From contig JBJLBP010000001.1 of the NCBI GenBank assembly GCA_045568075.1, positions 377,232 to 441,231 on the forward strand: a stretch of DNA of 64,000 nt, in the 5' to 3' direction. The number at the start of each line of letters is the position of its first letter. Position 1 is the first letter of the stretch. The notes beneath the pieces were generated by a model, which saw only the letters and a program-made list of their open reading frames with translations, was not told where the DNA came from and searched no databases. The stretch comes from Candidatus Thalassarchaeaceae archaeon. Lineage in GTDB: Archaea; Thermoplasmatota; Poseidoniia; Poseidoniales; Thalassarchaeaceae. Shown piece after piece: positions 1 to 64,000 of this stretch. Made by a program: the position numbers and the translations under genes.

Positions 1-199
1 GCGATTCCGTCGCTCCTCGAGTTCGCTGACCGGAACTCGCCAGTCATCGCCATCAGGGCCGGTCAGCCTCTCCGCATCCCAAGCCATGAACGAGCCACTA
101 AGGCCCGGACACAAAGGCATTGGGGGAGGAAATGTGGTAGAAGTTGGACCCCGACCCACATCCATCATCATCAAAAGACGTCTGCTGCTGGGCTTTATC

Positions 200-1435
200 G
201 TGAACGGCGTTCTGTCGCTGGACGACATTCGCCTAAGTGGTAAGCGCGTCCTGTATCGCGTTGACATCAATTCACCTCTTCATCCAGAAACCGGAGCCTT
301 CCTTGATGACGGCAGACTTCGCGCCATAACCCCCACTCTATCGGCCCTCTCGGACGCCAAGGTAGTGATACTCGGCCATCAGTCAAGGCCTGGCCGCTCC
401 GACTTCACCGATCTATCGGGTCATGCAGATAGAATATCGCGGATTCTCGGTCGTCCGATCAAATTCATTCCAGATGTTTGTGGCGAAATCGCGATCGATG
501 CGATTCGCAGTATGAATACCGGCGAGATCCTCTGTTTGGACAATGTCAGGATGCACGCCGAGGAGATATCTCTCAAGAAGGCTGGACTCGAAGATTTGCG
601 GCTATCACAGATAGTCAGCAATCTCGCCCCCGAATTTGATGCCTACGTCACCGATGCCTTCGGAGCAGCACACCGAAACTCACCAACTTTGACAGGCTTC
701 GCCGACGATCTTCCTTGTATTGCTGGGCGCTTGATGGAGCGTGAAATCAGCGCCCTGCAGACAGCTGTTACAGCCCCACCTCGACCTTACGTGGCGATTC
801 TGGGCGGGGCTAAGGCCGACGACTCCTTCCGCGTCGCACAGAATCTCATTGAGCGAGGAGTCGTCGATACCATCGCCTTCGTAGGTGTTGTGGGAAATAT
901 GATCCTCTGGGTCAATGGCACTGACATCGGTGAGGGCAATAAGGAGTTCATTCGATTTACCCTCGGCGATGATTTCGACACCTCCTGGTCGATGGCGCAA
1001 GAACTCCTTCAGAACCATTCAGAATTACTCTTCATGCCCAGCGATGTTGCTGTGGAAGTAGATGGAGAGCGTGTGGCTAAACAGGTTGATGAGCTTCCAG
1101 TACCCCATCCAATCTACGATATTGGCCTTCAGACTCTAATGCGATTACGACCAATCATGATGAATGCAGGGTGTATCCTTTGGAATGGACCAGCCAGTTA
1201 TTTCGAGAAGCCTGCATTCGCTTTCGGGACAATCGAGATTCTCAATATGTGTACCGAGACCACTGCGATGACAATCGTTGGCGGAGGTCACACCAGCGCT
1301 CTTGTCAATTCACGTGGAGTTGGTGACAAAGTGACTCACAATAGCACCGGTGGAGGAGCTTGTTTGCAGATGCTATGTGGTGACGAGATGCCAGTAATAG
1401 ACGCCCTCACGCACTCCGCAAAGAAGTTCTCTTAG
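200..1435 (+). CDS. pgk: Phosphoglycerate kinase. The ORF is open from ATG 86, but the in-frame GTG at 200 gives an archaeal-PGK-like N-terminus (VNGVLSLDDIRLSGKRVLYRVDINSPL).
   Basis: PGK motifs are present: RVDINSP, ILGHQSRPG, DAFGAAHR, GGAKxxD, and C-terminal GGGHTSA..TGGGA. The start choice is an inference from the spacing to the GKRV motif. Confidence 0.85.
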   Translation: MNGVLSLDDIRLSGKRVLYRVDINSPLHPETGAFLDDGRLRAITPTLSALSDAKVVILGHQSRPGRSDFTDLSGHADRISRILGRPIKFIPDVCGEIAIDAIRSMNTGEILCLDNVRMHAEEISLKKAGLEDLRLSQIVSNLAPEFDAYVTDAFGAAHRNSPTLTGFADDLPCIAGRLMEREISALQTAVTAPPRPYVAILGGAKADDSFRVAQNLIERGVVDTIAFVGVVGNMILWVNGTDIGEGNKEFIRFTLGDDFDTSWSMAQELLQNHSELLFMPSDVAVEVDGERVAKQVDELPVPHPIYDIGLQTLMRLRPIMMNAGCILWNGPASYFEKPAFAFGTIEILNMCTETTAMTIVGGGHTSALVNSRGVGDKVTHNSTGGGACLQMLCGDEMPVIDALTHSAKKFS

Positions 1436-1494
1436 ACGAACTTGGAACGCGAGGGCGCCCCATTCTTTATCGTCGTTAAAGAAGAAGAAGTAGT

Positions 1495-1734
1495 ATGACT
1501 GATGAAGAGAGGGGAGAGAGTGGCTTCGCCAGTCCTTTGACCTTCGTAGTCTTCCTCGGGGTTATGTTCGCACTCCTTCTAATCATAATCCAAACCACTG
1601 AATGGGGTGAAGAAAATCAAGAGATGTTATTCGGTGATTTCATCTTCAAACTAATCCTCATTCCAGTCTTTATTGCGGTATTTGGCTGGAATCGTTTTTT
1701 CGGCGGCCAAGGAAACCAAAGAAAGGAAGATTAG
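1495..1734 (+). CDS. Small hypothetical membrane protein (79 aa, two predicted TM helices).
   Basis: Two hydrophobic segments; TTTAT about 25 nt upstream suggests a leaderless transcript; no family recognised. Confidence 0.4.
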   Translation: MTDEERGESGFASPLTFVVFLGVMFALLLIIIQTTEWGEENQEMLFGDFIFKLILIPVFIAVFGWNRFFGGQGNQRKED

Positions 1735-1754
1735 ACATTTAGAACGCGAAGTAA

Positions 1755-3137
1755 TCAACACAATTCGCTAAGGTCCAGAATATGTCCAATTCTTGAATTT
1801 ACATCATCTAAAATTGATTTTAGTGATTCTTCAGTTCTCCCCTCTGCTCGCATGACGAGAATTGACTCTGTGTTTGATGGTCGGCAGAGGTACCAACCGT
1901 CGGGATAGCGCACTCTGATGCCGTCGACGCTTGATTTCTCAAGATCCGCAAAAGCTCGCTCAACCATTCCCATGGTTTCCTCGCGCCCCGCCGTCAGAGG
2001 TACCTTCGTTTCGTCGGTTGAAGGATAATCGGGTAGATTGTTGAAACGCTCAGAGAAGTTTGGCCCGCCATCGTTTGGAGCGGGGTCTCGTCCGATTATT
2101 TCGAGCAGGCGGGCTGCATTGTAAAGTGAGCAATCGAAGCCAGGCCAGCGGTCGTGAAGGAAGAAGTGGCCAGACATCTCTCCCGCCATCACAGCGTCTG
2201 GATTGGCTCGCAGTTCGCGCTTCATGAATGAGTGACCGGTTCTGACCATTCGTGGGATTCCACCACTTGCGATGATGGCTTCCTCAAGTGCCATGCTGCA
2301 CTTGACATCGAAGAAAACGGTGCGCTCGGCTTCAGTTCCACCTCGTCGATCGACGAGGACATCTGCTGCGATGAGCGCCATCAGTCGGTCTGGGTGGATG
2401 AAGCGGCCGCGCTCATCGACGATTCCGATGCGGTCGCCGTCACCATCCATTCCAATTCCGAACTCGCAGCCATTCTCGATTACCGCTGCTGCGAGATCGA
2501 GCATATTCTTCTGGCGCGTCGGGTCGGGAGGGTGGTTGGGGAATGTATTGTCCCAGTCGCAATGGATGGGCACGAGGTCGACGCCTAATCGCTGCATTAG
2601 GCGAACGGTAAGTGGTCCAGGAACTGCATTTCCACAATCGATGGCGATACGGATAGTGCGGCGAGGTTTACCAGCATTTTCGACAATGGTATCGACGACT
2701 TCTCCCTCGAAATCAGGCAACTGAGTCACATTTCCTTGGCCAGTGCGGAACTCACCAGCATCGAATGTAGCCTTGAGTTCCTGCAATTCTTCACCAGCCA
2801 TCGGCAGTGAGCCATTACAGATCTTGAAGCCGTTGTATTCAGGGGGATTATGGCTTGCTGTAATCGCCACCGCGGCATCAACTTGCAAGTCGACGGTGGC
2901 GCGATACAAAACCCCAGTTGTTGTGATTCCCAAATCCAAAACATCGGCTCCAGCCGAGGTCAATCCCGCAAGAAAGGACGCGTGTAATTCTGGTCCTGAT
3001 TCACGGATATCGCGTGCCACAGCTACCGTATTTGCATTGAGGTGAGTGACGAGAGCAGCCCCTAGTCGACGCGCGAATTCAGTATCCAACTCACTGCCCG
3101 CAAGGCCACGGATATCGTAGGCCTTGAACACGCTCAT
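1755..3137 (-). CDS. Phosphoglucomutase/phosphomannomutase (alpha-D-phosphohexomutase family).
   Basis: VFKAYDIRG at the N-terminus, TASHNPPEYNGFK active-site serine loop, GMDGDGDR metal-binding loop. The ORF extends to 3167; the start was chosen at MSVFKAYDIRG. Confidence 0.8.
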   Translation of the reverse strand: MSVFKAYDIRGLAGSELDTEFARRLGAALVTHLNANTVAVARDIRESGPELHASFLAGLTSAGADVLDLGITTTGVLYRATVDLQVDAAVAITASHNPPEYNGFKICNGSLPMAGEELQELKATFDAGEFRTGQGNVTQLPDFEGEVVDTIVENAGKPRRTIRIAIDCGNAVPGPLTVRLMQRLGVDLVPIHCDWDNTFPNHPPDPTRQKNMLDLAAAVIENGCEFGIGMDGDGDRIGIVDERGRFIHPDRLMALIAADVLVDRRGGTEAERTVFFDVKCSMALEEAIIASGGIPRMVRTGHSFMKRELRANPDAVMAGEMSGHFFLHDRWPGFDCSLYNAARLLEIIGRDPAPNDGGPNFSERFNNLPDYPSTDETKVPLTAGREETMGMVERAFADLEKSSVDGIRVRYPDGWYLCRPSNTESILVMRAEGRTEESLKSILDDVNSRIGHILDLSELC

Positions 3138-3209
3138 GACCGAGACGGAGCGCTCGGCCTTCATCATTCCATCGTGGCGCTGGCGCCACCGAAGCGCGAG
3201 AGTGCGCGA

Positions 3210-3587
3210 TTAAGCAGAACCCGAACCGCGCACCGCGCGCGCAACGACTTCGACCTTTGCACCAGCAGGCAACTCCTTCACTCCATAAGCGGCGCGAGCA
3301 GGAAGAATCGCACCTTCGAGCCAAGCTGCGTAGACCTCGTTGAATTCGCCGAATTCAGCCATATTTTCAAGCAGGACCATTACCATCACTAGATCGCCCT
3401 TATCGGAGTCTGCCTCGCCGAGCAGTGCATCGATTTTTGCCAATGCATCAGCAGCTTGCTCGGCCATAGAATCTCCACCTTCGATACCGATTTGACCGGC
3501 TACCCAAATGTCGTCTCCAACGGTTATGCAAGGGTTGTAAGGGAACATCGGTTTGACGCCGGCGTAGATTGGTTGCTTCTTGTTCAT
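3210..3587 (-). CDS. RidA/YjgF-family reactive-intermediate deaminase.
   Basis: About 125 aa, YjgF-like pattern (PxxPYxP..VxVGDxIWVAGQIG...AEQA..AL.KI), typical size. Confidence 0.65.
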   Translation of the reverse strand: MNKKQPIYAGVKPMFPYNPCITVGDDIWVAGQIGIEGGDSMAEQAADALAKIDALLGEADSDKGDLVMVMVLLENMAEFGEFNEVYAAWLEGAILPARAAYGVKELPAGAKVEVVARAVRGSGSA

Positions 3588-3617
3588 ACAGTAGCCAGTG
3601 TAAAGCGGGACTTAGGA

Positions 3618-4115
3618 TTATTCACGCATCAAATCGACAATGGTTAGGTGATCCGCCGCAACATTTTCTCTATTCAGATCAGAAATCGGTATCCAAGCCG
3701 CAGAGACTGCATCATCGGCGCCCTGCGGCTCGGTCTCGATATCGGCCTCGACGAGATAGAAGAGACCGACACAATGCTTGCGCGGGTCTCGCCCAGGAGT
3801 GCCAAGAACGTGCATTATTCGCGGATTATCACCAACAACTCCGGTCTCTTCAAGCATCTCGCGCAAGACAGCATCCTCAGGATCTTCTCCATAATCGACG
3901 AAGCCACCTGGGAAGGCCCACATTCCAGACCAGACGGCAGGGTCTGGGCCGCGTTCAATCATCAGTAATTCGAGCCCGTCGTCAGTTTCGCGAGTAGCGA
4001 CTGCATCGACGGTGACAGACGGGCTTCGATAACTATCTCTCCCACACTCGAGGCAGCGTGCAGCGTTACCAGCATCGTCAGCATCCAAATTTTCACCAGC
4101 GCTCTCAACTTCCAT
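3618..4115 (-). CDS. NUDIX hydrolase with an N-terminal CxxC mini zinc-ribbon.
   Basis: Nudix box GGFVDYGEDPEDAVLREMLEETG. The start was set at MEVESAGEN because AGGAGG lies 7 nt upstream on the minus strand (rc of 4116-4130). The longer ORF (to 4244) overlaps the uppS 3' end. Confidence 0.75.
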   Translation of the reverse strand: MEVESAGENLDADDAGNAARCLECGRDSYRSPSVTVDAVATRETDDGLELLMIERGPDPAVWSGMWAFPGGFVDYGEDPEDAVLREMLEETGVVGDNPRIMHVLGTPGRDPRKHCVGLFYLVEADIETEPQGADDAVSAAWIPISDLNRENVAADHLTIVDLMRE

Positions 4116-4806
4116 ATCGCCGCCTCCTAAGTTGGTAGTCCTCGATGGCTTCGTAGAGGTCGCTGCGCCGGAAGGATGGCCAATGGACGTCGGTGAAGTA
4201 GAGTTCTGAATAGGCGATTTGCCACAACAAAAAATTCGACACACGCTCCTCTCCAGACGTACGAATCACCAAATCTGGGTCCGGTAAATCTGCGGTGTAG
4301 AGGCGACTTGAGATTGCTGCCGGGTCAATCGAGTCGATGTCCAAGTCTCCAGCAGCGTGGTCTGCCGCTATGGTTTTGACAGCATCAACAATTTCCTCTC
4401 GACCGCCATAAGCTAGGCAGACTGTGAACAGGAAATCACTGTACTGCGAGGTTGCTTCCTCGGCTTCAGCGATTGCTTTTCGAACATGATCGGGCAGAAG
4501 GTCGGTGCGGCCGACGACTTGTACCTTTACGCGATTTTCGTGAACCAACGGATCAGTAGAGATTTCCTCAAGGCCGGAAACATAGAGGTCGAAGAGTGTG
4601 TCGAGTTCCTCTCCCTCTCGCGAGGTCAAGTTCTCTGTGGAGAGAGCGTAGACGGTGAGGTAAGGAATCTCGAGGTCGAGGATCCAGCGCATGACATCCT
4701 TGAGTCTCTTCTTACCAGCGGCATGGCCGGCGTCGGTATTGATTGAACGGTTCCAAGCGAATCGACGGTTTCCGTCCATAATCATCGAGATATGTCGGGG
4801 CATCAT
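4105..4806 (-). CDS. uppS: Undecaprenyl-diphosphate synthase-like cis-prenyltransferase.
   Basis: MMPRHISMIMDGNRRFA, the RTSGEERVSNFLLWQ signature and the C-terminal RRYG motif. The ORF is open to 4995, but the upstream 63 aa are Arg-rich and uncharacteristic, so the start was set at MMPRH. Confidence 0.8.
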   Translation of the reverse strand: MMPRHISMIMDGNRRFAWNRSINTDAGHAAGKKRLKDVMRWILDLEIPYLTVYALSTENLTSREGEELDTLFDLYVSGLEEISTDPLVHENRVKVQVVGRTDLLPDHVRKAIAEAEEATSQYSDFLFTVCLAYGGREEIVDAVKTIAADHAAGDLDIDSIDPAAISSRLYTADLPDPDLVIRTSGEERVSNFLLWQIAYSELYFTDVHWPSFRRSDLYEAIEDYQLRRRRYGS

Positions 4807-5071
4807 TTCTGGACCAGCAGCCTTGATGCGGTCTCGTAGTCTGTTTCTTCGGATTCGGTCGGTACGCGAAATGACGCTCCATGCGATAGTGGAATTAGCA
4901 ATCCATCTAGCAGGAGCGGAGATAACGCGGAAGCGCAGCAGCCAATGTGCGAGGGCGTCGATTCGACGACCTGCGGATTTGCGTGCGCGGCTCATGGGCT
5001 CACCAACTCTTCGCCGCGCTAAAGGTCGTCGGCGGCGAGGGGTCGGTGATTACGAGGGATAGAAGCGATGG

Positions 5072-5659
5072 TTACCAACGGCTTACGAGTAGAGTTGTGA
5101 TTCTCAAACAACTCATTCGAAGACGAGGTCTGCTGCATCGTCCGACCTTGTCGAGCAGGCCACGCTCTGGATTGACGACGACGACCTGTCCGGCGTGGTC
5201 CCAGACTGGGATATCGTGGACACTATTGCCGCAGTAGCCGAACCCCTTCTCTCCATAACGCGCAATCAGTGCCTCGGCCTTCTTGTGGTCTCGAAGATTG
5301 ATTACACCGTCCGAGCCCATGACATCGTCGAAGAGGCCGACGTGTGCAGCGATTACTTCGGCTACGGAACGGTCTGAAGCGGTGGCTAGAATCAGCTTTC
5401 GGCCTCGCGCGCTCTCGCCGGTAAGCCACTCGACGAATGCAGCATGGTATTCCAGTTCAGCCGGGTCAAACTTGAGTTGACGCGCGAGATTCTTCTTCCA
5501 CTTCGCGCGCTTACCAGTAATCTCCAACAAAATTGTCGAGATGATCATCCATGGCTTGCGGAGAAACACCCGCTTTGCACTTAGGACACTCATGTCTGTG
5601 AGAATCAGCGTGCCGTCCATATCGACGGCCAGCGGCATCTCGACAGGTGCCTCCATCAT
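5072..5659 (-). CDS. HAD-superfamily hydrolase (phosphoserine-phosphatase-like HAD-IB).
   Basis: DxDxT motif (AVDMDGTL) near the N-terminus and a C-terminal GNSVHDIPVW HAD motif IV-like segment. The ORF extends to 5704. Confidence 0.55.
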   Translation of the reverse strand: MMEAPVEMPLAVDMDGTLILTDMSVLSAKRVFLRKPWMIISTILLEITGKRAKWKKNLARQLKFDPAELEYHAAFVEWLTGESARGRKLILATASDRSVAEVIAAHVGLFDDVMGSDGVINLRDHKKAEALIARYGEKGFGYCGNSVHDIPVWDHAGQVVVVNPERGLLDKVGRCSRPRLRMSCLRITTLLVSRW

Positions 5660-5697
5660 GGCCAATCGTCCCACCGACCCCGATTCAAGGCTTTGGA

Positions 5698-7029
5698 ATG
5701 ACACAGAAGCACCCGAACCGATTCCATCAAGCCCTCATCGGCTCTCGGCGAGCCGTGTCGCAGTCCGATTCAGCGCTCAACAGTGTTTGGCGTCCTGCCG
5801 AGATGGTCGAGGTGGATTGCGACCGCAAGCCACCCCTCGGATTCACTGCGCATCTGATGCGTGGCTTGCGATTCCGCCTCAACCTCCTCGAACCTGAAGA
5901 TTCTCTAGCAACCCTCGCCGGTTGGGATGAAGCAACCGAGGCGCTGGAATCTTGGGGCGAGGTTCCTGATGGTATCACAGCAATCGAAGCCGAGGCCACA
6001 GAGAGAGGCCCATTCTACCGAATCGAAGCCGCCGACGGTTCGTGGATAGCCGAAGTTCAACCGTGGGGTGGACCAAACATCCGACCCCGCGCGAGAATCG
6101 CACCCGAAACCGCTCGCATTCCATGCGGAGGATACCTGCATGAGGAAGCCGATTTGATTCTACTTCGACGCGTTAGCGTAGAAACCCCTGACGCGAATGA
6201 GGTTCTGCAAGACCATCTCAAGCGAGGCGATATCGATTCAGCCCAAGCCCTCCTCCACCGCTGCGGTGCAGCCCTCGGTCACTACCACGCCGCAGCAGAG
6301 GAAGAATGGACAAACCCACCCGACCAAAAGCGATGGAATGAACGGTTCAACGAGATTGAGCAGCGACTCAAAGCAGCAGCCCTCTGGCGCGCCCCCTTCA
6401 CTCGAGGAGCACCTGCAACCCTGAGTTTAGGAGATGTGCGATTTGCAATGTTCGCAGAGGGTTCAAGTGGCGAAATCGGAATCAGAATTGGCCCTTCTCG
6501 CCTCGCTCATGGTCTCATTGCTAGCAGTCTCGATTTACCTGCAATCCGTGACTTTGCTAGCCTATTACACGATTTGTCGAGAGTTCATAACTCGTCAGGA
6601 ACTGATCTCAAACTCTCGCACCTGAGAGCCTCATTGATCAAAGGTTGGTCATCCAGCGCGCCGACAAAATGGTGCAACAAGCGCTCCTTCAGTGCGCACA
6701 CGGGAGGGGTGGTGATTTGGGAGTATGAGCAGGCCTTATTGGACGTAGTCGAAGCGGTTTCGCATCAGTCAGGACGACCCGAACCGGCCGTAACTATAAT
6801 CGAGAAAGTACCGATTCTTCAGCAGTCACTTTTCAACGCACGAATTCTCTCTGCGGGCTGGTTGATGCTTGCAATTCTTGGCGGAATAGGAACCGTTAAC
6901 TGGGTAAATCTTGCTCTCGACGGCGAACTGTTATTCCCTTCGATACCGCTGCTTCTTCTTACTGCTGGCTTATTCCTCCGGCATCGCTACCAAACCTCGG
7001 CTCCGCCTCCTGAGAATCCGATTCACTGA
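5698..7029 (+). CDS. Hypothetical protein with two C-terminal TM helices; weak kinase-like LSLGDVRF segment.
   Basis: Long ORF with coding-like composition and two C-terminal hydrophobic helices. The ORF starts at 5647; MTQKHP is the more likely start given the divergent HAD gene. Confidence 0.4.
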   Translation: MTQKHPNRFHQALIGSRRAVSQSDSALNSVWRPAEMVEVDCDRKPPLGFTAHLMRGLRFRLNLLEPEDSLATLAGWDEATEALESWGEVPDGITAIEAEATERGPFYRIEAADGSWIAEVQPWGGPNIRPRARIAPETARIPCGGYLHEEADLILLRRVSVETPDANEVLQDHLKRGDIDSAQALLHRCGAALGHYHAAAEEEWTNPPDQKRWNERFNEIEQRLKAAALWRAPFTRGAPATLSLGDVRFAMFAEGSSGEIGIRIGPSRLAHGLIASSLDLPAIRDFASLLHDLSRVHNSSGTDLKLSHLRASLIKGWSSSAPTKWCNKRSFSAHTGGVVIWEYEQALLDVVEAVSHQSGRPEPAVTIIEKVPILQQSLFNARILSAGWLMLAILGGIGTVNWVNLALDGELLFPSIPLLLLTAGLFLRHRYQTSAPPPENPIH

Positions 7030-7206
7030 GACTGCCGAGTCATCGGGCGAATCAATGGGTAGACAGTGTACTGAGGGACTGAACACCCATTGAACTCTTC
7101 CAAATCTCCTGAGGGATTTGATTGAACCCTTGCGACGTCATGGGAATGATATGTCGGTTGTCTGTATCAGCCTCTACTTGAGTTGTATTATCTTCTAACG
7201 AAGGCA

Positions 7207-7512
7207 TCACTTTTTCTCTTGTTTCCTCTCATCTTCAACAGCATCAGCAATCTTACCAGCTGTACGAAGAGCCTTCTTTTTCAAACCATCGAAGTTAAGA
7301 AATATCATTCCACCAACTGTCAAGAAAACGCCTCCAATTATTGTAAAAATACCTCCAATATAGAGCCAAACTCTAGGCACGTCATCATCAAAGGTTGCAA
7401 ATCCATTTTGTACCATCATAATCCCAGTAATGAGTACAATTATTCCAGATATTATCAATGAGAATGAGGTGATTTTTCTCTTCGTTGTTTTTGTCATAAT
7501 ATCCCTCTCCAT
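7207..7512 (-). CDS. Small 2-TM membrane protein with a Lys-rich C-terminus, inside an AT-rich islet.
   Basis: Clean hydrophobic helices. The opposite-strand ORF 7183-7461 translates to low-complexity AT-rich sequence and is rejected. Confidence 0.45.
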   Translation of the reverse strand: MERDIMTKTTKRKITSFSLIISGIIVLITGIMMVQNGFATFDDDVPRVWLYIGGIFTIIGGVFLTVGGMIFLNFDGLKKKALRTAGKIADAVEDERKQEKK

Positions 7513-7564
7513 TCATTCCAATAGTGCATGCATTCCACGCGTCGGTACCCTTGCGATTGGCTAA

Positions 7565-8173
7565 TCAGTCGATACGGGAGATTTCGCCGTTGGTGAATTC
7601 GTAGTGCATCGGTACTCCTGTTGGAATTTCGAGGCTGGTGATATCTTCAGGCGAAATTTCCTCGATACGCATCACGATTGATCTTAGTGAATTTCCATGG
7701 GCTGCTACGAGGACGTTCTTGCCTGCCTCAAGGTCGGGAATGATTTCTTCGAGGAAATATGGTATTGTTCGCTCGGCGGTCATTTCGAGTGATTCACCAC
7801 CGGGTGGTGGTATGTCGAATGAGCGCCTCCAAATGTGGACTTGTTCAGCACCATGGATTTCTGCGGTTTCGGCCTTACTGAGGCCTTGCAAATCTCCGTA
7901 ATGACGCTCGTTGAGTCGCTCATCGCGGTGCGTCGGTACTGAGTTTGAATCGCCCGACGCACGATTGTGTTTCATCACGATCTCAGCGGTTCGCTGAGCT
8001 CGCATCAGTGCACTGGTGTGTACCACATCAAAGCGCACTTCGGCCAATTCCTCGCCAGCAGCGGCTGCTTCATCCTCACCTTTAGGAGAGAGTTCAACAT
8101 CAGTCCAGCCGGTGAATCGATTAGCCGCATTCCATACGGATTGGCCGTGCCTGATTAGGATGAGTTTCGTCAT
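7565..8173 (-). CDS. 2,3-bisphosphoglycerate-dependent phosphoglycerate mutase / histidine phosphatase family.
   Basis: LILIRHGQSVWNAANRFTGWTDVELSPKG is the classic dPGM catalytic RHG motif region. Confidence 0.75.
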   Translation of the reverse strand: MTKLILIRHGQSVWNAANRFTGWTDVELSPKGEDEAAAAGEELAEVRFDVVHTSALMRAQRTAEIVMKHNRASGDSNSVPTHRDERLNERHYGDLQGLSKAETAEIHGAEQVHIWRRSFDIPPPGGESLEMTAERTIPYFLEEIIPDLEAGKNVLVAAHGNSLRSIVMRIEEISPEDITSLEIPTGVPMHYEFTNGEISRID

Positions 8174-8185
8174 TGGACGCGCCTC

Positions 8186-9307
8186 TCAGTTCTGACGGCG
8201 CAGACGCGGTTCATGGAATGTTAGGCCGCAGTCGGCAGCGATTGTTGTGGCCAGAAGCAGAATGTCCTCAGTCATCTCGCGCTGCGATGCAGCCGATTGT
8301 ACTGAGTAGAAATTGCATGAAACGGTCACAAGCGATGGACCGAACGCATTCACACGCACCCAAGAGTCATCCTCTTTGACTGCGCGTGGGTCCTCTCTGA
8401 CCTTGGTGAGTAAATTCTCGCAGAATTTCTTGAGAGATTCTGGGTCCGAGTCGGCTTCGAACTCAAAGGTGGGCTGAATTCTGCGGAACCGACGCTGGCT
8501 GAAATTCTCAACGGGCGAGTTGACGAGGTTCGAGTTAGGGACGGTAATCAGGGTGTCCGCGCTCGAGCGAATGAGTGTCGTCCTAAGTCCGATTTCTACG
8601 ACTTCTCCTTCGATACCATCGACGAGAATCCAGTCACCGACATTGAATGGCTGATCGATGATAATCGAGATTGCGCCGAATATGTTGGCTACACTGTCGC
8701 GCGCGGCCAGAGCCAAAGCAAGACCTGTGATTCCAAGACCAGCAATCAGGCCGTTGAGGTCTAGTCCGATGAGTCCAGCCATAACGAAGGCGGCCAACAG
8801 GAACACGACAAGGTGGCCGACAGATTCAGCAACGCTCGCGAGCGAGCGTCGACTAGCCATATTCGCATCACCTTCGACGACGATGAAAGCGTCTAGGAAA
8901 TCGACTAGTCGGTATGCTGCTAGAAGCATACCGAGAATGAAGAGTGTGAATGACCAATCGATTACATTCTGCGCCATTGAATCATCCCAGATCGGTGTTG
9001 TATTACCATCGAGCCAGGACAAAATTTCAGAGAATATCAGGAAGCCAATCATCCAACCGAGTGACTTCGGCGCGAGCAAAGAACCGCCATCGATACGCTC
9101 AGACTTTGAGAGAAGGTCCAGAATTTTAGGGAAAATGAACCGGCGAGCGGCGATTCCACCACCAATCGACAAACCAATAGCCGCGATTATAACCATCATA
9201 GTCCCGCTTGAAAGGCCAAGCAGTACCTCATTTCCGCTCATTAAATCATTCAACATTTCAATCGGGAAGCCCGACTCCGAAGCGCCTGTATCAGACTCAT
9301 CCTGCAT
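8186..9307 (-). CDS. MscS-family mechanosensitive channel.
   Basis: N-terminal TM helices followed by the conserved MscS beta-domain (FNVGDWILVDGIEGEVVEIGLRTTLIRSSADTLITVPNSNL). Confidence 0.8.
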   Translation of the reverse strand: MQDESDTGASESGFPIEMLNDLMSGNEVLLGLSSGTMMVIIAAIGLSIGGGIAARRFIFPKILDLLSKSERIDGGSLLAPKSLGWMIGFLIFSEILSWLDGNTTPIWDDSMAQNVIDWSFTLFILGMLLAAYRLVDFLDAFIVVEGDANMASRRSLASVAESVGHLVVFLLAAFVMAGLIGLDLNGLIAGLGITGLALALAARDSVANIFGAISIIIDQPFNVGDWILVDGIEGEVVEIGLRTTLIRSSADTLITVPNSNLVNSPVENFSQRRFRRIQPTFEFEADSDPESLKKFCENLLTKVREDPRAVKEDDSWVRVNAFGPSLVTVSCNFYSVQSAASQREMTEDILLLATTIAADCGLTFHEPRLRRQN

Positions 9308-9343
9308 GTTCCGGCCGACGACGACCCCGCGATAAACCCCGCG

Positions 9344-9359
9344 CCGGTCCTATGGACCG
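9344..9359. promoter_or_regulatory. Perfect palindrome CGGTCC-TAT-GGACCG in the divergent MscS/M14 intergenic region; near-identical to the hairpin upstream of nuoA.
   Basis: Read directly from the sequence: arms cggtcc/ggaccg are reverse complements; a GCGATAAAC TATA-like element lies about 10 nt upstream. Confidence 0.3.
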
Positions 9360-9407
9360 ATGTGGCGAGAGATTGAAGACCGGCTCTTGAGTGGCTAAAC
9401 TGTTCCC

Positions 9408-11603
9408 ATGGCGAGTAGCGTGTCCATTTCTGATTTCGACGAAGTCTATCGGGCACGCAGAATTCCTGCAATTGCCCTCCTTTTGCCGCTTTTACTATCC
9501 GTGGCTGCTCCAATTGCTATGGTGGCCCCTGTATCAGCTCAAGAGCCTGAAACGGGGCTTACACCCGAAGAAATCTGGTCATCAGAGTATGTGAATCAGA
9601 TATTCCCCTGGGGTCCACACGGTGATTTCGAACAACTTCAGTTCCGTGAGTATCACGACTACTTCTCAATGAAAGAGAGGATGCAGACTTTGGCTGCCTA
9701 CTACCCAGAATTCCTCCAGTTCCACGAAGGTCTTCTCGGCGGAGTAAACGCTCGTGGTGATGAAATGACATCTACTGAATACGAAGGCTGGTACTACAAC
9801 CACCCAAGTCCATGGATGAAGATTACCGGTAATGTTCAGGGTGGCGAGTACAATGAATACAATGATGACGATGGGAATTACGCTGATCGCCCAGATGTCA
9901 TGTTGGTCGGAAACCACCACGCTCGCGAGTGGATGTCCTACGAGGTACCGATGTTCTTCCTCGAAACTGTGGCGTTCTACTATGGTAAGGCGGCCATCGA
10001 CAATGATGGCGACGGCTTGCTAGACGAAGACGGCTGGGATGGAATTGACAACGATGGCGATTGTCTAAGTTTGAATTTATCAGCCCAAGATTACAACGGA
10101 GACGGCATCAATTGTGGTCCGGGAGACCTTGGCGTCGACGAAGACTTCTCTGAACAATTCATCACCGACATGGTCAACACTCGCGAAATTTACCTAATAC
10201 CAATGCTCAATGTCGATGGTAACCGCTACGACAGAGAAGAATACTGTGGCGAGACTGCTTGGGAGAATTGTAGAACTTCTGGTTGGAGAAAGAACCTACG
10301 TGACAATACGGTTACTGGTGTGACTCCAATTCCAGATGTTGATGAGCAAGTCGATCCATCCTGCGATGGAGTCGATTTGAACCGCAATTATCAGTTTGAG
10401 TGGGGAGCACCACTCGGAGCGACCGGACCTCTATTCCCTGGAATGTGTTATGCTGGAGAAGCCGGAGCAAACAACGACGTCTACAATGGTCCGGTCAATT
10501 ACGAAGATAACGATGGAGATGGTCTAGTCAATGAGGATCACGTCGACGGCAAGGACGACGATGCTGATGGTCAGACTGACGAAGATTGGATGGGTGGCAA
10601 TAGTGAGCCTGAGACCAAGTTCATCCAAGATCTGACTGAGATGAACGACGACGACGGAGACGGAGCTTCCGACTTCAAGTCCACACTTACATGGCATTCC
10701 TTCTCAGAACTTGTCTTGTGGCCATGGGGGCACTGCACGAATTGTGACAATCCTGACCAAGAATATCTCGAATACCATGGATACATGATGGGAGACATGA
10801 CTGAATACGCACCAATGCAGTCATCCGATCTCTACCCAACGACAGGCGATTTCTGCGATTGGCACTACGGCGTACACAACTCCTACTGCTATACAATCGA
10901 AATCGGCAATGCCTTCCACGAATACCCCGAGGATATTGCTCACATCGCCGTCAGAAACCTCGGCGTTCCGTTCTATATGATTGAGATTGCAGACGATCCA
11001 AGATATCGAGCCATAGTAGGGATAGAGAATACCACCTCGACACAATGGCTTGAGGAACCAAGCAATGTCACAGTTCCATCCAATGGCGACATACCAATCT
11101 CAATGTGTCTAGACAAGGCCTTCCCCTTCACTCCAGATATCAATCGTACACATCTAATGTGGAGATTCGTCGAGCCGAATAGACAACAGAATGACTACGG
11201 TCCAACTGAGTGGATCGATGTGCCATGGAGTATGTCGGCATTCATGGAGCCAGGAGAGCAGTGTATACTGCTCGATGGTTCCAATGGGACTAGGCTTGAG
11301 AGCTACATTCCACTACCTGACACATCTGTCGGTAAAATTCAGTACAAAGCAAAATTAGGTACTATAAACGGGGCTTTCCCCTTCACATATCCTGATTCGG
11401 ATACCGCGAATTATTACGAATTGTCGATTCCTTATCGTGCACCATTCGGCTCGGGAGTCTTTGCTCTACTAATGTTCGCCTTCATCGCGACGATGGTCTG
11501 GGGTGGACTGGGTTTCACACTACGCGCTATGTTCGATGATGAAGGCGGAGTGCTCGGATTACCTGAGGATCATAGCCACCTCGTCGACGAGGAGGACTCC
11601 TGA
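9408..11603 (+). CDS. Secreted/membrane-anchored M14 zinc carboxypeptidase with inserted Asp-rich calcium-binding-type repeats.
   Basis: M14 motifs HAREW (HxxE), GVDLNRNY and TWHSFSELVLWPWG are present. Three DxDxDG-like clusters (DNDGDGLLDEDGWDGIDNDGDC..., NDGDGLVNEDHVDGKDDDADGQTDED, NDDDGDGASD) are inserted. The N-terminal signal has an RR motif and there is a C-terminal hydrophobic anchor. Confidence 0.8.
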   Translation: MASSVSISDFDEVYRARRIPAIALLLPLLLSVAAPIAMVAPVSAQEPETGLTPEEIWSSEYVNQIFPWGPHGDFEQLQFREYHDYFSMKERMQTLAAYYPEFLQFHEGLLGGVNARGDEMTSTEYEGWYYNHPSPWMKITGNVQGGEYNEYNDDDGNYADRPDVMLVGNHHAREWMSYEVPMFFLETVAFYYGKAAIDNDGDGLLDEDGWDGIDNDGDCLSLNLSAQDYNGDGINCGPGDLGVDEDFSEQFITDMVNTREIYLIPMLNVDGNRYDREEYCGETAWENCRTSGWRKNLRDNTVTGVTPIPDVDEQVDPSCDGVDLNRNYQFEWGAPLGATGPLFPGMCYAGEAGANNDVYNGPVNYEDNDGDGLVNEDHVDGKDDDADGQTDEDWMGGNSEPETKFIQDLTEMNDDDGDGASDFKSTLTWHSFSELVLWPWGHCTNCDNPDQEYLEYHGYMMGDMTEYAPMQSSDLYPTTGDFCDWHYGVHNSYCYTIEIGNAFHEYPEDIAHIAVRNLGVPFYMIEIADDPRYRAIVGIENTTSTQWLEEPSNVTVPSNGDIPISMCLDKAFPFTPDINRTHLMWRFVEPNRQQNDYGPTEWIDVPWSMSAFMEPGEQCILLDGSNGTRLESYIPLPDTSVGKIQYKAKLGTINGAFPFTYPDSDTANYYELSIPYRAPFGSGVFALLMFAFIATMVWGGLGFTLRAMFDDEGGVLGLPEDHSHLVDEEDS

Positions 11604-13408
11604 TGTCCGAGGGTGGATCCGACGAATTTAGTGGACGCCTTGGGCTGATTTTCGCTACCATCGGTGCCGCTATCGGCACCGGTAACATCTGGCGCTTTCC
11701 AAGGATGGTCGGTGCCAACGGTGGCGGTTCCTTCCTAGTTCCGTGGGTCATCTTCCTCTTTCTTTGGTCGGTGCCGCTGATTATCGCCGAGTTCGCACTC
11801 GGAAAGCGAAGTCGCACTGGAACTGTTGGAACATTCCGTATCTTCGCAGGCAATCGCTTCGCTTGGATGGGGCTTTGGACAGCCTGGATTTCGACCGCTA
11901 TTGGATTCTATTACGCGGTCGTGACAGGCTGGTGTATCAATTACTTCCAGACCGCTATCCGTGGTGGTCTCGGCTCAGAGGTCGATACCGTCGAAGTCTG
12001 GAATTCCTTCCTCAACAATCCCCTCGAAGTCGTCTTCTTCCAAGCGATCGCTGTTGCCATCACAATGCTCGCCATCTGGAAGGGTGCGAAGGCCATCGAG
12101 AAGGTCAACGTCGGCCTGATGATTTCGCTCTTCGTTCTCCTCTTCGCTGCCCTCTTCCTCGCCTTCGTGATGGACTTAGATGACGGTAGCCTCGACGGCT
12201 TCGTCTACATGTTCAGCATCCAACCAGAATATCTCATGCAGCCGGAGACTTGGATTAACGGCCTCTCGCAATCAGCATGGTCCTGTTCGGCCGGAATGGG
12301 TATGGCGATTACTTACTCTGTCTATATGCGTAAGGACGAGGATACTACTCTGAACGCGGCGACGATGTGCCTTGCCAACAATAGCATCTCCATCATCGCT
12401 GGCCTCACCGTTATGATGGCAGTTTTCGCTGTGGTCGACGACCCCCTTGCAGCGGTAAGCGGAGGCTCCAGTGCAATCACCTTCCTCGTGCTCCCTGAAG
12501 TGTTCGCACAGGCACCAGGCGGTCCAATCGTTCAGTTGACGATGGTGACGATGTTCTTCCTCGCACTTTCCTTCGCTGCCCTCACATCGATGATTTCCAC
12601 CGTCGAACTATGTGTTCGCAACTTCGTCGATCACGGAATCGACCGCCCAAAGGCGGTCGGCTTCACTTCCATCGCAATTTTCCTCTTCGGTCTACCAAGT
12701 GCAGGGTTGTGGATATTGGTTGACGATTCGACCGGTGTGGTATTCCCTCAATTCCTCGAGGTGCAGGATCACATCTGGGGCTATGGCCTAATGTTCAGCG
12801 GACTGTTCATCGCTTACTCGATTTGGAAGTACGGATGGAACCGCTACCGAGTTTGGCAAGAAGAGAATGATATCGAAGGCTTTGATTTCCGCGATTACCT
12901 CGATCATGGAGTGTCCTCATTCCGCGACGATTTCATCAATACCGGAGACAATGATTGGTGGATTGGAAAGTGGTGGGATTACATCATGTATCTCGGATTC
13001 CCACTAATGTTCAGCGTCCTCATCCTCTCCTACTTTGGCGACATGCTCATCAATGTCGAAAACCCCTGGGATCCGACTAACGCTAACGGAATCTCGATCA
13101 TTCTGCTTTTCTGGGGTGTAACGGCAGGACTGTTCATCGGTCTCAACCGCTACATCCTCGTCAATCGCATGGTTCCGACGACCGATGATTTCTGGCTTCT
13201 AGCAATTCTATCTGGAAATTACAGACTTGAGCCGCGCCCGCTCTACAGAAATGTCCCTGAGGGCGCGGAAGTATCAATCGAAACTCTTCCCGGTGGCGAG
13301 GACCCATACATCGTCCAAGCTGGAGATAAATTGCCAGCCACTTTCGTGGATGATTATGGGGAGACGAGGTCGCACACTGGTGCGACCCTCGATGCAGAAA
13401 TCGTCTGA
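11603..13408 (+). CDS. Sodium-dependent transporter, neurotransmitter:sodium symporter (NSS/SNF) family.
   Basis: GNIWRFPRMVGANGGGSFLVPW is the NSS TM1 signature; about 12 TM helices; the start ATG overlaps the upstream TGA (TGATG). Confidence 0.85.
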   Translation: MSEGGSDEFSGRLGLIFATIGAAIGTGNIWRFPRMVGANGGGSFLVPWVIFLFLWSVPLIIAEFALGKRSRTGTVGTFRIFAGNRFAWMGLWTAWISTAIGFYYAVVTGWCINYFQTAIRGGLGSEVDTVEVWNSFLNNPLEVVFFQAIAVAITMLAIWKGAKAIEKVNVGLMISLFVLLFAALFLAFVMDLDDGSLDGFVYMFSIQPEYLMQPETWINGLSQSAWSCSAGMGMAITYSVYMRKDEDTTLNAATMCLANNSISIIAGLTVMMAVFAVVDDPLAAVSGGSSAITFLVLPEVFAQAPGGPIVQLTMVTMFFLALSFAALTSMISTVELCVRNFVDHGIDRPKAVGFTSIAIFLFGLPSAGLWILVDDSTGVVFPQFLEVQDHIWGYGLMFSGLFIAYSIWKYGWNRYRVWQEENDIEGFDFRDYLDHGVSSFRDDFINTGDNDWWIGKWWDYIMYLGFPLMFSVLILSYFGDMLINVENPWDPTNANGISIILLFWGVTAGLFIGLNRYILVNRMVPTTDDFWLLAILSGNYRLEPRPLYRNVPEGAEVSIETLPGGEDPYIVQAGDKLPATFVDDYGETRSHTGATLDAEIV

Positions 13409-13417
13409 GGGAATCAA

Positions 13418-13891
13418 TTGCTGGTCAGCGATGATTATCCTTGGTCAAAGTTGCTTCTTGAGTACGCGATGTATTGTGCTGTTGGCTGCATCAATGTGGC
13501 AATCTTCGCGGCCCTCTACTACTGGCTTCACGGGATGACTCTCTCAGAAAGTTTCCCAGCGGCTACCGCTTGGGCTATCGCCTACTTCGTAAGCTCCTGG
13601 CAGGCGCACTTCCTACATCGTTGGCTAACCTTTGAATCACCAACTGGTTACACCAAAAGCCTCTCTATAATGCTGGTAATCTATACCGTTCTGTGGGCCA
13701 TCTCAACTGCCTCTATAGCCTACTTCAGCGATACCCTCGGCTACAATCACATCTACACATGGGCAGCCAACACAGCCGCTTTCGGCTTCTTCGCTTTCCT
13801 CGCACTGCGTATCTTCGCTTTCCCGCTGTCCGATGGACGTGTTACTCGCTCAGAACGGCTCGAAGCCTATCGCGATAGCCGTAGGTCTTGA
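13418..13891 (+). CDS. GtrA-like small multipass membrane protein.
   Basis: Four TM helices of about 130-157 aa with a VGxxNxxxF pattern at the first helix (CAVGCINVAIFAALYY). Confidence 0.45.
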   Translation: MLVSDDYPWSKLLLEYAMYCAVGCINVAIFAALYYWLHGMTLSESFPAATAWAIAYFVSSWQAHFLHRWLTFESPTGYTKSLSIMLVIYTVLWAISTASIAYFSDTLGYNHIYTWAANTAAFGFFAFLALRIFAFPLSDGRVTRSERLEAYRDSRRS

Positions 13892-13917
13892 AGAACAATC
13901 GGCTGCCCCTCGACGCT

Positions 13918-15174
13918 ATGGCTCAGGGAGTTCGTGGCACGCGCGACTTCTATCCAGATGATATGCGCGTGCGCAACTGGCTCTTCGAGAGATTTCACTC
14001 GGCTGCACGTGCGCACGGGTTTGAGGAGTACGATGCTCCTGTGCTCGAGAGTGAGGATTTGTACACGCGCAAGGCAGGAGAGGAGATTGTCGGCCAGTTG
14101 TACAATTTTGAGGATAAAGGCGGGCGACGAGTAGCACTCCGGCCCGAGATGACGCCCTCGCTGGCAAGAATGGTAATGGCGAGGGCGGGCGCTTTGGCGC
14201 TCCCTATCAAGTGGTATTCGATCCCCCAGTGCTGGCGTTACGAGAGGACTCAGAGAGGACGTGGACGTGAGCACTACCAGTGGAATGTAGATGTCTGGGG
14301 GATGGATGGTGTCGAGGCCGATGCAGAACTTCTCTCCGTACTGGCACATTTCTTCGGCTCGGTCGGGCTCAGCTCAGAGGATTTGGTTATTCGAATCAGC
14401 AGTCGCAAGGTGCTTGAAGAGGTTCTAGGCTCACTCGGAATCGAGGGTGATACCTTCGCTAAGACTTGTGTTATTGTCGATAAAATGGATAAGCTTCCTG
14501 CTGATGCTATCGAGGCGCAGTTGGCTGAATTAGGACTTTCTTCCGATGCAACTTCAAAGATTCGTTCCGTCCTCGGTCTAACCGATTTGGAGGCTCTCGC
14601 TTCAGCTCTTGGTGGTGAGAGTGCGGCAGTAGTCGAATTAGGCGCGCTGTTCGCTCTGTGTGATTCCTACGGCATTTCTGATTGGGTTGCCTTCGATGCC
14701 TCGGTGGTTCGTGGGCTTGCTTACTACACCGGCCCTGTATTCGAGGCTCACGACCGGGCCGGCAAGCTTCGTGCGATTGTCGGTGGAGGTCGCTATGACA
14801 AGTTGATTGGAACTCTCGGTGGAAAGGACTTGCCCGCCACTGGCTTCGGCTTCGGGGACATGGTAGTGATGGAACTCCTCGCCGAGAAAGGATTGGTTCC
14901 TGATCTGTCTTTGGGTGTCGAAGATGTGGTCTTCGGAATGGGGTCTGAATTACGTGGGCCTGCGATGCAGGTTGCTGGGCGATTGCGCTCTAGTGGTCGG
15001 AGCGTAGATTTGGTTCTTGAAGACAAGAAAATGAAGTGGGTCTTCAAGCACGCTGAACGATGTGGTGCGGCCCGACTCGTGATGGTAATGCCCGATGAAT
15101 GGGCCGCTGGAAATGTGCGCATCAAAAATCTCGATACTGGTGAAGAGTCGACAGTCTCAGTCGAAGATCTTTGA
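13918..15174 (+). CDS. hisS: Histidyl-tRNA synthetase.
   Basis: GTRDFYPDD (motif 1 region) and the RYERTQRGRGREHYQWNVDVWG class II motif 2. The ORF track starts at TTG 13888; ATG 13918 (MAQGVRGTRDF) fits the conserved HisRS N-terminus. Confidence 0.9.
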   Translation: MAQGVRGTRDFYPDDMRVRNWLFERFHSAARAHGFEEYDAPVLESEDLYTRKAGEEIVGQLYNFEDKGGRRVALRPEMTPSLARMVMARAGALALPIKWYSIPQCWRYERTQRGRGREHYQWNVDVWGMDGVEADAELLSVLAHFFGSVGLSSEDLVIRISSRKVLEEVLGSLGIEGDTFAKTCVIVDKMDKLPADAIEAQLAELGLSSDATSKIRSVLGLTDLEALASALGGESAAVVELGALFALCDSYGISDWVAFDASVVRGLAYYTGPVFEAHDRAGKLRAIVGGGRYDKLIGTLGGKDLPATGFGFGDMVVMELLAEKGLVPDLSLGVEDVVFGMGSELRGPAMQVAGRLRSSGRSVDLVLEDKKMKWVFKHAERCGAARLVMVMPDEWAAGNVRIKNLDTGEESTVSVEDL

Positions 15175-15206
15175 ACCGCTCGAGGAACTCGTCCGAATTG
15201 GCGAAT

Positions 15207-16028
15207 TCACTCTTTTCGCTCAAAGCGACTAGCACCGATTGCTGCCATCGCAAGTGCGCCCAGTCCGGCTGCGAGTCCGAATCCGGGTAGAGCATCATCG
15301 ACTGCTCCACCTATTCCACCATCATCGCCGCCATTTCCCGGTCCTACATCTGAGGCATTGATTACAGGGAAGTTTGCTTCTACTGAGTAATTATCCTCGT
15401 TATTTGAGTAGAACATAGTGAATTCTCCAGTGCAATCGAAAATCAAACATTCAATGCCACTAATACCCGGTGCAGAGTACTCAATTCGCACTACTGGTTC
15501 TTCTCCACTCTTGTTCCAACGATACATTGTTTCATTGACTGGAATATTCCATTGTATGGTAAAGTCCTCGTAATTATTTACAGTCTCAACAGATTTGACA
15601 AATTGAGAAATATCCATGGTTCCTCTAGACAATGTGATGGTCAAATCCTTGCATTCAGATGTATCAGTGCAATCAGCAGAATATATTCTGAATGACATTT
15701 CTACTGTGATTGTTCCATTTTCATTGATGTACATATCTTCCTTGAAGGTCTCACCAGATTGGATACGACAAGAAATGTCAACCTCAACCTGTGTTCCTTG
15801 AGAGAATTCCTTCATGCCATAGCCCTCTGATGCCGACCCCGCCGAGTCATTGACATCGAAGTGAGTCCAGCACTGATCCAATTGACTGGTTCCCCAGAAA
15901 TGCATGTGTGGGTTTTCCACCGAGGGCTGCTTCGGATCATCCGCTTGGGCGCTGGCTGGTGCAGCGATAGTTCCGCATGCTAGAATGAGCACGAGGCCAA
16001 GAGCCTGAATCCTGCGACTACCCTGCAT
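15207..16028 (-). CDS. Secreted protein with a PGF-CTERM archaeosortase sorting signal; lower GC than its surroundings.
   Basis: N-terminal signal peptide. C-terminal Gly/Asp-rich linker, then PGFGLAAGLGALAMAAIG and basic RFERKE, matching the PGF-CTERM tripartite architecture. Confidence 0.6.
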   Translation of the reverse strand: MQGSRRIQALGLVLILACGTIAAPASAQADDPKQPSVENPHMHFWGTSQLDQCWTHFDVNDSAGSASEGYGMKEFSQGTQVEVDISCRIQSGETFKEDMYINENGTITVEMSFRIYSADCTDTSECKDLTITLSRGTMDISQFVKSVETVNNYEDFTIQWNIPVNETMYRWNKSGEEPVVRIEYSAPGISGIECLIFDCTGEFTMFYSNNEDNYSVEANFPVINASDVGPGNGGDDGGIGGAVDDALPGFGLAAGLGALAMAAIGASRFERKE

Positions 16029-16112
16029 GAATCGCTCTCAATGTGAATCCGGTTTGAGGCTTTGCACGATTCGACAGCACGTTAGCGCGAGAAATTGAGC
16101 ATATTCACCTGC

Positions 16113-17258
16113 TCAGTCGAAGCGTTGTAGATTGCCGCCTTCACGGTGTTTTCCGTGACGTGCGATGTTGAGAGCGTCGCCGAGCATATCAGCACTCATC
16201 ATCTCTCTATCGAGTCTTTCAGAGGCGACGCCAGTAATGATCGACATTACCTTGATTGTATCTCCAAATGCTGGGTCTTGACGCGCGCCGAAGATGACGT
16301 TAGCATCGGGTGATAGGCGCGCAGTCATCAGGTCACAGACCTGATTTGCTTGTTCAAGAGTCATGTAAGGGCCACCAGTTACGTGGATGAGTGCACCCGT
16401 CGCCCCGTCTATTTCGATATCGAGAAGTGGATGGTTGAGAGATTCGTGGACTACTTCTTCTGGCCCTTGGTCGCTCTCTCCGTACAACATCATGGTGACT
16501 CCACCTCCCTTCATGATCGCCCGCACATCGGCGAAATCGAGGTTGATTAGACTTGGAAGGGTGATTGTTTCGACGATGCCTTTGACAATTTCAGCAATGA
16601 GCTGATCCATGATTGAAAAGGCCTCGTCGAGAGGCAGATTTGGCACATAGTGGAGAAGTCGATTATTATCGAGGACGAGGACTGCATCTGCTGCTTTTCG
16701 CAGCAGGTCAAGGCCCTCGAGAGCGCGCTGCATGCGCATACGGCGCTCGACGGAGAATGGAGTTGTGACAATCGCTACGACGAGCGCCCCAGAGCGCTTT
16801 GCCTCTTCAGCGACTATTGGCGCGATACCAGTACCGGTCCCACCGCCCAATCCGGCGGTGACGAATACGAGGTCAGCCCCCGAGACGATCCTAGTGATGA
16901 CATCGCGTCCGGCCTCCGCACAGCGGCGGCCAGTGACTGGGTCGCCACCCGCACCTAATCCGCGAGTAATGTGACGACCAACCAGCAGTTTCTGCTGCGC
17001 ACGCGTGTGGTCGAGGTGCTGCTTATCGGTGTTGATTGCGACTGTGATAGCGCCCTCAACTCCAATGTGCGTGATACGATTCATCGTGTTATTGCCCGAG
17101 CCGCCGCAACCACATACGAGAATGCGCGGATCGGGTGGTCCAAAGGCCTCGAGTTCACGATCTGTTAGAGCGGTTGGAATCCTTCCAGTAGCAGTACTTG
17201 CAGAACTTCCGCTCAACCCTGATGACGAACCGTCCCCCATCCCGTGTCCTCCGTGCAT
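16113..17258 (-). CDS. ftsZ: FtsZ-type tubulin-like GTPase.
   Basis: GGSGNNTMNRI (G-box), AINTDKQHL, GLGAGGDPVTG, the tubulin signature GGGTGTG, and the T7-loop region. Confidence 0.8.
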   Translation of the reverse strand: MHGGHGMGDGSSSGLSGSSASTATGRIPTALTDRELEAFGPPDPRILVCGCGGSGNNTMNRITHIGVEGAITVAINTDKQHLDHTRAQQKLLVGRHITRGLGAGGDPVTGRRCAEAGRDVITRIVSGADLVFVTAGLGGGTGTGIAPIVAEEAKRSGALVVAIVTTPFSVERRMRMQRALEGLDLLRKAADAVLVLDNNRLLHYVPNLPLDEAFSIMDQLIAEIVKGIVETITLPSLINLDFADVRAIMKGGGVTMMLYGESDQGPEEVVHESLNHPLLDIEIDGATGALIHVTGGPYMTLEQANQVCDLMTARLSPDANVIFGARQDPAFGDTIKVMSIITGVASERLDREMMSADMLGDALNIARHGKHREGGNLQRFD

Positions 17259-17384
17259 CCCTTGGCAGTACGCCTTACGTCAGCGAAGTGTCATTTCGGC
17301 CTTCTTAACCGTTGAGGGGGGTAAAGGGGGTTGCACCGTGATTATCGGAGTGAAGGTGTTTAGCCGGAAGCCCTCCGGAAAGCG

Positions 17385-17392
17385 AGATAAAC
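17385..17392 (+). promoter_or_regulatory. TATA-like box (GATAAACA) about 27 nt upstream of the tRNA 5' end, with a purine-rich BRE-like stretch before it.
   Basis: Position and spacing relative to the tRNA acceptor start at 17417 fit the archaeal promoter geometry. Confidence 0.35.
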
Positions 17393-17416
17393 AAGAGGTT
17401 GGTCGAGCAACCCGTA

Positions 17417-17520
17417 CCGCGCTTAGCTCAGTTGGCTAGAGCACCTGACTGTAGACTGGAAACACTTGGTTGTAGGCAGCCATCAGGGGGTCCCCGGTTC
17501 AAGTCCGGGAGCGCGGACCA
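17417..17520 (+). tRNA. tRNA-Tyr (anticodon GTA) with a 27-nt intron at the canonical 37/38 position and a genomically encoded CCA.
   Basis: Manual fold: acceptor CCGCGCT/AGCGCGG (7 bp), D-stem GCTC/GAGC, anticodon stem CCTGA/TCAGG with an intervening 34 nt (CT-GTA-G plus a 27-nt insert plus A), 5-nt variable loop, T-arm CCCGG-TTCAAGT-CCGGG, discriminator A, CCA. Confidence 0.75.
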
Positions 17521-17604
17521 AAGTATTCCCAGTTACTTGGTCAATTACGAACTAAGAACTGAAAAAACAAGAGACTATAACCCTAGCATTTTCGATAGGA
17601 AAGT

Positions 17605-19362
17605 ATGTCGCTTGCACCAACAGAATATGACTATGGAGATGAAAGTAATTACTCGTTTGCCGCCTCGGTGACTTGTTCTGATGAAGAAACAAGAAAAATG
17701 TTCGTCGAGGGTTATGGCCACATGCTAAATTACAACCACGAACAAGCAATTGCCTGTTTCTCTAAGTGCACTGAATTGGACCCAGATTGTGCTATGGCTT
17801 GGTGGGGAATTGCTTACTGCGTATCATCGAACTACAATTGGGAACCTGGACTTGGATCAGGCCATGACGCCATTCAACAGGCGCTGTCTGTAATGGGTCA
17901 CTGTAGCGATTTGGAGCAGGACCTGATCAAGGCACTCTCGACTCGTCACTCCGCTGAGGCTCGAGATGCAGCCGACCCGTCAGTTCTGAACATGGGCAAT
18001 AGTCCTGAATTGAACGTCGCATTCGCAGAAGCCATGGCTCCATTGCACGAAAAATACGCAGGTAATTTGGATGTCACGGCAATATACGTTGAGGCATTGA
18101 TGAATCTAAAGTCGTGGCAGCTTTGGGACAAAAACCCGTCAACTGGAGAAATCACCCCTGCCGATGACAACACATTACTTCTCGTCAAGATAATGGAAGA
18201 CGCATTCCAAGGCAGTGATGAGGCGAAGTCCCATACAGCACTATGTCACCTGTATTGTCACGCACTGGAACTATCCCCATTCCCGGAGAAGGCCCTTCCT
18301 GCGGCCGATATTTTGCGAACTCGTATGCCAGGTTTGGGGCATCTAGTCCACATGCCCTCTCACATCGACGCATGGGTTGGACAGTGGAAGGAAGCGATTG
18401 ATTGCAACATTGCTGCAGTCAAGGCTGATGATCGCTACGTCGAAATTACAGGAAACGAGTCCCAATTTTACAAATTCTATCGCATGCACAATCACCACTT
18501 CATTGTCTGGTGCTCTATGTTTGATGGCCAATATCAAACCGCTCTCAAATACGCCCGTAAGGCTGTCGATACTCTCCCTGCTGGTGATGAGAATGGGGGC
18601 GTTCAGTTCATGTTAGCAGGAATAATCCCAATGGGAGCAATTTTCTTGGAATCCTACGTTACCATGCCTTGGCACGTCATGATTCGATTTGGAAAGTGGG
18701 ATGAAATTCTGGCAGAACAGATGTACACCGATGGGGAAGTATTCCCTGCCACAATCGCCACCCAGCACTATGCTCGAGGCGTAGCTTTCGCTTCCAAAGG
18801 AATGGTACCAGAAGCAGAAGCCGAACAAGAATTGTTCAAGGCGGCACTGGAAAATCCAGCTCTTGCTGGACGAATGATGCATAACAATTTCATGTATCAG
18901 GGACCTTCAGAAGGCCCCTCAATACTGAATGTCAATGATGCAATTCTCGAAGGTGAAATAGAGTACAGAAGGCAATTCCTCGCTAAGAAAAACGGAGAAG
19001 ATTTCGATTTCACCGCGGCATTCAATGAACTTCGCCGAGGCGTGGACCTGTCATTGAACCTGGCTTACAATGAACCTTGGGGACAAATGCAACCAGTTCG
19101 CCACATTCTAGGTGCTCTTCTTCTAGAACAAGGACATGTTGAGGAAGCGGAAGAGGTTTACAGGGCCGATATCGAATTGTGGAAGGACAACATGTGGGGG
19201 CTTCTAGGCCTCAAACTATGTCTAGAGGCTAAGGGAGATTCTGACGAGGAACTTGCAGAGGTTACTGCGTTGTTCAACGAACGAAGTTCTCGTGCAGACA
19301 TCGTACCGGCAAAGACATGTTTCTGTGCTCAAGATGCGTTAGAAGACAACTGCTGTAACTAA
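17605..19362 (+). CDS. TPR-like helical repeat protein (hypothetical, cytoplasmic).
   Basis: 585 aa with repeated helical-hairpin Ala/Trp/Tyr pattern, no signal peptide, CTATAA box about 27 nt upstream of the ATG (leaderless), lower GC. Confidence 0.5.
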   Translation: MSLAPTEYDYGDESNYSFAASVTCSDEETRKMFVEGYGHMLNYNHEQAIACFSKCTELDPDCAMAWWGIAYCVSSNYNWEPGLGSGHDAIQQALSVMGHCSDLEQDLIKALSTRHSAEARDAADPSVLNMGNSPELNVAFAEAMAPLHEKYAGNLDVTAIYVEALMNLKSWQLWDKNPSTGEITPADDNTLLLVKIMEDAFQGSDEAKSHTALCHLYCHALELSPFPEKALPAADILRTRMPGLGHLVHMPSHIDAWVGQWKEAIDCNIAAVKADDRYVEITGNESQFYKFYRMHNHHFIVWCSMFDGQYQTALKYARKAVDTLPAGDENGGVQFMLAGIIPMGAIFLESYVTMPWHVMIRFGKWDEILAEQMYTDGEVFPATIATQHYARGVAFASKGMVPEAEAEQELFKAALENPALAGRMMHNNFMYQGPSEGPSILNVNDAILEGEIEYRRQFLAKKNGEDFDFTAAFNELRRGVDLSLNLAYNEPWGQMQPVRHILGALLLEQGHVEEAEEVYRADIELWKDNMWGLLGLKLCLEAKGDSDEELAEVTALFNERSSRADIVPAKTCFCAQDALEDNCCN

Positions 19363-19400
19363 TCAGAAACAGGAACTGCTCAATGAATGTCGGACTTTGT

Positions 19401-19425
19401 TTCAAGTCCGGGAGCGCGTTGACCA
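19401..19425 (+). repeat. Direct repeat of the tRNA-Tyr 3' end (TTCAAGTCCGGGAGCGCG, then TT and GACCA).
   Basis: Identical to 17498-17515 (T-loop/T-stem/acceptor 3' half); the following gacca matches 17516-17520 after a 2-nt insertion. Confidence 0.7.
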
Positions 19426-19494
19426 ATATCCTCTACTCATTAGAGTAGGCTCATAAAGGGGAGTCAGGTCGGCGGGATGCTTGGAGGGTCATAT

Positions 19495-20082
19495 ATGGGA
19501 GTCATGAAGCACCTTGGATCGGTTTGGAAGCAGCCGAAGGAGAACATTCCTCCTGCATACCGCCGTAACCGTATGGCAGGATGGCGCCGTGAGCCTGTAT
19601 TCCAGCGCGTCGATCGTCCAACTCGCCTCGATGCAGCCCGCCGCCTCGGCTACAAGTCGAAGCAAGGCATTACCGTAGTCCGCACGCGCGTACGACGCGG
19701 AGGACTCCGCAAGGGTAAGATCCACATGAAGCGCAAGCCGTCTAAGGCTGGTATCAAGAAAATCACCATGGCGAAGTCCATCCAGCGCATGGCTGAGGAG
19801 AGAACCAACAAGCGCTACCCTAACCTCGAAGTTCTCAACTCCTACTGGGTTGGCGAGGATGGCAAGAACAAGTTCTACGAAGTCATCATGATCGATCCAC
19901 ACCACCCAGCAATCAAGTCTGACAAGCAACTCGGCTGGATTGCTGAGGGCAATAGCCACCGCGGCCGCGCTGAGCGCGGAAAGACCAGCGCTGGTAAGCG
20001 CGGACGCGGTCTCTTCAACAAGGGTAAGGGTGCTGAGAAACTCCGCCCTTCCTTGAAGGCTAACAAGAACCTAGGAAAATAA
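19495..20082 (+). CDS. rpl15e: 50S ribosomal protein L15e.
   Basis: Conserved L15e N-terminus (MKHLGSVWKQP..) and the basic body RRLGYKSKQGITVVRTRVRRGG; CATAAAG TATA-like at 19452-19459. The ORF opens at 19477. Confidence 0.85.
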   Translation: MGVMKHLGSVWKQPKENIPPAYRRNRMAGWRREPVFQRVDRPTRLDAARRLGYKSKQGITVVRTRVRRGGLRKGKIHMKRKPSKAGIKKITMAKSIQRMAEERTNKRYPNLEVLNSYWVGEDGKNKFYEVIMIDPHHPAIKSDKQLGWIAEGNSHRGRAERGKTSAGKRGRGLFNKGKGAEKLRPSLKANKNLGK

Positions 20083-20115
20083 GCATCCTCGGGAGTAAGT
20101 TGATTTCATCCCCGA

Positions 20116-20385
20116 GTGCGGCAGCCTTCGATGGTCGAGAGCGAAGTCAGTGCGATTCGAGACTTACCGGTCATTCTGCCGGACGGTCGCCTGCTCGGAA
20201 CCGTCCACGACACGGTTATCGAAACCGACTCTTGGCGCTGCACTCACATCTTCGTTGCCGACCCTCCAGCCGACCTAGTTGAAGGCCGAGTTCACGTAGC
20301 AATCCCATGGAATTGGGTGAGGTCAGTAGGCGATGTCATCGTCCTTCGATGGTTTCCCCCAACACCAATTCCGAAGGACGAATGA
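20116..20385 (+). CDS. PRC-barrel domain protein.
   Basis: About 85 aa with the LxGxxVxDxxGxxIGxVxD-like PRC-barrel pattern (LPDGRLLGTVHDTVIETDSWRCTHIFV). Confidence 0.5.
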   Translation: MRQPSMVESEVSAIRDLPVILPDGRLLGTVHDTVIETDSWRCTHIFVADPPADLVEGRVHVAIPWNWVRSVGDVIVLRWFPPTPIPKDE

Positions 20386-20470
20386 TTCAGGTATTCTTCT
20401 CACTTCATCGTGAGATTCAACCGAACGTGATTGCGATACGATTCAAAAGGTAGGGGTGAACCCATACTCG

Positions 20471-23053
20471 ATGCGTCGCATATCCGCCGTGATGATGGTC
20501 CTCGTTCTCCTGACCGCGGCAGCACCAGTTATCGATGCTGCAAGCAAGGGTGTGATCTCTTGTACGCCAGCCGACTTGGAGATGCTTCCTGCTAACTGGG
20601 ATATCGACGATGGAGCCTGCGTCAGAGTTGATTTGGGCGTCCTATCTCCTGGAGATACGCTTTCCTTCGATGTCAACGCGAATACAGATGTTGACTTGCT
20701 TCTATTCTCAGCAAGCTCGATTTCCGTCTATCAAAACGAACAAAATTATCGCCATGAAACAGTTTGGCAGGGCGAGTCTGTATTCGAGTCATTTACTGGA
20801 GAAGGCACTTGGCATTGGACCACGCCCGACGATCGTGGCGATACTCGATGGTATCTCGTGCTCGACAATATGGCACACCCGCAGGATCAGGGTAATGGTG
20901 CTCAGGGTGGATCTCTGGCTAGTGTAATTCTTGACGTTGAAGAAGTCGATTCACCTGTCTTCGGCGTGGTTGACACAATCGTTCGCCTCGAAACAGGGGG
21001 TCACTCGGTACTCGCAGGTCCTTTGATGCTTGATGAAGGGACTCAAATCAATTTCTTTGCGACAACGATGGAGGGGCATCCTGACATTTTCCTCATGACT
21101 CAACCCCAACTCGATCTTTACCAGCAAGGTGGAACAGCCGCGACTCGAATCGATGAGACTGACATGTTACTGGTTTCTGACGAGCGAACCCTCGCTTGGT
21201 CGGTCACATCCGAGTACGCGGGCCAGGATCTCTTCCTCGTCGTCGACAATCGCGCAGGTCCCTCGGGTGGTGGCGCGGGTACGGGCTATGTCGCGACCAC
21301 TGTGGTGATGGATTTGGTCCCGGTTCTCAATCCCATGATTACTAATTCATCGACTCTGAGTATAGTCGATGTTGGCGCCGAGATTCTTCTCGACGCATCG
21401 GAAACACCGAATCTCTCGAATCAGATAGATCGCGAAACAGGATTCCAGTGGGATACCAACGGAGATGGATACCACGATACTGCTGGCACTTCGATCATGG
21501 TCAGTTGGGACGAGCCGACGCAGATCAGTGTCGGCCTACGCGTCGTCTCCGAGGATGGCCGAAGCGCCAGTATCTATTTCGACATATCAGTCGAGGATAT
21601 TTCGCCACCGAGCGTCAGTCTTTCAGCCACCGATACGATACGCAAGGATTTCGATGACCAACTTTTGTTGACCGCTTCAATCGAGGATAATTGGGGCATT
21701 CAAACAGTCGAATGGCTTGTCGATGACGAGGTCATCGATTACTACAGTAATTGGGATTGGCAAGATGGAAAGACATTCACATTCCGCTTCGATTCATCCT
21801 ACGAACCCGGCGACCACGAGGTTAAGCTGAGGGTGACTGATAAGGAGAGTCAGATTACTGAAAAGATTGCAATCATCGATCTTTATGATTCGACTCCACC
21901 GATTGTGCCTGAACAGACGGTGGAGATGACAGTGATTTTGGGAGAACCATATCAATTCAACGCTGAGGCTATGGATGCTGAATCTCCGAATATGCAATTC
22001 TACTGGGACTTTGATGCCGAGACGGATAGCGACGACGACGGTATTACCGACAATGATGTAGACGCGAGCGGTGCAAAGGTCATCCAAGACTTCCAGATTA
22101 GAGGCACTATCCAAGTGATTTGCACAGTTGTAAATGATGCTGGAGTTTCAACGCAAGTCACTTACTACGTGACTGTGCGCTCTCTTGCTGACGACGACTC
22201 CGGAATCACTCCAATGGTCATTGCTCTGTTGGCTGTAATTCTGGTTCTACTCTTAGTCGGTGGTGTTGGCATGATATCGTGGCGCAGAATGTCAAACGCG
22301 CGCCTAGAAGCGCTACTCGCCGAGCAGGCCGAAGCCGAGGAAGAAGAACCTCGCGAACTCTCCGTAGAGGAGCAGAAAGCGATGTTCGGTGCTGGTTCTG
22401 TAACAATGGATCAACCCGCTTCGATGTCGACGACATCTCCGTTTGGACAGTATGGCACGGGGATGTCGGGTGCCAGTGACCCACAGGCGACTATCGGCTC
22501 GGATGTGGCGATGGGTGATTCTGACCTTGAGGCTCTGATGAACACACCCGGTCCGATTACCGCAGACGCACCATCCAGCCCGGCCGCGGACTTACTCGCT
22601 GAATTTGGCGAGGATGATTCGGTTGGCCGAGATGAAATAGTCGAATTTTCACATGATGACGGCGCTGGCACCAGCGATGATATTTGGTCACCAGAAGGTG
22701 TTGTTGGAGATGAGATGGCAGACGCTTTGCCGGCTCCTCCTCCTCCTGCCCAAGAGCCGGATGCAAATTCACTACTCGATGATGACCTCCCGACCCCTCC
22801 TCCGCCGGTCAGCGAGGATTTACCATCTCCACCAGCACCAGAAGAGGTCGAATCCGATGTGGAAGACGTAGTGGAAGACGTAGAAGATTCAGAAGATCTG
22901 CAAGAATCTGAAGAATCCGAGCCCGAATCCCGACTTGTGCAACAGGATTGTAGCCAGTGTGAGCAGCGATTCGAAGTCACACTTCCAGAGGGTCATGATG
23001 TTGCTAGGACAGCTTGCCCATCCTGCGGCGCAATTGAGACAGTGAGCCTCTGA
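20471..23053 (+). CDS. Large type-I membrane surface protein A: signal peptide, Ig-like beta ectodomains, TM helix, ~260-aa acidic/Pro-rich disordered cytoplasmic linker and a C-terminal CxxC-x18-CxxC zinc ribbon.
   Basis: Signal MRRISAVMMVLVLLTAAAPVIDA; the start is taken at ATG 20471 because of an SD-like element at 20449-20460; TM ITPMVIALLAVILVLLLVGGVGMI; tail PPPPAQEPD...VEDVVEDVEDSEDLQESEESE; ends CSQCEQRFEVTLPEGHDVARTACPSCGAIETVSL. The ORF track starts at GTG 20456. Confidence 0.6.
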   Translation: MRRISAVMMVLVLLTAAAPVIDAASKGVISCTPADLEMLPANWDIDDGACVRVDLGVLSPGDTLSFDVNANTDVDLLLFSASSISVYQNEQNYRHETVWQGESVFESFTGEGTWHWTTPDDRGDTRWYLVLDNMAHPQDQGNGAQGGSLASVILDVEEVDSPVFGVVDTIVRLETGGHSVLAGPLMLDEGTQINFFATTMEGHPDIFLMTQPQLDLYQQGGTAATRIDETDMLLVSDERTLAWSVTSEYAGQDLFLVVDNRAGPSGGGAGTGYVATTVVMDLVPVLNPMITNSSTLSIVDVGAEILLDASETPNLSNQIDRETGFQWDTNGDGYHDTAGTSIMVSWDEPTQISVGLRVVSEDGRSASIYFDISVEDISPPSVSLSATDTIRKDFDDQLLLTASIEDNWGIQTVEWLVDDEVIDYYSNWDWQDGKTFTFRFDSSYEPGDHEVKLRVTDKESQITEKIAIIDLYDSTPPIVPEQTVEMTVILGEPYQFNAEAMDAESPNMQFYWDFDAETDSDDDGITDNDVDASGAKVIQDFQIRGTIQVICTVVNDAGVSTQVTYYVTVRSLADDDSGITPMVIALLAVILVLLLVGGVGMISWRRMSNARLEALLAEQAEAEEEEPRELSVEEQKAMFGAGSVTMDQPASMSTTSPFGQYGTGMSGASDPQATIGSDVAMGDSDLEALMNTPGPITADAPSSPAADLLAEFGEDDSVGRDEIVEFSHDDGAGTSDDIWSPEGVVGDEMADALPAPPPPAQEPDANSLLDDDLPTPPPPVSEDLPSPPAPEEVESDVEDVVEDVEDSEDLQESEESEPESRLVQQDCSQCEQRFEVTLPEGHDVARTACPSCGAIETVSL

Positions 23054-23141
23054 TTCATTTGAATTGAAGTCGTCCCTCGTCGAGTTCCCGGAACATGGCA
23101 AGACGACGCATCAACTACACCTGCCGCCCAAGACCCTAAAT

Positions 23142-23160
23142 CGCACCTCATAGAGGTGCG
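23142..23160 (+). promoter_or_regulatory. 5'-UTR hairpin CGCACCTC-ATA-GAGGTGCG immediately before the giant-protein start; the 3' arm is the SD (GAGGTG, 5 nt from the ATG) and the 5' arm is an anti-SD mimic (CACCTC).
   Basis: An 8-bp perfect inverted repeat read from the sequence; the ATG is at 23164. Confidence 0.4.
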
Positions 23161-23163
23161 CTC

Positions 23164-26100
23164 ATGGAACACGGTTCAGTGCGCTTAATCAGCAAAGCGC
23201 CGCGAGCCCGAATTTCACTACCAATTCTGATTGTAGCACTATTTCTTCTTCCAACTCTCGCCCCTTTCGCTGCCGTCAGTGGAGAGGCGAGAATCGAATC
23301 TGAGGACTTCGCAATTCTCAATGAGCTCAGCGAAGTCCTCGACCAACGCGAGCAGGTGGTCAGCAGCGATACTGTGAGCAAACTTGCTGGACCTTTACTC
23401 GATCAAGTTCGGGTCGGTGTACAGGAGACTTCAGTCGCCGATCCACTCCATGATATCGACGAGGCTCTCGACGAGGTATCAATGGTCGAAACCGCTGCAC
23501 CACAAGTCATTCATCCCGAACCTTACATCATTCTGACTGACGAAAATAGCCGCCCTCCTGGCGAAGTCAGAACCATTTGGTCGACTCTTTTCAATCTCAC
23601 AGATTACGTCATTTGGACACGATATGTAGACGATGAGGGTAATGTCGTCGAGCAATCTGAGACCATAACCTTCCTCACATCTCTCCTATCTCTTTTCGAC
23701 TCTGAGACCGAATTTTTGCTTCATCAGGTCGACATCGACCAGGATGGTGATGACGACATTCAGGTTGGTCTCAGCATCGAGATCAGTGACCCCGAACTCG
23801 ATGGAACCACACTTTCAGTCGCGCCTCAACTCGATTACAAGATCAGTGTGCTGCCCTCAAGCATGACTGATTCCGATTGGGAAAATCTAGAAACTCTAGA
23901 AGTGAGTCTTCTCAAAGCATTCGCGTATTCCGATGGAATCCTTACCGAGGGTGAATCATACGTTTGGGTTATTGATTCAAAATTCACTCATACACCTTAC
24001 GATTTCACCCTCGGAGTTGGTCTCGAACGATTCTACTTCGATCTCTCAGAAGCGGGGGCCGATTTCCTCCTATCGATTTTCAATGCGCTATCCTTCGGCG
24101 TGTTCAACGGTGGTGATGAATCTGGAATTACAATCGCTTCAATCGCCGCTCCATACCAGATATCAATAGACAATTCCGGCCAGACCGAATGTCCAGATCG
24201 CTACTCGCCGATTGAACTCACAACTCTTCCATCCAGTCAAATCTCCTGTGGAGTCACAGCAGGCTTCGGTTACGTCCACTATTCTCCTCCAAATATCGAA
24301 GATGAACGAGATGTCTGGGAGGTGGCCTACATTGAAGCCGCAATTCACCCTAATCGTCTCTCCACCACCCTCCCTGAACAGCTTGATCTCACAATCCGAA
24401 CTGATAGCACGATGGCCGACGGCACGGGCAGTGCTGGTGAAAATGGCCTGACAACCGTCGAGTACTGGGCCGATGAGCGCGCAGACCTCCACATACACTT
24501 CCACGAGAACCGCTCAGAGGTTCCACCCGAGAATGCCGATGGAACTTATGGTAACTCAACCGACTCCATCGGCTGGCTGCGCGGAATGCCTGCAGGCAGC
24601 CTCACCACAGAGGAGATCGATCGCACTTTCACCATGCTCGGTTCAAAGTCCGAGCCTCAACTACCTGGTGGCCAACCGAATCAACTCGGCCTCATCATCG
24701 GTGTCAAGAATTTCACCCGCGATACATCGCAGAACGTCGACGACCCCTCTCTCCCAGTCAATCCAGCATACCCGCCAAAGACTCTCGTTCTGGTAAGGTC
24801 AGTCCAATCGCTTGAGGAGGTGGATTATCATTCTTGGATGAAACGTGGTGGCGCGGCCACCGACCATCGGCGGATCGAAATTACTGCTCAAGACTTACCG
24901 ACCGCCGTCGTGCTCTTTGGCTCATTTGAGTTAGGTGGGACTGAAGAGGCAGACACAAGTCTCGATTCGGCACAAAATCTTGATTTCATGTCGAGAATCT
25001 TCGATGTTGTCCTGATCAACATAGTCGACCTCTTCCTCGATATCGGCACTATTCTGAACGACATTCCATCTGCCACAGTCGACGTCATCAGCGGTGGAGT
25101 CGGCGGTTCGGGTGGCCTAACAGGACAGACTCTTCACCTATTGATGAATGATCATTGGAGAGCCGATCGACAGGCTAGGTCAATCTCAGAAATCGGCCTG
25201 CAGATCGGTTCAAGCTCGCATCCTACGATGCCTGGCGATCATCTGATCCTCGCAAAAGACAGACAGTTGGAGACAGTTCAAGGGCGTCAGGGTCCGGTGG
25301 TGCCGATGGTGGTAGTAGCTGCGAGTTTACGTTTCAGTGGTCTGAGCCAGTTCACTCTTATCGATGATCTCGAGTCGGAATCCCAACAGGTTTCACTCCT
25401 GACTTCGTCGGAAAAACAGTTCTCATTCCTTTACATCGATCACAAACCGAATGATCTCAGCGGCGCAGCCCATCAAGGCGTCCGAATATCCGATATTCCG
25501 GACAATCTCTCCGCCGAACTCACACCCCAACTCGCAACATACCAAGCTAGTTCCTCTATCGATAGTATCAGTTACACTGGTATTGATGGTGACCAACGGC
25601 AGGCGACTCACGTTCTCGATTTGCCTGCCGAGTTTGAGATTGAATTTGGCGATGTGACTACTTGGAGCGCTTCATCGCCGATTTCTTCCATTCATGCCCA
25701 ACTCACAGATTCTACAAATCCTGTGACGATGGGCGGCGATCACTTCCTTTTCCATCACGAGCCGTCCGATGGTAGCTCGACTATCTCAACTCGTATTTCG
25801 GGATTGCAAGAGGTTGGCTGGCGAGCACCAGCCGAACCAGGTGCCAGTGGAGCAATTGGTCGTGGCACCGCTTTCATGACCGCTGCCGGCGACCGCACGA
25901 TGAGCATCAATGTCGATCATGCGCCGACTCAGGATGAGGGGGGCTTGTCGGCGCTCGTTCTCATCGATCCACTTCCATCCACTATCTCGGTCGATATTCC
26001 AACGGGAGCCGATGCAGGAAACAGCCTCGTCTTCCCCGAATTGAACACGACTCAAGGTGTCGCTGGCGTGGCTTTCTTCCTTGGCGGTTTTGCCGATCTC

Positions 26101-27531
26101 GGTCGCTCTGTGAACACGGTCCTCGCTGGTGTGACAAGTGAAATTTCGACAGGATCCGATGGTGGCAATGGTTCATTCTCTTACGGTCTTCAGCTCGATG
26201 CAGACAGTAATTTTGACCTGATTTTCGAAGCCAGCCATGGAAATGGCACTGCGGATGCCCCACCTTGGGTACACGGAATCGCGCTGAACGCAGCACCTTC
26301 AGGAATATCGGATGGCTTCCATATCCGTGGATGGATTCCAGATTTACCTCCGATAATCGATATCTCGGTCAGTCGAACCCCGACTTCAACCGGTGAAGAA
26401 TGGGCAATCGCCATGGGTTTGGATGGATGGTTGCCCGCGCGCAGTGAATTCATGCTGAACTCGCGCGGTATCAACGGTCAGGACCTGATGATGACACTGC
26501 AAGGCTTGACCGTTGGTGAATCAACTGCACTAGGACTCGATTCGGAATTCTTGATCCGAGAAACAAGTGGTGGGATTACCGAAGTAACAACAACGACTCA
26601 CTTCGTGATGTCGAATAGACTCGATTGGATTCATGCTCTTCTAATCAATCGAGAGGCCGGCGCACGGACGGAGATGCTGATCAATGACATTCCCGAATCC
26701 ATCGATTTGCGCGCCAGTCTAGGCACGTCCATATCGCTGGATATGACCGTGCCAGATGCATATCGTCGAGCCGGTCCTGCCGTGGACTCGATGATGATGC
26801 AACAGATGCAATGGATGGACGGTTCTTGGTGGCCGGCTACGATTTTCCTGACCGACGTCCCTGACGCGATTAATCTCACGACAGAGCCAGATCTCGATTT
26901 TGACATCACCAAAAGTCTCGCATTCCAAGGGACTCCTGTACTCGACTTCTCCGCCTCGGCTGATGGAATGTCACTCTACATCGAAGCCAACGGCCGCGCT
27001 ATCAACAGTCGAGGCGAAATCATCCTCCTCGCCGAGGGCATGACCGATCGAATGGTCATCAAACCGACTGAGGATTATGGTCTCGCGATTCGCAGTGGAG
27101 GCGATGGAGTCGATCGAATCTATTTGCGCGCCTCCAATATGCCGACAACTCCTCCTGTTGTCCTCGAAGAAATGGAGGCGCTTGGCGAGAATTTGCGAAG
27201 CGCGACGATTCATGTCATTGAGATAGTCGGCCCATACAGCGTCATTGAGATAGAAGATGTACAAGGTGGACGAATCGTTGCATCCGCGCGCGCGACGGCT
27301 GAAGTCGAAGCCATTGGTATGACCTTTGATTTGCGTGGCGTTCTACTCGACGCTCAGACCACCGGAGGAGTACCGACTGGAACCAGTCTTGGGGTAAACG
27401 GTCTCGCTTCCGATCTCTCGCTGCTGAATCTAATCCCTGGATTTGAAGGCTCCACCCATCACATAATTGTCCCGGAGCCTCTCTCATCCGGTGTGCTAAC
27501 ATTCTGCGCTACATTCCTGGGAGGTGACTAA
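23164..27531 (+). CDS. Giant (1455 aa) secreted or N-terminally anchored surface protein B with no recognisable domain.
   Basis: N-terminal signal/anchor LPILIVALFLLPTLAPFAAVSG; an uninterrupted 4.4-kb ORF with coding-like codon usage; Asp/Thr/Ser-rich beta-type composition; TAA stop at 27529-27531. Confidence 0.6.
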   Translation: MEHGSVRLISKAPRARISLPILIVALFLLPTLAPFAAVSGEARIESEDFAILNELSEVLDQREQVVSSDTVSKLAGPLLDQVRVGVQETSVADPLHDIDEALDEVSMVETAAPQVIHPEPYIILTDENSRPPGEVRTIWSTLFNLTDYVIWTRYVDDEGNVVEQSETITFLTSLLSLFDSETEFLLHQVDIDQDGDDDIQVGLSIEISDPELDGTTLSVAPQLDYKISVLPSSMTDSDWENLETLEVSLLKAFAYSDGILTEGESYVWVIDSKFTHTPYDFTLGVGLERFYFDLSEAGADFLLSIFNALSFGVFNGGDESGITIASIAAPYQISIDNSGQTECPDRYSPIELTTLPSSQISCGVTAGFGYVHYSPPNIEDERDVWEVAYIEAAIHPNRLSTTLPEQLDLTIRTDSTMADGTGSAGENGLTTVEYWADERADLHIHFHENRSEVPPENADGTYGNSTDSIGWLRGMPAGSLTTEEIDRTFTMLGSKSEPQLPGGQPNQLGLIIGVKNFTRDTSQNVDDPSLPVNPAYPPKTLVLVRSVQSLEEVDYHSWMKRGGAATDHRRIEITAQDLPTAVVLFGSFELGGTEEADTSLDSAQNLDFMSRIFDVVLINIVDLFLDIGTILNDIPSATVDVISGGVGGSGGLTGQTLHLLMNDHWRADRQARSISEIGLQIGSSSHPTMPGDHLILAKDRQLETVQGRQGPVVPMVVVAASLRFSGLSQFTLIDDLESESQQVSLLTSSEKQFSFLYIDHKPNDLSGAAHQGVRISDIPDNLSAELTPQLATYQASSSIDSISYTGIDGDQRQATHVLDLPAEFEIEFGDVTTWSASSPISSIHAQLTDSTNPVTMGGDHFLFHHEPSDGSSTISTRISGLQEVGWRAPAEPGASGAIGRGTAFMTAAGDRTMSINVDHAPTQDEGGLSALVLIDPLPSTISVDIPTGADAGNSLVFPELNTTQGVAGVAFFLGGFADLGRSVNTVLAGVTSEISTGSDGGNGSFSYGLQLDADSNFDLIFEASHGNGTADAPPWVHGIALNAAPSGISDGFHIRGWIPDLPPIIDISVSRTPTSTGEEWAIAMGLDGWLPARSEFMLNSRGINGQDLMMTLQGLTVGESTALGLDSEFLIRETSGGITEVTTTTHFVMSNRLDWIHALLINREAGARTEMLINDIPESIDLRASLGTSISLDMTVPDAYRRAGPAVDSMMMQQMQWMDGSWWPATIFLTDVPDAINLTTEPDLDFDITKSLAFQGTPVLDFSASADGMSLYIEANGRAINSRGEIILLAEGMTDRMVIKPTEDYGLAIRSGGDGVDRIYLRASNMPTTPPVVLEEMEALGENLRSATIHVIEIVGPYSVIEIEDVQGGRIVASARATAEVEAIGMTFDLRGVLLDAQTTGGVPTGTSLGVNGLASDLSLLNLIPGFEGSTHHIIVPEPLSSGVLTFCATFLGGD

Positions 27532-27532
27532 T

Positions 27533-28102
27533 ATGGGCTTGTTAGAGAAGATGCGCAATGCCGAGGAAGAGACTCGAGAGGATATAGACGAGGCCACTGA
27601 GCGCGCTCACGAAATTCTGCAAATCGTTGGCGAGCGTGTCGAGCAAGTTCGACCGAGTCGAGTGATATTCGCCTCGGTCGCCGTTCTGTTGATTGTCAGC
27701 GGGATGTTCATCATTGGAACTTGGTTAGTCCCATACGACCGGACGAGCGTAGATGTGGTATACATTCAAGGGGGCTCTGGTCACGTTGTTTTGGTCGAAT
27801 TAGACAACAAAGGATCTCGCTCGATAACCGACGTTAATCTTGACATTCGATTCCTCGATGATGCAAGTCTCGAAATCGGTAGATCTAACTTCCAAGCTGG
27901 TGAAATCGCCGCCCATACTTCGATTGCTGGAGACGACTTGGAATTGCTCATCGCCGGCGCTTCAGTCTGGGAGAATTACACGATTGAAATCATTCTCGAT
28001 TACACATATGGAGGCGATGATTATCACGAACGCTGGACCTACAATGTCGGTGGGTGGCAGATGGAGATGTTCACTTACAATGCCCCGATTCACTTCTTCT
28101 GA
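27533..28102 (+). CDS. Bitopic membrane protein C: charged helical N-terminus, one TM helix, ~120-aa ectodomain; translationally coupled to protein B.
   Basis: GGAGGTGA (27520-27527) lies 5 nt before ATG 27533 and overlaps the last codons of B; TM VIFASVAVLLIVSGMFIIGTWLV. Confidence 0.5.
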   Translation: MGLLEKMRNAEEETREDIDEATERAHEILQIVGERVEQVRPSRVIFASVAVLLIVSGMFIIGTWLVPYDRTSVDVVYIQGGSGHVVLVELDNKGSRSITDVNLDIRFLDDASLEIGRSNFQAGEIAAHTSIAGDDLELLIAGASVWENYTIEIILDYTYGGDDYHERWTYNVGGWQMEMFTYNAPIHFF

Positions 28103-28119
28103 CACGACCTACGGTCGTG
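28103..28119 (+). terminator. Intercistronic hairpin CACGACC-TAC-GGTCGTG directly after the stop of gene C; one of the CC-UAY-GG tip family.
   Basis: A 7-bp perfect stem with a 3-nt loop, read from the sequence; there is no downstream T-tract, so its function (terminator, processing or stability element) is open. Confidence 0.3.
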
Positions 28120-28144
28120 ATTCAAGACCATCCATCCAACCCGA

Positions 28145-31100
28145 ATGCTGAAAGGCGACTCAATGGGGCAGCGACTCATGACCAAACGCATCGCGGTTGC
28201 GATACTCGGGATTTTCCTCCTATCTCTCGCTCCGGCTGGTGGGGTTCATGTTGAGTCAACTGGGGATTCGGAGGAAATACTGGACCCAGTTGTGAATCGT
28301 ATTGGGATTGCACCTGATCCAGATTCAATCCAAGATCTTGGTTCACCACGAGTCCTTGAGGGTCTCGAGAGGACTCGTGAGAATACGGCCGACTCTACAA
28401 TCGGCGTTTACACCGAACTCGGCCTCATTCCATCGGTTCACTTGCCACGAGCTCTAGCTGAGCCTCGAAGCGACTTGGCGATGGTTATCGTCGATGGAGA
28501 TGTTGGCATCTGGGATGCTCGTATTGCTGTCGAGGAAGCGGCTGATGTTGAGATTCGCTCGACAATTCCTCCATCGGGATTCCTCGTGCAGGGTGATGAA
28601 AAGCAGATTTCATTGCTCGCTGAGGAATCGATAGTAGTCGCAGTCCACTCTGTCTCGTCCGGCCTGCTCGCCCATCCGCTTCTGCGGCTGGTCGAAGAAG
28701 GCCCGATGATGGTCGAGTTGCTCGGCTGGAAGGATGACGAATTACAACGCCACGCCGAGCCAGGCCTCGGTCTGGAAGATTCGTTAGAAGCAGTTGCAGA
28801 ACTTTGGTTGACCGATTCATGGAGCCCAGAAGAGGGGCGTGTATGGGGCGTCGTTGATATCTCCGATATCGGCAGTGTCCTACAGCACCCCTCAGTCGCT
28901 TGGGTTGCGCCGCTACCGGTGCTAGAAACCAAAAATGACAATGCCCGAACCCACATGGGAATCGATACGGTCGACTCCTTCTTCGTCACTGATCTAGATG
29001 GCTCCGGCCAAACTGTTGCCGTCGGCGATTCGGGCATTGACCATGATCATGGGGATTTCAACAACCGAATCGTCGGTCGAACTTCTGTCACCCCTGGAGA
29101 TTCCTCGACCGCTGATCCATCGGATGGTCACGGAACCCACGTGGCTTGCACAGTGCTGGGTTCCGGAATGCGCAGCAGCGGGACTTACAACGGCGTCGCT
29201 CCCGGTGCTAGCCTCTACTTCCAAGCAATGGAGGATGATGACACAGGTGCTCTCTACAGTTACGGCATTAACAGCATGTTGAATTCTGCTTACAATGCTG
29301 GTGCCCGCCTGCACACCAATAGCTGGGGAGCGGGCAGTGGACACGGATCATATTCGACCCAGTCCGAGGATGCGGACGACCGCACCTCGACTTGGGATCA
29401 ATACTGGAGTCACGAGGGTATGACTGTGCTCTTCGCGGCTGGCAACGAGCGTAATGACGGAGTTTCACCACCTGGTACTGCGAAGAATGTCATCACAGTT
29501 GGTGGCCACAAGAATCGCTACAGTGGCTCTCCTGACGAGATGTATTACTGGAGTAGCCGCGGTCCAACTGACGATGGCCGTCTCAAGCCCGACCTTGTAG
29601 GACCGGGAGACGGTGTTCGATCTTGCCTCGCTCAAGAGGCTCAGGATGCAGATTCAGGATGGTCAAACAACTGGTACATCGAGTACAGCGGCACTTCCAT
29701 GTCGACTCCAGCCGCTGCCGGAGCCGCCGCCCTCGTGCGCGAGTATCTGATGGAAGTGGCAAATCGACCGGCTCCACAGGGTGCTTTGGTCAAGGCACTC
29801 CTGATTCTTGGCGCCGAGGACATGGGAAATCGTAACATTCCGAATAATGACGAGGGCTGGGGAAGAGTCAATCTGATTAATTCACTCATCCCCGATAGCG
29901 ACGAAGGTATCTTCGTCGATGATCGTAGTAGAATTCGAAGTGGCGAGACCCAAGAATACACCTTCGAAATCACTCGCGCTGGTGAGCCTCTGAAGGTGGT
30001 CCTCGCTTGGTCGGACTATCCTGGTTCATCATCTTCAAGCAATCAATTACGTAACGATTTGAATCTTGAAGTGATTCATCCGAGCGGTGGAACTACCTAC
30101 AAAGGAAATGTCTTCAATTCAGGGCGTTCAATCGCTGGTGGCTCCTTCGATTCAAAGAATAATGTCGAGGTTGTTCTAGTCGATAATGCCGCTGTCGGGA
30201 CATGGACTGTCCGTGTCAAGGACGATTATCACGGCGGCAGCCGCACCTGGCAGCCATTCGCTCTCGCGGTTCGTGGAGTGAACGTCAACGATCTCTCACC
30301 AGACCCAACTTTTGCTCCTGATGTATCGGTTACTCCAACCATTCCTCAGATTGGAGACTCGGTTCAGATTGGAATCACTCTCGAGAATCTAGGAGCAGGA
30401 TCTGTCTCAGATCTCGAAGTAATGGCGCGTGCAGATGGGTCTCACATCTCGACCCAAACCATCTCTATGACTCCGGGTGAATCGGTCGGAATGACTTGGA
30501 ATTGGACACCGACAAGCGAGGGACTGATAGATCTGTCATTCCACATTGATCCAAACGAACTTGTCGACGAATCCAACGAAGGAAATAACCTACTCACACA
30601 CACAGTAATCATCAGTGCACCCGGAGTTCGAGTGACTTCGGATGAACCATTCATGACTCTTGGGGAGGCTGACGACAGCTCAACCACTTGGTCACTTACT
30701 CTGACGAATACCGCCCTCTTCGAGACCAATGCAACAATCGAAGCCTCCTCTCCTATTCGACAGAGCGATGGCCTCGAATTCGATTGGTTCTACTCTTTCA
30801 CATCGAATACGTTCAACCTGCTGGAAGCGGAATCTGTTGAGATTGGATTCACTCTGATCCATCCAGCTCCTCCGCAGCCTGGAACCTATGTCATGACGAT
30901 TACAGGAACTGATGTCGAGAATGAGATTGAATCGATGCTCGACATCTACTTCGAGGTGCCCATTCTTGCAGCCGCCGATGTTGAAATCACATCAGGCCAA
31001 GTCCAAGTCAGTCCAATTTCTAAGACTCAAATTCAGGTCTTCGTAACCAATGTGGGCAATGGCCCTCAGACCTACGATGTCGAACTCAGCTCTCCTGCGG

Positions 31101-32665
31101 GCTGGCACCTCGGCCTCGACGTGCTCGGAGCCTTCGCAGGTTCCTCACACGGCTCGACTGGAACTCTCTTCGTCGGCGAGCGCCGGACAATTGACATCAC
31201 GGTGAATCCACCCGGCGCGATGATCCCAGCCGGCTCGGTATTCGACGCCGGCTTGACGATCCATTCTCGCGTCAGTAGTGATTCTTGGTCGGTACCGATT
31301 CCTCTCGAGGTCATCATCATCGACCAACTTTCGACCACACCAATCAGTGATGGCATTGAGCACGAAGTCTCGCCCGATTCGACTCTCGTGCTCGATATCG
31401 ATTTCCTCAACAACGGTAATCGAGACCTGACGATGACCCCGTATTCGCGAGGTATCCCATCGGGTTGGACTGTAGTAGGAGGTCTTGACACACTCTTCGC
31501 ACCTACCGGCTCAACGACTAGTTGGTCGGTGACTCTGCAAGGCAATGGCAGGGCGACCAGCGGCGACTTCAAGCTCCGCTTCGCCACTGATGACGGCTTC
31601 GCTATCGACTGGAACAGAACCATCGATGTCCTCTCAGCCGCGATACCCGCTCTGACTTTCCACCAAGTCGTTCTTGGCGACGGCACATCTGCTGACACAC
31701 CACTAGGAGTCGGAGCCCATCCCGTCGGAACAGGCTTCGATTTGGCTTGGGAGGTCGAGAATGAAGGTACCTCAACTTGGAAGCCGACCACGAGTATCAT
31801 CATCCCTGAAGGTGATTGGTTGGGGACTTGCCCAACTACACCATCCTCTCTCGCTCCCGGCGCGAGTAGCATCATTTGGTGCACCGTGACGATTCCACTA
31901 TCGGCTGAGGCCGGGAGTGAACCATACGTCACTCTCAGGATGGAAGGCGAAGGTATCGAGATCGAGAATTCGATCTCGCTACGCGTAGACTCTGTCTCCG
32001 CGGTGACTTGGAATCTGCGAACCCAAGCCCAGGCACACGAGGGCTACCCTATCCAGATGACTGTGGATATTCAGAACGTTGGTAATGCGCAAGTGAATCA
32101 TCGCTTAGATGTCACAGCACCATCTGGCTGGAACGTCTTCATCAATGACGAGGTCCTAGTCATTCTGAGTCCCGGCGAATCACGTTCGATCGTCATTGAA
32201 TTCACCCCCAATGCTGGCAGCGATGGAATCATCGAGATGTCACTTCGCTATGGCGAGGACATTCAGGGGTCCACCTTCTCCTTCGATGTCGATGTGATGC
32301 CCGGTAAGGGCGGTGATAGCAGCCTTGGTTCAACACTCATTCCAATCTTCTTCATCCTCATTATCGCAATCATCGGTGGGGCCGGATTCTATGTCTTCAA
32401 GCAGCGCGGAGGCAAACTCGATTCCATCATCTCAAAAGAGGCTGTGAGCAAGATTTCCGAGTCGCTGAAACTTAGTGAAGAAGAGAGCGGATCTGGTATC
32501 GAATGTTGGGTTTGTAGTCGTGATATATTCGAGGGTAAAGCTCACGCTTGTGGCAATTGTGGAGCCCGCTATCACCAAGCCGGACAGATTCGAGGATGCG
32601 ATATCCTCTCCGTTGGCCGCTGTTTGCACTGTAACGCAGATTCGAGCGAGCTCGTCGAGGCTTGA
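28145..32665 (+). CDS. Membrane-anchored S8 subtilisin-like serine protease D (1506 aa) with many CARDB-like beta-sandwich repeats, a TM helix and a cytoplasmic C-terminal double zinc ribbon.
   Basis: Catalytic triad contexts VAVGDSGIDHDHGDF (Asp), DGHGTHVACTV (His) and GTSMSTPAAAGAAALV (Ser). At least six repeats of the (V/I)xNxGN..xxxL type. TM LIPIFFILIIAIIGGAGFYVF. Tail CWVCS-x11-CGNC...C-x7-CLHC. A signal peptide (ILGIFLLSLAPAGG) after alternative starts at 28163 or 28178. Confidence 0.8.
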   Translation: MLKGDSMGQRLMTKRIAVAILGIFLLSLAPAGGVHVESTGDSEEILDPVVNRIGIAPDPDSIQDLGSPRVLEGLERTRENTADSTIGVYTELGLIPSVHLPRALAEPRSDLAMVIVDGDVGIWDARIAVEEAADVEIRSTIPPSGFLVQGDEKQISLLAEESIVVAVHSVSSGLLAHPLLRLVEEGPMMVELLGWKDDELQRHAEPGLGLEDSLEAVAELWLTDSWSPEEGRVWGVVDISDIGSVLQHPSVAWVAPLPVLETKNDNARTHMGIDTVDSFFVTDLDGSGQTVAVGDSGIDHDHGDFNNRIVGRTSVTPGDSSTADPSDGHGTHVACTVLGSGMRSSGTYNGVAPGASLYFQAMEDDDTGALYSYGINSMLNSAYNAGARLHTNSWGAGSGHGSYSTQSEDADDRTSTWDQYWSHEGMTVLFAAGNERNDGVSPPGTAKNVITVGGHKNRYSGSPDEMYYWSSRGPTDDGRLKPDLVGPGDGVRSCLAQEAQDADSGWSNNWYIEYSGTSMSTPAAAGAAALVREYLMEVANRPAPQGALVKALLILGAEDMGNRNIPNNDEGWGRVNLINSLIPDSDEGIFVDDRSRIRSGETQEYTFEITRAGEPLKVVLAWSDYPGSSSSSNQLRNDLNLEVIHPSGGTTYKGNVFNSGRSIAGGSFDSKNNVEVVLVDNAAVGTWTVRVKDDYHGGSRTWQPFALAVRGVNVNDLSPDPTFAPDVSVTPTIPQIGDSVQIGITLENLGAGSVSDLEVMARADGSHISTQTISMTPGESVGMTWNWTPTSEGLIDLSFHIDPNELVDESNEGNNLLTHTVIISAPGVRVTSDEPFMTLGEADDSSTTWSLTLTNTALFETNATIEASSPIRQSDGLEFDWFYSFTSNTFNLLEAESVEIGFTLIHPAPPQPGTYVMTITGTDVENEIESMLDIYFEVPILAAADVEITSGQVQVSPISKTQIQVFVTNVGNGPQTYDVELSSPAGWHLGLDVLGAFAGSSHGSTGTLFVGERRTIDITVNPPGAMIPAGSVFDAGLTIHSRVSSDSWSVPIPLEVIIIDQLSTTPISDGIEHEVSPDSTLVLDIDFLNNGNRDLTMTPYSRGIPSGWTVVGGLDTLFAPTGSTTSWSVTLQGNGRATSGDFKLRFATDDGFAIDWNRTIDVLSAAIPALTFHQVVLGDGTSADTPLGVGAHPVGTGFDLAWEVENEGTSTWKPTTSIIIPEGDWLGTCPTTPSSLAPGASSIIWCTVTIPLSAEAGSEPYVTLRMEGEGIEIENSISLRVDSVSAVTWNLRTQAQAHEGYPIQMTVDIQNVGNAQVNHRLDVTAPSGWNVFINDEVLVILSPGESRSIVIEFTPNAGSDGIIEMSLRYGEDIQGSTFSFDVDVMPGKGGDSSLGSTLIPIFFILIIAIIGGAGFYVFKQRGGKLDSIISKEAVSKISESLKLSEEESGSGIECWVCSRDIFEGKAHACGNCGARYHQAGQIRGCDILSVGRCLHCNADSSELVEA

Positions 32666-32728
32666 ACCGCGACCCTACGGGCTCGCGTGGCCCGAAGCCC
32701 TTAGAGGGGCCCGATTCTCGGCAGAGCG

Positions 32729-35413
32729 ATGAATCGTGCTGCTTTGGCCCGTTTGCTGACGGTTCTGCTTCTTGTCACGATGCTCTCTCCTATGGTTCAG
32801 GCTGAGGTTGATCCACGTTTGACAGCGAGTCCGATGGCTCAGGAAGCCGACGCAGATGAACCAGCTGAGTACGATATCACCGTTCACAACGATGGCGACG
32901 ATGATATGGCCGTATCTCTGAGCACTTCGCAAGACGCATCGGATTGCAATGGATTCAGTTCCTCAATCGAACAGGTCTCGGGTACCATAGGTTCTGGTGA
33001 ATCTGAGACTGTCACACTCACAGTGACCGTTAACGATCAAGCCAATGGTGAGTGTGAGACAACTGTCCAAGCGACTGCACAAGTCGCTGATGGAGCGCCA
33101 GGTACTCCGAAGAATGCCGATATCACAGTCACCACCACCGCCGGAGACGGCGGTGGACTCTATGCAGTCAAACTCTCGACCGATGAACCGAGTGTCGATT
33201 ATGATGGAGACGACGATATCGTTTGGGAGGTCGAGGTGGAGAATACCGGTGAACAGCAGGCGAATGTCCAACTCGAGATGACTAGTGAGGATGATTGCGA
33301 GTCAGACGATCTCACAGCAACCGTCGATCCAGCGGTAGTACAGCTTGAATCCGGTGACAAGGAAACAGTCGACGTGACAGTCGAAATTCCCGACGGTAGT
33401 TCCACCGAGGCTGGTCAGCACTGTTTCCTATTGAGGGCTGAAGTCACCAACGACCCCAATCAAGCCGACCGAGCCGGAGACAATCTAACTCTCAGTCTCA
33501 ATATTCCAGAAGTCAAGGAGTGCGACGGATCTCTTTCAACCACATCTCACAGTCTCGATCCATTTGAGACAGCGGAGAATAGCTTTGAAGTCGAAAATAC
33601 GGGAAATACCGAGTGGACTGTTCAGATGCAAGCCCAATCGCCGGGAACCGACATCACGGGTTGGGTTGAGTTTGATAGCCCGAAGACAAAATTACTCGCC
33701 AAACCCGGTAATTCCGACGATAGCCACACCTTCACATTCTCAGTGACTCCTGATGATTCAGCCGAAGCCGGCTCTCAGATTGAAATCAAGATTCAAGGAC
33801 GTTCGAACCAAGGCGTCGGCTGCGAACAGATTCTCACAGTCACAATCGGTCAAGTTCATGATGCGAAATTGACCCTCAGTACATCGAAACTTTCCAATGT
33901 AGAACCGGGGAGTTCAGATTCAGTCACTTTGACGGTGGAGAATCGCGGTAATGGGCTCGATACCTTTTCTCTGACTACGATTGACCTCCCTGAAGGTTGG
34001 CAAATTTCATTCTCTCAATCTTCGGTCACCGTCAACAGTCGTCATGATTCTAACAACAAGGTTTCTCTGACCGCCACAATCAATGTCCCTGCAGATGCTC
34101 TCGCGGGCGATAACACGATTGAATTCGGCGTGACTGTTAGTGGTTCGACGACTATTCTAGCCAGCAAGGTTCTGACGGTATCGGTCGCGGCAAGGCACGA
34201 CCTGACAGCTGATATGCTCTCAACTCAGCAGACGGGTCGCTCAGGGCAGGTCGTCCAGTTCCCGATAGATATCACGAACACCGGGAATATCCGTGATACG
34301 TTCAAGCTCCAAGTCTGCGATCCGAGTGACCAGACAGGATGCAATCCTCCGATGTGGGCTGCGTCTTATTCTGACACAAATGGAAATTCAATTTCGCAGT
34401 TGATTCTTGATCCTAGCGAGTCTAAGCGAGTCTTCCTCGATGTTACCGTCGAGGGTGAGGAAGACGCGGATTCAGTCACAATTCTCTCACGCGTGGCGAT
34501 ATTTGGAACCAGCGAGAAGGTCGAGCATACGATTAGCGTGATCGTATCAAACTACGATTACGGCATGGCAATCTCGCCCGAAATGCCGGGTCCGATAGCC
34601 GGGCAGCTCGACGTTGTTCTACCACCAGGTGGAGTCACAGAAATCAATTTCTGGCTCGAGAATACAGGTAATTTCCCCGGCGGAGATAAAGCCGTCATAT
34701 CGATGGCGGGAATGGAATCATCGGTTCTGAGGAGTGTTCTGATCGATGGCGTGGTCGTCAATGATAACATCCCAGTTCCATCTGGTGATCGCGTTCTCAT
34801 TACGATTCAACTCGAGGTACTGGAAGGTGTGGGAAGTGGAACTACTGGCGTGATAAAGATCAGCGCTTCCTCCGAGAAGAATGCTGCTGAGAGCACCTCA
34901 GTTGATCTCGCCTTCGAGGTCAGGACAATCCATGATTTGCAATTCACACTCGAAGGCGAAGAGGATGCGACGACGGATGAGAAAACCAGTGTTGAGTTCA
35001 TTTTGTATGTGACTAATCATGGAAACATCGTCGAGACAGTCCAGATCCTAACAAGCGATTCTCTCCGTGGATGGACGGTCAATGTCATCCCTGACGAATT
35101 CCAACTCTCACCTGGGAACTCTCGAACCATCACAGTGAGGGTGACTCCTCCGGCGGGGATGATCCAAGATGACACCTATAGATTCACCATCACAGTCCAG
35201 CCCAAGGGCATGCCCGTAGCGGGCGAACCCCTCGATCTCGAAGTAACTGCTGAGGTCTCCCCTGGACTCAACTGGCTGAGCGAGCAGAACGAGCAGATTC
35301 TGGTTTACGGATTGACAGGCATTGGGGCTCTGCTCGTCGTCATTCTCTTCTTCCGCTCGCGCACAGAGAACCGTCGTATCATCGAGGCGCTCGAGCACGA
35401 ATCGAGCGACTGA
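32729..35413 (+). CDS. Surface protein E: signal peptide, ~8 tandem CARDB/DUF11-like repeats, C-terminal TM anchor with a short cytoplasmic tail.
   Basis: Signal MNRAALARLLTVLLLVTMLSPMVQA; repeated modules with VxVxNxGN...D.F.L motifs (VEVENTGEQQANV, FEVENTGNTEWTV, LTVENRGNGLDTF, IDITNTGNIRDTF, FWLENTGNFPGG, LYVTNHGNIVETV); TM ILVYGLTGIGALLVVILFF. Confidence 0.6.
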   Translation: MNRAALARLLTVLLLVTMLSPMVQAEVDPRLTASPMAQEADADEPAEYDITVHNDGDDDMAVSLSTSQDASDCNGFSSSIEQVSGTIGSGESETVTLTVTVNDQANGECETTVQATAQVADGAPGTPKNADITVTTTAGDGGGLYAVKLSTDEPSVDYDGDDDIVWEVEVENTGEQQANVQLEMTSEDDCESDDLTATVDPAVVQLESGDKETVDVTVEIPDGSSTEAGQHCFLLRAEVTNDPNQADRAGDNLTLSLNIPEVKECDGSLSTTSHSLDPFETAENSFEVENTGNTEWTVQMQAQSPGTDITGWVEFDSPKTKLLAKPGNSDDSHTFTFSVTPDDSAEAGSQIEIKIQGRSNQGVGCEQILTVTIGQVHDAKLTLSTSKLSNVEPGSSDSVTLTVENRGNGLDTFSLTTIDLPEGWQISFSQSSVTVNSRHDSNNKVSLTATINVPADALAGDNTIEFGVTVSGSTTILASKVLTVSVAARHDLTADMLSTQQTGRSGQVVQFPIDITNTGNIRDTFKLQVCDPSDQTGCNPPMWAASYSDTNGNSISQLILDPSESKRVFLDVTVEGEEDADSVTILSRVAIFGTSEKVEHTISVIVSNYDYGMAISPEMPGPIAGQLDVVLPPGGVTEINFWLENTGNFPGGDKAVISMAGMESSVLRSVLIDGVVVNDNIPVPSGDRVLITIQLEVLEGVGSGTTGVIKISASSEKNAAESTSVDLAFEVRTIHDLQFTLEGEEDATTDEKTSVEFILYVTNHGNIVETVQILTSDSLRGWTVNVIPDEFQLSPGNSRTITVRVTPPAGMIQDDTYRFTITVQPKGMPVAGEPLDLEVTAEVSPGLNWLSEQNEQILVYGLTGIGALLVVILFFRSRTENRRIIEALEHESSD

Positions 35414-35535
35414 GTCGCGGGCTCACAACTCGGACCAATGAATGTCTTCTCACGGCTCCTGCTTTCTCCGTGCTCGACCAATCTCAACGAGCGCACGGTT
35501 ATGCTTATGACCGAATTTCAGGTGGGCAACTCTGC

Positions 35536-35552
35536 CGGTCCCTACGGGACCG
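35536..35552 (+). promoter_or_regulatory. Hairpin/palindrome CGGTCCC-TAC-GGGACCG 14 nt upstream of the nuoA start; near-identical to the element at 9344.
   Basis: A 7-bp perfect inverted repeat; SD-like CAGGTG follows at 35554-35559; a TTATGCTTATGA TATA-like stretch lies about 35 nt upstream. Confidence 0.35.
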
Positions 35553-35565
35553 TCAGGTGTCAGCG

Positions 35566-36012
35566 ATGTCGACGGTACCAGAAGCCTATCTCGCATTGGC
35601 AATCATGACTCTCGTTGGCATCGGATTTCCAGTCATGAGCTTCGTCGCTTCCCGCTTCCTAAGGCCGATGCCGAGCGCTAATGACGGCAACAAATTGCGC
35701 TCGATTCTCTTACCGGGTTACGAGACTGATCAGAGCTTGTACGTCCGGCGAGATAGCACGTATGAGTGTGGATCCGAACCTGTTGGTGACGCTCACATCA
35801 ATTTCCACTTCCAGTACTACTGGTATGCAATCATCTTCCTCGTCTTCGATATCGCATTCATGTTCCTCGCGTTTGGCGGGATCGTCGCAATCGAAGAGGC
35901 CGGTGGCGACATTGATGTCTGGTCTGCGATGATGACTCTCACCGTGTTCATGGTGCTGATGAGTCTGGGCGTATGGCACGTCTTCCGCAAGCGAGGAAGG
36001 ATCTACATCTGA
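35566..36012 (+). CDS. nuoA: NADH-quinone oxidoreductase subunit A.
   Basis: Three TM helices and the conserved FLVFDIAFMFL motif. The ORF opens at 35470; ATG 35566 fits the NuoA length. Confidence 0.85.
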   Translation: MSTVPEAYLALAIMTLVGIGFPVMSFVASRFLRPMPSANDGNKLRSILLPGYETDQSLYVRRDSTYECGSEPVGDAHINFHFQYYWYAIIFLVFDIAFMFLAFGGIVAIEEAGGDIDVWSAMMTLTVFMVLMSLGVWHVFRKRGRIYI

Positions 36013-36021
36013 GGTGATTGA

Positions 36022-36618
36022 ATGAGCGATGAAACCTCTAATTTCTCTGTTTTCAACAGCAGAATCCTAGTCGATACCGTCGGTGACATCACCGATGAGG
36101 CCCTGAAGGCAAGTCGCATGAAGGAGATTATCGGTGTCCTTGGAGGACGCCTCTTCAACTGGGGTCAGCGCAAGTCGCTATTTCCTCTTCACCTTGGAAT
36201 CAAGTGCTGTGCTCTTGAGATGGCTGCGGCAGGTGCGAGTCGCTTCGATGCTGAGCGCTTCGGCGTTTTCTTCCGCTCCAGCCCGCGCCAATGTGATGTT
36301 TTACTGGTCAATGGTCCAATTTCGAAGAAGTTCGCTGACCCCATAGTTCGCCTTTGGGAGCAGATGCCTGAGCCAAAGTGGTGCATAGCCATGGGCGAGT
36401 GCGCTATCTCTGGAGGGCCTTACTTCCAATCTTACAACATCCTCGAAGGCGTCGATACGGTAATTCCCGTTGATGTCTACATCCCGGGATGCCCACCTCG
36501 GCCTGAAGCGCTAATCGACGGTTTCGGCAAGTTGCGTGAGAAGATCATTCGCATCGGTGCGGTACCAAGCGAAGTCAGGCCGATGAGTGAGGCACCGCTT
36601 ATCGTCGGAGACGAGTGA
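36022..36618 (+). CDS. nuoB: NADH-quinone oxidoreductase subunit B (N2 cluster subunit).
   Basis: CCALEMAAAG, GPISKKF and IAMGECAISGGPY cysteine motifs; CPPRPE. Confidence 0.9.
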   Translation: MSDETSNFSVFNSRILVDTVGDITDEALKASRMKEIIGVLGGRLFNWGQRKSLFPLHLGIKCCALEMAAAGASRFDAERFGVFFRSSPRQCDVLLVNGPISKKFADPIVRLWEQMPEPKWCIAMGECAISGGPYFQSYNILEGVDTVIPVDVYIPGCPPRPEALIDGFGKLREKIIRIGAVPSEVRPMSEAPLIVGDE

Positions 36619-36631
36619 AGGAGGATTCGAG

Positions 36632-37288
36632 ATGGGCAAGAAGGTCACAGCGGCGGCCCAGCAGAAGGCCGCCGAGTCTCTCGCCGAGGTAATGTCCTCG
36701 ATCGATGGTGTCAACGCCACTGTCGACACCCGCACCAGCGGCACACAGGACCGCCATACCGTCAGCGCCACCAGTACTCCTGAATCATGGCGCGCACTGG
36801 CTGAGAATCTCGCTGCTGAGCAAGGCGTCGACTATTGTTCCATGATTACCGGAATTCACTGGCCCGACGCGGCCGACAAGACCTGGGAGGTTGTCTACCA
36901 TCTGATGCGCACCTGTGTCAGGGACCCAGCGTCGATTCAAGGCGTCATCCAACCGAACATTACTGATGCAAACAATGTCGAGGGAGCAGATGTTCCTCTC
37001 GAGATTCAGATTAGTATCGCTCTTCCAGATACTCGTGAGCCCGCTGTCGCCTCGGTACAGGACATCTGGGTTGGAGCGGATTGGAATGAGAAGGAGACTT
37101 GGGATCTCGTCGGCATCGATTTCGATGGCCACGAGGGTATGCGCCGAGTACTCAATCCACACGAGACTCCAGTCGGATACCATCCGTTGCAGAAGCAGCA
37201 CAAGTTACGCTACCACGGCTTCGAGGAAATGTACGACGATGTTCAGGGATACCTGAGGAAGCCAGCTGATGCTGGCAAGCTGAAGTGA
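36632..37288 (+). CDS. nuoC: NADH-quinone oxidoreductase subunit C (30 kDa).
   Basis: GAAGGAGG lies 8 nt before ATG 36632; NuoC-like central region (DYCSMITGIHWPD...WEVVYHLM); separate from nuoD. Confidence 0.75.
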   Translation: MGKKVTAAAQQKAAESLAEVMSSIDGVNATVDTRTSGTQDRHTVSATSTPESWRALAENLAAEQGVDYCSMITGIHWPDAADKTWEVVYHLMRTCVRDPASIQGVIQPNITDANNVEGADVPLEIQISIALPDTREPAVASVQDIWVGADWNEKETWDLVGIDFDGHEGMRRVLNPHETPVGYHPLQKQHKLRYHGFEEMYDDVQGYLRKPADAGKLK

Positions 37289-37301
37289 GGAGGGGTTTCG
37301 A

Positions 37302-38438
37302 ATGGCAGAGATGTGGATTTCGATGGGTCCTCAGCACCCTATGACTCACGGTCTTTGGACCCTCAAAATCAAGGTTGACGGCGAGACCGTCGTTGACACT
37401 GAGCCGGATTTGGGATATATCCACCGTGGTGTCGAAAAGATTTGCGAGGCTCGCGACTTCACACAAATTACTACCTATTGCGATAGGTTGTGCTACGCTA
37501 GCGCAAACACTTGGTCACACTCTTACATCTACGCCGCCGAGGACCTCCTAGGCGTCGAGGTGCCCGAGCGTGCAGAGTACATCCGCCTCGTTGCGGTCGA
37601 AATTCAGCGCATCGCCAGCCACCTGATGTGGCTGGGCGCCTATGGACCTGACATCGGTAATCTGTCAATCATGGTCTGGTGCCTGCGCGAGCGCGAGATG
37701 ATGATGGATCTGCTTCAGGAACTTGGCGGCTCGCGAATGCACTACAATTTCCCGCGAGTCGGCGGTGTCAAGCGTGACCTGCCTCACGGCTTCGCCCAGC
37801 GCGCTCGCGCCAAACTCAAACTATTCCTCAACAGAATTCAGGAATATGAGTCTCTATTCGACGAGAGTACCGTCTTCCTAGTGCGCAGTCAAGGAGTTGG
37901 CTATGCTAAGCCTGAGGAGATGATCAATCACGGCGTCAGCGGACCGAATATCCGTGCCGCCGGAGTCGATTACGACGTTCGCTGGGCTCACCCTTACTCC
38001 GTCTACAGCGAACTCGACTGGCAGCCATCCGTCGAGCGCTCTTCGATCAAGGGTGCGGATTGCTACGACCGTTACCGTATCCGCGTCGAAGAAATGCGCA
38101 TGAGTGCATCAATGGTCCTCCAGGCTCTCGATAAGATGCCCGGTGGAGCCGAGACTTACCACGAGCCGGGCGACCCGAAAATCCTCGCCAAGGCTCCATC
38201 CCGTGCTCCGGAAGGCGCTACGGGAAGCCATCACTTCGAGGATAGCCGCGGCGAGTCGATGTTCTACCTCGCCGGTGGCGGCGAGGGCCGCGGTAAGATG
38301 CCATACCGTGTCTCAATCCGCTCGCCGATGTTCATCACAATTCCATACGCGGCCAAGTGTATGATTGGCTACAAGGTCGCGGATATCCCAGCGATCATGG
38401 GTTCATTCGACCCATGCATCGGGGAGACAGACAGGTGA
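37302..38438 (+). CDS. nuoD: NADH-quinone oxidoreductase subunit D (49 kDa).
   Basis: MWISMGPQHPMTHGLWTLKIKVDGETVVDTEPDLGYIHRGVEK, the canonical NuoD N-terminus. Confidence 0.9.
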   Translation: MAEMWISMGPQHPMTHGLWTLKIKVDGETVVDTEPDLGYIHRGVEKICEARDFTQITTYCDRLCYASANTWSHSYIYAAEDLLGVEVPERAEYIRLVAVEIQRIASHLMWLGAYGPDIGNLSIMVWCLREREMMMDLLQELGGSRMHYNFPRVGGVKRDLPHGFAQRARAKLKLFLNRIQEYESLFDESTVFLVRSQGVGYAKPEEMINHGVSGPNIRAAGVDYDVRWAHPYSVYSELDWQPSVERSSIKGADCYDRYRIRVEEMRMSASMVLQALDKMPGGAETYHEPGDPKILAKAPSRAPEGATGSHHFEDSRGESMFYLAGGGEGRGKMPYRVSIRSPMFITIPYAAKCMIGYKVADIPAIMGSFDPCIGETDR

Positions 38439-38447
38439 GGTGAGAGC

Positions 38448-39986
38448 ATGGCTAGCAGTGATTGGTTAGATATTCGCGGCTGGACCGAGTCGATTGTCGG
38501 TTGGTCAATGGACTTGGTCCACGACATCCTCCCTTCGAATGATATCGGCTTGGGCCGACTTGGAACGCTGAATATCCAGAATGAGTTTGGTAGCGTTCAG
38601 GGCGCACTTGAGACATTCATCTTCACGACAATCATGTGTACTGTTGTCTTCGGCACGATGATGATCACGCTGATGGTCGTACCATACATCGAGCGCAAAT
38701 TCATCGCGCGCTTGATGGACCGACTCGGAGCCACAACAACACTTCGCAGCCTATGGATTGGAGAAGGCCACACAACAGCTGGACAATGGTGGAATCAACT
38801 GCCATTCGGTATCGGAGCCATCGTTGGCTGGGTTGTCAAGACACTCAACTCCGTAGCCGGTAATGAGTCGAAGCACATTGCAGTCGACCGTGTACACAAT
38901 CGTGGCTATCACGGAATCTGGTTCCTTTTCCCTGGATTCTTCCAAGCCCTTGCGGACTTCCTCAAGTTCGCTACCAAGGAGCACATAGTCCCAGCTAAGG
39001 CAGATCGTGTAGTTTTCGAGACAGCCCCGGTCATCATCATCGCGACCACAGTCATGGTCTACGCTTTCGTTCCATTCGGCCCCCATATCTGGGCTGCTAA
39101 CCCCGAACTTTCACTCGTCTTCATGATGGCCGTATTCGGCGTCGCTCCGCTCGGTGTTTTCTTCGCAGGTTGGGCTTCCAACAACAAGTACACACTCATC
39201 GGTGGAATGCGCTCAGCCGCGCAGTTGACCGCTTACGAGATTCCGCTGCTGGTCAGCGTCCTCGCAATAGCAGTCATCTCAGGCTCGTTCAACATCCTCG
39301 AAATAGTCGACTTCCAAATAGAGACAAGCAACACTTGGAACATCTTCATCATGCCACTTGGAGCAGCCCTTTTCCTCATTACGATGATCGCTGAGGTTGA
39401 GCGAATCCCATTCGATATGCCAGAGGCCGAAGCCGAACTCGTCGAGGGCTGGTGGACCGAGTATGGTGGAATTCGTTGGGGTCTCATGTTCGCTGTCGAG
39501 ATGATGCGCGCGTATGCGGCTTGCATCCTCTTCGCGCTCTTCTTCCTCGGAGGCTGGCAACTCCCATTCGAGGATACTCTGATTGGCCTACCATTCGTTG
39601 GCGGTGCCTTCGACTTACTGGCAACAGCAACTCCCGGAATTGCAATTCTACTCGCCAAGGCCTACCTAATGTTCGCCTTCTTCGTCTGGGTCCGTGCCTC
39701 ACTCCACAGAGTTCGCACGGACCAAATCCTTGAATTCGGATGGCGCTGGCTCCTTCCAGCATCAATTGTCAATCTCGCAGTCGCCATCTTCCTGCGACTA
39801 GAAGTCTGGAATAGCACATCAGCCGGCGGCTGGCCAATTTGGACTGCTCCCGTCCTTTTCGGAGCCTTCGTAATCGCATTCATTGTTCTCGCAATTGACG
39901 AGGACCAAGAAGCCCTCGAACTCAATCGGAGAATGTACCACACTCAGACTCTGGAAAAGGCTAGCCCTGGGACGCACAGGGAGTAA
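38448..39986 (+). CDS. nuoH: NADH-quinone oxidoreductase subunit H, longer than usual with N-terminal insertions.
   Basis: ALADFLKFATKE, WASNNKYTLIGGMRSAAQLTAYEIP and EAEAELVEGW motifs of NuoH/ND1. Confidence 0.85.
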   Translation: MASSDWLDIRGWTESIVGWSMDLVHDILPSNDIGLGRLGTLNIQNEFGSVQGALETFIFTTIMCTVVFGTMMITLMVVPYIERKFIARLMDRLGATTTLRSLWIGEGHTTAGQWWNQLPFGIGAIVGWVVKTLNSVAGNESKHIAVDRVHNRGYHGIWFLFPGFFQALADFLKFATKEHIVPAKADRVVFETAPVIIIATTVMVYAFVPFGPHIWAANPELSLVFMMAVFGVAPLGVFFAGWASNNKYTLIGGMRSAAQLTAYEIPLLVSVLAIAVISGSFNILEIVDFQIETSNTWNIFIMPLGAALFLITMIAEVERIPFDMPEAEAELVEGWWTEYGGIRWGLMFAVEMMRAYAACILFALFFLGGWQLPFEDTLIGLPFVGGAFDLLATATPGIAILLAKAYLMFAFFVWVRASLHRVRTDQILEFGWRWLLPASIVNLAVAIFLRLEVWNSTSAGGWPIWTAPVLFGAFVIAFIVLAIDEDQEALELNRRMYHTQTLEKASPGTHRE

Positions 39987-40001
39987 TCAGGAGGTGAACA
40001 A

Positions 40002-40994
40002 ATGAACGATGAACAAGAATACAACACCGGCCACCCTCACGCGATCCCGAACTTCCGTAACCTGATTATCAGGCCAATGTGGATTACGATGAAGACGGCG
40101 CTTCGAACCGTACCATTCCTCGGTCGCCTCGGTATTCTGAAGAACAATTATCACGGTAAACAGGTCAATCTGAAGGATGATTTCACCCTCTCTCGAATCG
40201 GTGACGACCACCTCTCCGAGGGACACACGTATTCGGCTGACCGCGAGTCTACTGATCTGCTTCCATTCCTTGAGCGCCCAGTGACCGTGATGTACCCTTA
40301 CGAGCGCCTTGAAGACATGGAGCCTTGGCTCTTCGTCCCTGGAAATTATAACGGTCGAATCGGTATCGTTTGGGAGACCTGTACCGCCTGCAAAGCCTGC
40401 ATTCGTGCTTGCCCAAACGACTGCCTCCACATGACTTCGGAGGTCCGTGTCAATGTTCTTGACACGGCTGAAGAAGGAGATGAATGGCACGGATATGGGT
40501 CCGAGTTCGAAACCGGCGGATACGCAGCCAAGCCTCGTGAGGATTTCGAAGAGATCGAAGAATTTGACCTCGTAAACGAGCACTCAGCGGTTCCGCAGCA
40601 ATACGACTTCGCCGAGGTGATCGACATATCTGGTGACACAGCAACCGTCCGTTGGATGGATGGCTCTGGCATCGAAGAAATCAGTACAAGCGAGCTCAAG
40701 CCAGCCGAGACAGACATAGTCAGCGGCCGTATCGATATGGGCCGCTGCATGTTCTGCGGTCTTTGCGCTGAGGCATGTCCGTTCGAGTCGTTCTTCATGA
40801 CCAACGAGTACGATGGAATGTCAGGTTACTCACGCGATGACCTTTGGTTCGACGCAGACCGAACTCGTGTCCTTCCTGCGGTCCATCAGGAGCGCGTCGA
40901 CATGGAACTCGCTAAGCGCGCGAAGAAAGAGCAAACCAAGCGCGAAAAGAAGGCTGCTAAGGCGGCTAAGGCGGCTAAGGAAGCGGAGGCTTGA
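40002..40994 (+). CDS. nuoI: NADH-quinone oxidoreductase subunit I (2x[4Fe-4S] ferredoxin) with extended N-terminus, a ~75-aa insertion between the two cluster motifs, and a Lys/Ala-rich C-terminal tail.
   Basis: CTACKACIRACP and CMFCGLCAEACP are about 105 residues apart (about 30 in standard NuoI); tail KRAKKEQTKREKKAAKAAKAAKEAEA is encoded by a 9-nt tandem repeat (gctaaggcg)x3. Confidence 0.8.
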   Translation: MNDEQEYNTGHPHAIPNFRNLIIRPMWITMKTALRTVPFLGRLGILKNNYHGKQVNLKDDFTLSRIGDDHLSEGHTYSADRESTDLLPFLERPVTVMYPYERLEDMEPWLFVPGNYNGRIGIVWETCTACKACIRACPNDCLHMTSEVRVNVLDTAEEGDEWHGYGSEFETGGYAAKPREDFEEIEEFDLVNEHSAVPQQYDFAEVIDISGDTATVRWMDGSGIEEISTSELKPAETDIVSGRIDMGRCMFCGLCAEACPFESFFMTNEYDGMSGYSRDDLWFDADRTRVLPAVHQERVDMELAKRAKKEQTKREKKAAKAAKAAKEAEA

Positions 40995-40998
40995 ACCG

Positions 40999-41268
40999 AT
41001 GAACATCGATTTCGAGGCCATTGCATTCGTTATCATGGCGCTCATAGCCATCCTCGGTGCACTCGGCTGTGTTTACGCGCGCCGTGTCGCCCACTCACTT
41101 CTTTCGTTGATGATGACCTTCTTCGCCGTAGCCGGCGTGATGGTTCTAGCCCACGCTGAGATGTTGGCGGCTATCCAGATTCTCGTCTATCTCGGCTCGG
41201 TCATGCTAGTCGTTCAATTCGGTGTCATGCTGACCCGCCGCCAAATCCAGGAGGGAGATGTCCTATGA
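40999..41268 (+). CDS. nuoJ1: NADH-quinone oxidoreductase subunit J, N-terminal half.
   Basis: Three TM helices; the ORF track opens at 40813 but ATG 40999 follows directly after the nuoI stop; ATGA overlap with the next ORF. Confidence 0.7.
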   Translation: MNIDFEAIAFVIMALIAILGALGCVYARRVAHSLLSLMMTFFAVAGVMVLAHAEMLAAIQILVYLGSVMLVVQFGVMLTRRQIQEGDVL

Positions 41269-41561
41269 AGGCAGTCAGTATGTTCGCCCGCCTTGGTGTC
41301 TTCACCTTTGTTCTAGTTCTACTGCGCGAAGTAATGGAGCATCCAATGTGGGAAAATGAACCTGTAGGAGCCCCAACAACTCTTGAATTCGCAGTATCAA
41401 TTCTCGATGATTGGGCACTCGTCACCGTAGTACTCGGGATTCTTCTTTCTATGGCGATGATTGGTGCCTCCTATCTTGTTCGTGACGAGCGCCTTGTCAA
41501 CCTCCTCTACGATATGGGTTCAGAAGACTCAGTTCGATTATCTGGTGATAGCGATGATTGA
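41265..41561 (+). CDS. nuoJ2: NADH-quinone oxidoreductase subunit J, C-terminal half.
   Basis: Two TM helices plus an acidic tail; the start overlaps the nuoJ1 stop (ATGA); the stop overlaps the nuoK start (ATGATTGA). Confidence 0.65.
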   Translation: MKAVSMFARLGVFTFVLVLLREVMEHPMWENEPVGAPTTLEFAVSILDDWALVTVVLGILLSMAMIGASYLVRDERLVNLLYDMGSEDSVRLSGDSDD

Positions 41562-41856
41562 GGCCAGCTGGATTGCCGGCCTCGGTGTCATTCTCTTCGG
41601 AATAGGATTGATTGGGGCTTTCAGCCGCAAGAATGCGATTGTCGTGTTGATGTGCATCGAGGTTATGCTGAATGCAGCTAACCTCAACTTCGTCGCCGGA
41701 GCTCTCCACCACGGCTCCGTCGACGGTTGGGTATTCACCGCGGTGGCGATTGCGATTGCAGCCGCCGAAGTCGCCATCGGACTGGCCATCCTGCTCTCGC
41801 TATACAGCACGCAGGAGACAATATCGCTCGACGAGGCAACCCTGCTAAGAAATTGA
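41554..41856 (+). CDS. nuoK: NADH-quinone oxidoreductase subunit K.
   Basis: 100 aa, three TM helices, conserved LMCIEVMLNAANL. The ORF track starts at 41461 inside nuoJ2; ATG 41554 gives the canonical length. Confidence 0.85.
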   Translation: MIEASWIAGLGVILFGIGLIGAFSRKNAIVVLMCIEVMLNAANLNFVAGALHHGSVDGWVFTAVAIAIAAAEVAIGLAILLSLYSTQETISLDEATLLRN

Positions 41857-41857
41857 G

Positions 41858-44167
41858 GTGATTATGATGGGAGAACAAAAGCAGGAGTGGGACAAACTCC
41901 TCTATATCGTGCCATTCGTGGCAATCGTTCCTTACCTCTACGCCACTGGAGCCTCGTCCACTGATTATTGGTGGTTAATCATCGCCGCTCCTCTCGTTTT
42001 CTTTGCAACAATTGCCATTGCTGGCCAGATTTGGAACGGCAATGAGACTTGGGTTAACCAGTTGAAGGAAGGAGGCATTCTCGGCCTAGGTGCGCTGAGC
42101 GTATCTCTCTCGGCCGCCGTGTGGCTGATCTACGATTACCTCGACCACCACGGGCACGTCGAGTCAGGAGATCCATTCAGCTGGCTGACCTTCGATGTCC
42201 TGACATACAACGGCGATGGCTGGTCCATCGCCACCACAGGGTTCAGTGGAATCGGCTTTGGAATATATCTCGATGCAGTCAGCATCATGCTTCTCTTCGT
42301 TGCTACATTCCTCTGCTTCCTCATTTGCTGGTTCGCGATTGGCTACATGACAACGGACTCGATCAATGACAACTCGAACCACCGATTTTTCGCCGAATTT
42401 GTTCTCTTTTCGATGGGAATGTTTGGAATGGTTCTCGCTGACAACTTCCTCTGGCTCTTCATCTTCTGGGAAATAATGGGACTTTGCTCATACCTCCTCA
42501 TCGGCTTCTACTACTGGAAGGAAAGTGCCGCCTACGCCGCGAAGAAGGCTTTCCTGACTACGCGTGTAGGCGATGTTTTCCTGATGATTGGACTGCTGAT
42601 GCTGTACGATATCTACGGTTCTCTCGACTTCGCTGTCGTCTTCGACGACCCATCGACTGGAGTTGGTGGCGCGATGGTCGACTCTGCAATGCTACAGACT
42701 GCGCTTCTGATGCTCTTCATTGGCGCGGTCGGAAAGTCGGCCCAATTCCCACTGCACGTGTGGTTGCCCGATGCTATGGAGGGCCCGACCCCTGTATCAG
42801 CTCTCATTCACGCCGCGACCATGGTCAACGCTGGTCTCTATCTAGTCGCACGTATGGTACCATTCGTCGACGTCAGTCATCACGGTGTTGCCGGGATGGA
42901 GGACCTCGGGCTCATCGTCGCTTGGATTGGTGGAATTACCGCCTTCATGGCTGCGGCAATTGCCTTCGTTCAGAACGATATCAAGAAGGTTCTCGCTTAT
43001 TCGACGATGAGCCAATTAGCTTACATTTTCACTGGACTAGGAGCTGCTCTATGGTTCTTCAATACCGGTAATCACCATGCTGGCGCACTCGTCTTTGGTG
43101 GTGCATTATTCCATCTGTTCAATCACGCTATGGCAAAGGGCATGCTCTTCATGGCGAGTGGCTCGGTGATTCACGAAGTCCACCACGCCCACGATCACAT
43201 CTCTGAAGAGGGTGATCACTCAGACCACGACTTCGACCCGCAGGATATGCGCAATATGGGTGGCTTGGCCAGCAAGTTGCCGATTACCGCAACGGCGATG
43301 ATGTTCGGTTCGATGTCAATCATCGGCATTCCGCTCATCGGCGGATTCTGGTCGAAGGAAATCATCGTCGGCAAGACTTGGTATGCTTACTTCCATGGTG
43401 CTGACGCTCTACTCGGTCCAGCTCTACTGATTCTTGCAACCGCTGGAATGACCGGCTTCTACATGTCGCGTATGTGGTTCATGACCTTCGCTGGCGAACC
43501 GAAGAACGAGCTCGTTGACCACGTCCACGAGGCTACTCCTTGGATCAAGACACCTCTCGTTCTCCTCTCGATCATAACGGCTCTGGGTGGCTTCGGACTC
43601 GCCCTCTACGGAATGGTTGACTGGCTCGCGGGTGAGTCCGACCACCTGTCGATTCACAAGTCCACGTTCCTCGACCAGGTAATCTACGAGTTAGAGCATG
43701 CATTCCTCCCCGAGGATATGCAACTTCGTTTCGTTGGTTGGGCAACCATCGCACTCTCATTCATTCTCGGGCCTATAATGGCCGCTCGAATTTATGGCGG
43801 CGCACTTCGCGAGGGTGAGAGCGCCATCCCACTCGTACATTGGTTGACCAGTCTTTCAGGTAAGTTCGGTAGTCAGAATGTCGATGAACTCGCTAATTCA
43901 CAATTGGCTGAGGCTTTGCAAAACCGCCTCTACTTCGACGACCTATACGAGGGGGTACTCGCACGAACAATCGTTCCTTTCGCCGACTTCGCCGCTTGGT
44001 TTGACAAGAATATCGTCGACGGCGTGATCAAGCAAATCGAATCCAACTCGGTGCTTGGTTCAGTCCAAATCCGCCGAATTACGACCGGTAGCGCACGCGA
44101 CTACATCCTCATGGCGACCGTCGGTGCGCTGACCATATTCGCTCTAATCTGGGGGGTGAGCGCTTGA
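41858..44167 (+). CDS. nuoL: NADH-quinone oxidoreductase subunit L (antiporter-like, with a long C-terminal extension).
   Basis: WLPDAMEGPTPVSALIHAATMV antiporter motif; 769 aa. Confidence 0.9.
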   Translation: MIMMGEQKQEWDKLLYIVPFVAIVPYLYATGASSTDYWWLIIAAPLVFFATIAIAGQIWNGNETWVNQLKEGGILGLGALSVSLSAAVWLIYDYLDHHGHVESGDPFSWLTFDVLTYNGDGWSIATTGFSGIGFGIYLDAVSIMLLFVATFLCFLICWFAIGYMTTDSINDNSNHRFFAEFVLFSMGMFGMVLADNFLWLFIFWEIMGLCSYLLIGFYYWKESAAYAAKKAFLTTRVGDVFLMIGLLMLYDIYGSLDFAVVFDDPSTGVGGAMVDSAMLQTALLMLFIGAVGKSAQFPLHVWLPDAMEGPTPVSALIHAATMVNAGLYLVARMVPFVDVSHHGVAGMEDLGLIVAWIGGITAFMAAAIAFVQNDIKKVLAYSTMSQLAYIFTGLGAALWFFNTGNHHAGALVFGGALFHLFNHAMAKGMLFMASGSVIHEVHHAHDHISEEGDHSDHDFDPQDMRNMGGLASKLPITATAMMFGSMSIIGIPLIGGFWSKEIIVGKTWYAYFHGADALLGPALLILATAGMTGFYMSRMWFMTFAGEPKNELVDHVHEATPWIKTPLVLLSIITALGGFGLALYGMVDWLAGESDHLSIHKSTFLDQVIYELEHAFLPEDMQLRFVGWATIALSFILGPIMAARIYGGALREGESAIPLVHWLTSLSGKFGSQNVDELANSQLAEALQNRLYFDDLYEGVLARTIVPFADFAAWFDKNIVDGVIKQIESNSVLGSVQIRRITTGSARDYILMATVGALTIFALIWGVSA

Positions 44168-45777
44168 TTACATCCGACCCGCTCACATTCATCACACTGG
44201 CACCGATAGCCTTCGGTCTCACACTTCTCATCCTGCCTCATATTGCTCCCGCGAGCATGGCGGATTACATTCGAAAGATTGCTCGCCCACTATCCATGGG
44301 CCTCGCTTTGGCAATCTTCGCCATCACTTCGGCCCTCTTCCTCGGCCAGATTGGAAACATCGACTGGCTCGACATCATGCAGGGAGATTACGTCCTGCAG
44401 AACGAGGCAGTCGTCCTTCTCGATGAGATAGGAGTCCGTTGGGTCGTCGGTGTCGACGCTCTCTCATTCCCTATGGTTTGGCTGACAGCGATGCTCATCC
44501 CAGTCTCGATGTTGGTTGAGTGGGACGCTGAGAAGGGACACATATTCCATCCACTGATTCTGATTATGGAGGGCGCACTGTTGGGTGTGTTCGTCGTTCT
44601 CGATCTTTTCGTCTTCTACGTCTTCTGGGAACTTACACTCATCCCGATGTTCTTCCTCATCCTAGTCTGGGGTGGAGCTGACCGCCGCTACGCCTCGATG
44701 AAGTTCTTCATCTACACATTTACGGCGAGCGTCTTGATGCTCATCGGAATTCTCGTGATGTACTTCAACACTGGAGACGCGAGCCTTGCTGGCTCGCTGA
44801 CAGGTCATCACTTCGATCTTGTATCGATGACCGCGCAGGCCGCTGGTGGCGGTTTGATTGCTGGCGAAGGCCTGCGACACTTCGTTTGGATCCTTTTGCT
44901 CATTGGATTCGCTACCAAGATGCCGAGCGTCCCAGTCCACACTTGGCTGCCAGACGCTCACGTTCAGGCGCCTACGGCTGGCTCGATGTTGCTGGCTGGC
45001 GTGATGCTGAAGATGGGCGCCTACGGATTCCTGAGAGTAGCAGTTACCATCTTCCCCGAATCGACGGTGGTCTTCATTCCGCTACTCATCGTCCTCGGAA
45101 TGGTCAGCCTCGTCTATGGGGCGATTGTTTGCATGGGGCAGACTAACCTCAAGCGCATGGTTGCTTACTCATCCGTATCTCACATGGGATTGATCTTCCT
45201 TGGAATCGCGACCATGCAGCCTCTTGGTATCGCAGGAGCTCTCTTCATGATGTTCGCACATGGAATCATCAGCCCACTCCTCTTCGCGGTCGCGGGTTCA
45301 TTCAAGCATCATTACCACACGCTTGAAATCGGCTCGATGCGCGGAATCGCGCATCATTCACCATGGCTTGCCGGCCACATGATGCTCGGTTGGATGGCGA
45401 GTTTGGGTCTACCTCTGCTCGCTGGTTTCGTGGCCGAGGTCGCGGTTTTGATAGCCTTCTGGATGACCTTCGGATGGCTAGTCATCCTACCTGCATTAAC
45501 CCTCATCATCACCGCGGTTTACTATCTCACAAGTATGCAGAAAACAATCTTCGAGGGCGGCGACCCACACGTTGGAATCCTTCCCGAGAGCCTGCACGGA
45601 GAGGAGCCGCGTGACATCACTTGGCACGAGAATGCTGGTATGTTCATACTCGCTGCATTCACCGTTCTGTTCGGAATTCTACCATTCATCTTCTGGGATA
45701 TGATGTCTGATTGGTCGACCGAATTCATGCTAGAAACTCTGGTCGATGCGATGAATAGCAAGGGGGTGAAACCCTGA
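44164..45777 (+). CDS. nuoM: NADH-quinone oxidoreductase subunit M.
   Basis: WLPDAHVQAPTAGSMLLAGVMLKMGAYG motif; the start overlaps the nuoL stop. Confidence 0.9.
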   Translation: MITSDPLTFITLAPIAFGLTLLILPHIAPASMADYIRKIARPLSMGLALAIFAITSALFLGQIGNIDWLDIMQGDYVLQNEAVVLLDEIGVRWVVGVDALSFPMVWLTAMLIPVSMLVEWDAEKGHIFHPLILIMEGALLGVFVVLDLFVFYVFWELTLIPMFFLILVWGGADRRYASMKFFIYTFTASVLMLIGILVMYFNTGDASLAGSLTGHHFDLVSMTAQAAGGGLIAGEGLRHFVWILLLIGFATKMPSVPVHTWLPDAHVQAPTAGSMLLAGVMLKMGAYGFLRVAVTIFPESTVVFIPLLIVLGMVSLVYGAIVCMGQTNLKRMVAYSSVSHMGLIFLGIATMQPLGIAGALFMMFAHGIISPLLFAVAGSFKHHYHTLEIGSMRGIAHHSPWLAGHMMLGWMASLGLPLLAGFVAEVAVLIAFWMTFGWLVILPALTLIITAVYYLTSMQKTIFEGGDPHVGILPESLHGEEPRDITWHENAGMFILAAFTVLFGILPFIFWDMMSDWSTEFMLETLVDAMNSKGVKP

Positions 45778-47450
45778 TGCTGACAATCGATGAGATGGAG
45801 AATTTACTTCCTGAGATGGCACTCGTTCTGGGTATCATTCTAGCGATTCTCATCCCCAATATCGGAAACGCAACTTTCCGAATTCCACTCACACGCATTC
45901 GCGTTCCGATCTTTATTGGCGGAAAGCGGTACAAAATGACCTCAGACCCACGCCTTCCTGGTCGTATGTCAATCGCAGTCTTCTCAGTAGCCCTCTTCTT
46001 CTCCTTCTTCGGAATCAAGGGAGCGAGCGGAGAAATTGGCGGCGTGATTGAGATTAGCTCGTTCAGCCGCATGATGTCAGTTGTGTTCTTCGGTTCGCTA
46101 CTACTTGCTGCAGTCGCGACGACTTACCGAATGCCTGCTCGCCCTAGCGCTCGCGCCCCGCGCGAGAGAGATACTGAATCACGCGCGGAAGCACTAGTCG
46201 CCGCACTGATGGACAATCGCCGTCAAGTCGACTTCCATCTCTTGCTGATGATGGTAGGATTGGGCATGAGCCTGATGGCCATGGCGTCGAATCTCTTCTT
46301 CATGTTCGTCGCCATCGAGCTGACTAGTCTAGCAGCCTACGTATTGGTCGCCTTCCACAAGGAAGAGGCGGTCGGTGGCGAGGCTGGTGCGAAGTATTTC
46401 ATCGTCGGTTCAGTGTCTTCGGCCACCGGTATCTACGGTATGTCGCTGGTCTATCTATGGTCTGGAGACCTCGACTTTGATGCCCTTGCGGCCGCTTGGG
46501 CAGCGATGGACGGCCTCGATCCATTCGCCGTCATCGGAGTCGGTCTGATGCTCGTCGCCTTCGGCTTCAAGGTCAGTGCAGCCCCATTCCATCTAGCCGC
46601 TCCCGACGCATACGCGGGAGCGTCATCACCGGTAGCTGGCCTACTTGCAACCGCTTCGAAGGCGATGGGATTCGTCGCCCTCTTCCGTGTCCTAATCGAA
46701 GTCACCATGCCCGAAGAGGGTGAAGCATTGTGGTTCTGCCTGCTTGCACTCATCGCCATCGTGACGATGACTTGGGGTAACCTCGCCGCGCTAACCAGTG
46801 AGAACCCGAAGCGCATGCTTGCTTACTCGAGCGTCGCACACGCGGGATACATGCTCGCTGCTCTCGCTGCGGTTGGCAGCGGACTTGGCGACGCCTCGAC
46901 CACAAAGTTGGTCCTAATTGCAATCGTATTCCACTTGACAGTCCTCGTGCTCTTCAAGTTCGGAGCCTTCCTTGTCCTCGGCTTGCTGGAAACTGAGGGT
47001 AGAAGCCACCGTTTGGAGGATCTCCATGGATTGGCTCGCCGCGACCCTCTAATCGCCGGCTCGATGTTCATCTTCATGCTCTCACTTGCTGGTGTTCCAC
47101 CACTCTCTGGCTTCCTCTCGAAGCTACTGATGATTAACGGAATCATCAACATCAGCGCCGGCACAGGAAGCACTACTGCAGACGCAATCGTGCCTTGGGC
47201 CGAGACCGTAGATCCTGTCTTCTGGCTAGCAATTGCAATCGTTCTGAACAGTGCCCTCTCGCTATTCTACTACCTGCGACTTTGCCTTGTGATGTTCTTT
47301 GAGGAGCCTGAAGTATCGAAGCCGCTTCGTCGAGCTGGTCACTTGCGCAGGACCATCATTGTGCTAGCAGTTCTCTCCGTCTTCTTTGGAATCGGCGCTG
47401 GCGCTGAGTACCTCCTCGATCTCGTCGAGACGGCCGTAGCCGCAATGTAA
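45777..47450 (+). CDS. nuoN: NADH-quinone oxidoreductase subunit N (with N-terminal extension).
   Basis: Antiporter-like core (FHLAAPDAYAGASSPVAGLLATASK); the start overlaps the nuoM stop; last gene of the operon. Confidence 0.85.
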   Translation: MLTIDEMENLLPEMALVLGIILAILIPNIGNATFRIPLTRIRVPIFIGGKRYKMTSDPRLPGRMSIAVFSVALFFSFFGIKGASGEIGGVIEISSFSRMMSVVFFGSLLLAAVATTYRMPARPSARAPRERDTESRAEALVAALMDNRRQVDFHLLLMMVGLGMSLMAMASNLFFMFVAIELTSLAAYVLVAFHKEEAVGGEAGAKYFIVGSVSSATGIYGMSLVYLWSGDLDFDALAAAWAAMDGLDPFAVIGVGLMLVAFGFKVSAAPFHLAAPDAYAGASSPVAGLLATASKAMGFVALFRVLIEVTMPEEGEALWFCLLALIAIVTMTWGNLAALTSENPKRMLAYSSVAHAGYMLAALAAVGSGLGDASTTKLVLIAIVFHLTVLVLFKFGAFLVLGLLETEGRSHRLEDLHGLARRDPLIAGSMFIFMLSLAGVPPLSGFLSKLLMINGIINISAGTGSTTADAIVPWAETVDPVFWLAIAIVLNSALSLFYYLRLCLVMFFEEPEVSKPLRRAGHLRRTIIVLAVLSVFFGIGAGAEYLLDLVETAVAAM

Positions 47451-47462
47451 GCCTCGTCGCTC

Positions 47463-47481
47463 CTCAGTATCCGATACTGAG
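47463..47481 (+). terminator. Perfect 9-bp inverted repeat CTCAGTATC-C-GATACTGAG 13 nt after the nuoN stop.
   Basis: Read from the sequence; positioned as an operon-end hairpin; no T-tract. Confidence 0.35.
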
Positions 47482-47571
47482 CCGGGCTGTGACCGACGTC
47501 GACTCTGCTGGCTTGTTCTGACCTTGTTTACGAGGCATGGTTTCACATAGGGGTCGCTCGACCGACGGCCA

Positions 47572-48117
47572 ATGGCGCGTCGTGAGGAGCGTGTGGACAC
47601 AGAGTTGCTGGCGCAGCTTGAATCAGGCGCTGGCGATAAGATCCGCGTAAAGCTCCCTAACAAGAAGATCAACGAGATGTTCGCCATTGCCGACCAGATT
47701 CTCGGCGGTCGCCGCGTCCGCGCTGTTTGCGCAGACGGTGAGAGCCGATTAGCTCGAATCCCAGGTAAGATGCGCCGCCGCCAATGGGTGCGCGAGGGTG
47801 ATCTGATTATTGTTCAGCCATGGGACTTCCAGGATGCCAAGGCCGACGTTCGAATGCGCTACACTAAGACGCAGTCGATCTATCTCTCACGCAAAGGCGT
47901 GCTTCCCGAGATTGTCGATCTGTTCGGTATGACCGAGGACCAATTCAACCAGGACGACGATCGCGACTCAAAGATCGATTCCACCCCAGCCGCCGAGCCA
48001 ACCAGTGAAGCGGAGTCTGTTGACGAGGCAGAAGATGGAGAAGACGAAGTCGAGGACAAGCCAACTGCAGTCTGGGCTGACGACGACGACGACGACATTG
48101 ACTCGTTCTTCGGGTGA
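47572..48117 (+). CDS. eif1a: Translation initiation factor aIF-1A with a ~70-aa acidic C-terminal extension ending in a poly-Asp tract.
   Basis: OB-fold core KIRVKLPNKKINEMFAIADQILGGRRVRAVCADGESRLARIPGKMRRRQWVREGDLIIVQPWDFQDAKADVRMRY; tail ...WADDDDDDIDSFFG encoded by (GAC)6. Confidence 0.85.
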   Translation: MARREERVDTELLAQLESGAGDKIRVKLPNKKINEMFAIADQILGGRRVRAVCADGESRLARIPGKMRRRQWVREGDLIIVQPWDFQDAKADVRMRYTKTQSIYLSRKGVLPEIVDLFGMTEDQFNQDDDRDSKIDSTPAAEPTSEAESVDEAEDGEDEVEDKPTAVWADDDDDDIDSFFG

Positions 48118-49004
48118 GAGCGATGACGAACCCCGATTGGGAGGACGTCGATCCTGATTCTCTGATGAAAGCGGCGCGGCAACACGATTGGATGATGGAG
48201 CCGCGCTTCAAGCGAATGTTCGAGGATATCGAGGATAAGCTGCAAGGCGTGTTAGGCTCTGGTCAATACGACTGGGTTGATCGACGAGTCTTCGACGCGG
48301 TCTTTGACCGCTCGACCTTGATGTCACTTCACAAATTGATGCAAGCAGGCGAAATCGAAACCGTCGATTATCCAATTGCTCGCGGCAAGGAAGCTCACGT
48401 CTTCCATGCGACTACGAACCAAGGTCCTGCCGCGGTGAAAATTTTCCACACAACTAATGCCGTCTTCAAGAGCCTCGCAAAATACATCGATGGCGACCCA
48501 CGATTCGGCGGATTGAAGCGTCGCCATCGCGAAATCGTGAAGATTTGGGTGCGCAAGGAATACCGTAATCTCAAGCGCATGAGAAAGCATGGAATTCGAG
48601 TTCCCTCTCCGCGTGCAATCCTCAACAATGTCTTGGTGATGGATCTTATCGGCGATAAGGACGAACCTTCACCTCGTCTCAAGGACATCACCATCGACGA
48701 TCCGATGGGCGTCTTCGATGACCTCCTCGAGATTCTTGCAGTTTGCTGGCAAACCTGTGATATCGTCCATTCGGACTTCTCTGAATACAACATTCTCTGG
48801 TACGACGGCGAGCCATGGGTCATCGATGTCGGGCAAGCCGTCGTCAGCGCGCACCCTTCTTCCAACGAATTCTTGGTGCGCGATGTCACTCGCTTAGTTC
48901 AATGGATTAACCGCCAAGGTTTCGATGTCCAACTCGCCGACGCACTCCTCAGAGTGCTCGAAGAACCCGTTCCAACCTATCCGCCTCTGTCGGGCGGGGA
49001 TTAA
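48114..49004 (+). CDS. rio1: RIO-type serine/threonine protein kinase (Rio1-like).
   Basis: RIO domain: IARGKEAHVF, the catalytic-loop region HSDFSEYNILW, and the metal-binding region DVGQAV; the start overlaps the aIF-1A stop. Confidence 0.85.
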   Translation: MRAMTNPDWEDVDPDSLMKAARQHDWMMEPRFKRMFEDIEDKLQGVLGSGQYDWVDRRVFDAVFDRSTLMSLHKLMQAGEIETVDYPIARGKEAHVFHATTNQGPAAVKIFHTTNAVFKSLAKYIDGDPRFGGLKRRHREIVKIWVRKEYRNLKRMRKHGIRVPSPRAILNNVLVMDLIGDKDEPSPRLKDITIDDPMGVFDDLLEILAVCWQTCDIVHSDFSEYNILWYDGEPWVIDVGQAVVSAHPSSNEFLVRDVTRLVQWINRQGFDVQLADALLRVLEEPVPTYPPLSGGD

Positions 49005-49030
49005 AACGGGGAGGCGGGTCGCCCGCCTTC

Positions 49031-49759
49031 GTGGAACTACTCGCTCGTATCCCCATGGACCGCATCGCGGTACTCATAGGAAAGGAGGGGCGAACTCGCA
49101 AAATGATCGAAAAGGCCAGTGGAACTACTCTTGAGATTGATTCCCAAACAGGCGATGTGATGGCCGATTGGGGCGAGTCAGATGTAGATCTAATCATCCG
49201 AATGAAGATGCCAGATGTCATCCGTGCGATAGGACGCGGCCTCGCACCTAAGCGCGCTGTCAAGCTCCTCGAAGACGAGGTATTCCTGCGTATGTACGAT
49301 ATCCGTGAGTGGGTTGGCCGCCAACCGAACCAAACTCGCAGAATGCGCAGCCGTCTCATCGGACGTAATGGTCGCATTCGCAGTCGCATCGAAGAGATAA
49401 CCCATACAGAGATCGCAATCTATGGTTCGACAGTCCTCGTCATCGGTGACGAGGACGGTTTAGCACTTGCAACGCCCGCAATCGAGAATATACTCAACGG
49501 TTCTGAACACGGCACCGTGCTGCACGGCCTCGAGAAGGATCGTAAGCGAATGCGAGTCAAGTCCCGCAGCCTTGAATCGTACGATACAGGCAGTGAAACC
49601 TCTGACCAATTCGAGGCGTTAGTCCCTGGATTGGCAGACGCGCGTCGTCGCCGCGAGCGTCGATACAAGGGTTCCCAAGTCGACCCCGAGAATGCTGAGG
49701 AAGTATCAGAAATGCTCGAGCTCGCCGACGATGAAACAATTTCATTCGAAGAAGAGTGA
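49031..49759 (+). CDS. KH-domain RNA-binding protein (Dim2/Pno1-like, two KH modules) with an acidic C-terminal tail.
   Basis: VLIGKEGRTRKMIE and LIGRNGRIRSRIE GxxG-type KH loops; conserved archaeal aIF1A-Rio1-KH neighbourhood. Confidence 0.75.
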   Translation: MELLARIPMDRIAVLIGKEGRTRKMIEKASGTTLEIDSQTGDVMADWGESDVDLIIRMKMPDVIRAIGRGLAPKRAVKLLEDEVFLRMYDIREWVGRQPNQTRRMRSRLIGRNGRIRSRIEEITHTEIAIYGSTVLVIGDEDGLALATPAIENILNGSEHGTVLHGLEKDRKRMRVKSRSLESYDTGSETSDQFEALVPGLADARRRRERRYKGSQVDPENAEEVSEMLELADDETISFEEE

Positions 49760-49804
49760 GTGCCACCAACGAATTCTCGTTAGCAACTCAATCTGTCTTC
49801 GAGA

Positions 49805-50401
49805 TCAAGACTCGGCTGTCGTGATGTGTGAATCAACTCTCACACTCAGGGGCATCCTCGGTGGGTTACTGAAGCCGAAGCAGGCTGATGGAGCCATCCC
49901 AGTCATCTGGTTTGAGGTTCTCCCGTCTAGATCAAGCGTTACCGATTTCATTCTTGACAACCCTCGAACATGGTACCATTCCTTGAGGCCGTTTCTAGTG
50001 GTTCCATGTGTCTTAGTGCCGAATAACAATCTAGCAAAGAATGCCTCAACATTTGCTATGAACCAACGTGGCCTTGGGAATAGTAGTGGAATAGTCATTC
50101 CCCATTCCATGGAAACGCTACCTAGGTCGCAACTGACTTCAATGGATTTGCCAGTCCTGTTGATTTCCATCGGAGATACAATGACTTCTTCGAATGAATA
50201 CAGTGAAGAGACGAAGTCACCTAATTCCTGAGATGGTGCTATCAGTACCCTAGTACCGTCCGGCTTCGCCCACATCAGATTGGTAAAGGGGCCATGAGGA
50301 GAATTTTTCCAGTCTCCAATAACCACCATGTCTCCAGTCGCGAAACCGGATGAAATCACTCGGCCTTTGAATATCTCAATGTCTTTCTTTCCAGCGTTCA
50401 T
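49805..50401 (-). CDS. Hypothetical protein in a lower-GC segment.
   Basis: The ORF opens at 50449; the start is taken at MNAGKKD (ATG rc at 50399-50401) with GAGGAG 8 nt upstream on the minus strand; no family recognised. Confidence 0.4.
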   Translation of the reverse strand: MNAGKKDIEIFKGRVISSGFATGDMVVIGDWKNSPHGPFTNLMWAKPDGTRVLIAPSQELGDFVSSLYSFEEVIVSPMEINRTGKSIEVSCDLGSVSMEWGMTIPLLFPRPRWFIANVEAFFARLLFGTKTHGTTRNGLKEWYHVRGLSRMKSVTLDLDGRTSNQMTGMAPSACFGFSNPPRMPLSVRVDSHITTAES

Positions 50402-50546
50402 CTGCTCAACTCCTCTGTTTTTCGTTTCCGGTGCAGCCCTTGAGCACATAAGGCGTTGTTCGAGGTCATGGCCGATAGTAGGCCGGTGTTCTCTTCCGAA
50501 GTTTGAGAGCCGCCACGCCTAAGCGGAGGTCCTTGCTCGACCGGCC

Positions 50547-51827
50547 ATGAACCCGCTTGAGGAGTGGTATGATTACGAGCGGTTCACCATCCAAGCTCTG
50601 GTTGTTGTGATGGGTCTATTCTTTGCGGGAATCGCTCTCAATGAGCTCTCTGTTGGTGATAATCCGCTGACAGATTTCGTCTACACTTACTATCTCGATC
50701 CAATTAGCGGTGAATCGACTGGTGATTCAGGCTACAACATGGTCAACACAATGACCTACGGAGTCGTTCTCACGATGTTCGCCATCGCTCTATCAGGTTG
50801 GCTTCGACACTTGGGTATCGACCCCTCCGACAAGACTCTCCTTGCCCTGCTTCCCTTCGTACTATGGGCAGCCTTTGGAGAGGTAGTCGAGGACGCCGAG
50901 ATGTTCGGTGAGTTCTTCTCGGCTTGGTTCGTCAGTCCCGGTGTCCATTTCCAGACAGCCGGATGGGTGATCATCGCTGGCTGGGCTGGCTATGCTATTT
51001 CATCGTCTGATTCTGATGATGACAAGAAGAAAGAGAATGTCAAGTCGGTTTCGGCTTTGATTATCTTCTCTCAATTCATCCTTTACGGAGCATCGATTAA
51101 CGGTAGTGGAACGGTTGCGCGACTAGACATCGATCTGACGCTGATGATGCTGTTTTCTGTGTTGGCGCTCGCTGTTCCTTGGTTACTTGAATCGAGCGCC
51201 GAGGCTTTCGATTCTGTTCAGCGCACCGTCTACTTCTCTGGAGTAGGTGGAGGTGTAGTTCTATTCGGTGCGCTGGCTTCTTTCATGGCGACTAAGGATC
51301 TGTCTGAATTGAATCTCTGGCCTGTGGCTGTGGTCATAGGCGCGCCTGTAATTCTCTGTATGTGGATGCTTGAACAAGGGCGTGAGGCAGCAGCCGAGTT
51401 GGCTGATTTGGATATCGTTGCAGGGATTCTGCCTCCCGGAATGAACGAGGATGAATACCTCGCTTCCGAATCGAAAGAGAAGGATTTGATTGAGTCATTA
51501 CGCCTCAAGGCTACGATGGCTTATCCAGTCGCATTCTTGCCAGTAGCAGGTCAACTGCTTGATGGATTGGCGACCTACATCGGCATCGATTTCTTCTACT
51601 ACTACGAGAAGCACATCGTTTCAGCCTGGGTCATCGATCTATTCGATACAGCAGCAACTTTCGCTTTGCTAAAGTTTGCAATCGGTGGAATCATTTTCTG
51701 GTTCTACTCAATGGCCAATTTCGAATACCGCCAACAGCACCTGCGCTTACTCATCGGATTGGCCCTCATGGTGGTTGGAATGGCTCCGGGCCTACGCGAT
51801 GTTGGACGCTTGATGCTGGGCGTCTGA
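50547..51827 (+). CDS. Multipass membrane protein (about 10 TM), possibly DUF63-like; hypothetical.
   Basis: Long hydrophobic ORF with a central acidic loop ([12 protein letters not shown]); no catalytic motif recognised. Confidence 0.45.
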
Positions 51828-51855
51828 TTCAACTCGAACGGCCGAGCTTTTTCAC

Positions 51856-53541
51856 GTGTCTAATCACGACATCATAGATGTCGTATCCATTGGATTGAAG
51901 GTTCGCCGGCAATCTCGGGTGTTGAGAGCCATGGATAGATTGCCGACCCGAGTCGAGCGTTCAGGTCCTGATTGGCAACGTAGACGCGAACATAATCTCG
52001 CTTTAGCCGCCGACCTCAAGGAGCGTCTTGCAGCCGTCAAAGAGGGTGGAGGCGGCAAATATGTCGAGCGTCACCGCGCTCGAAACAAAATGCTCCCAAG
52101 GGAGCGAATCGCCGAGATTTGCGATCCGGGAAGTCCCTTTCTTGAACTCTCAAGCCTTGCCGCAAACGGACTCTACGATGGCAAGGCTCACTCGGCTGGA
52201 ATAATCACAGGAATAGGTGTCATCCACGGTCGCGAATGCCTCTTTGTCGCTAATGACGCGACCGTCAAGGGCGGCTCATACTATCCAATGACAGTCAAGA
52301 AACACATCCGCGCCCAAGATGTGGCCGATGTCAACAATCTCCCTTGTGTCTACCTTGTCGATAGCGGCGGAGCCTTCCTCCCGATGCAAGACGAGGTTTT
52401 CCCGGACATCGGCCACTTCGGCCGCATCTTCCGTAATCAAGCGATGATGTCTGGCAAAGGCATCCCTCAGGTCGCAGCAGTCCTTGGCAGTTGCACTGCG
52501 GGAGGAGCATACGTTCCAGCGATGTCTGACGAATCGATTATTGTCAAAGGAAATGGAACGATTTTCCTCGCCGGACCCCCTCTCGTCAAGGCAGCGACCG
52601 GCGAAGAGGTCAGCGCCGAAGATTTGGGCGGCGCTGATGTCCACACCCGTGAGTCGGGTGTGGCCGACCATTTCGCTGAAACAGAGGAGGACGCCCTGCG
52701 TATGGTCCGCAATGTTGTGGAGAATTTGAATATCGACCCGAAGCAGCGTTTGGACGTTAAACCGGTGGAAGATCCAGCCTACGAATCTGAGGATTTGATG
52801 GGTATTATTCCAAGCGATAATCGCACTCCAGTCGATGTTAGAGAAGTAATTGCTCGCATCGTCGACGGGTCGCGATTTCACGAGTTCAAACCACGCTATG
52901 GGGCGACTTTGGTTTGCGGTTTTGCTCGCATTCACGGCTACCCCGTCGGAATCGTCGCCAACAACGGGATTCTGTTTTCTGAATCCTCACTCAAAGGTGC
53001 TCACTTTGTCGAACTATGTGGACAGCGTGGTGTACCATTGATTTTCTTGCAGAATATTACTGGATTTATGGTCGGCCGTGACGCTGAATCGGGTGGAATT
53101 GCTAAGGATGGAGCCAAGTTGGTCACGGCCGTATCCTGCGTTCCAGTGCCTAAATTCACGGTGATTATTGGTGGCTCGCACGGAGCTGGAAATTACGGTA
53201 TGTGCGGGCGCGCGTATGACCCCCGATTCCTATTCATGTGGCCGAATGCGCGCATTTCTGTGATGGGCGGCCCGCAGGCTGCTGATGTCCTAGCGACGGT
53301 CAAACAAGATCAGCGGGCCCGCGAGGGTTTGCCTCCGATGAGTGATTCTGAGTTGGAGGAGTTTCGTCGACCGATTCTCGAGAAATACGAGACTGAAGGA
53401 TCGCCTTACTACTCTACTGCGCGGTTATGGGACGACGGCGTCATCGACCCGCGCGATACTCGTGATGTGCTGGGCTTGGCAATTTCAGCGAGTCTAAACG
53501 CGCCGTTCCCAGACCAGGATTACGGCGTTTTCAGGATGTGA
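51856..53541 (+). CDS. Acyl-CoA carboxylase carboxyltransferase beta subunit (methylcrotonyl-/propionyl-CoA carboxylase beta-like).
   Basis: N-terminal [34 protein letters not shown] (MCC-beta-like), tandem crotonase-fold CT domains, about 560 aa. Confidence 0.8.
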
Positions 53542-53545
53542 TTGA

Positions 53546-54418
53546 ATGGAACAACGCGCACGGATGAGTGATGAGATGCCTGCCTCTCAATTGTGCAGTC
53601 TCGATATCCATGGCGCGGTCGCTCGTCTGACCCTGCGCCGTTCAGATGTCTTCAACGCGCTCAATGTTCAATTGATTTCGGAACTGGTTGATGCACTTCA
53701 CTGGATGGAGGAGCGCTCAGTTGGCACCACACAAGTTCTCGCCGACCCAGATGGTGCTGCGTACCTTCGCGTAATTGTCCTGCGAGGCGATGGTAAGCAC
53801 TTCTGCGCAGGTGCTGACATCAATATGATGCGAGACGCTGGAGCCGCTGGCCCAGCGGCTAATCGTGCTGATTCTGAGCGTCTCGACCGTTTGTTCAATT
53901 CATTGTGGGCACACCCTTGTTTCACTATCGGAGCAATTCAGGGTGTGGCTCTGGGTGGTGGGGCTGGATTGGTCGCATGCGTCGATCATTCGATTGGCGA
54001 GCCACGCACCCGCATCGCATTATCCGAGGGAAAACTCGGGATTCTTCCCGCCGTCATCGGACCCTACGTCTATCGCCGGCTCGGCAGCGCTCAATTCCGC
54101 CGCCTTTCGATGCTGGCGAGCCGAGTCAGTGCCGAAGAGGGATTGCGAATCGGCTGGCTTAACGAGGTCGTCGATTCGCCGTTGGGATTCGACGAGGCGA
54201 TTGACCGGACCATCGGCGATGTGCTGACTACCGGCCCGATGGCCGTAGCCGAATCGAAGCGCTTGGCCATGACCTTCGATCGTTGGATGGCCAGCGACGA
54301 GGAACTGAGACTCTGGACTCTTGACAAGACAAGCCAGATGCGTGGTTCAGGGGAGGGTCAAGAGGGCCTGTCCTCTTTCCTTGAGCGGCGCAAGCCCGAT
54401 TGGGCACCCGAAGAGTGA
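53546..54418 (+). CDS. Enoyl-CoA hydratase/isomerase (crotonase) family; candidate methylglutaconyl-CoA hydratase.
   Basis: Crotonase oxyanion-hole region ...GDGKHFCAGADI... and the GAIQGVALGGGAGL region; the start may be at MSDEMP (53564). Confidence 0.75.
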   Translation: MEQRARMSDEMPASQLCSLDIHGAVARLTLRRSDVFNALNVQLISELVDALHWMEERSVGTTQVLADPDGAAYLRVIVLRGDGKHFCAGADINMMRDAGAAGPAANRADSERLDRLFNSLWAHPCFTIGAIQGVALGGGAGLVACVDHSIGEPRTRIALSEGKLGILPAVIGPYVYRRLGSAQFRRLSMLASRVSAEEGLRIGWLNEVVDSPLGFDEAIDRTIGDVLTTGPMAVAESKRLAMTFDRWMASDEELRLWTLDKTSQMRGSGEGQEGLSSFLERRKPDWAPEE

Positions 54419-54427
54419 GGTGAGGCG

Positions 54428-55984
54428 ATGATTCCTGAATGGATGGTCGGCGCTCCTCGTTCATTCGATACCGTTTTGGTAGCAAATCGTGGTGAAATTG
54501 CAGTTCGCGTATTGCGGGCTGCGAGCGAGTCTGGTCTACGCGGAGTTGCCTTGTTTTCTGACTCAGATGCTGGGTCTTTACACGTCGAAACTGCTGATGA
54601 AGCGGTTCATCTTCCGGGAGCTAGCTTGGCTGAGACTTATCTCAATGCTGAGGCGATTATCGAGGCGGCACGAAGTTCCGGGGCACAAGCGATTCACCCT
54701 GGTTTTGGATTCCTCTCCGAACGGGCTGACTTCGCTAATGCTGTGAAGGCGGCTGGACTGATTTGGATTGGTCCTCCAGCCGGCGCTATCGAAACGATGG
54801 GTGACAAGATTTCGGCACGCCGACGGATGATTGAGTCTGGCGTGCCGGTTATTCCGGGTGAAGAGATTGCAATTTCAGAATCGGTTGATCACCTTGGAGT
54901 ATTGGCTGCTGCGGCTGCTCGCGTGGGCTATCCGCTGCTGCTCAAGGCGAGTGCCGGTGGTGGAGGCAAAGGAATGCGTGCTGTGCACGAGCCTAAGATG
55001 CTCAGAACCGAGTACGAGGCGGCTGCTCGCGAGGCTACCGCCGCTTTCGGTGATGGCACCGTCTATGTCGAGCGATTACTGACCGGTGCGCGCCACGTCG
55101 AGATTCAAGTCATGGCTGACTCTCTCGGAAATTGCATTCATCTCAACGAGCGAGATTGTTCATTGCAACGGCGCCATCAGAAAGTCATCGAAGAGGCGCC
55201 GAGCCCGGCGGTCACTCCAGCGATTCGCTCGGCGATGGGTGAGGCGGCTGTTCAAGCGGCCATGGCAGTCGATTACGAGGGGGCCGGCACAGTCGAGTTC
55301 CTACTCTCGGAAAGAGGGGAGTTCTTCTTCCTCGAGATGAACACTCGATTGCAAGTTGAACACCCGGTCACTGAGATGATCACCGGTGTCGACTTGGTAC
55401 AGAAGCAATTCGAGGTCGCCGCAGGTATGCCGCTGGGACTTACTCAATCAGACATCGGCATCACTGGCCATGCCATGGAGGCGCGAATCTACGCAGAGGA
55501 CCCGAGCAAGGGATTCCTACCGGCGATTGGTGATTTGGCGATGTGGCGAGAGCCATCCGGTCCGGGTATTCGCGTTGATACCGGAGTGCGCGAGGGCGAT
55601 GCTGTAACAGTCGAATTCGATCCGATGCTTGCCAAACTCATCGTCCACGCGCCAACGCGCACAGCAGCTGCACGCCGCCTCGATAATGCGCTGGCCAACC
55701 TACGTGCGCTCGGTGTCACAACCAACATTGGATTTCTCCGTCAGATGGCCCAGCATCCTGATTTCACATCTGGCGGCATCACAACAGATTACCTCGATTC
55801 AAGAAATATCTCTGACTTCGCAGAACCCGAGGCTAATCCTGCAACTCTCGTGGCAATCGCAGCGGCCGCAAGCCGTCTTGGACTCGATCGCCTCGGCGCA
55901 GGCGGCTTATCTCAATCAACCACAGACGAACACACTGGCCATGCTGGTGACCCATTCAGGACATTGTCGAGGTCCTTCCCCTGA
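54428..55984 (+). CDS. Biotin carboxylase subunit (ATP-grasp) of the acyl-CoA carboxylase.
   Basis: VLVANRGEIAVRVLRA N-terminus, ATP-grasp GGGGKGMR, and the EMNTRLQVEHPVTE biotin-carboxylase signature. Confidence 0.9.
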   Translation: MIPEWMVGAPRSFDTVLVANRGEIAVRVLRAASESGLRGVALFSDSDAGSLHVETADEAVHLPGASLAETYLNAEAIIEAARSSGAQAIHPGFGFLSERADFANAVKAAGLIWIGPPAGAIETMGDKISARRRMIESGVPVIPGEEIAISESVDHLGVLAAAAARVGYPLLLKASAGGGGKGMRAVHEPKMLRTEYEAAAREATAAFGDGTVYVERLLTGARHVEIQVMADSLGNCIHLNERDCSLQRRHQKVIEEAPSPAVTPAIRSAMGEAAVQAAMAVDYEGAGTVEFLLSERGEFFFLEMNTRLQVEHPVTEMITGVDLVQKQFEVAAGMPLGLTQSDIGITGHAMEARIYAEDPSKGFLPAIGDLAMWREPSGPGIRVDTGVREGDAVTVEFDPMLAKLIVHAPTRTAAARRLDNALANLRALGVTTNIGFLRQMAQHPDFTSGGITTDYLDSRNISDFAEPEANPATLVAIAAAASRLGLDRLGAGGLSQSTTDEHTGHAGDPFRTLSRSFP

Positions 55985-55993
55985 GGTGAGAAA

Positions 55994-56494
55994 ATGGAGT
56001 GGAGTGTTGGAGAATCAAGCGAGCGGTACACCGCCAAGCTAACCGATACTGAGGGGACACTAACACTCACTGGATTCACGAGTGAAGGAGTCGAGCAGAC
56101 GCACAGCGAAATCTCAGTCGCACGCGATAACCAACCAGGCCGTCTGCTCGTCGAAGTAAACGGACAAGCACAATTTGCCCATGTCGCCAAGGTCGGCGAC
56201 TCATGGTGGATTCACCTCGACGGCCGCATCCACGTCATCAATGGCCACGAAACAGGTAGTGCAGATTCGGATGCAGGAGAGGGTGGTCTGACTGCACCAA
56301 TGCCGGGGACTATCCTCGAAGTTCAGGTTAATGAGGGCCAACGAGTTCGCGAAGGACAGACACTGCTGGTGATGGAGGCGATGAAGATGGAACATCGTAT
56401 TCAGGCTCCGAGGGCCGGGGAAGTCATCGCAGTAAATTTCGCTATTGGTGATCGTGTAGATATGGGCGATACACTTGTAGAACTTGGAGAATGA
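55994..56494 (+). CDS. Biotin carboxyl carrier protein (separate small subunit).
   Basis: C-terminal biotinyl domain with EAMKMEH (biotin attachment Lys) and the hammerhead-like region. Confidence 0.85.
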   Translation: MEWSVGESSERYTAKLTDTEGTLTLTGFTSEGVEQTHSEISVARDNQPGRLLVEVNGQAQFAHVAKVGDSWWIHLDGRIHVINGHETGSADSDAGEGGLTAPMPGTILEVQVNEGQRVREGQTLLVMEAMKMEHRIQAPRAGEVIAVNFAIGDRVDMGDTLVELGE

Positions 56495-56506
56495 TTTGGT
56501 GTTTCT

Positions 56507-57061
56507 ATGGATTTGACTCGCGACTATCTTCGACTGTTTACAGGAATATTTGGCCTATTGGTCCTTCTTTCGTATGTTTACGGAGTTAGCCGAGCCAATG
56601 ATCCTCAATCACTCTGGGGGGGAATTCCTCTATCTTGGCAAAGTAAAATTATTCCATTCATGTTTATCGCAGCAATCGGATATCTACTCTATTGGTGGGT
56701 TATTCTTTTTCAATTAGAAACCACTTCATTGGAAAATATGCATTGGCCATGGTCTGAATCAGATGGTTCAGGATTGCAACTTTTGTTCATTACTAATGCA
56801 TTGGTACTAATCCCTTCGGCTCTATGGTTGGAAAGCACGATTTTTCACATGAATAATCAGTATTCTTGGACTCCAATATTAGTTGTAGGAGTTCTATTTC
56901 TAGTGTCATTAGGAAATTTCCTTATGGGCGCTCTTGCTTATTCCGCTTACCAAGATTCCATTGATGGTTCAGGGCTATTGTTGGCTGGTAGTTTGATGCT
57001 TGCAATCCAATGTATTCTATTCGATTTCATAGTTTGGTCAGTAAAATTCCCATGGAACTGA
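56507..57061 (+). CDS. Hypothetical 5-TM membrane protein in an AT-rich islet.
   Basis: Strongly hydrophobic; markedly lower GC than the flanks. Confidence 0.4.
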   Translation: MDLTRDYLRLFTGIFGLLVLLSYVYGVSRANDPQSLWGGIPLSWQSKIIPFMFIAAIGYLLYWWVILFQLETTSLENMHWPWSESDGSGLQLLFITNALVLIPSALWLESTIFHMNNQYSWTPILVVGVLFLVSLGNFLMGALAYSAYQDSIDGSGLLLAGSLMLAIQCILFDFIVWSVKFPWN

Positions 57062-57156
57062 GGACGGGAAAAATCGTTTGGATTTTTCCATTTTTCATAG
57101 TTTAATGTTGATTATGACGGCATCGGATTCAATAATGACCGATTCGTGGGTTTACT

Positions 57157-57741
57157 GTGAACGAATTCGACGTCATAATTGCCTTGAGCATGGGATTAGG
57201 ACTAGCTGCTGCCTCTGGATTCCGAGTTTTCCTCCCTCCATTCTTGCTCTCTATAGCCGTCCGCGCCGATGCAGTTGACGTGAATTTGATGGATACTCCC
57301 TTCGAGTACTTCGACTCCAATGTGGCTGTAATTCTGCTTGGAGTCGCGACTGTGGCTGAATTTGCAGGGTATTACGTCCCATGGGTAGATAATCTGCTAG
57401 ATTCTATTGCGAGCCCTGCAGCGGTCGTTGCTGGGTCTGGCATGACCGCGCTTGTTCTTGAAGGCAATACAGATCCGGTGATTCAGTGGTCACTGGCTAT
57501 CATCGCTGGCGGCGGTGTTACCGCTATTGTGCAGGGAGCGACCGTTGTCACTCGAGGGATTTCGACTACGCTCACTGCAGGTTTTGCGAATCCCATCGTC
57601 TCTACAGGTGAGAACTTAGCGAGTGTGATTTTGGCACTCATCGCGATGGTTCTACCAATTTTAGCTGCGGTTATAGTAGCCGTGCTAATCGGAGTGATTG
57701 TTCTCAAGGCAAGTCAGAAGGTCGCCCCTTCGTCCGCTTAA
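57157..57741 (+). CDS. Membrane protein, DUF4126-like.
   Basis: Gly/Ala-rich TM helices, FRVFLPPFLL motif. Confidence 0.45.
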   Translation: MNEFDVIIALSMGLGLAAASGFRVFLPPFLLSIAVRADAVDVNLMDTPFEYFDSNVAVILLGVATVAEFAGYYVPWVDNLLDSIASPAAVVAGSGMTALVLEGNTDPVIQWSLAIIAGGGVTAIVQGATVVTRGISTTLTAGFANPIVSTGENLASVILALIAMVLPILAAVIVAVLIGVIVLKASQKVAPSSA

Positions 57742-57756
57742 ACGAACTCAATTGGT

Positions 57757-59037
57757 TCAGGACAGTGGCTCGAGAGTCTTCTGGCCGCCTAGGAATGGGA
57801 TGAGGACATCTGGGACTCGGACCATTCCGTCCTCATTCTGATATTGTTCCATAATGGCGACCAGCGCACGACTGGTTGCAATGGCGGTCGAATTCAGCGT
57901 GTGGACCGCCGAATTACCTTCTGTAGTGCGGTAGCGCATGCGGAGGCGATTTGCTTGATAATCGGTGCAATTTGAGCAGGATACGACTTCTTTGTAGGCG
58001 CCAGCACCGGGAAGCCATGCTTCGAGGTCGTACTTTTTCGAGGCGACAGTTCCCATATCACCTGTACAGATATTGACGACTCGGTAGTGTAGCCCGAGAC
58101 TATCCCAAAGGTCGACGGCATTGGTTAGCAATTCCTCGTGATGAGTCCAGGAATCCTCGGGCTTACAGATGACGATCTGTTCGATCTTAGTGAATTGGTG
58201 GACTCGCCAGATACCTCGGTCGGACAAACCGTGGGCACCGACCTCGCGTCGAAAGCAGGGTGAAACTCCAACTAATTTGATCGGCAGTTCGGCCGGCTCG
58301 ATGATTTCGTCCATCCTCATTGCAGTGAGTGGGTGTTCGCTGGTGGCGATGAGGTAGTACTTGTCCGGCTCGATGCCGTACATGACCGTCTCAAAATCGG
58401 CGAGATCCGTGACACCCTCGTAGGCCTCCCGATTCATCATCAATGGAGGATGGACGAGGGTGTAGCCGCGTTCCATTAGGAAGTTCGCCGTGTAATTCTG
58501 CAAGGCCATCTCAAGACGCGCGAGGTCGCCTTGTAGGAAGTAGAAGCGAGAACCTGCTACCTTTGCTCCGCGCGCGAGGTCGACCCAGCCATTTGCTTCG
58601 ATTAGATCGTTATGCGTGCGCGCCTCGAAGCCCAACTCCACCTTTTCGCCATGCAAACTGTGGAGTGTATTCTTCTGGTCATCCTCACCAACCGGCACCG
58701 AATCGTGTAACACATTCGGGACACGCATCCGAGCAGCATCGCGCTCGGCCAAGCAAGAATCAACGCGTTCGCCGAGCGCATCAATCTGCGCACCCAAGTC
58801 GGACACCTCTGCGAGAATCGCGTCCGCGGTCGCTGAATCGCCTGATTTCTTGGCTACCGCAATTCCACGCGCAGCCTCATTTCGCTTCTTTCTCAATTGG
58901 TCAGCATCGTATCTTGTCTGACGCCATTCTTCATCGAGGCGGATTACCGCATCGATGTGTTCGTGAGGCAAGTCACGCTTGTCATGGTCAGCCCTCAGCA
59001 CATCCGCGTGCTCTCGGAACATGGTCATGTCAAGCAT
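57757..59037 (-). CDS. serS: Seryl-tRNA synthetase.
   Basis: N-terminal coiled-coil arm plus class II core with the motif 2 and motif 3 regions. Confidence 0.9.
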   Translation of the reverse strand: MLDMTMFREHADVLRADHDKRDLPHEHIDAVIRLDEEWRQTRYDADQLRKKRNEAARGIAVAKKSGDSATADAILAEVSDLGAQIDALGERVDSCLAERDAARMRVPNVLHDSVPVGEDDQKNTLHSLHGEKVELGFEARTHNDLIEANGWVDLARGAKVAGSRFYFLQGDLARLEMALQNYTANFLMERGYTLVHPPLMMNREAYEGVTDLADFETVMYGIEPDKYYLIATSEHPLTAMRMDEIIEPAELPIKLVGVSPCFRREVGAHGLSDRGIWRVHQFTKIEQIVICKPEDSWTHHEELLTNAVDLWDSLGLHYRVVNICTGDMGTVASKKYDLEAWLPGAGAYKEVVSCSNCTDYQANRLRMRYRTTEGNSAVHTLNSTAIATSRALVAIMEQYQNEDGMVRVPDVLIPFLGGQKTLEPLS

Positions 59038-59128
59038 GGCGACCGAAGTGAAGGGTCAGCCCTCCTGCCTTCAATGAATCGGGGAATACCGGCCCGAGCC
59101 CCGTTGAAAGGAGCCAGAGAGCGAAGCC

Positions 59129-60196
59129 TCACAGGAATGTAATCGCCTGGAATAGTGGTCCGATATCGTATGCGTAGATGCCGCTCACAAGATATCCAAG
59201 AATTGCTCCACCATTCAGTAGTGGCAAACCCGGCTGTGGCTTACCTTGTGCGACGAAATACATCAGAGCGACATAACCGACCAAACCGCCAATCAAAGTC
59301 CCAATACCGACCACCAATTGAGCGAGGTGAATTTCACCGAAGGCATTCCACACCTCGGGCCCCCATTCTGGCAGGAAGGAGAGCGCTGAAATCACCAGCA
59401 TACCAGGGAAAATGACGTCTCCAAGACCCATGAAAAGTGCATCTCGACTCTTTTTCTTCGGTCGAAGCCTTTCGGCTTCGTCGACCATTTCAGCCTCCAT
59501 CACACCATCATAGCCGGGTGGAGGAGGTGCCATCTCGCCCGCATTACTTGAATCGCGCATGATATCGCCTTCTTGGTCGAGGAAGGAGTAGCCCTTTTCC
59601 TTCGGTGAAACCAGTAAAACCGGTAATTTGAGCCCAATCATCGTGTCAGCTAGTTCCAGCATGTGTTTGCTCTTGTGAACGGCCCAGTAATCGTAAATCG
59701 CCGCTAACAACATGAAGATAATCACCAAAGTTGGAACGAATGAAATTCCGATCATCACGATGACTCCGGCCCCAACCATCACACCGACGCTATTGACCAC
59801 ATACCACTCTGGGTAACGGTGCAAGGCAACCATGCCAGCGATTGTAATTACTAGAGCGCTGAGGCCGACACTCGCGGGTGTTGCGAAGCCAGCCAGATAG
59901 AGGATGATGAGAGTGAATGGCTGGAGGGCGTAGAATAGACTGAGACCGAGTGCAAGCATGACGATTCCTTTGATCAGTGCGTCTAGTCCCTTGCGCGCGA
60001 GCCATATGATTGCGACTGTGAAGACGCCAATCAACACCAATTCTAAGAGAATGAAACCGGATTTCGTCGTGCCTTCTTCACCAAAAGCGCGGGCCTCGGG
60101 AATATCGTAAAGTGGCTGGATGAACATACCGATTCCGATGGTCCCAATGAACATCGCAGCCATACCAGCCATGGACTCCCATTGATCAATCATCAT
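59129..60196 (-). CDS. Presenilin/signal-peptide-peptidase family intramembrane aspartyl protease (PSH-like).
   Basis: Multi-TM; YD motif (AAIYDYWAV) and GLGD motif (LFMGLGDVIFPG) in adjacent TM helices. The start is taken at MMIDQW (ATGATG rc at 60191-60196); the upstream 110 codons of the ORF are an Arg/Ser-rich antisense read of folC. Confidence 0.55.
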   Translation of the reverse strand: MMIDQWESMAGMAAMFIGTIGIGMFIQPLYDIPEARAFGEEGTTKSGFILLELVLIGVFTVAIIWLARKGLDALIKGIVMLALGLSLFYALQPFTLIILYLAGFATPASVGLSALVITIAGMVALHRYPEWYVVNSVGVMVGAGVIVMIGISFVPTLVIIFMLLAAIYDYWAVHKSKHMLELADTMIGLKLPVLLVSPKEKGYSFLDQEGDIMRDSSNAGEMAPPPPGYDGVMEAEMVDEAERLRPKKKSRDALFMGLGDVIFPGMLVISALSFLPEWGPEVWNAFGEIHLAQLVVGIGTLIGGLVGYVALMYFVAQGKPQPGLPLLNGGAILGYLVSGIYAYDIGPLFQAITFL

Positions 60197-60302
60197 GTCG
60201 ATGACACTTTCACTTTCTGCGGACACACCCTCCACGAACTTCAAGGACCATATCACATTGACCCGTTCCCGCACTGCTGTAACCGACGGCTCAGGTGAGA
60301 CT

Positions 60303-61511
60303 ATGAATGCACGAGAATGGCTCGACGACCTCCGATTCGCAGGTATGAGGCTAGGCCTTGAGCGGGCCGAGGAGCTACTAGAGCGCCTCGGGAACCCACA
60401 GCTTGAATTTCCTTCAATCCACGTCGCTGGATCTAATGGAAAAGGGTCGCTCTGCGTCCAACTTTCGGCCAACGCAGCGGCTTCTGGCCTATGCGTTGGC
60501 TTGTTCACAACACCACACCTCGTCATGGTCGAAGAGCGAATAAGAGTCGACGGTCGACCGATAGACTCGGCTGACTTCGACAGACATGTCGAGGCGATTA
60601 AGGCAGCGGCGAATGAAGGAGATCTTCTCGAACCGACATTCTACGAGGTTACTTTCATCGCCGCCATGCTGCATTTTGCCGAAGCCGGCATTGAGCGCGC
60701 CATCATTGAGACGGGACTCGGTGGACGAGGCGATGCAACTTGCCTCGTCGATGCCGATCTATGTATCATCACGACGATTTCACTAGATCACACCGAGGTG
60801 CTCGGAGAGACCCTGTCCGAAATCGCTCGTGAGAAAGCCGGCATTTATCGCCCCGGCGTACCGCTCATCGCTCTTGAGTCGGACGACCCAGAAGTAGCCG
60901 CTATCATCTCCGAGATTGCGGGCGATGATTTCTACATACATCAGAAGGACCCATACGAATCACCTTGGGAAACTTGGCGAGAATTATCCATCATGGTTTC
61001 CTTATTGATGAATTGGGGCCCTAACCAAGCTGAGTGCAGATGGCCGGGGCGTTCACCAGGATGGAAACCAACCAATATGCAATATGATGTAAAATTCAGT
61101 GCGGCCCACAATGACGAGGGTTTTGACGCGGAATTATCTCGAATCGAAGAACCATGCGTCTTCCTCATCGGGATGTCGCAAAAGGACGATATCCTGCAAG
61201 CGACGTCATCCTTAGCTTCGGAATTATACCATTCTCCAACTTTCCGTCATATCGTCGTGAGTAAGCCGACGTCGGGTCGTTTACCCGCCATCGAACCTGC
61301 TGAGCTTGCTGATACAATTTGCTCAAATAGGCTCGACCCCCCTCTCCTAATCGACAACCCAATTCAGGCCTTTGAGTGGGCACAAATAATGGCCCGACAA
61401 GCCGGGGTACAGTTGGTCGTGATGGGTAGCATTTACCTCATCGGAGATATCCTCAAGCATTGGTGTGAGAACAATGGACTCGACCTTCGTGATGAGTTGA
61501 GCGTTCATTGA
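60303..61511 (+). CDS. folC: Folylpolyglutamate synthase / dihydrofolate synthase family (Mur-ligase fold).
   Basis: LGNPQLEFPSIHVAGSNGKGS P-loop region typical of FolC. The ORF opens at 60195; ATG 60303 (MNAREW) fits the family N-terminus. Confidence 0.75.
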   Translation: MNAREWLDDLRFAGMRLGLERAEELLERLGNPQLEFPSIHVAGSNGKGSLCVQLSANAAASGLCVGLFTTPHLVMVEERIRVDGRPIDSADFDRHVEAIKAAANEGDLLEPTFYEVTFIAAMLHFAEAGIERAIIETGLGGRGDATCLVDADLCIITTISLDHTEVLGETLSEIAREKAGIYRPGVPLIALESDDPEVAAIISEIAGDDFYIHQKDPYESPWETWRELSIMVSLLMNWGPNQAECRWPGRSPGWKPTNMQYDVKFSAAHNDEGFDAELSRIEEPCVFLIGMSQKDDILQATSSLASELYHSPTFRHIVVSKPTSGRLPAIEPAELADTICSNRLDPPLLIDNPIQAFEWAQIMARQAGVQLVVMGSIYLIGDILKHWCENNGLDLRDELSVH

Positions 61512-61870
61512 GAGTCAAAAGGGATGACCCACTTCGGGTGCTGCGCATGACCTCCAACAGCGACGACAAGGTGGAAGTGAAAGTCACCGTCGAGTCGAAA
61601 GACACGAGCTCGAAAGTCATCCTAATCCTACTCATCTTGGTCCTTTCCGGATTGATGATTGCTGTGATGATGAAAGGCGGCCCTGAAGCGCTCTTGTCCG
61701 ATGTCAATCGCGGAGTAGGTAACTGTGGCGACGGAGTCGACAATGACAAAGGTGGCCAGGCCGACCGAGACGATCCTGATTGCTACAAGAATCCAGAAGT
61801 CTGGGATGGCTATGACCCGAACCGCTCTGAGGCGAATCGAGATAACGACCCGCCGGGTGGTCGACCCTGA
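61508..61870 (+). CDS. Small membrane-anchored protein with a Cys/Asp-rich calcium-binding-like motif.
   Basis: One TM helix (ILILLILVLSGLMIAVMM), then GNCGDGVDNDKGGQADRDDPDC. Confidence 0.35.
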   Translation: MRVKRDDPLRVLRMTSNSDDKVEVKVTVESKDTSSKVILILLILVLSGLMIAVMMKGGPEALLSDVNRGVGNCGDGVDNDKGGQADRDDPDCYKNPEVWDGYDPNRSEANRDNDPPGGRP

Positions 61871-61879
61871 GGTGAAGTC

Positions 61880-62317
61880 ATGAGTACGAAATGGGATACA
61901 CGATTTCTTGGTCTCGCCAAGCACATTTCGGGTTGGTCAAAGGATCCCTCGACCAAGGTCGGATGCGTCGTAGTTGGCGAGGACCGCGAGGTGCGCTCAA
62001 CAGGATTCAACGGATTCCCGCGTGGAATCGAGGATACGGCGGAGCGACTGAACAATCGTGAGATGAAGTATCCTATGATTTGCCACGCCGAGGAGAATGC
62101 CATCATGCACGCGGCACGGATTGGTATCTCTCTGAAGGGCTGCACTGCGTACGTCACTTGGCCACCTTGCTCGCGTTGTGCTCGCTCACTGATACAAGCC
62201 GGAGTCCTCGAAGTCGTCTATCCGGCTGATTCAGAAATCCCCGATCGCTGGCAGGAAGATTTTGAGATCGCCACAAGTATGTTCAATGAATCAGGCGTAT
62301 CCTATCGCTCAGCCTGA
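61880..62317 (+). CDS. dCMP deaminase (cytidine/deoxycytidylate deaminase family, zinc-dependent).
   Basis: HAEENAI (HxE) and the PCSRCARSLIQAGV (PCxxC) zinc-binding motifs. Confidence 0.8.
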   Translation: MSTKWDTRFLGLAKHISGWSKDPSTKVGCVVVGEDREVRSTGFNGFPRGIEDTAERLNNREMKYPMICHAEENAIMHAARIGISLKGCTAYVTWPPCSRCARSLIQAGVLEVVYPADSEIPDRWQEDFEIATSMFNESGVSYRSA

Positions 62318-62926
62318 TTACTCAGATAAGAGAACCCAGAGTTCCTCGAGATCAGAGTGTAACTCCTCTAAACTTCCATCGTTCACCAAAATTAGGTCCG
62401 CCAGTGCTGCGGTTGCGTTCAGAGCCTGTCCTGATTCATCCTTGGCAACCGCCTCTACCTCTTCATTAGCGAAGAAGGTCTCTTTGTCAGAAATATCACC
62501 AGTTCTTGCACGGGATTGTGCTCTTTGCCAGCGTGCTTCCATTCCCGCTCGAACCTCGATTAGAATGAAATCCTCACGCTGTCGTAGGGCTTTGACTTCA
62601 CCTGGTGTACGAATTGAATCGATGACAGCATTCTCTCCGTCTATTCTCTCGAGTAACATTTCGGCGAGGATGCCAGTTCCACCAACTCGGCGTAATTCAT
62701 TACCGCCCTCGATTAAGTTCTCTCGAGATTCTTCGATTCCTTTCTCTTTGAGATGAGCACGAATAGAATCAGAGCAGGATTCGCTGCTCAATCCTTTGGA
62801 AACAAGCCAAGCCACAACTGTAGATTTACCCGAGGCATAGCGGCCGGTCAGACCTATCAGCACACCCCTCCGATAGGTTGGCGTTCCATATCGGTTTCTA
62901 ACTCCAATAACGGCGTGTTCTGGCAT
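62318..62926 (-). CDS. P-loop nucleotide/nucleoside kinase, dephospho-CoA-kinase-like.
   Basis: Walker A VLIGLTGRYASGKST, then a DPCK-like lid region. The ORF is open to 63016 but overlaps the helicase gene there, so the start was set at MPEH. Confidence 0.5.
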   Translation of the reverse strand: MPEHAVIGVRNRYGTPTYRRGVLIGLTGRYASGKSTVVAWLVSKGLSSESCSDSIRAHLKEKGIEESRENLIEGGNELRRVGGTGILAEMLLERIDGENAVIDSIRTPGEVKALRQREDFILIEVRAGMEARWQRAQSRARTGDISDKETFFANEEVEAVAKDESGQALNATAALADLILVNDGSLEELHSDLEELWVLLSE

Positions 62927-64000
62927 ATTGCAGCTCAGCGTTGTGTATGGCTCGCAGCAACTTGACTCGGTTACCTCGGGTATGACCTCGCAAGAGCCTC
63001 GTTGCGGTTTCCTCACCCACTCCTCTGCCCATCAAGGCCAACACAGCATCGTGGCCATGGGTTCGGATGAGTTCTGCATTCTTTTTCATGCGTGCGCGCT
63101 CTTTGGGGTCTTCGCTGGCAACCCAGCCAGCGAGCATGGATTCCATGCGTTCTGGTGCGCACGCTCGCATCGTGCCGCTGCACTTTGGGCACGGCTCGAT
63201 ACGGTCCTCCATTCTCCCGACGCGCTTGTGCGTCTTGTCTTGACAATTGAGACAGATAAGCACTGCTCGCTCTGCTACAAGTCGTGTTTCTAGACGCTCG
63301 CGAAGCTGTGCGTCAGACCAGGCAGGTAGAAGCAGATCACGCTCGGACTTTGGTGAGAGGCCGAGCGGTCCGCTAGCTGTGTGAATAACCTCGACCTTGC
63401 CTGATTGAATTTCGCGGATGAGATCCATCGTACCTTCGATGTCCATCCGTTCATGGAAGAGTTTTGACAGCGCTTCCTCGACCACTGGCGTTCCTCGGTA
63501 GCGCTGCATCAGACCCTGCAGATTTACCCGTCGAGGGTCGACTGCCTTCTCCAGAACACCCATTTTTCGGGCGACTTGAACGATACGCCAGCGCAAGGCA
63601 CGACCGTTGGGGATTGTCATCCGTAGAATAGTTTCGAGGGCTTCTGGAGAGGTCTCAGTGAGCCATTCGATGACGTGACCAACTGTGGTTCCTGGGACTT
63701 GGAAGGCGATGCGATAGGGGTCGATCAGTGTCGTTCCCATCTTACCTTCACGCATCGATCCCATTGCTTGTATGAAATGCGCAAGGGTCTCGTTGATTCT
63801 ACTTCCTCGGCAGGTATTCAACACGATTGCTTTCTCTCGCATCTCGACGGTCAGCGTGGTATCGGTGGGTAGGTATTCTGTGGCGTCGAGATGCTGAGCG
63901 ACTGTGTTGAGCAGGTCTGTTCGCGCTTCGTTTGAAAGAGGGTATTCATCGTAGTCGAGATCTTTGGGTTGTGCCTCCAGCGCACCTATTGCAACCGCTG
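62898..64000 (-). CDS. C-terminal part of a large Lhr-type superfamily-2 helicase; the 5' end lies beyond the window.
   Basis: The reading frame is open through 64000 (upstream translation ...TDLLNTVAQHLDATEYLPTDTTLTVE continues without a stop). The C-terminal region has a CxxC...CxxC zinc element (LICLNCQD...CPKCSG), as in Lhr C-terminal domains. Confidence 0.6.
   Translation of the reverse strand, partial: AVAIGALEAQPKDLDYDEYPLSNEARTDLLNTVAQHLDATEYLPTDTTLTVEMREKAIVLNTCRGSRINETLAHFIQAMGSMREGKMGTTLIDPYRIAFQVPGTTVGHVIEWLTETSPEALETILRMTIPNGRALRWRIVQVARKMGVLEKAVDPRRVNLQGLMQRYRGTPVVEEALSKLFHERMDIEGTMDLIREIQSGKVEVIHTASGPLGLSPKSERDLLLPAWSDAQLRERLETRLVAERAVLICLNCQDKTHKRVGRMEDRIEPCPKCSGTMRACAPERMESMLAGWVASEDPKERARMKKNAELIRTHGHDAVLALMGRGVGEETATRLLRGHTRGNRVKLLRAIHNAELQYARTRRYWS

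Follow-up and report, generated by a model that had tools for sequence, protein, structure and literature searches.

The stretch of DNA that was analysed, a window of 64,000 nt (contig JBJLBP010000001.1, positions 377,232-441,231 of the forward strand, assembly GCA_045568075.1), comes from a Marine Group II archaeon of the Thalassarchaeaceae. Archaea of Marine Group II rank among the most abundant heterotrophs of the surface ocean and are thought to feed on proteins and peptides. Coordinates are given as positions within the window, and all features described lie on the plus strand. The gene for a 731-aa M14 zinc carboxypeptidase resembling carboxypeptidase T (CPT) occupies 9408..11603 and is followed by the gene for a 601-aa NSS/SNF-family Na+-dependent transporter at 11603..13408. 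The two frames meet in a TGATG stop/start overlap (11601..11605). The peptidase gene ends with ...GAC TCC TGA, its stop codon lies at 11601-11603, and the final A is shared with the ATG of the transporter at 11603-11605, resulting in a 1-nt overlap. Both open reading frames and the junction were confirmed as the first-pass annotation had described them. At related loci the M14/NSS junction was a 1-nt overlap in 27 cases, a 4-nt overlap in 16 and otherwise a gap of at most 31 nt. A Shine-Dalgarno-like sequence, GAGGAGGA (11589..11596), is located 7-14 nt 5' of the NSS ATG inside the last peptidase codons (…D-E-E-D…) and would serve the NSS start; of the 67 related loci, 65 have a purine-rich motif of this kind ahead of the NSS gene. 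The same 64-kb window also encodes a 1,506-aa secreted S8 subtilase.

The peptidase scored 105.3 bits against Peptidase_M14 (PF00246), above the curated Pfam cut-off of 21.6, and its best sequence match in the PDB was CPT from Thermoactinomyces vulgaris (PDB 1obr, M14A funnelin type) with E=3.5e-20. An AF2 model had a pLDDT of 81, with the catalytic core above 90, and matched CPT in Foldseek with E = 4e-24 and a TM-score of 0.84 normalised to the target. The modelled protein has the alpha/beta funnelin fold, and CPT is its best match in both fold and sequence, at a sequence identity of only about 22%. The catalytic domain (aa ~81-535, 9648..11012) is supported by the CPT alignment, the invariant columns, the high core pLDDT and the S1' pattern. 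In the alignment to CPT, the zinc ligands are H171 and E174 (HAREW) and H430 (WHSFSE), and the substrate-binding and catalytic residues are R294, N325 and R326 (DLNRNY), Y476 and E498. Of these, R294, Y476 and E498 are equivalent to R127, Y248 and E270 of CPA. All are identical in CPT, and they are almost invariant in an alignment of 80 sequences. HAREW, DLNRNY and WHSFSE had been named as M14 hallmarks from the sequence, and the domain search and the CPT alignment agree with this, every catalytic residue being present. The S1' position (equivalent to CPA-255) is Cys483, a neutral residue that suggests C-terminal release of neutral or hydrophobic amino acids; across NSS-linked relatives this position varies widely (C, D, E, G, T, N).

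Two further regions flank the catalytic domain. A putative N-terminal signal peptide or signal-anchor (aa 1-44, 9408..9539) was read from the sequence by its basic RARR, a hydrophobic stretch and VSA followed by QE. The region is poorly conserved (entropy 1.18), and the catalytic domain is predicted to be exported. No long pro-segment was detected in the comparison with CPT. On the C-terminal side, a beta-rich stalk domain (aa ~540-675, 11025..11432) was recognised by AF2 beta strands at 562-674; a Pfam search matched no family to it. Unlike CPT, the archaeal protein carries this stalk, a C-terminal transmembrane helix, two large Asp-rich insertions of about 57 and 56 aa and a third Asp cluster.

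In a motif scan of the peptidase, strict DxDxDG sequences were found at aa 198, 367, 383 and 414, and variants at aa 214 (DNDGDC) and 228 (DYNGDG), forming three clusters in total. Insert A (aa 193-249, 9984..10154; DNDGDGLLDEDGWDGIDNDGDC…DYNGDG…GVDED) is kept in distant relatives and is modelled as coil with a pLDDT of about 74-77. Insert B (aa 342-397, 10431..10598; …EDNDGDGLVNEDHVDGKDDDADGQTDEDWMGG) has D/G/E columns that are invariant over the M14 subfamily at a mean identity of 32%; its pLDDT is about 75-88 from aa 352 on and below 50 for aa 337-351. The third cluster (aa 413-423, NDDDGDGASDF, 10644..10676) directly precedes the zinc-ligand strand WHS, where the alignment shows 'NSRVVGGKQQIK' in CPT. 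According to the first-pass annotation, all clusters come after the zinc ligand and before the substrate-binding region. This holds for the first, which lies between HxxE and R294; the second and third are found farther along, after N325/R326 and ahead of the third zinc ligand H430. The alignment and the AF2 model identify the inserts as internal insertions of the catalytic domain relative to CPT and not as a standard M14 pro-region. They had also been regarded as an unusual decoration of the fold, a view that does not apply within their own lineage: sequence comparison shows them to be conserved throughout, and characteristic of, a large archaeal M14 subfamily. They resemble thrombospondin type 3, dockerin and EF-hand-like loops in that the DxDxDG…D/E spacing recurs, with four or more strict copies, and in being modelled as coil. 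However, the archaeal loops are embedded in the M14 catalytic domain and form no separate repeat domain, and no TSP_3, dockerin or EF-hand model in Pfam matched either insert even at E <= 10. Most likely, the inserts are Ca2+-stabilised surface loops, with Ca2+ as the predicted ligand.

The transporter scored above threshold against both PF00209 (SNF; 160 bits, cut-off 27) and NF037979 (82 bits, cut-off 50) and contains the TM1 motif GTGNIWRFP of the GNxWRFP type. The M14-linked NSS proteins form a group of their own, 44-48% identical to the protein of the window, compared with 24-36% for other NSS proteins.

The C-terminal transmembrane helix of the peptidase with its flanks (aa 675-712, 11430..11543; PYRAPFGSGVFALLMFAFIATMVWGGLGFTLRAMFDD) contains …MVWGGLGFTL…, in which VWGGL does not vary among the species tails recovered. 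MetS is a single-TM small subunit needed by bacterial MetP-type NSS transporters. The MetS models were the top NCBIfam matches of the tail (E = 6e-4 to 3e-3), with 17.3-19.4 bits for NF033493 (MetS_like_NSS), below the curated cut-off of 25, and a further match to NF033494. PF16951 was the sole Pfam match of the 56-aa tail, at 14.4 bits against a cut-off of 26.2. MetS was likewise the top match for nine of ten tails taken from relatives of 35-45% identity, and also for those of P0302 and L097, at about 20.7 bits. Distant tails scored 11-22 bits, so that every match stays below the cut-off of 25, and the sequence compared is a short hydrophobic helix. None of 10 control TM helices (plain anchors of relatives, the peptidase's own signal helix and other TM helices of the window) matched MetS. 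In hhalign, 18 tails aligned to 23 genuine MetS proteins with 96.1% probability and P = 3.3e-9, with WGG in register, whereas the best score among the NSS transporter's own 12 TM helices, used for calibration, was 18.4 (26% probability; median 9). The genuine MetS proteins of Priestia and Acinetobacter carry the same [IV]WGGL..[ST][IL] core. An HMM of our own, built from Bacillaceae MetS sequences only, gave just 2.3 bits for the window tail and 18.5 bits for an unrelated Haloarcula protein, a false positive. The tail did not match a PGF/PEF-CTERM sorting signal, the MetS models being its only matches. In one relative without an NSS gene (L103), the plain anchor passed the PEF-CTERM cut-off of 23 with 24.1 bits, and a second (L122) matched the same model below threshold. 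The tail thus resembles MetS statistically at scores under the family cut-off. Conservation is stronger in this helix than in the signal helix or the flanking domains and shows a periodicity on one face (MF..IA..VWGGL..TL..MF), a pattern like that of an interface.

MetPS is described as an NSS transporter with a small subunit in the passage of PMC6233128 that cites Trotschel 2008. Between the archaeal tail and MetPS of Corynebacterium glutamicum or the MetS family (NF033493/NF033494, PF16951 MaAIMP_sms), the common features are a tightly linked, often overlapping NSS gene, a single N-out/C-in TM helix with [IV]WGGL at equal depth and a charged stretch after the helix. However, MetS is a free protein, of 26-62 aa in the 45-protein set recovered (nearly all 33-41 aa), whereas the archaeal helix constitutes the last approximately 50 residues of a 731-aa peptidase with predicted export. 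The gene order is also reversed: bacterial metS lies downstream of the NSS gene (Priestia, Acinetobacter), and the archaeal helix is encoded upstream. The archaeal tail falls short of the family cut-off, and the NSS of the window is only 24-26% identical to the MetS-partnered NSS of Priestia and Acinetobacter and lies outside their clade.

The peptidase-transporter pairing, proposed from the window alone, proved to be conserved. The two genes were adjacent in 76/76 informative species loci of the Thalassarchaeaceae, which carries little weight alone because the whole neighbourhood (pgm-mscS next to M14-NSS-gtrA-hisS) is syntenic throughout the family. Most relatives that are only 30-45% identical keep the pair though their other neighbours are unrelated. 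Among metagenomic M14 ORFs, all 17 with a WG[GS]L tail had an NSS gene 0-54 nt downstream; an NSS gene was found in 0/63 loci without this tail. The same association was observed in relatives of only 30-50% identity with otherwise unrelated neighbourhoods, where genes with a WGG-type tail are directly followed by an NSS gene (P0250, P0252, P0255, P0269, P0281, P0310 and P0278-like loci). In another WGG-tail relative (P0258) the NSS gene is two genes away, and P0265 has a VWGGF tail yet no NSS gene within contigs of roughly 6 kb. Relatives with plain or PEF-CTERM anchors had no NSS gene downstream, and none was found in the non-WGG relatives P0267, P0271, P0254 and P0270. In a neighbour-joining tree of the catalytic domain (calculated without support values), the WGG-tail and non-WGG classes are interleaved, which argues against simple clade inheritance.

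The first-pass annotation had suggested a coupled unit of exoproteolysis and amino-acid import. The conserved pairing supports this, and the MetS-like anchor helix goes beyond it: because the anchor resembles a MetS small subunit, the coupling appears to be more than co-translation. On balance we favour a reading in which the carboxypeptidase, fused to a MetS-like docking helix, serves its transporter as the extracellular subunit, in a predicted complex that would be a prokaryotic counterpart of ACE2-B0AT1. The two genes would then be one functional unit, a two-part harvester of peptide ends. The M14 enzyme would be exported via its N-terminal signal, held on the outer face of the membrane by the beta-rich stalk and would trim C-terminal amino acids off peptides, while the Ca2+-stabilised Asp-rich loops would rigidify its exposed catalytic domain in seawater. 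The C-terminal helix would be of the MetS type and no generic anchor, with the N-out/C-in topology of MetS and WGG at equal helix depth, and would pack against the NSS transporter encoded immediately downstream. The freed amino acids would arise at the mouth of the transporter and be channelled into Na+-coupled uptake.

A less likely alternative, the most probable of the rival explanations, is that the two proteins are operon partners only, co-expressed for protein scavenging without forming a complex. The helix would be a plain anchor, WGG would serve self-association or membrane insertion, and the likeness to MetS would be convergent or due to chance. The subthreshold MetS scores fit this explanation, as short TM profiles can yield spurious matches of about 18 bits, and so do the gene order unlike bacterial metP-metS and the WGGF tail of P0265 without a nearby NSS gene. 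However, a plain anchor leaves unexplained why tail type tracks NSS adjacency over interleaved branches, why NSS-less relatives have plain or PEF-CTERM-type anchors and why the helix is conserved on one face and more strongly than the flanking domains. Nor does it account for the control TM helices, which never match MetS.

For the docked subunit, a close functional parallel is the mammalian pair ACE2-B0AT1 (SLC6A19), present in the human gut, together with collectrin-B0AT1. Here too a zinc carboxypeptidase ectodomain on a stalk is attached to a single type-I TM helix, and its partner is a Na+-amino-acid symporter of the NSS/SLC6 family. ACE2 is a member of peptidase family M2, not M14, and as its system has no detectable sequence relationship to the archaeal pair, any likeness would be due to convergence. 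The eukaryotic partners come from unlinked genes, whereas the archaeal genes adjoin. ACE2, a carboxypeptidase, uses its neck and its only TM helix, at the C-terminus, to bind the NSS member B0AT1 (PMC7164635). A role as a digestion-absorption metabolon has been put forward for the pair (PMC3408045, PMC7164635), whereas for the archaeal counterpart even the complex is a prediction. Towards B0AT1, the main function of ACE2 and collectrin is that of a trafficking chaperone (PMC7164635, PMC3408045), which lends some plausibility to an otherwise improbable explanation: the helix may bind the NSS protein for stability, trafficking or gating, with the peptidase products not being the main NSS substrates. 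The variation of the S1' residue while the linked NSS proteins stay 44-48% identical would fit. Against this, no functional match is more economical than an exopeptidase that frees single amino acids beside a symporter of the amino-acid type, and the two genes have long been inherited together while the rest of their surroundings is unrelated, which suggests a shared pathway. Very improbable is a non-nutritional role, in which the M14 enzyme trims proteins of the cell envelope or S-layer, or processes one particular secreted peptide, while the NSS protein carries an unrelated solute, e.g. an osmolyte; NSS members do carry many kinds of solute, and both substrates are predicted here, but the fold is that of digestive enzymes (CPT/CPA type), and Marine Group II archaea are seen as heterotrophs that degrade proteins and peptides, with 'carboxypeptidase A' among the peptidases they transcribe at high levels (PMC9723583). 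In addition, the 1,506-aa S8 subtilase is encoded in the window, and the pairing persists in very different archaeal lineages.

A broader form of the docked-subunit reading, rated at somewhat short of even chances, is that of an ancient and widespread archaeal 'metabolon' in which the M14 enzyme is an obligate NSS subunit via a MetS-homologous helix, convergent with ACE2-B0AT1. If the peptidase is docked, single amino acids would be captured before they are lost by diffusion in very dilute seawater. The idea of a peptidase-SLC6 'metabolon', so far mammalian (ACE2-B0AT1), would be extended to prokaryotes, and a clear function, that of a docking helix, would be assigned to the poorly understood MetS small subunit. 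The pair should be tractable, with two adjacent genes and a 25-residue helix with an invariant WGG, and the relatives with plain anchors and no adjacent NSS gene provide natural controls. More generally, helices of the MetS type may be portable modules by which extracytoplasmic domains are docked to NSS transporters. Another possible case is a 239-aa protein at L178, which has a MetS-like N-terminal helix and is encoded directly 3' of an SNF gene.

The peptidase gene (window 9408-11603, + strand) encodes 731 amino acids and matched Pfam Peptidase_M14 with 105 bits (cut-off 21.6). The transporter gene (11603-13408, + strand) encodes 601 amino acids and matched Pfam SNF with 160 bits (cut-off 27). 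The products are members of the M14 zinc carboxypeptidases and of the NSS (SNF-family) Na+ symporters, respectively. Direct reading of the junction, …GAC TCC TGA TG…, placed the stop codon at 11601-11603 and the ATG at 11603-11605, a 1-nt overlap, and confirmed both the coordinates and the TGATG stop/start arrangement described in the first-pass annotation. Annotated peptidases identical to this one occur in MAGs assigned to Candidatus Poseidoniales and Thalassarchaeaceae, i.e. in Marine Group IIb archaea. The Shine-Dalgarno (SD)-like GAGGAGGA of the transporter gene is written in the D-E-E-D codons at the peptidase C terminus; the stretch 11582-11603, GACGAGGAGGAC, encodes the acidic end …VDEEDS and serves both purposes. 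Of 67 related loci, 65 have a purine-rich SD-like motif 5' of the NSS start, and the conservation of the acidic end may therefore partly reflect constraint at the RNA level. A GtrA-like membrane protein (TTG start, 13418 onward; Pfam GtrA_DPMS_TM, 29 bits) follows 9 nt past the NSS stop. Its own stop overlaps by 4 nt with a 428-amino acid ORF (TTG start at 13888) that resembles histidyl-tRNA synthetase by eye. Given this spacing, one transcription unit may span 9408 to 15174. The order M14-NSS-GtrA-428-aa ORF was kept in ~60 of 80 Thalassarchaeaceae loci, a count limited by contig ends.

By sequence, the closest solved structure was carboxypeptidase T (CPT) of Thermoactinomyces vulgaris (PDB 1obr, E = 3.5e-20). 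As the first-pass annotation had claimed, the M14 hallmarks are complete: the zinc ligands H171, E174, and H430, the substrate-binding residues R294 (R127 in carboxypeptidase A, CPA), N325/R326 (N144/R145), and Y476 (Y248), and the catalytic E498 (E270). An AlphaFold2 model built with 80 diverse sequences reached a pLDDT of 81 and a pTM of 0.79, with values >90 in the core, and Foldseek superposition of the modelled core and CPT gave a TM-score of 0.84 (normalised to the target). The N terminus is signal-peptide-like, with RARR followed by a hydrophobic stretch and VSA|QE. The catalytic domain is followed by a beta-rich domain, for which the Pfam search returned no family, a single transmembrane (TM) helix, and an acidic tail. 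The S1' position (CPA-255 equivalent) is occupied by Cys483 (10854-10856), as it is in the M14 relative P0241. By analogy with CPA and carboxypeptidase B (CPB), this suggests a preference for neutral over basic C-terminal residues. Most distant relatives carry Asp or Glu at this position, pointing to a CPB-like specificity toward basic residues, and others carry Gly, Thr, or Asn. Substrate preference may have shifted across the relatives while the NSS partnership was retained.

A motif scan located strict DxDxDG motifs at residues 198, 367, 383, and 414 and variants at 214 and 228. Compared with CPT, the peptidase has two large insertions (residues ~193-249 and ~342-397) and a replaced loop (413-423). 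The Asp clusters had been placed between the zinc ligand and the substrate-binding region. This is true of residues ~193-249, which lie between HxxE and R294, but not of the other two segments, which lie between N325/R326 and H430. None of the segments is a pro-region; the alignment to CPT shows them to be internal. In the AlphaFold2 model the inserts were coil of moderate confidence. They had been described as thrombospondin-type-3 or dockerin-like repeats, but no TSP_3, dockerin, or EF-hand model of Pfam matched them even at E ≤ 10, and this family assignment was dropped. Nor are they an oddity of this genome or, within their lineage, an unusual decoration. Across 20 aligned relatives (mean identity 32%), the second insert kept its D/G/E columns invariant, which makes such inserts characteristic of a large archaeal M14 subfamily. 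Judged from the motif, Ca2+-stabilised loops are their likeliest role.

In an NCBIfam scan of the whole peptidase, the C-terminal helix weakly matched "MetS family NSS transporter small subunit," a family of single-helix subunits of bacterial NSS transporters. With the tail alone (…SGVFALLMFAFIATMVWGGLGFTLRAMFDDE…), the MetS models ranked top, NF033493 with 17-19 bits (E = 6e-4 to 3e-3) and NF033494 as well. In Pfam, the MetS family PF16951 was the sole match of the 56-residue tail (E = 0.03), and the sole match of its 30-residue core was the unrelated COX7a (E = 0.55). Ten control TM helices, comprising plain anchors of relatives, the signal helix of the peptidase, and other TM helices of the window, gave no MetS match at E ≤ 10. 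When profiles of 18 diverse tails and of 23 genuine MetS sequences were compared by hhalign, they matched along 34 columns with a probability of 96.1% (P = 3.3e-9), and the WGG motifs coincided. For calibration, the same test was run in 46-column sliding windows along the transporter alignment, which contains 12 real TM helices from the same species; the scores there had a median of 9.0 and did not exceed 18.4 (26% probability), compared with 26-36 for all windows on the tail helix. A custom MetS HMM was too narrow (44 Bacillaceae sequences and one from Acinetobacter). It scored the window tail at 2.3 bits, falsely assigned 18.5 bits to an unrelated Haloarcula protein that has neither WGG nor an NSS neighbour, and was replaced by the curated models with controls and the calibrated hhalign test.

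The tail shares with genuine MetS proteins, exemplified by the annotated records MDGSSITMMVVGMVIIWGGLAASIAHAVKK… (Priestia) and MNTSAIVMLIISMVFVWGGLALSILHLTKHPEELDE… (Acinetobacter), a Trp at equal distance from the helix start and a predicted N-out/C-in topology. Among ~76 species tails VWGGL was invariant, and the helix was conserved on one face, with an entropy of 0.65 compared with 1.18 for the signal helix and 0.89 for the adjacent domains. It differs from MetS in that all its MetS scores lie below the curated cut-offs, it forms the end of a larger protein instead of standing free as a small one, and the gene order is reversed: the Priestia and Acinetobacter MetS genes each lie directly 3' of their own NSS gene. 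Sequence similarity alone is not proof, and what we propose for the helix is a MetS-like mode of action and a probable relationship to MetS, not membership of that family.

The pairing with the transporter was examined in 80 GTDB species-representative loci (70-98% identity). An NSS gene directly followed the M14 gene in all 76 loci whose contigs reached far enough past the peptidase gene to be informative, with a 1-nt overlap in 27, a 4-nt overlap in 16, and a gap of ≤31 nt otherwise. Because the entire neighbourhood (pgm-mscS and M14-NSS-gtrA-hisS) is syntenic within the Thalassarchaeaceae, this adjacency is weak evidence by itself, and the informative cases are distant relatives. Homologue searches with each full protein listed close relatives only, and the distant ones were drawn from an exhaustive search of representatives. 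Many relatives at 30-50% identity, with differing C-terminal domains, end in a VWGG[FL] helix followed by a basic stretch, and MetS was the top NCBIfam match for 9 of 10 such tails. In a set of 80 metagenomic M14 loci, a WG[GS]L tail occurred in 17 ORFs, each of which was followed on its own strand by an NSS gene after 0-54 nt. None of the remaining 63 loci contained an NSS gene; of these 63, 55 are complete at the C terminus and the majority are bacterial.

Among M14 relatives representing 50%-identity clusters, an NSS gene lay directly downstream of the WGGF-tailed P0250, P0252, P0255, P0269, P0281, and P0310 and in the P0278-like loci L090 and L091. For P0258 it lay two genes away, and for P0265 none was found within the short contigs. 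The two small genes in the P0258 locus (L172:6237-7072), one unannotated and one with a weak HEPN match, are possibly a nucleotidyltransferase/HEPN toxin-antitoxin pair inserted into an otherwise tight M14-SNF pair. The remaining neighbours in the distant NSS-paired loci were mutually unrelated. Conservation of the gene pair across relatives, a check called for by the first-pass annotation, was thus found, and it reaches beyond close relatives. No NSS gene accompanied the plain-anchor subfamily members P0267, P0271, P0254, and P0270 or was present in loci L103, L122, and L125. The L103 tail scored above the cut-off of the archaeosortase PEF-CTERM model and L122 matched it below the cut-off, matches that mark generic surface anchors. 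Counted by lineage, NSS occurred with the WGG tail in roughly 9 of 10 cases against 0 of 7 (Fisher p ~4e-4, phylogeny ignored). Neighbour joining on the catalytic domain, calculated without support values, gave a tree in which the WGG/NSS and plain-anchor classes were interleaved, which suggests an ancestral WGG-tail/NSS state from which both elements were lost jointly several times. M14-linked transporters were 44-48% identical to the window NSS, compared with 24-36% for other NSS proteins (including the second tandem SNF of locus L178), a pattern that fits prolonged joint inheritance of the two genes.

The proposed unit of exoproteolysis and import is supported computationally, and sharpened, by the pairing, the tail type, and the MetS resemblance. 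The carboxypeptidase would be exported and anchored at the transporter through its MetS-type helix, and C-terminal residues released from peptides would be imported immediately by the Na+ symporter. The gene overlap, with the SD motif inside the last peptidase codons, would favour co-translation of both products. That the genes form a conserved functional operon is very probable; the full mechanism, with the peptidase docked at the NSS by the helix and the released residues taken up, we place slightly on the probable side. In function, mammalian ACE2-B0AT1 comes closest to the complex predicted here. ACE2 is a zinc carboxypeptidase with a neck domain and a terminal single TM helix, both of which are contacted by the NSS member B0AT1 (PMC7164635), and a role of the pair as a digestive metabolon has been proposed (PMC3408045). 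Among bacteria, MetPS sets the precedent of an NSS transporter that has a small subunit (Trotschel 2008, as cited in PMC6233128). "Carboxypeptidase A" is among the highly transcribed peptidases of Marine Group II (MGII) archaea (PMC9723583). Our literature search returned no paper joining MGII, carboxypeptidase, and NSS symporter, and no open text on the MetS mechanism. A peptidase-MetS-like fusion beside an NSS gene gives known kinds of system a new form and, as a purely computational finding so far, should interest those who study transporters or marine microbes.

Further candidate accessory proteins were observed at other NSS genes. In L178 (7412-9594), the M14-linked transporter gene is followed in tandem by another SNF gene, a divergent one whose product shares 26% identity with the window NSS. 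A gene for a 239-amino acid protein overlaps the 3' end of this second SNF gene by 4 nt. The N-terminal TM helix of this protein, AWVVLIIISLILYGGSLRHILIALK, matched the full-length MetS model (16 bits, E = 0.007) and may be a further MetS-like helix fused to a larger domain. In Haloferax volcanii pHV4 (L081:3939-4262), a gene that starts 1 nt past an NSS gene encodes a 107-amino acid protein, in which a single TM helix at the N terminus precedes a soluble, charged tail. The protein had no MetS match and may represent another type of accessory subunit for NSS transporters.

Elsewhere in the window, a 273-amino acid protein (15207-16028, - strand) with a hydrophobic N-terminal segment, and thus probably secreted, matched no Pfam family, its sole database match being a weak one to Heimdall-CTERM (12.6 bits). 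Its end, …ALPGFGLAAGLGALAMAAIGASRFERKE, looks like a PGF-CTERM archaeosortase-type sorting signal, in contrast to the MetS-like tail of the peptidase. A series of very large surface-protein genes at 20456-35413, PKD/Ig-like proteins among them, includes a 1,506-amino acid S8 subtilase with CARDB and fn3-like domains (28145-32665) and a 1,455-amino acid ORF without a Pfam match (23164-27531); this run fits an extracellular protein-degrading lifestyle. Three successive Proton_antipo_M genes at 41858-47450 encode NuoL/M/N-like or Mrp-type antiporter subunits.

Follow-up and report, generated by a model that had tools for sequence, protein, structure and literature searches.

Positions 17521 to 19425 of the window (the whole 64-kb stretch of DNA analyzed here) very probably represent an integrase-less module that lies between an attL and an attR site and entered site-specifically at tRNA-Tyr, an integration hot spot of MGIIb (Thalassarchaeaceae-like) archaea. 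Its host belongs to Marine Group II (Poseidoniales, MGIIb), an uncultured group that ranks with the most abundant archaea of the plankton and whose mobile elements have hardly been mapped. In related genomes, small mobile elements frequently land at the tRNA-Tyr gene. The module of the window is a case of CIME-like gene capture, a process of a known kind that is new for MGII.

The integration target, formerly attB and now attL, is a tRNA-Tyr(GUA) gene with an encoded CCA end and a 27-nt intron (approximately positions 17455 to 17482), located at positions 17417 to 17520 of the plus strand. In agreement with the preliminary description, which listed an intron-bearing tRNA-Tyr here, this is the sole tRNA gene found in the window by Rfam (RF00005, positions 17417 to 17517; 56.4 bits, E = 1.7e-9), and ARAGORN with introns allowed (option -i) reports tRNA-Tyr(gta) at 17417 to 17520 with a 27-nt intron at position 39. 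The default mode of ARAGORN misses this gene, so that Rfam or the -i option is needed. A "tRNA-Arg" with a 979-nt intron reported by ARAGORN -i at positions 46368 to 47438 is an artifact that sits within a coding ORF. The conserved chromosomal flanks are formed by ftsZ on the left (positions 16113 to 17258, minus strand; Pfam Tubulin and FtsZ_C matches), whose synteny with tRNA-Tyr is kept in 80 Poseidoniales loci, and by rpl15e on the right (positions 19477 to 20082, plus strand; Pfam Ribosomal_L15e, E = 2.9e-73). The tRNA-Tyr gene itself is 97 to 100% identical across related genomes. In one related locus (L021; such loci are given L numbers), the tRNA looks split only because the assembly has a stretch of Ns there.

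The 18-mer TTCAAGTCCGGGAGCGCG from the 3' end of the tRNA gene occurs exactly twice in the window, at positions 17498 to 17515 and 19401 to 19418, both on the plus strand. None of 100 dinucleotide-preserving shuffles contains a second match, even with 2 mismatches allowed. TT and then GACCAA directly follow the second copy, which corresponds to the 2-nt indel and GACCA described earlier; the repeat is real but longer than first described. The attL core (positions 17495 to 17520, plus strand; blastn-short, exact 18-mer) reads CGG TTCAAGTCCGGGAGCGCG GACCA. This 26-nt block is common to the tRNA and the attP and attR sites of the elements and spans the 3' half of the T-arm, the 3' strand of the acceptor stem, and CCA; in blastn-short comparisons, the identity blocks run from position 78 or 79 to position 104 of the tRNA in all attR copies. 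The distal copy, at positions 19391 to 19425 of the plus strand, is a decayed attR (repeat and consensus match) that consists of the element half-site CGGACTT, a spacer, the exact 18-nt repeat, two inserted nucleotides, and GACCA (CGGACTT TGTTTC AAGTCCGG GAGCGCG TT GACCA). Apart from the 2-nt insertion, it matches 31 of the 33 positions of an att consensus derived from related loci, the spacer TGTTTC having 2 substitutions relative to the consensus CGGTTC. Its local score against this consensus is 52, versus a mean of 14 and a maximum of 24 for shuffled sequences.

About 13 codons similar to an integrase tail adjoin the attR of the window. The element-arm remnant, found by antisense translation and arm comparison at positions 19373 to 19390 of the minus strand, weakly resembles the 3' tail of an integrase gene and is truncated near the stop codon of the TPR gene. 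Its translation, ALPDLKQSPTFIEQFLFL, when set against ALPDLNRSPVPDEAFVLL from the tail of the L024 integrase, has 3 of 9 residues in common beyond the core, and the nucleotide similarity of the arms is 12 of 20; the likeness is clear for the core and the CGGACT arm and weak beyond them. Thus, the distal repeat, with its element half-site and putative integrase-tail remnant, is a true attR. A tblastn search detected no integrase or other element gene across the 64-kb window, consistent with the earlier remark that no integrase remains, and the 84 nt adjoining attL contain no integrase remnant.

Other relatives carry modules of 0.8 to 10 kb at tRNA-Tyr that are bounded by the same 26- to 27-nt repeat, with a cargo that ranges from restriction-modification methyltransferases to phosphatase-like genes and the TPR gene. 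Sites of the attR/attP type were found on 75 metagenome contigs. A tyrosine integrase is still encoded by the elements in L024, L137, L099, and L082; in the 8-kb element of L024, a PF00589 integrase gene (E = 1.8e-11) lies directly next to the tRNA, and the attR is perfect. Circularizing the ends of 4 complete elements yields a 477-codon integrase ORF that runs through attP (466 aa from the first Met), and 55 of 68 attR arms encode its conserved tail (...LLRELSRQCLEDIRKGRTATTRQLLSMLAGVEE and stop). The integrase matches PF00589 alone (E = 3.8e-10 to 1.8e-11), at residues 195 to 349, and does not match PF16795. The attP, a perfect 8-bp inverted repeat (CCGGACTT/AAGTCCGG) flanking the 6-nt spacer CGGTTC, is placed inside the 3' tail of this ORF, with the att core at codons ~428 to 437. 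This is ~70 codons past the catalytic Tyr region, and integration removes only a C-terminal tail of ~50 aa. A minimal att site of the elements would read CCGGACTTCGGTTCAAGTCCGG(GAGCGCGGACCA).

Three modules without an integrase (L091, L135, and L151) have fragments of the integrase C terminus beside attL; integrase tails are cut at differing points in L088/L095/L123, L127, and L136; and in L146, an att-adjacent deletion joins the core to codon ~560 of the TPR gene. Among the loci examined, no single att-bounded unit contains both the integrase and the TPR gene. IMG/VR has 0 matches for the att pattern, no relatives of the integrase or of a conserved 265-aa element protein (o265), and no free viral or plasmid form tied to the site; no circular form was seen.

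The earlier proposal that the two repeats are the signature of integration into a tRNA gene is supported by empty sites, by integrase-bearing elements at the same core, by the element arm on the distal repeat, and by the phylogenetic discordance of the TPR gene with its flanks. Empty sites, with tRNA-Tyr followed by rpl15e after a gap of 76 to 470 nt, are present in at least 12 related MGIIb species; one such genome, L004, is among the closest relatives of the window. The DNA to the right of the distal repeat (GACCAATATCC...GTAGGCTCATAAAGGGGAG) matches the post-tRNA DNA in the empty sites L014, L005, L004, and L028. Positions 19426 to 19476 (plus strand), which align with the empty sites, comprise the ancestral tRNA-downstream flank and the rpl15e promoter region (...GTAGGCTCATAAAGGGGAG...). 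In clade B, the lineage that groups with the window in the TPR tree discussed below, the flank adjoining the TPR gene is of the GCTACTAATC... type, unlike the GACCAATATCC... of the window. At the junction, an empty-site allele in the window population would read tRNA...GGAGCGCGGACCAATATCCTCTACTC.

The TPR gene directly follows tRNA-Tyr in 6 of the species-level genomes, as it does in many metagenome contigs, and in most of these cases there is no distal repeat. Its occurrence is patchy even where two hosts share 94% ftsZ nucleotide identity: L001 lacks the gene and L002 has it. In L002, L003, L114/L115, L012, and L016, no decayed attR after the TPR gene scores above shuffled controls; an apparent att match in L012/L016 was discounted, as it falls within a convergent peptidase gene. 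In L010 and L150, the TPR gene and attR go together, with a decayed attR a few nucleotides past the TPR stop codon (15 of 19 positions; shuffle p about 0.003). The GC3 of the TPR gene tracks that of the host in L012/L016 and L002/L003. The lack of a distal att site and the host-like GC3 in several lineages therefore indicate that the TPR gene has also been passed on vertically here over long periods. Accordingly, a TPR gene conserved at this position without repeats, which the preliminary description had named as evidence against integration, is partly seen (L002, L003, L012, and L016), yet the distribution is patchy and L010/L150 keep a decayed attR.

The DNA between the repeats contains a single ORF, an intact gene at positions 17605 to 19362 of the plus strand that encodes a 585-aa TPR-repeat protein (Pfam TPR_1, TPR_2, TPR_8, and TPR_14) with a Cys-rich C terminus (CFC...CC). 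Its dN/dS ratio versus L010 is about 0.03, indicating strong purifying selection. The AF2 model is an all-alpha solenoid (pLDDT 67.6). As to function, searches of Pfam, NCBIfam, and PDB sequences and a Foldseek comparison with PDB return generic TPR solenoid matches alone (TM ≤ 0.35). The left end of the module, positions 17521 to 17604 of the plus strand, is the AT-rich upstream region of this gene (84 nt at 34.5% GC), so the junction with the tRNA is indeed AT-rich. The gene may have the leaderless promoter proposed for it in the preliminary description; a TATA-like ACTATAA is located at positions 17574 to 17580, 31 nt 5' of the ATG. In L148, a nearly identical strain that has another element inserted upstream, the same 85-nt flank comes after an att copy. 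The lower GC content ascribed to the gene is a mild deviation, with a GC3 of 46.9 versus 55.9 ± 6.8 over 44 window ORFs (z = -1.3, rank 4 of 44), and composition is weak evidence that the gene is foreign.

In neighbor-joining trees of FtsZ, L15e, and the two concatenated, the window groups with clade A (L001 to L005) with 100% bootstrap support; this host tree is based on the two flanking genes only. In a TPR tree with outgroups, the window groups with clade B (L010, L012, and L016), again at 100%, and never with the clade A TPR proteins. The window TPR shares 5 to 7 derived residues with clade B and 1 or 2 with clade A. The proportion of synonymous differences (pS) between the window and L010 is 0.61 for the TPR gene versus 0.81 for ftsZ and 0.83 for rpl15e. 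The discordance with the flanks and the lower synonymous divergence from clade B therefore indicate that the TPR gene was acquired horizontally. Divergence from the donor is still large (dS of about 1.25), which makes this an old event with blurred details. Sliding windows and informative sites reveal no breakpoint along the gene, and its upstream region resembles both clade types without being clearly clade B-like. The TPR gene is not viral but a member of a conserved MGII chromosomal family, which in other MGII lineages occupies at least 3 ordinary, non-tRNA chromosomal contexts. Thus, the suggestion of a foreign cargo gene holds insofar as the gene is discordant with its flanks, whereas a viral or plasmid source does not: "foreign" here means another MGIIb lineage.

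A sister single-gene module, AP852, carries an 852-aa phosphatase-like gene and no integrase. In every lineage, its boundaries are the same (2,701 to 2,702 bp) and its att sites are perfect. The pS of AP852 among three lineages is 0.07 to 0.16, and that of their FtsZ and L15e genes is saturated (0.71 to 0.84). AP852 has thus moved recently between species without an integrase of its own, which suggests helper-dependent mobilization. A check of AP852 for a hidden recombinase revealed similarity to the alkaline phosphatase/NPP superfamily only. The circular junction of this module would read ...CATCCGATATCGGACTYCGGTTCAAGTCCGGGAGCGCGGACCAAAC.... Helper or other modules lie upstream of the TPR gene in L145, L116, L151, L148, and L010/L150; in L145, the array consists of an element with the integrase and o265, an att site, and the TPR gene. 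Accretion is thus directly observed, also on a contig from the species of the window, which carries an additional module of 2.3 kb.

At this site, the tyrosine integrase of small (6- to 10-kb) elements would recombine attP with the last 26 to 27 nt of tRNA-Tyr, with CGGTTC as the presumed strand-exchange region. Integration would rebuild the tRNA; downstream, it would leave an attR, a copy of the tRNA 3' end that comes after the element half-site and the integrase tail. We infer that the TPR gene, with its own upstream region, took this site-specific route into an empty clade A site from a clade B-like MGIIb donor. Most likely, at about even probability, the cassette was already a minimal att-to-att unit on arrival and rode with a helper element (accretion and cis-mobilization); the composite of helper and cassette would have been excised and integrated, and the helper would have left later via the internal att. 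The circular junction of the TPR module would read ...GAATGTCGGACTTTGTTTCAAGTCCGGGAGCGCGGACCAAAGTATTCCC. The module now is probably immobile, apparently locked because its attR has 2 spacer substitutions and the 2-nt insertion.

A possible but rather doubtful alternative, which differs from the favored model only in the route to the minimal module, is that a full-size integrase element with the TPR gene as cargo was integrated and that deletions left this gene alone between attL and attR. Such decay in place would be the classical archaeal "gene capture," which a review (PMC8371274, citing She et al. 2001) presents as established for archaeal integrases after integration, and many modules at the site are visibly decaying (integrase fragments, truncated tails, and the L146 deletion). 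However, the 84 nt beside attL hold no trace of an integrase, an intact element with both integrase and TPR genes was not found among the loci examined, and AP852, with the same architecture, demonstrably moves between species as a fixed 2.7-kb unit, which independent decay would not reproduce.

A tRNA-TPR-attR segment formed in the donor might have been copied through the conserved flanks by homologous recombination, with no integrase at work in the window's lineage, for which the near-identical tRNA-Tyr genes of different species offer a possible left crossover and which would also account for the discordance of the TPR gene with its flanks. This is improbable, since the DNA to the right of attR is of the clade A, empty-site type (GACCAATATCC...) and not of the clade B type (GCTACTAATC...); the right crossover would therefore fall inside the 18- to 27-nt core, which is too short for efficient recombination yet is the exact place where a site-specific recombinase acts. 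Quite improbable, too, is that the TPR gene is an ancestral core gene here and that the repeat was left by an unrelated integration and excision. Its presence 3' of tRNA-Tyr in 6 species-level genomes, mostly without a distal repeat, and its host-ameliorated GC3 in L012/L016 and L002/L003 would fit this view, but the TPR gene of the window is not of the clade A type, the L001 and L002 pair illustrates a patchy distribution, and other MGII lineages have the gene at three different non-tRNA loci. Moreover, integration into a tRNA gene puts attR downstream of the insert, and therefore the DNA between the tRNA and attR was inserted. Almost no weight can be given to the idea that the repeat matches by chance or belongs to a second tRNA or pseudo-tRNA gene, a reading for which nothing speaks beyond the sequence identity itself: the shuffles never reproduced the match, Rfam finds no tRNA at 19.4 kb, and the left context of the second copy is a conserved element arm unlike any tRNA sequence.

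The favored site-specific entry resembles gene capture by archaeal SSV-type (suicidal) integrases (She et al. 2001), as outlined in two reviews (PMC8371274 and PMC7253208). In both systems, integration is directed at the 3' part of a tRNA gene; the integrase ORF contains attP (in the loci related to the window), so that integration splits the gene and leaves a fragment beside attR; captured integrase-less genes are bracketed by direct repeats; and no accessory or directionality factor is evident. Unlike the SSV-type enzymes, the MGII integrase matches PF00589 alone, whereas PF16795 (Phage_integr_3) is the domain given in review for the suicidal integrase families, and the split spares the catalytic domain instead of separating Int(N) from a catalytic Int(C). 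Here the host is planktonic and mesophilic, in contrast to the mainly hyperthermophilic sources of the known families, and only a weak tail remnant survives in the window.

The module also resembles the CIMEs of streptococci, which are described, together with the tandem accretion of ICEs and IMEs, in PMC5704250 (citing Pavlovic 2004 and Bellanger 2011). Like a CIME, it keeps attL and attR at the 3' end of a tRNA gene and has no recombination or transfer genes; tandem arrays with incoming elements occur at the same att site (L145, L116, L151, L148, and L010/L150); and the AP852 sister module has spread between species without its own integrase. It differs in its archaeal host, in being reduced to a single gene, and in its helper, a small element in which no conjugation genes are seen and whose role in mobilization is deduced from sequence. 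Charybdis elements of Poseidoniales (bioRxiv 10.1101/2025.08.03.668216) are likewise small, encode an integrase, and are reported to integrate beside tRNA genes in Marine Group II. By their description, they are rich in methyltransferases as accessory genes, and methyltransferases are also found in the modules at tRNA-Tyr; however, the reported integrated clade is linked mainly to Poseidoniaceae (MGIIa), and the elements described here are from MGIIb. Similarity to integron cassettes is in outcome only: single-gene units bounded by recombination sites are stacked at a single chromosomal site, with the integrase encoded elsewhere. There is no attC-type folded site and no IntI/attI platform (no IntI-specific match in Pfam or NCBIfam), insertion is at a tRNA gene, and each module comes with an upstream region of its own and has tRNA-derived att copies as boundaries.

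Tentatively, the tRNA-Tyr locus might nevertheless be viewed as an integron-like landing pad, where an integrase family not described before, with attP in the coding region of a dispensable or regulatory C-terminal tail, excises, transfers, and reintegrates minimal integrase-less cassettes in cis or in trans. A cassette, such as TPR or AP852, would then comprise one gene, its own promoter, an arm of about 20 to 30 nt, and a ~27-nt core. If true, this would amount to a "semi-suicidal" version of the SSV paradigm among mesophilic archaea of the ocean, in which tail clipping upon integration could serve as a built-in directionality switch.

Taken as a whole, the locus is an integration system defined by sequence, with the 3' end of tRNA-Tyr as the target, an inverted-repeat core, an integrase family, and a range of cargo. 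Through this site, a host gene family can relocate and be exchanged between species. The att core and the integrase are parts for a future genetic tool in MGII archaea, and the attR signature can be used for mining flexible genes in MGII metagenomes. For the window itself, the outcome is less far-reaching: a captured gene that is old, fixed, and probably immobile. Seven further contigs from independent metagenomes are 99.8 to 99.95% identical to it from the tRNA to rpl15e and have an identical attR, and the module is therefore fixed in the population.

The source of the window is a Marine Group II (MGII) archaeon (Poseidoniales, Thalassarchaeaceae-like), whose FtsZ is 94 to 96% identical to proteins of MGIIb MAG contigs. 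Its tRNA-Tyr(gta), described preliminarily as intron bearing, is the only tRNA that Rfam recognizes in the whole window (17417-17517, 56.4 bits); ARAGORN did not detect it there in default mode and, with introns allowed, placed it at 17417-17520 with a 27-nt intron. The latter setting also yielded a "tRNA-Arg" with a 979-nt intron (46368-47438), which lies inside an ORF (45777-47450) and is almost certainly a false positive. The tRNA-Tyr is flanked by ftsZ on the left (16113-17258, minus strand) and rpl15e on the right (start at 19477). The 18-mer TTCAAGTCCGGGAGCGCG at its 3' end (17498-17515) recurs exactly at 19401-19418, with no further copy in the window; the reported duplication is correct and far above chance expectation (0 of 100 shuffles match). 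The sole ORF between the two copies encodes a 585-aa TPR-repeat protein (17605-19362). It is separated from the tRNA by 84 nt of DNA that is indeed AT rich (34.5% GC) and ends 38 nt before the second copy.

The reading of this repeat pair as an integration footprint is supported by empty sites in relatives, a matching right flank, and the recombinase-like layout of the att site. We collected 80 Poseidoniales loci via FtsZ (loci are designated by L numbers throughout) and located in them tRNA-Tyr, TPR, L15e, and repeats of the tRNA 3' end. The MGIIb gene order is ftsZ (leftward), tRNA-Tyr (rightward), a variable stretch, and rpl15e (rightward). At least 12 species-level MGIIb genomes (L004, L005, L008, L009, L011, L014, L019, L020, L022, L023, L028, and L033) have an empty site, with rpl15e 76 to 470 nt past the tRNA. 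The DNA to the right of the window's distal repeat, GACCAATATCCTC...GTAGGCTCATAAAGGGGAG, agrees with that to the right of the tRNA at empty sites, as in L014 (GACCAATATCACCTC...GCAGCCTCATAAAGGAG) and L004 (...GAGTAGGCTCATAAAGGGGAG). Among the occupied sites, L024 carries an insert of 8 kb and a second repeat copy that is perfect, and L006 and L010 carry a 2.7-kb insert, followed in L010 by the TPR gene. In L002, L003, L012, L016, and L071, TPR lies directly 3' of the tRNA, with no second repeat copy detectable. Its distribution is patchy, as it is absent from L001 and present in L002 despite 94% nucleotide identity of their ftsZ genes. Upstream of rpl15e, after the tRNA or TPR, L001, L002, L003, and L005 share a conserved antisense ORF of ~64 aa (MKTNWIKALTEMGMTRIRMDAICAYQEIE...) that is not found in the window; clade B genomes (L010, L012, and L016) have an unrelated antisense ORF of ~135 to 142 aa upstream of rpl15e.

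To the left of every second copy is a shared arm of non-tRNA sequence, CGGACTYYGG, and after it TTCAAGTCCGGGAGCGCGGACCA. The block identical to the tRNA begins at CGG and is 26 to 27 nt long; in arm and core, CGGTTC is flanked by a perfect inverted repeat (CCGGACTT/AAGTCCGG), which is the usual core layout of tyrosine recombinases. The window's distal copy, CGGACTT-TGTTTC-AAGTCCGG-GAGCGCG-TT-GACCA, matches at 31 of 33 positions with a 2-nt insertion (score of 52 versus a shuffle maximum of 24). Searching metagenome contigs for the arm together with the core yielded 75 loci, two of which (L086 and L101) are from the window's own strain. A decayed attR (CTTAGGTCCAAGTCAAGGA; 15/19, p about 0.003) lies a few nucleotides past the TPR stop in L010 and L150, so TPR and a distal att are also paired in the donor-type lineage.

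A tyrosine recombinase matching PF00589 (E value of 1.8e-11) is found directly beside the tRNA in L024 (L024:8404-9741, plus strand in locus orientation), with homologues at the equivalent position in L082, L099, L128, and L137. Joining the ends of the complete elements in L024, L137, L099, and L082, which mimics excision, creates in all four a 477-codon ORF antisense to the tRNA, with the att core at codons ~428 to 437 and its end some 40 codons inside the attR arm. A conserved, uninterrupted tail (...LLRELSRQCLEDIRKGRTATTRQLLSMLAGVEE, then stop) occupies the antisense frame in 55 of 68 metagenome attR arms. Thus, attP lies inside the integrase gene, and integration into tRNA-Tyr replaces the last ~50 residues with tRNA-antisense sequence. 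An attP within the integrase gene is a trait of the SSV-type "suicidal" integrases (PMC8371274, PMC7253208). However, the MGII integrase matches PF00589 only, without PF16795, and its split falls past the catalytic region (residues 195 to 349 by Pfam match), so that the exchange affects only the C-terminal tail. From these data, it appears to resemble SSV-type integrases in its working and fails the tests of membership in that family. The antisense translation of the window's attR arm (ALPDLKQSPTFIEQFLFL versus ALPDLNRSPVPDEAFVLL in L024) identifies it as a putative short, partly decayed remnant of the integrase tail, cut near the TPR stop. The first ~10 nt past that stop (TCAGAAACAG) look, by eye, like the TPR 3' flank in the distant lineage L159; if this resemblance holds, the module junction would be about 10 nt past the stop.

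The TPR gene of the window is intact and strongly constrained (dN/dS of about 0.03 versus L010). AF2 models it as an all-alpha solenoid (pLDDT 67.6, pTM 0.62) that matches generic TPR only, and marine metagenomes contain thousands of homologues. The gene had been proposed as candidate cargo of foreign origin. The family is not viral: orthologues with 83 to 86% identity in other MGII lineages (L156 to L161) occupy three differing, ordinary chromosomal contexts (TiaS/alpha-amylase, peptidase M14/SOD, and TrmB/ABC1) with no tRNA or att close by, and it is therefore host derived. The gene has relocated repeatedly during MGII evolution; at the tRNA-Tyr site it is found, patchily, within the window's genus-level group. 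Horizontal acquisition, on the other hand, is borne out by phylogeny. Neighbor-joining trees of FtsZ, L15e, and their concatenation place the window with clade A (L001 to L005) with 100% bootstrap support, whereas the TPR tree, rooted with more distant homologues, groups it with the clade B TPRs (100%) and never with those of clade A (L002, L003, and L114; 0%). Outgroup-polarized sites give 5 to 7 derived states in common with clade B and 1 or 2 with clade A, and a mosaic test found no breakpoint in the window TPR. Synonymous differences between the window and L010 are 0.61 for TPR, 0.81 for ftsZ, and 0.83 for rpl15e, the latter two being saturated. The lower GC content noted previously is mild (GC3 of 46.9 versus 55.9 +/- 6.8) and is a weak witness for foreignness.

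The window element is a captured integrase-less cassette, of a general kind that is known (archaeal gene capture, CIME-like). Modules at the tRNA-Tyr site measure 0.8 to 10 kb, many without an integrase and some in tandem arrays. One of them consists of a single gene for an 852-aa protein of the alkaline phosphatase/NPP superfamily (L006:7037-9595, minus strand; also in L010, L150, L152, L083, and L111). Its boundaries (2,701 to 2,702 bp) are identical and its att sites perfect in L006, L010/L150, and L152/L083, with synonymous differences of 0.07 to 0.16 across hosts in which ftsZ and rpl15e are saturated (0.71 to 0.84); therefore, this integrase-less att-to-att unit moved recently between species. 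Bacterial CIMEs and tandem accretion behave similarly (PMC5704250), the likeness being interspecies spread without an integrase of its own. The TPR gene is directly preceded by a module with an integrase and a 265-aa protein, the conserved neighbor of the integrase, in L145 and by helper or other modules in L116, L151, L148, and L010/L150; a contig of the window's own species is organized likewise. A composite of helper and cassette might have integrated at the tRNA, with the helper later excising via the internal att site; the residue would be tRNA-TPR-attR, the exact arrangement in the window.

We prefer this helper-cassette route, giving it about an even chance of being correct, over the in situ decay of a bigger TPR-carrying element, which we consider rather unlikely. 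Decay at the site is evidenced by the integrase 3' fragments adjoining attL in L091, L135, and L151, by integrase tails cut at differing points, and by the att at 2488-2515 of L146 (oriented), where the core is fused to about codon 560 of TPR, leaving its last ~25 codons (GGAC/ATAGTGCCCGCCAAGACATG...). This fusion is a deletion next to the att and may stem from an aberrant integrase event.

In the metagenome collection, 78 indexed blocks contain the exact TPR protein of the window, and the seven contigs compared, all from different samples, are 99.8 to 99.95% identical from the tRNA to rpl15e with an unchanged attR; it follows that the module has reached fixation in a widespread population. 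In its attR, the presumed overlap differs from CGGTTC by two substitutions (TGTTTC), and there is the 2-nt insertion as well. Since tyrosine recombinases require overlap identity, excision is probably blocked. The tRNA end is still a live target, as seen in L148 and in a contig of the window's own species from sample ERZ4132356; in the latter, ftsZ/tRNA and an identical TPR are separated by about 2.3 kb with three extra small ORFs (154, 156, and 174 aa), indicating a polymorphic additional insertion at the tRNA. The captured cassette is described here for MGII archaea, and with it the integrase family and the att site by which it can be explained; the more novel aspects, the predicted attP in a tail-coding region and the apparent trans- or cis-mobilization of single-gene cassettes, belong to related loci and not to the window itself.

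The cargo between att copies in L096, L136, L151, L154, L088, and L089 includes several DNA methyltransferase-like genes, among them a D12-class N6-adenine methyltransferase (PF02086) in L096, DPPY/DPPH-motif proteins in L136 and L151, and an HPPY-motif protein in L151, which suggests restriction-modification systems. An ABA4-like protein and a calcineurin-like phosphoesterase are further hot-spot cargo. In the window itself, a 273-aa ORF without a Pfam match (15207-16028, minus strand; GC, 46.2%; GC3, 42.0) occupies the hisS-ftsZ interval; in the population contig L163, gene calling splits its counterpart into ORFs of 136 and 149 aa, so it may be disrupted there. Downstream of an 865-aa PKD domain protein, the plus-strand ORFs at 23164-27531 (1,455 aa) and 28145-32665 (1,506 aa) probably encode secreted or surface proteins; in related contigs, the homologue of the 1,506-aa ORF is a subtilase (Peptidase_S8) with CARDB, according to precomputed Pfam matches. 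The lowest GC content in the window (39.1%; GC3, 33.0) belongs to a 184-aa ORF at 56507-57061 (plus strand), a stronger compositional outlier than TPR.

Follow-up and report, generated by a model that had tools for sequence, protein, structure and literature searches.

Two large proteins encoded directly upstream of the nuo operon in a 64,000-nucleotide stretch of a Candidatus Thalassarchaeaceae genome (the window) are each predicted to cross the membrane once and to end in a conserved cytoplasmic zinc module. These proteins, A and D, are products of a gene block whose order in the window is PRC-barrel gene, A, B, C, D, E, and then nuo. An earlier sequence-only reading had placed both tails inside the cell; the positive-inside rule predicts the same, and a Pfam search of the tails matched no known extracellular domain. 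We read the region as a whole as a vertically inherited, constitutive envelope gene block of Poseidoniales (Marine Group II, MGII), lying directly before nuo. Few archaea of the surface ocean are as abundant as the Poseidoniales, which are uncultured, and nothing on their cell envelope was found in the searchable literature. The genes and one translation signal are as follows:

16113..17258, - strand: ftsZ, archaeal FtsZ1-like (context; Pfam Tubulin and FtsZ_C)
20131..20385, + strand: PRC-barrel gene, 84 aa (Pfam PRC PF05239, 31.9 bits vs. a cut-off of 21.2)
20456..23053, + strand: gene A, 865 aa (ORF call)
23164..27531, + strand: gene B, 1455 aa (ORF call)
27520..27527, + strand: GGAGGTGA, a Shine-Dalgarno-like sequence within the 3' end of gene B, 5 nt from the start codon of C
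27533..28102, + strand: gene C, 189 aa (conserved start ATG at 27533, MGLLEK)
28145..32665, + strand: gene D, 1506 aa (ORF call)
32729..35413, + strand: gene E, 894 aa (ORF call)
35470..36012, + strand: nuoA, first gene of the nuo operon (context; 56 nt 3' of E)

The five genes A to E are all called on the + strand, as the sequence-only reading had it, and the lengths it gave for A, B, D, and E agree with the ORF calls. Its 190 aa for C becomes 189 aa from the conserved start, and its block, which began at A, gains the conserved PRC-barrel ORF directly upstream. Intergenic gaps are 110 nt (A-B), 42 nt (C-D), 63 nt (D-E), and 56 nt (E-nuoA). The genes are thus closely spaced as had been described, but the overlap proposed for B and C does not hold: C begins at a conserved ATG (27533), and its first codon hence lies 1 nt beyond the stop codon of B, with the GGAGGTGA site in place upstream. 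Intergenic hairpins also exist as reported but do not reach significance (z = -1.6 to -1.9; 12–13 of 200 shuffles fold equally well), and none precedes nuoA. Scans for promoters and terminators were uninformative, with 13 terminator-like sites vs. 12.1 expected. The GC content of the block (0.51–0.55) is that of the rest of the window, which argues that the block is native DNA. Homologues of its proteins carry the names Poseidoniales or Thalassarchaeum. An archaeal L15e and FtsZ are also encoded in the window.

Hydropathy gives signal-like N-terminal segments in A, B, D, and E and a single N-terminal anchor in C (aa 47–65), in agreement with the signal peptides or anchors previously assigned to all five proteins. 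In A, D, and E it also gives a transmembrane (TM) helix near the C-terminus, with basic residues directly after it. The topology predicted for A is that of a type I membrane protein: a signal peptide leads into an ectodomain, and the TM helix is succeeded by a linker, acidic and disordered, that ends in a C4 ribbon; an alternative start is possible at the ATG at 20471. The ectodomain, ∼560 aa, consists of a duplicated N-terminal domain and PKD/Ig-like domains. The Ig-like assignment made earlier is upheld by a Pfam PKD match just above its cut-off (27.9 bits vs. 27). The parts that follow the ectodomain are:

22220..22276, + strand: TM helix of A, aa 589–607 (Kyte-Doolittle 3.02), followed by WRRMSNAR
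22277..22948, + strand: predicted cytoplasmic linker of A, aa 608–831 (from the orthologue alignment)
22949..23026, + strand: putative C4 zinc ribbon of A, CSQC-x18-CPSC, aa 832–857, 8 aa before the C-terminus

From the TM helix to the first Cys the linker measures 224 aa, shorter than the 260 aa first proposed, and its length ranges from 132 to 244 aa among 37 orthologues. It is rich in acidic residues (26% D+E, 3% K+R) and proline (11%), has no Pfam match, and contains a conserved juxtamembrane segment, WRRMSNARLEALLAEQ...PRELSVEEQKAM, as well as several short conserved islands. The TM helix and Cys4 ribbon at the C-terminus were confirmed. All four Cys and their spacing are invariant from MGIIb to MGIIa, marking a putative zinc site; the CxxC-x18-CxxC pattern ends 8–12 aa before the C-terminus in the 37 orthologues and 10 aa before it in MGIIa. 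With a mean identity of 0.77, the ribbon is the best-conserved segment of A (0.75 for the juxtamembrane segment; 0.60–0.70 for the ectodomain). Searched alone, the tail matches Pfam Zn_ribbon_Nudix (26.9 bits, cut-off 25.6) and, below their cut-offs, Zn_ribbon_Brz (E 5.9e-4) and Zn_ribbon_8 of the FmdB type (E 2.6e-5). NCBI names A orthologues "zinc ribbon domain-containing protein".

Of type I membrane topology, D is an intact subtilase, predicted to stand at the cell surface on an Ig-like stalk that is anchored by a C-terminal TM helix. A signal peptide and an N-terminal region precede its S8 domain; then come a P-domain-like segment, some six Ig-like domains, the TM helix, and a predicted cytoplasmic zinc finger. 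The parts with assigned coordinates are:

29000..29863, + strand: S8 catalytic domain of D, aa 286–573 (PF00082, 156.8 bits, cut-off 21.8, full profile length)
30317..30598, + strand: canonical CARDB domain of D, aa 725–818 (PF07705, 74.2 bits)
32333..32389, + strand: TM helix of D, aa 1397–1415 (hydropathy), followed by KQRGGK
32504..32632, + strand: C4HC3 finger of D, C-x2-C-x11-C-x2-C-x3-H-x8-C-x7-C-x2-C, predicted to be cytoplasmic and to bind two zinc ions

The S8 call made from sequence is borne out by the profile match and by the catalytic residues, all present: D295 (DSG), H329 (HGTH), the oxyanion residue N392 (NSWG), and S518 (GTSM). Mean identity of this domain among orthologues is 91%. 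Of the at least six CARDB-like repeats that had been proposed, one passes the Pfam threshold, and the others are inferred from the h-x-h-x-N-x-G hallmark, with six occurrences in D and seven in E. These remaining repeats are sub-threshold for CARDB (19.2 bits) or are called NPCBM_assoc (a match at aa 1300–1360) or fn3_6.

The tail of D is not the Cys4 ribbon it had been taken for. Instead it holds eight ligands in a C4HC3 arrangement (C1454, C1457, C1469, C1472, H1476, C1485, C1493, and C1496), none of which varies among 20 MGIIb orthologues, and the pattern recurs in the distant representatives read; 48% of the columns of the finger are invariant. The finger is predicted to be binuclear and RING/PHD-like. 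Matches of the tail model to RING/U-box folds are weak but consistent, the spacing of ligands is atypical for RING or PHD, and the RNF126 RING is matched among PDB sequences at E 0.12. The only Pfam families that touch the tail, Prok-RING_1 (PF14446) and DZR (PF12773), are likewise small Cys-rich binuclear fingers of prokaryotes, but D scores far under their cut-offs (12.8 bits vs. 29.1 and 15.3 vs. 27.3, respectively) and forms a small family of its own. A phmmer search of 1.84 billion representatives returned only 28 matches; in all of them the finger is at or close to the C-terminus, and the longer ones that were read have Ig-like domains and a TM helix before it.

Among 43 species-level MGIIb genomes, all loci of sufficient length keep the order A-B-C-D-E, and the same order followed by nuo is found in a distant MGIIb lineage (L046) and in four MGIIa loci (L047–L050), including the adjacency of E and nuoA. 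Identities to L046 are 33% for A, 42% for B and C, 38% for D, and 39% for E (nuoB, 81%); those to MGIIa are 28% for A, 32–35% for B, 43% for C, 37% for D, and 54% for the PRC-barrel protein. What MGIIb and MGIIa have in common, down to 28–38% identity, is an overall order of PRC-(MBL)-A-B-C-D-E-nuo together with both zinc tails. The block is a core conserved envelope locus in both families sampled. Region by region, few parts of A and D are conserved as well as the tails, and sequence comparison indicates strong purifying selection on both. Because gene order and zinc tails are kept in both families, the comparison supports the earlier suggestion of an integrated system: the genes are a single conserved unit and not a set of secreted enzymes independent of each other.

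The other three proteins are also of the surface. B is a large secreted protein that has a signal peptide only and is almost all-beta. C has a conserved 45-aa cytoplasmic N-terminus, a single TM helix (N-in), and a beta-rich extracellular domain of ∼125 aa, and it matched no family in Pfam and NCBIfam searches. Judged solely by gene spacing, C would hold B on the cell. E is an array of Ig-like domains anchored in the membrane, with a signal peptide, about seven such domains, a C-terminal TM helix (aa 857–875), and a 19-aa tail; the helix is followed by RSRTENRR, and the ENRR motif is kept in L046. An array was correctly foreseen for E, but not one of about eight CARDB repeats: the CARDB profile gives 24.6 bits (cut-off 22.7), and the domains are better named NPCBM_assoc (64.4 bits) or choice-of-anchor T (112.9 bits, NCBIfam cut-off 70), with FixG_C at 56.4 bits. 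No PGF motif of the archaeosortase (PGF-CTERM) type was found in A, D, or E, and the tails of A and D are long and folded. A 273-aa neighboring protein (15207–16028, minus strand) ends in LPGF, a TM helix, and RFERKE.

Genes upstream of A bear on what its tail may contact. The stand-alone PRC-barrel gene is directly upstream of A in 42 MGIIb loci (71–98% identity), and in MGIIa an orthologue is upstream of the block with an MBL-fold gene between it and A. The ftsZ gene sits 3.2 kb upstream of A; the best PDB match of its product is M. jannaschii FtsZ homolog 1 (325 bits vs. ∼235 for bacterial FtsZ). Its adjacency to the block is kept in most MGIIb loci and lost in L046 and MGIIa. In Haloferax, the PRC-barrel proteins CdpB1-3 are components of the divisome (bioRxiv 10.1101/2023.03.28.534543). 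The PRC ORF of the window is likewise small, stand-alone, and near ftsZ, with a match at the level of the PRC-barrel family; PRC barrels also occur in unrelated roles.

The sequence-only reading held that a zinc-binding cytoplasmic tail on such ectoproteins is not a described architecture. This was partly right but too strong, given the NCBI naming of A and the existence of two comparable layouts. One is that of CdpC (HVO_0399, DUF7093), an anchor of FtsZ1 to the membrane in Haloferax volcanii and the first such anchor to be reported, only in 2026 (bioRxiv 10.64898/2026.07.16.738847). CdpC has a membrane-binding N-terminal domain made of a C3H zinc ribbon and an amphipathic helix, a 243-aa disordered linker (61–303), and a 43-aa C4 ribbon (304–346) that binds FtsZ1 (bioRxiv 10.64898/2026.07.16.738847). 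A shares with it the succession of a membrane element, a disordered linker with a conserved island (243 vs. 132–244 aa), and a C-terminal C4 ribbon of 40–43 aa. Division genes (PRC-barrel, and ftsZ in MGIIb) are found in the genomic surroundings of A. A differs in having a signal peptide, a 560-aa ectodomain, and a true TM helix and in lacking the C3H ribbon and amphipathic helix. The layout of bacterial ZipA is analogous to that of CdpC. Searches of the ribbon and linker of A against Pfam DUF7093 gave no match at E up to 10, with the qualification that HMMER filters drop most matches above E ∼0.1; the resemblance is hence one of layout rather than demonstrated homology.

The second layout is that of the eukaryotic PA-TM-RING E3 ligases, such as RNF13, RNF167/Godzilla, and GRAIL (PMC4021871, PMC8834447). 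D has the same order of signal peptide, ectodomain, single TM helix, and predicted cytoplasmic binuclear RING-type finger, but its ectodomain carries an S8 protease and Ig-like domains, no PA domain is among its Pfam matches, and the spacing of its ligands (H-x8-C, C-x7-C) is atypical. We know of no ubiquitin system in the host archaeon, which makes ligase activity unlikely; the finger is probably a RING-like module for interaction or dimerization. Among other large proteases, pyrolysin and the sortase-anchored PrtP of lactococci are cell-envelope subtilases. In Staphylothermus, the archaeal S8 protease STABLE is bound non-covalently to the tetrabrachion stalk of the S-layer (PMC5744192). Like these three, D is an S8 protease of very large size, retained at the surface by a long C-terminal extension that is itself non-catalytic, and the role proposed is feeding on peptides, processing of envelope proteins, or both. 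It differs from STABLE and PrtP in being anchored by its own TM helix, which continues into the conserved finger. To our knowledge, none of STABLE, pyrolysin, and PrtP has a cytoplasmic domain.

We suggest that the zinc modules may be docking knobs for protein-protein contacts, linking ectoproteins to partners in the cytoplasm, such that placement, retention, or turnover of the ectoproteins would be controlled from inside the cell. We consider this reading, a constitutive envelope block with docking tails, an even call. The CdpC-like layout, constant PRC-barrel companion gene, and FtsZ1-like neighbor in most MGIIb make the FtsZ-based division or cytoskeletal machinery the most likely candidate partner of A. 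Points against are the lack of a DUF7093 match, the loss of the ftsZ adjacency in L046 and MGIIa, the wide occurrence of the PRC fold in other roles, and the generic nature of C4 ribbons, which also bind nucleic acids. The ectodomains most likely serve to capture and digest proteins at the cell surface, a role that fits the accepted protein-scavenging lifestyle of MGII. In its full form the proposal has A as a transmembrane counterpart of CdpC/ZipA, whose ribbon on a ∼200-aa tether would bind the Z-ring or PRC-barrel/SepF while its ectodomain engages the surface assembly of B-C, D, and E, and the D tail as an archaeal RING-like finger that acts independently of ubiquitin. We advance this detailed form tentatively, as a reading that is rather unlikely to hold. 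If it is true, the envelope proteins of Marine Group II archaea are coupled physically, across the membrane, to the division ring, and D is the parallel in a prokaryote to the PA-TM-RING design of eukaryotes. The tail of A relates to the question of how archaeal envelope growth is coordinated with FtsZ-based division, and a RING-like finger on an archaeal surface protease, in a host with no known ubiquitin system, would bear on how transmembrane RING proteins arose before eukaryotes. The block also provides named candidates for the surface coat, the cell-bound protease of protein scavenging, and a physical link between surface and cytoplasm.

A rival reading is a cluster for surface proteolysis and adhesion that serves nutrition alone, with D digesting extracellular protein, with A, B, and E binding particles or substrate, and with the tails being folded plugs that merely stabilize the single TM anchor and have no specific partner. 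MGII are regarded as protein degraders and extracellular S8 peptidases have been reported in all MGII MAGs, genes for an M14 carboxypeptidase and an SNF transporter are near the block, and the ectodomains are acidic, Ser/Thr-rich, and made of Ig-like domains. But a plug needs neither invariant non-ligand residues nor a fixed x18 spacing nor conserved motifs in a 224-aa linker, and the tails are conserved as much as the ectodomains or more. Anchoring, moreover, does not require a zinc module, since E has just a plain TM helix and a short tail. We therefore regard a purely nutritional cluster as doubtful. Compatible with docking to the division machinery, and possible though improbable, is that the block forms an S-layer or coat, in which B and C are canopy and anchor like SlaA and SlaB, or E is a multi-Ig S-layer protein, and D is STABLE-like. 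Several observations are consistent with a coat: the genes occur universally and in synteny, and their conservation is high for surface proteins; STABLE sets a precedent for an S-layer with a bound S8 protease; and the PACE-CTERM "putative S-layer protein" model matches E, albeit below threshold (38.6 bits vs. 110). In the two-component S-layer of Sulfolobales (PMC5744192), the bicistronic slaA-slaB pair likewise places the gene of a secreted protein of ∼1400–1450 aa directly before that of its small membrane-anchored partner, as in B-C with its 1-nt gap. No similarity of B to SlaA in fold or sequence was found.

Signaling through the tails is quite improbable; it would make A a membrane-tethered sensor, with DNA, RNA, or some regulator as the target of its ribbon, and would have the D finger act in an E3-like manner for a ubiquitin-like modifier. 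The weak matches of the A ribbon are to regulatory ribbons (Zn_ribbon_Brz and Zn_ribbon_8) and those of the D finger are to RING/U-box folds, as signaling would have it. Against this, no DNA-binding domain is present, a ribbon on a long acidic tether is better suited to reaching targets in the cytoskeleton or near the membrane than to reaching DNA, the spacing of D ligands is unlike that of catalytic RINGs, and no E1, E2, or ubiquitin-like gene is among the genes examined near the block. That the genes are merely adjacent and independent, with Cys patterns arisen by chance, would accord with the non-significant hairpins and the uninformative promoter and terminator scans, but it is refuted by the comparative data and is almost certainly wrong. 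Gene order and both Cys patterns are retained across the two families at the low identities given above, and in the whole window CxxC...CxxC occurs only in A, D, and one unrelated ORF that has no TM helix.

Genes A–E (20456-35413, + strand, immediately upstream of nuo) form a cell-envelope subtilase/adhesin block with predicted cytoplasmic zinc-finger tails, in an ecologically dominant order of uncultured archaea. All five ORFs exist as first read, with refinements to the start codon of C and possibly that of A. The conserved start of C is ATG 27533 (MGLLEK), 1 nt past the B stop codon and with a Shine-Dalgarno-like GGAGGTGA 5 nt upstream, and A may start at ATG 20471 because many orthologues begin MRR. 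The block is not limited to five genes, as had been read; a PRC-barrel ORF upstream of A was missed. It is listed here with the topologies of A–E, which were predicted from hydropathy and flanking charges.

20131-20385, + strand: PRC-barrel ORF, 84 aa (Pfam 31.9 bits vs 21.2), 70 nt upstream of A
A, D, and E, + strand: predicted signal peptide, ectodomain, and single C-terminal TM helix followed by Arg/Lys
B, + strand: predicted signal peptide alone
C, + strand: predicted 45-aa cytoplasmic N-terminus, one TM helix, and ~125 aa outside

The organization of the block is conserved from MGIIb (Thalassarchaeaceae) through MGIIa (Poseidoniaceae), both of Marine Group II (MGII). A comparative scan of one genome per species located A at 43 loci, and almost all of the MAGs concerned carry the label Poseidoniales or a generic euryarchaeal one. 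Every contig of sufficient length shows the gene order L15e, PRC ORF, A, B, C, D, E; ftsZ lies divergently upstream at most of the loci. Identities at the most diverged end of this set are 42% (A), 57% (B), 45% (C), 58% (D), 70% (L15e), and 85% (FtsZ). In a distant MGIIb locus, L046, A-B-C-D-E is followed by nuoA-B-C-D-H-I (identities of 33% for A, 42% for B, 38% for D, and 81% for nuoB), and A keeps both the ribbon and the juxtamembrane motif. The order in MGIIa is PRC, an MBL-fold gene, A, B, C, D, E, and nuo, with identities of 28% (A), 32–35% (B), 43% (C), 37% (D), and 54% (PRC), and both zinc tails are present. Conservation of gene order and zinc tails thus extends beyond what the sequence-only reading could know. 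At 42 MGIIb loci the PRC-barrel ORF is present with 71–98% identity, and since it is likewise linked to the block in MGIIa, it travels with the block in both families. Adjacency to ftsZ/L15e is specific to most MGIIb genomes. The MBL-fold (Lactamase_B-like) gene is located between PRC and A in MGIIa (1601-2728 in loci L048-L050); in L046 (1-802) it immediately precedes A and overlaps the start of A. It is absent between the PRC ORF and A in the window.

Because the order is conserved across MGIIb, L046, and MGIIa, chance adjacency of the block genes is refuted, and the comparison supports the block being a functional unit. Nor is the block a foreign island. Its GC content (0.51–0.55) is the same as that of the remaining window, as is expected of native DNA, and together with vertical inheritance this rules out a foreign origin. 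The window has archaeal gene content (ribosomal protein L15e, an FtsZ, and the nuo operon), and close homologues of A are in MAGs named Candidatus Poseidoniales, Thalassarchaeaceae, or Thalassarchaeum, which correspond to MGII, family MGIIb. Intercistronic hairpins had also been noted; they are present but not statistically unusual, and with z-scores of only -1.6 to -1.9 were dropped as regulatory elements. A scan for Sigma-70 promoters and intrinsic terminators, with models ill-suited to an archaeon, gave results at chance level.

Protein A ends in CSQC-x18-CPSC, 8 residues ahead of the stop codon, and its MGIIa counterpart likewise ends in a CxxC-x18-CPSC ribbon. The preceding linker is 224 aa long with 26% Asp+Glu and 11% Pro. 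Among 37 orthologues linker length ranges between 132 and 244 aa, and the spacing and position of the ribbon are constant. Ribbon and juxtamembrane segment are the best-conserved regions of A (mean identities of 0.77 and 0.75, respectively), followed by the ectodomain (0.60–0.70). Conservation is lowest (0.34) where the linker is rich in Pro and acidic residues, and close relatives share several short invariant islands within the linker. Invariant non-ligand residues in A include RFEV, ARTA, and IETV. Pfam identifies a PKD domain in A. The N-terminal ectodomain (aa 29-290; window 20540-21325) is the best-conserved extracellular portion and has no Pfam match; it looks as if a ~125-aa domain had been duplicated in tandem, with the motifs D.DLLLF...Y...W...YLVLDN and D.FLMT...Y...W...LVVDN.

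Protein D is an S8 subtilase, as had been proposed (156.8 bits; D295, H329, N392, and S518 all present). Of the CARDB-like repeats ascribed to it, one is a canonical CARDB (74.2 bits) and the remaining Ig-like domains are sub-threshold; one NPCBM_assoc domain is above threshold. An h-x-h-x-N-x-G hallmark, spaced ~105–120 aa apart, occurs in six copies in D and seven in E, and this sequence signature indicates as many Ig-like domains in each. The tail of D had been taken for a Cys4 ribbon like that of A, but it is different in kind: it has seven invariant Cys and one invariant His, in the pattern C-x2-C-x11-C-x2-C-x3-H-x8-C-x7-C-x2-C. With eight ligands, the C4HC3 finger is predicted to have two zinc sites. 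His1467 and His1495 are not conserved.

We assign the D finger with moderate confidence as RING/PHD-like, on the basis of sub-threshold sequence hints, an AlphaFold2 (AF2) model, and structural matches. Profile matches to DZR (E 0.023) and Prok-RING_1 (E 0.12) and a sequence match to the RING of RNF126 (E 0.12) are all sub-threshold. The AF2 model, from a four-sequence alignment, has pLDDT mostly of 73–80 over the finger, and its top Foldseek matches are almost all RING domains (best E 0.036, probability 0.9). An exhaustive phmmer search with the tail yielded 28 hits among 1.84 billion representative proteins, and in every one the finger is at or near the C-terminus. In the longer hits examined, the finger comes after Ig-like domains, a TM helix, and a linker that is Pro-rich or disordered. 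Given these few hits and their constant C-terminal placement, the finger is a private feature of the D protease family.

Proteins B and C have no Pfam or NCBIfam match, and B has no match among PDB sequences. Homologues of B form 16 clusters only, all of 1398–1500 aa and none with a Pfam domain. An AF2 model of B (aa 256-1455; 16-sequence alignment, 44–63% identity) has pLDDT of 68.5 and pTM of 0.57, and consists nearly entirely of long antiparallel strands. A SlaA-like or other known S-layer fold is not supported for B, N-glycosylation sequons, whose enrichment would point to an S-layer glycoprotein, are not enriched, and a literature search for an MGII S-layer found nothing relevant. Protein E matches NCBIfam choice-of-anchor T (112.9 bits; cut-off 70). 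MGIIb E ends in a single TM helix and an ENRR tail, unlike MGIIa E, which is 1201 aa (L050 15308-18913) and has a longer, multi-segment hydrophobic C-terminal region.

From the established topology, enzyme class, zinc-ligand patterns and their conservation, and synteny, we infer that C would hold B at the membrane and that the zinc modules of A and D would dock cytoplasmic partners. The role of C is suggested by the 1-nt gene gap, the Shine-Dalgarno-like site, the extracellular beta-rich domain of C, and the lack of an anchor in B. A, C, D, and E, all of the proteins but B, have predicted cytoplasmic segments; these are conserved in MGIIb at the least, as would fit a surface assembly that is controlled from the cytoplasm. 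The earlier suggestion that the block is an integrated system reaching a putative partner in the cytoplasm is supported by synteny and conservation. Poseidoniales are not known to have a ubiquitin system, and the D finger is for this reason more likely to act in interaction or dimerization than in catalysis.

The architecture had been called undescribed, which is too strong: Haloferax volcanii CdpC (HVO_0399) matches the cytoplasmic layout of A, and eukaryotic PA-TM-RING ligases are the closest in design to D (PMC4021871, PMC8834447). A literature search on archaeal single-pass proteins that carry a zinc ribbon gave no relevant result. CdpC is a membrane anchor of FtsZ1: its N-terminal part binds the membrane, a disordered linker of 243 aa that includes a conserved island follows, and the C-terminus is a C4 ribbon of 43 aa whose Cys residues are needed for FtsZ1 binding (bioRxiv 10.64898/2026.07.16.738847, July 2026 preprint). 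In A, the anchor is instead a TM helix. PRC-barrel proteins CdpB1-3 are divisome components (bioRxiv 10.1101/2023.03.28.534543). The FtsZ encoded nearby most resembles archaeal FtsZ1. By analogy of layout and neighbourhood, the partner of A may be the divisome, which would tie the block to archaeal cell division in a concrete way that can be tested. C4 ribbons are generic, and the CdpC family (DUF7093) has no Pfam match to the A tail; the resemblance is one of design and context rather than demonstrated homology.

In the accepted view, MGII archaea scavenge protein, and every MGII MAG is reported to encode extracellular S8 peptidases; the ectodomains fit this view. Other features of the window are as follows.

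9408-13408, + strand: M14 carboxypeptidase (731 aa) abutting a sodium:neurotransmitter-symporter-family transporter (601 aa); annotation from the syntenic locus L001
15207-16028, - strand: 273-aa exported protein with a PGF-CTERM-like C-terminal signal (LPGFGLAAGLGALAMAAIGASRFERKE)
17417-17517, + strand: tRNA, 101 nt (Rfam 56.4 bits; missed by ARAGORN)
17605-19362, + strand: 585-aa TPR protein between ftsZ and L15e
38448-39986, + strand: nuoH-like protein, 512 aa, whose NADHdh domain is confined to residues 163-446
40002-40994, + strand: nuoI-like protein, 330 aa, with ferredoxin motifs only at ~121-266
62898-63842, - strand: 314-aa ORF with an internal CxxC-x17-CxxC and no predicted TM helix

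The carboxypeptidase and transporter pair fits peptide or amino-acid scavenging. The PGF-CTERM-like signal implies that archaeosortase-type anchoring exists in this genome, despite which A, D, and E are anchored by plain TM helices; archaeosortase sorting of these three is ruled out, as they have no PGF motif. The tRNA probably contains an archaeal intron. The TPR protein is found in only some MGIIb lineages (7 loci of the MGIIb comparison) and looks like a variable insertion within otherwise fixed synteny. Besides A and D, the window encodes no protein that has both a TM helix and CxxC...CxxC, and the 314-aa ORF has the sole other zinc-ribbon-like pattern. The nuoH-like and nuoI-like proteins have long extensions beyond their recognized domains, and in L046 a 198-aa EF-hand protein (21343-21939) lies between nuoJ and nuoK, with EF-hand matches also in the next nuo subunit.
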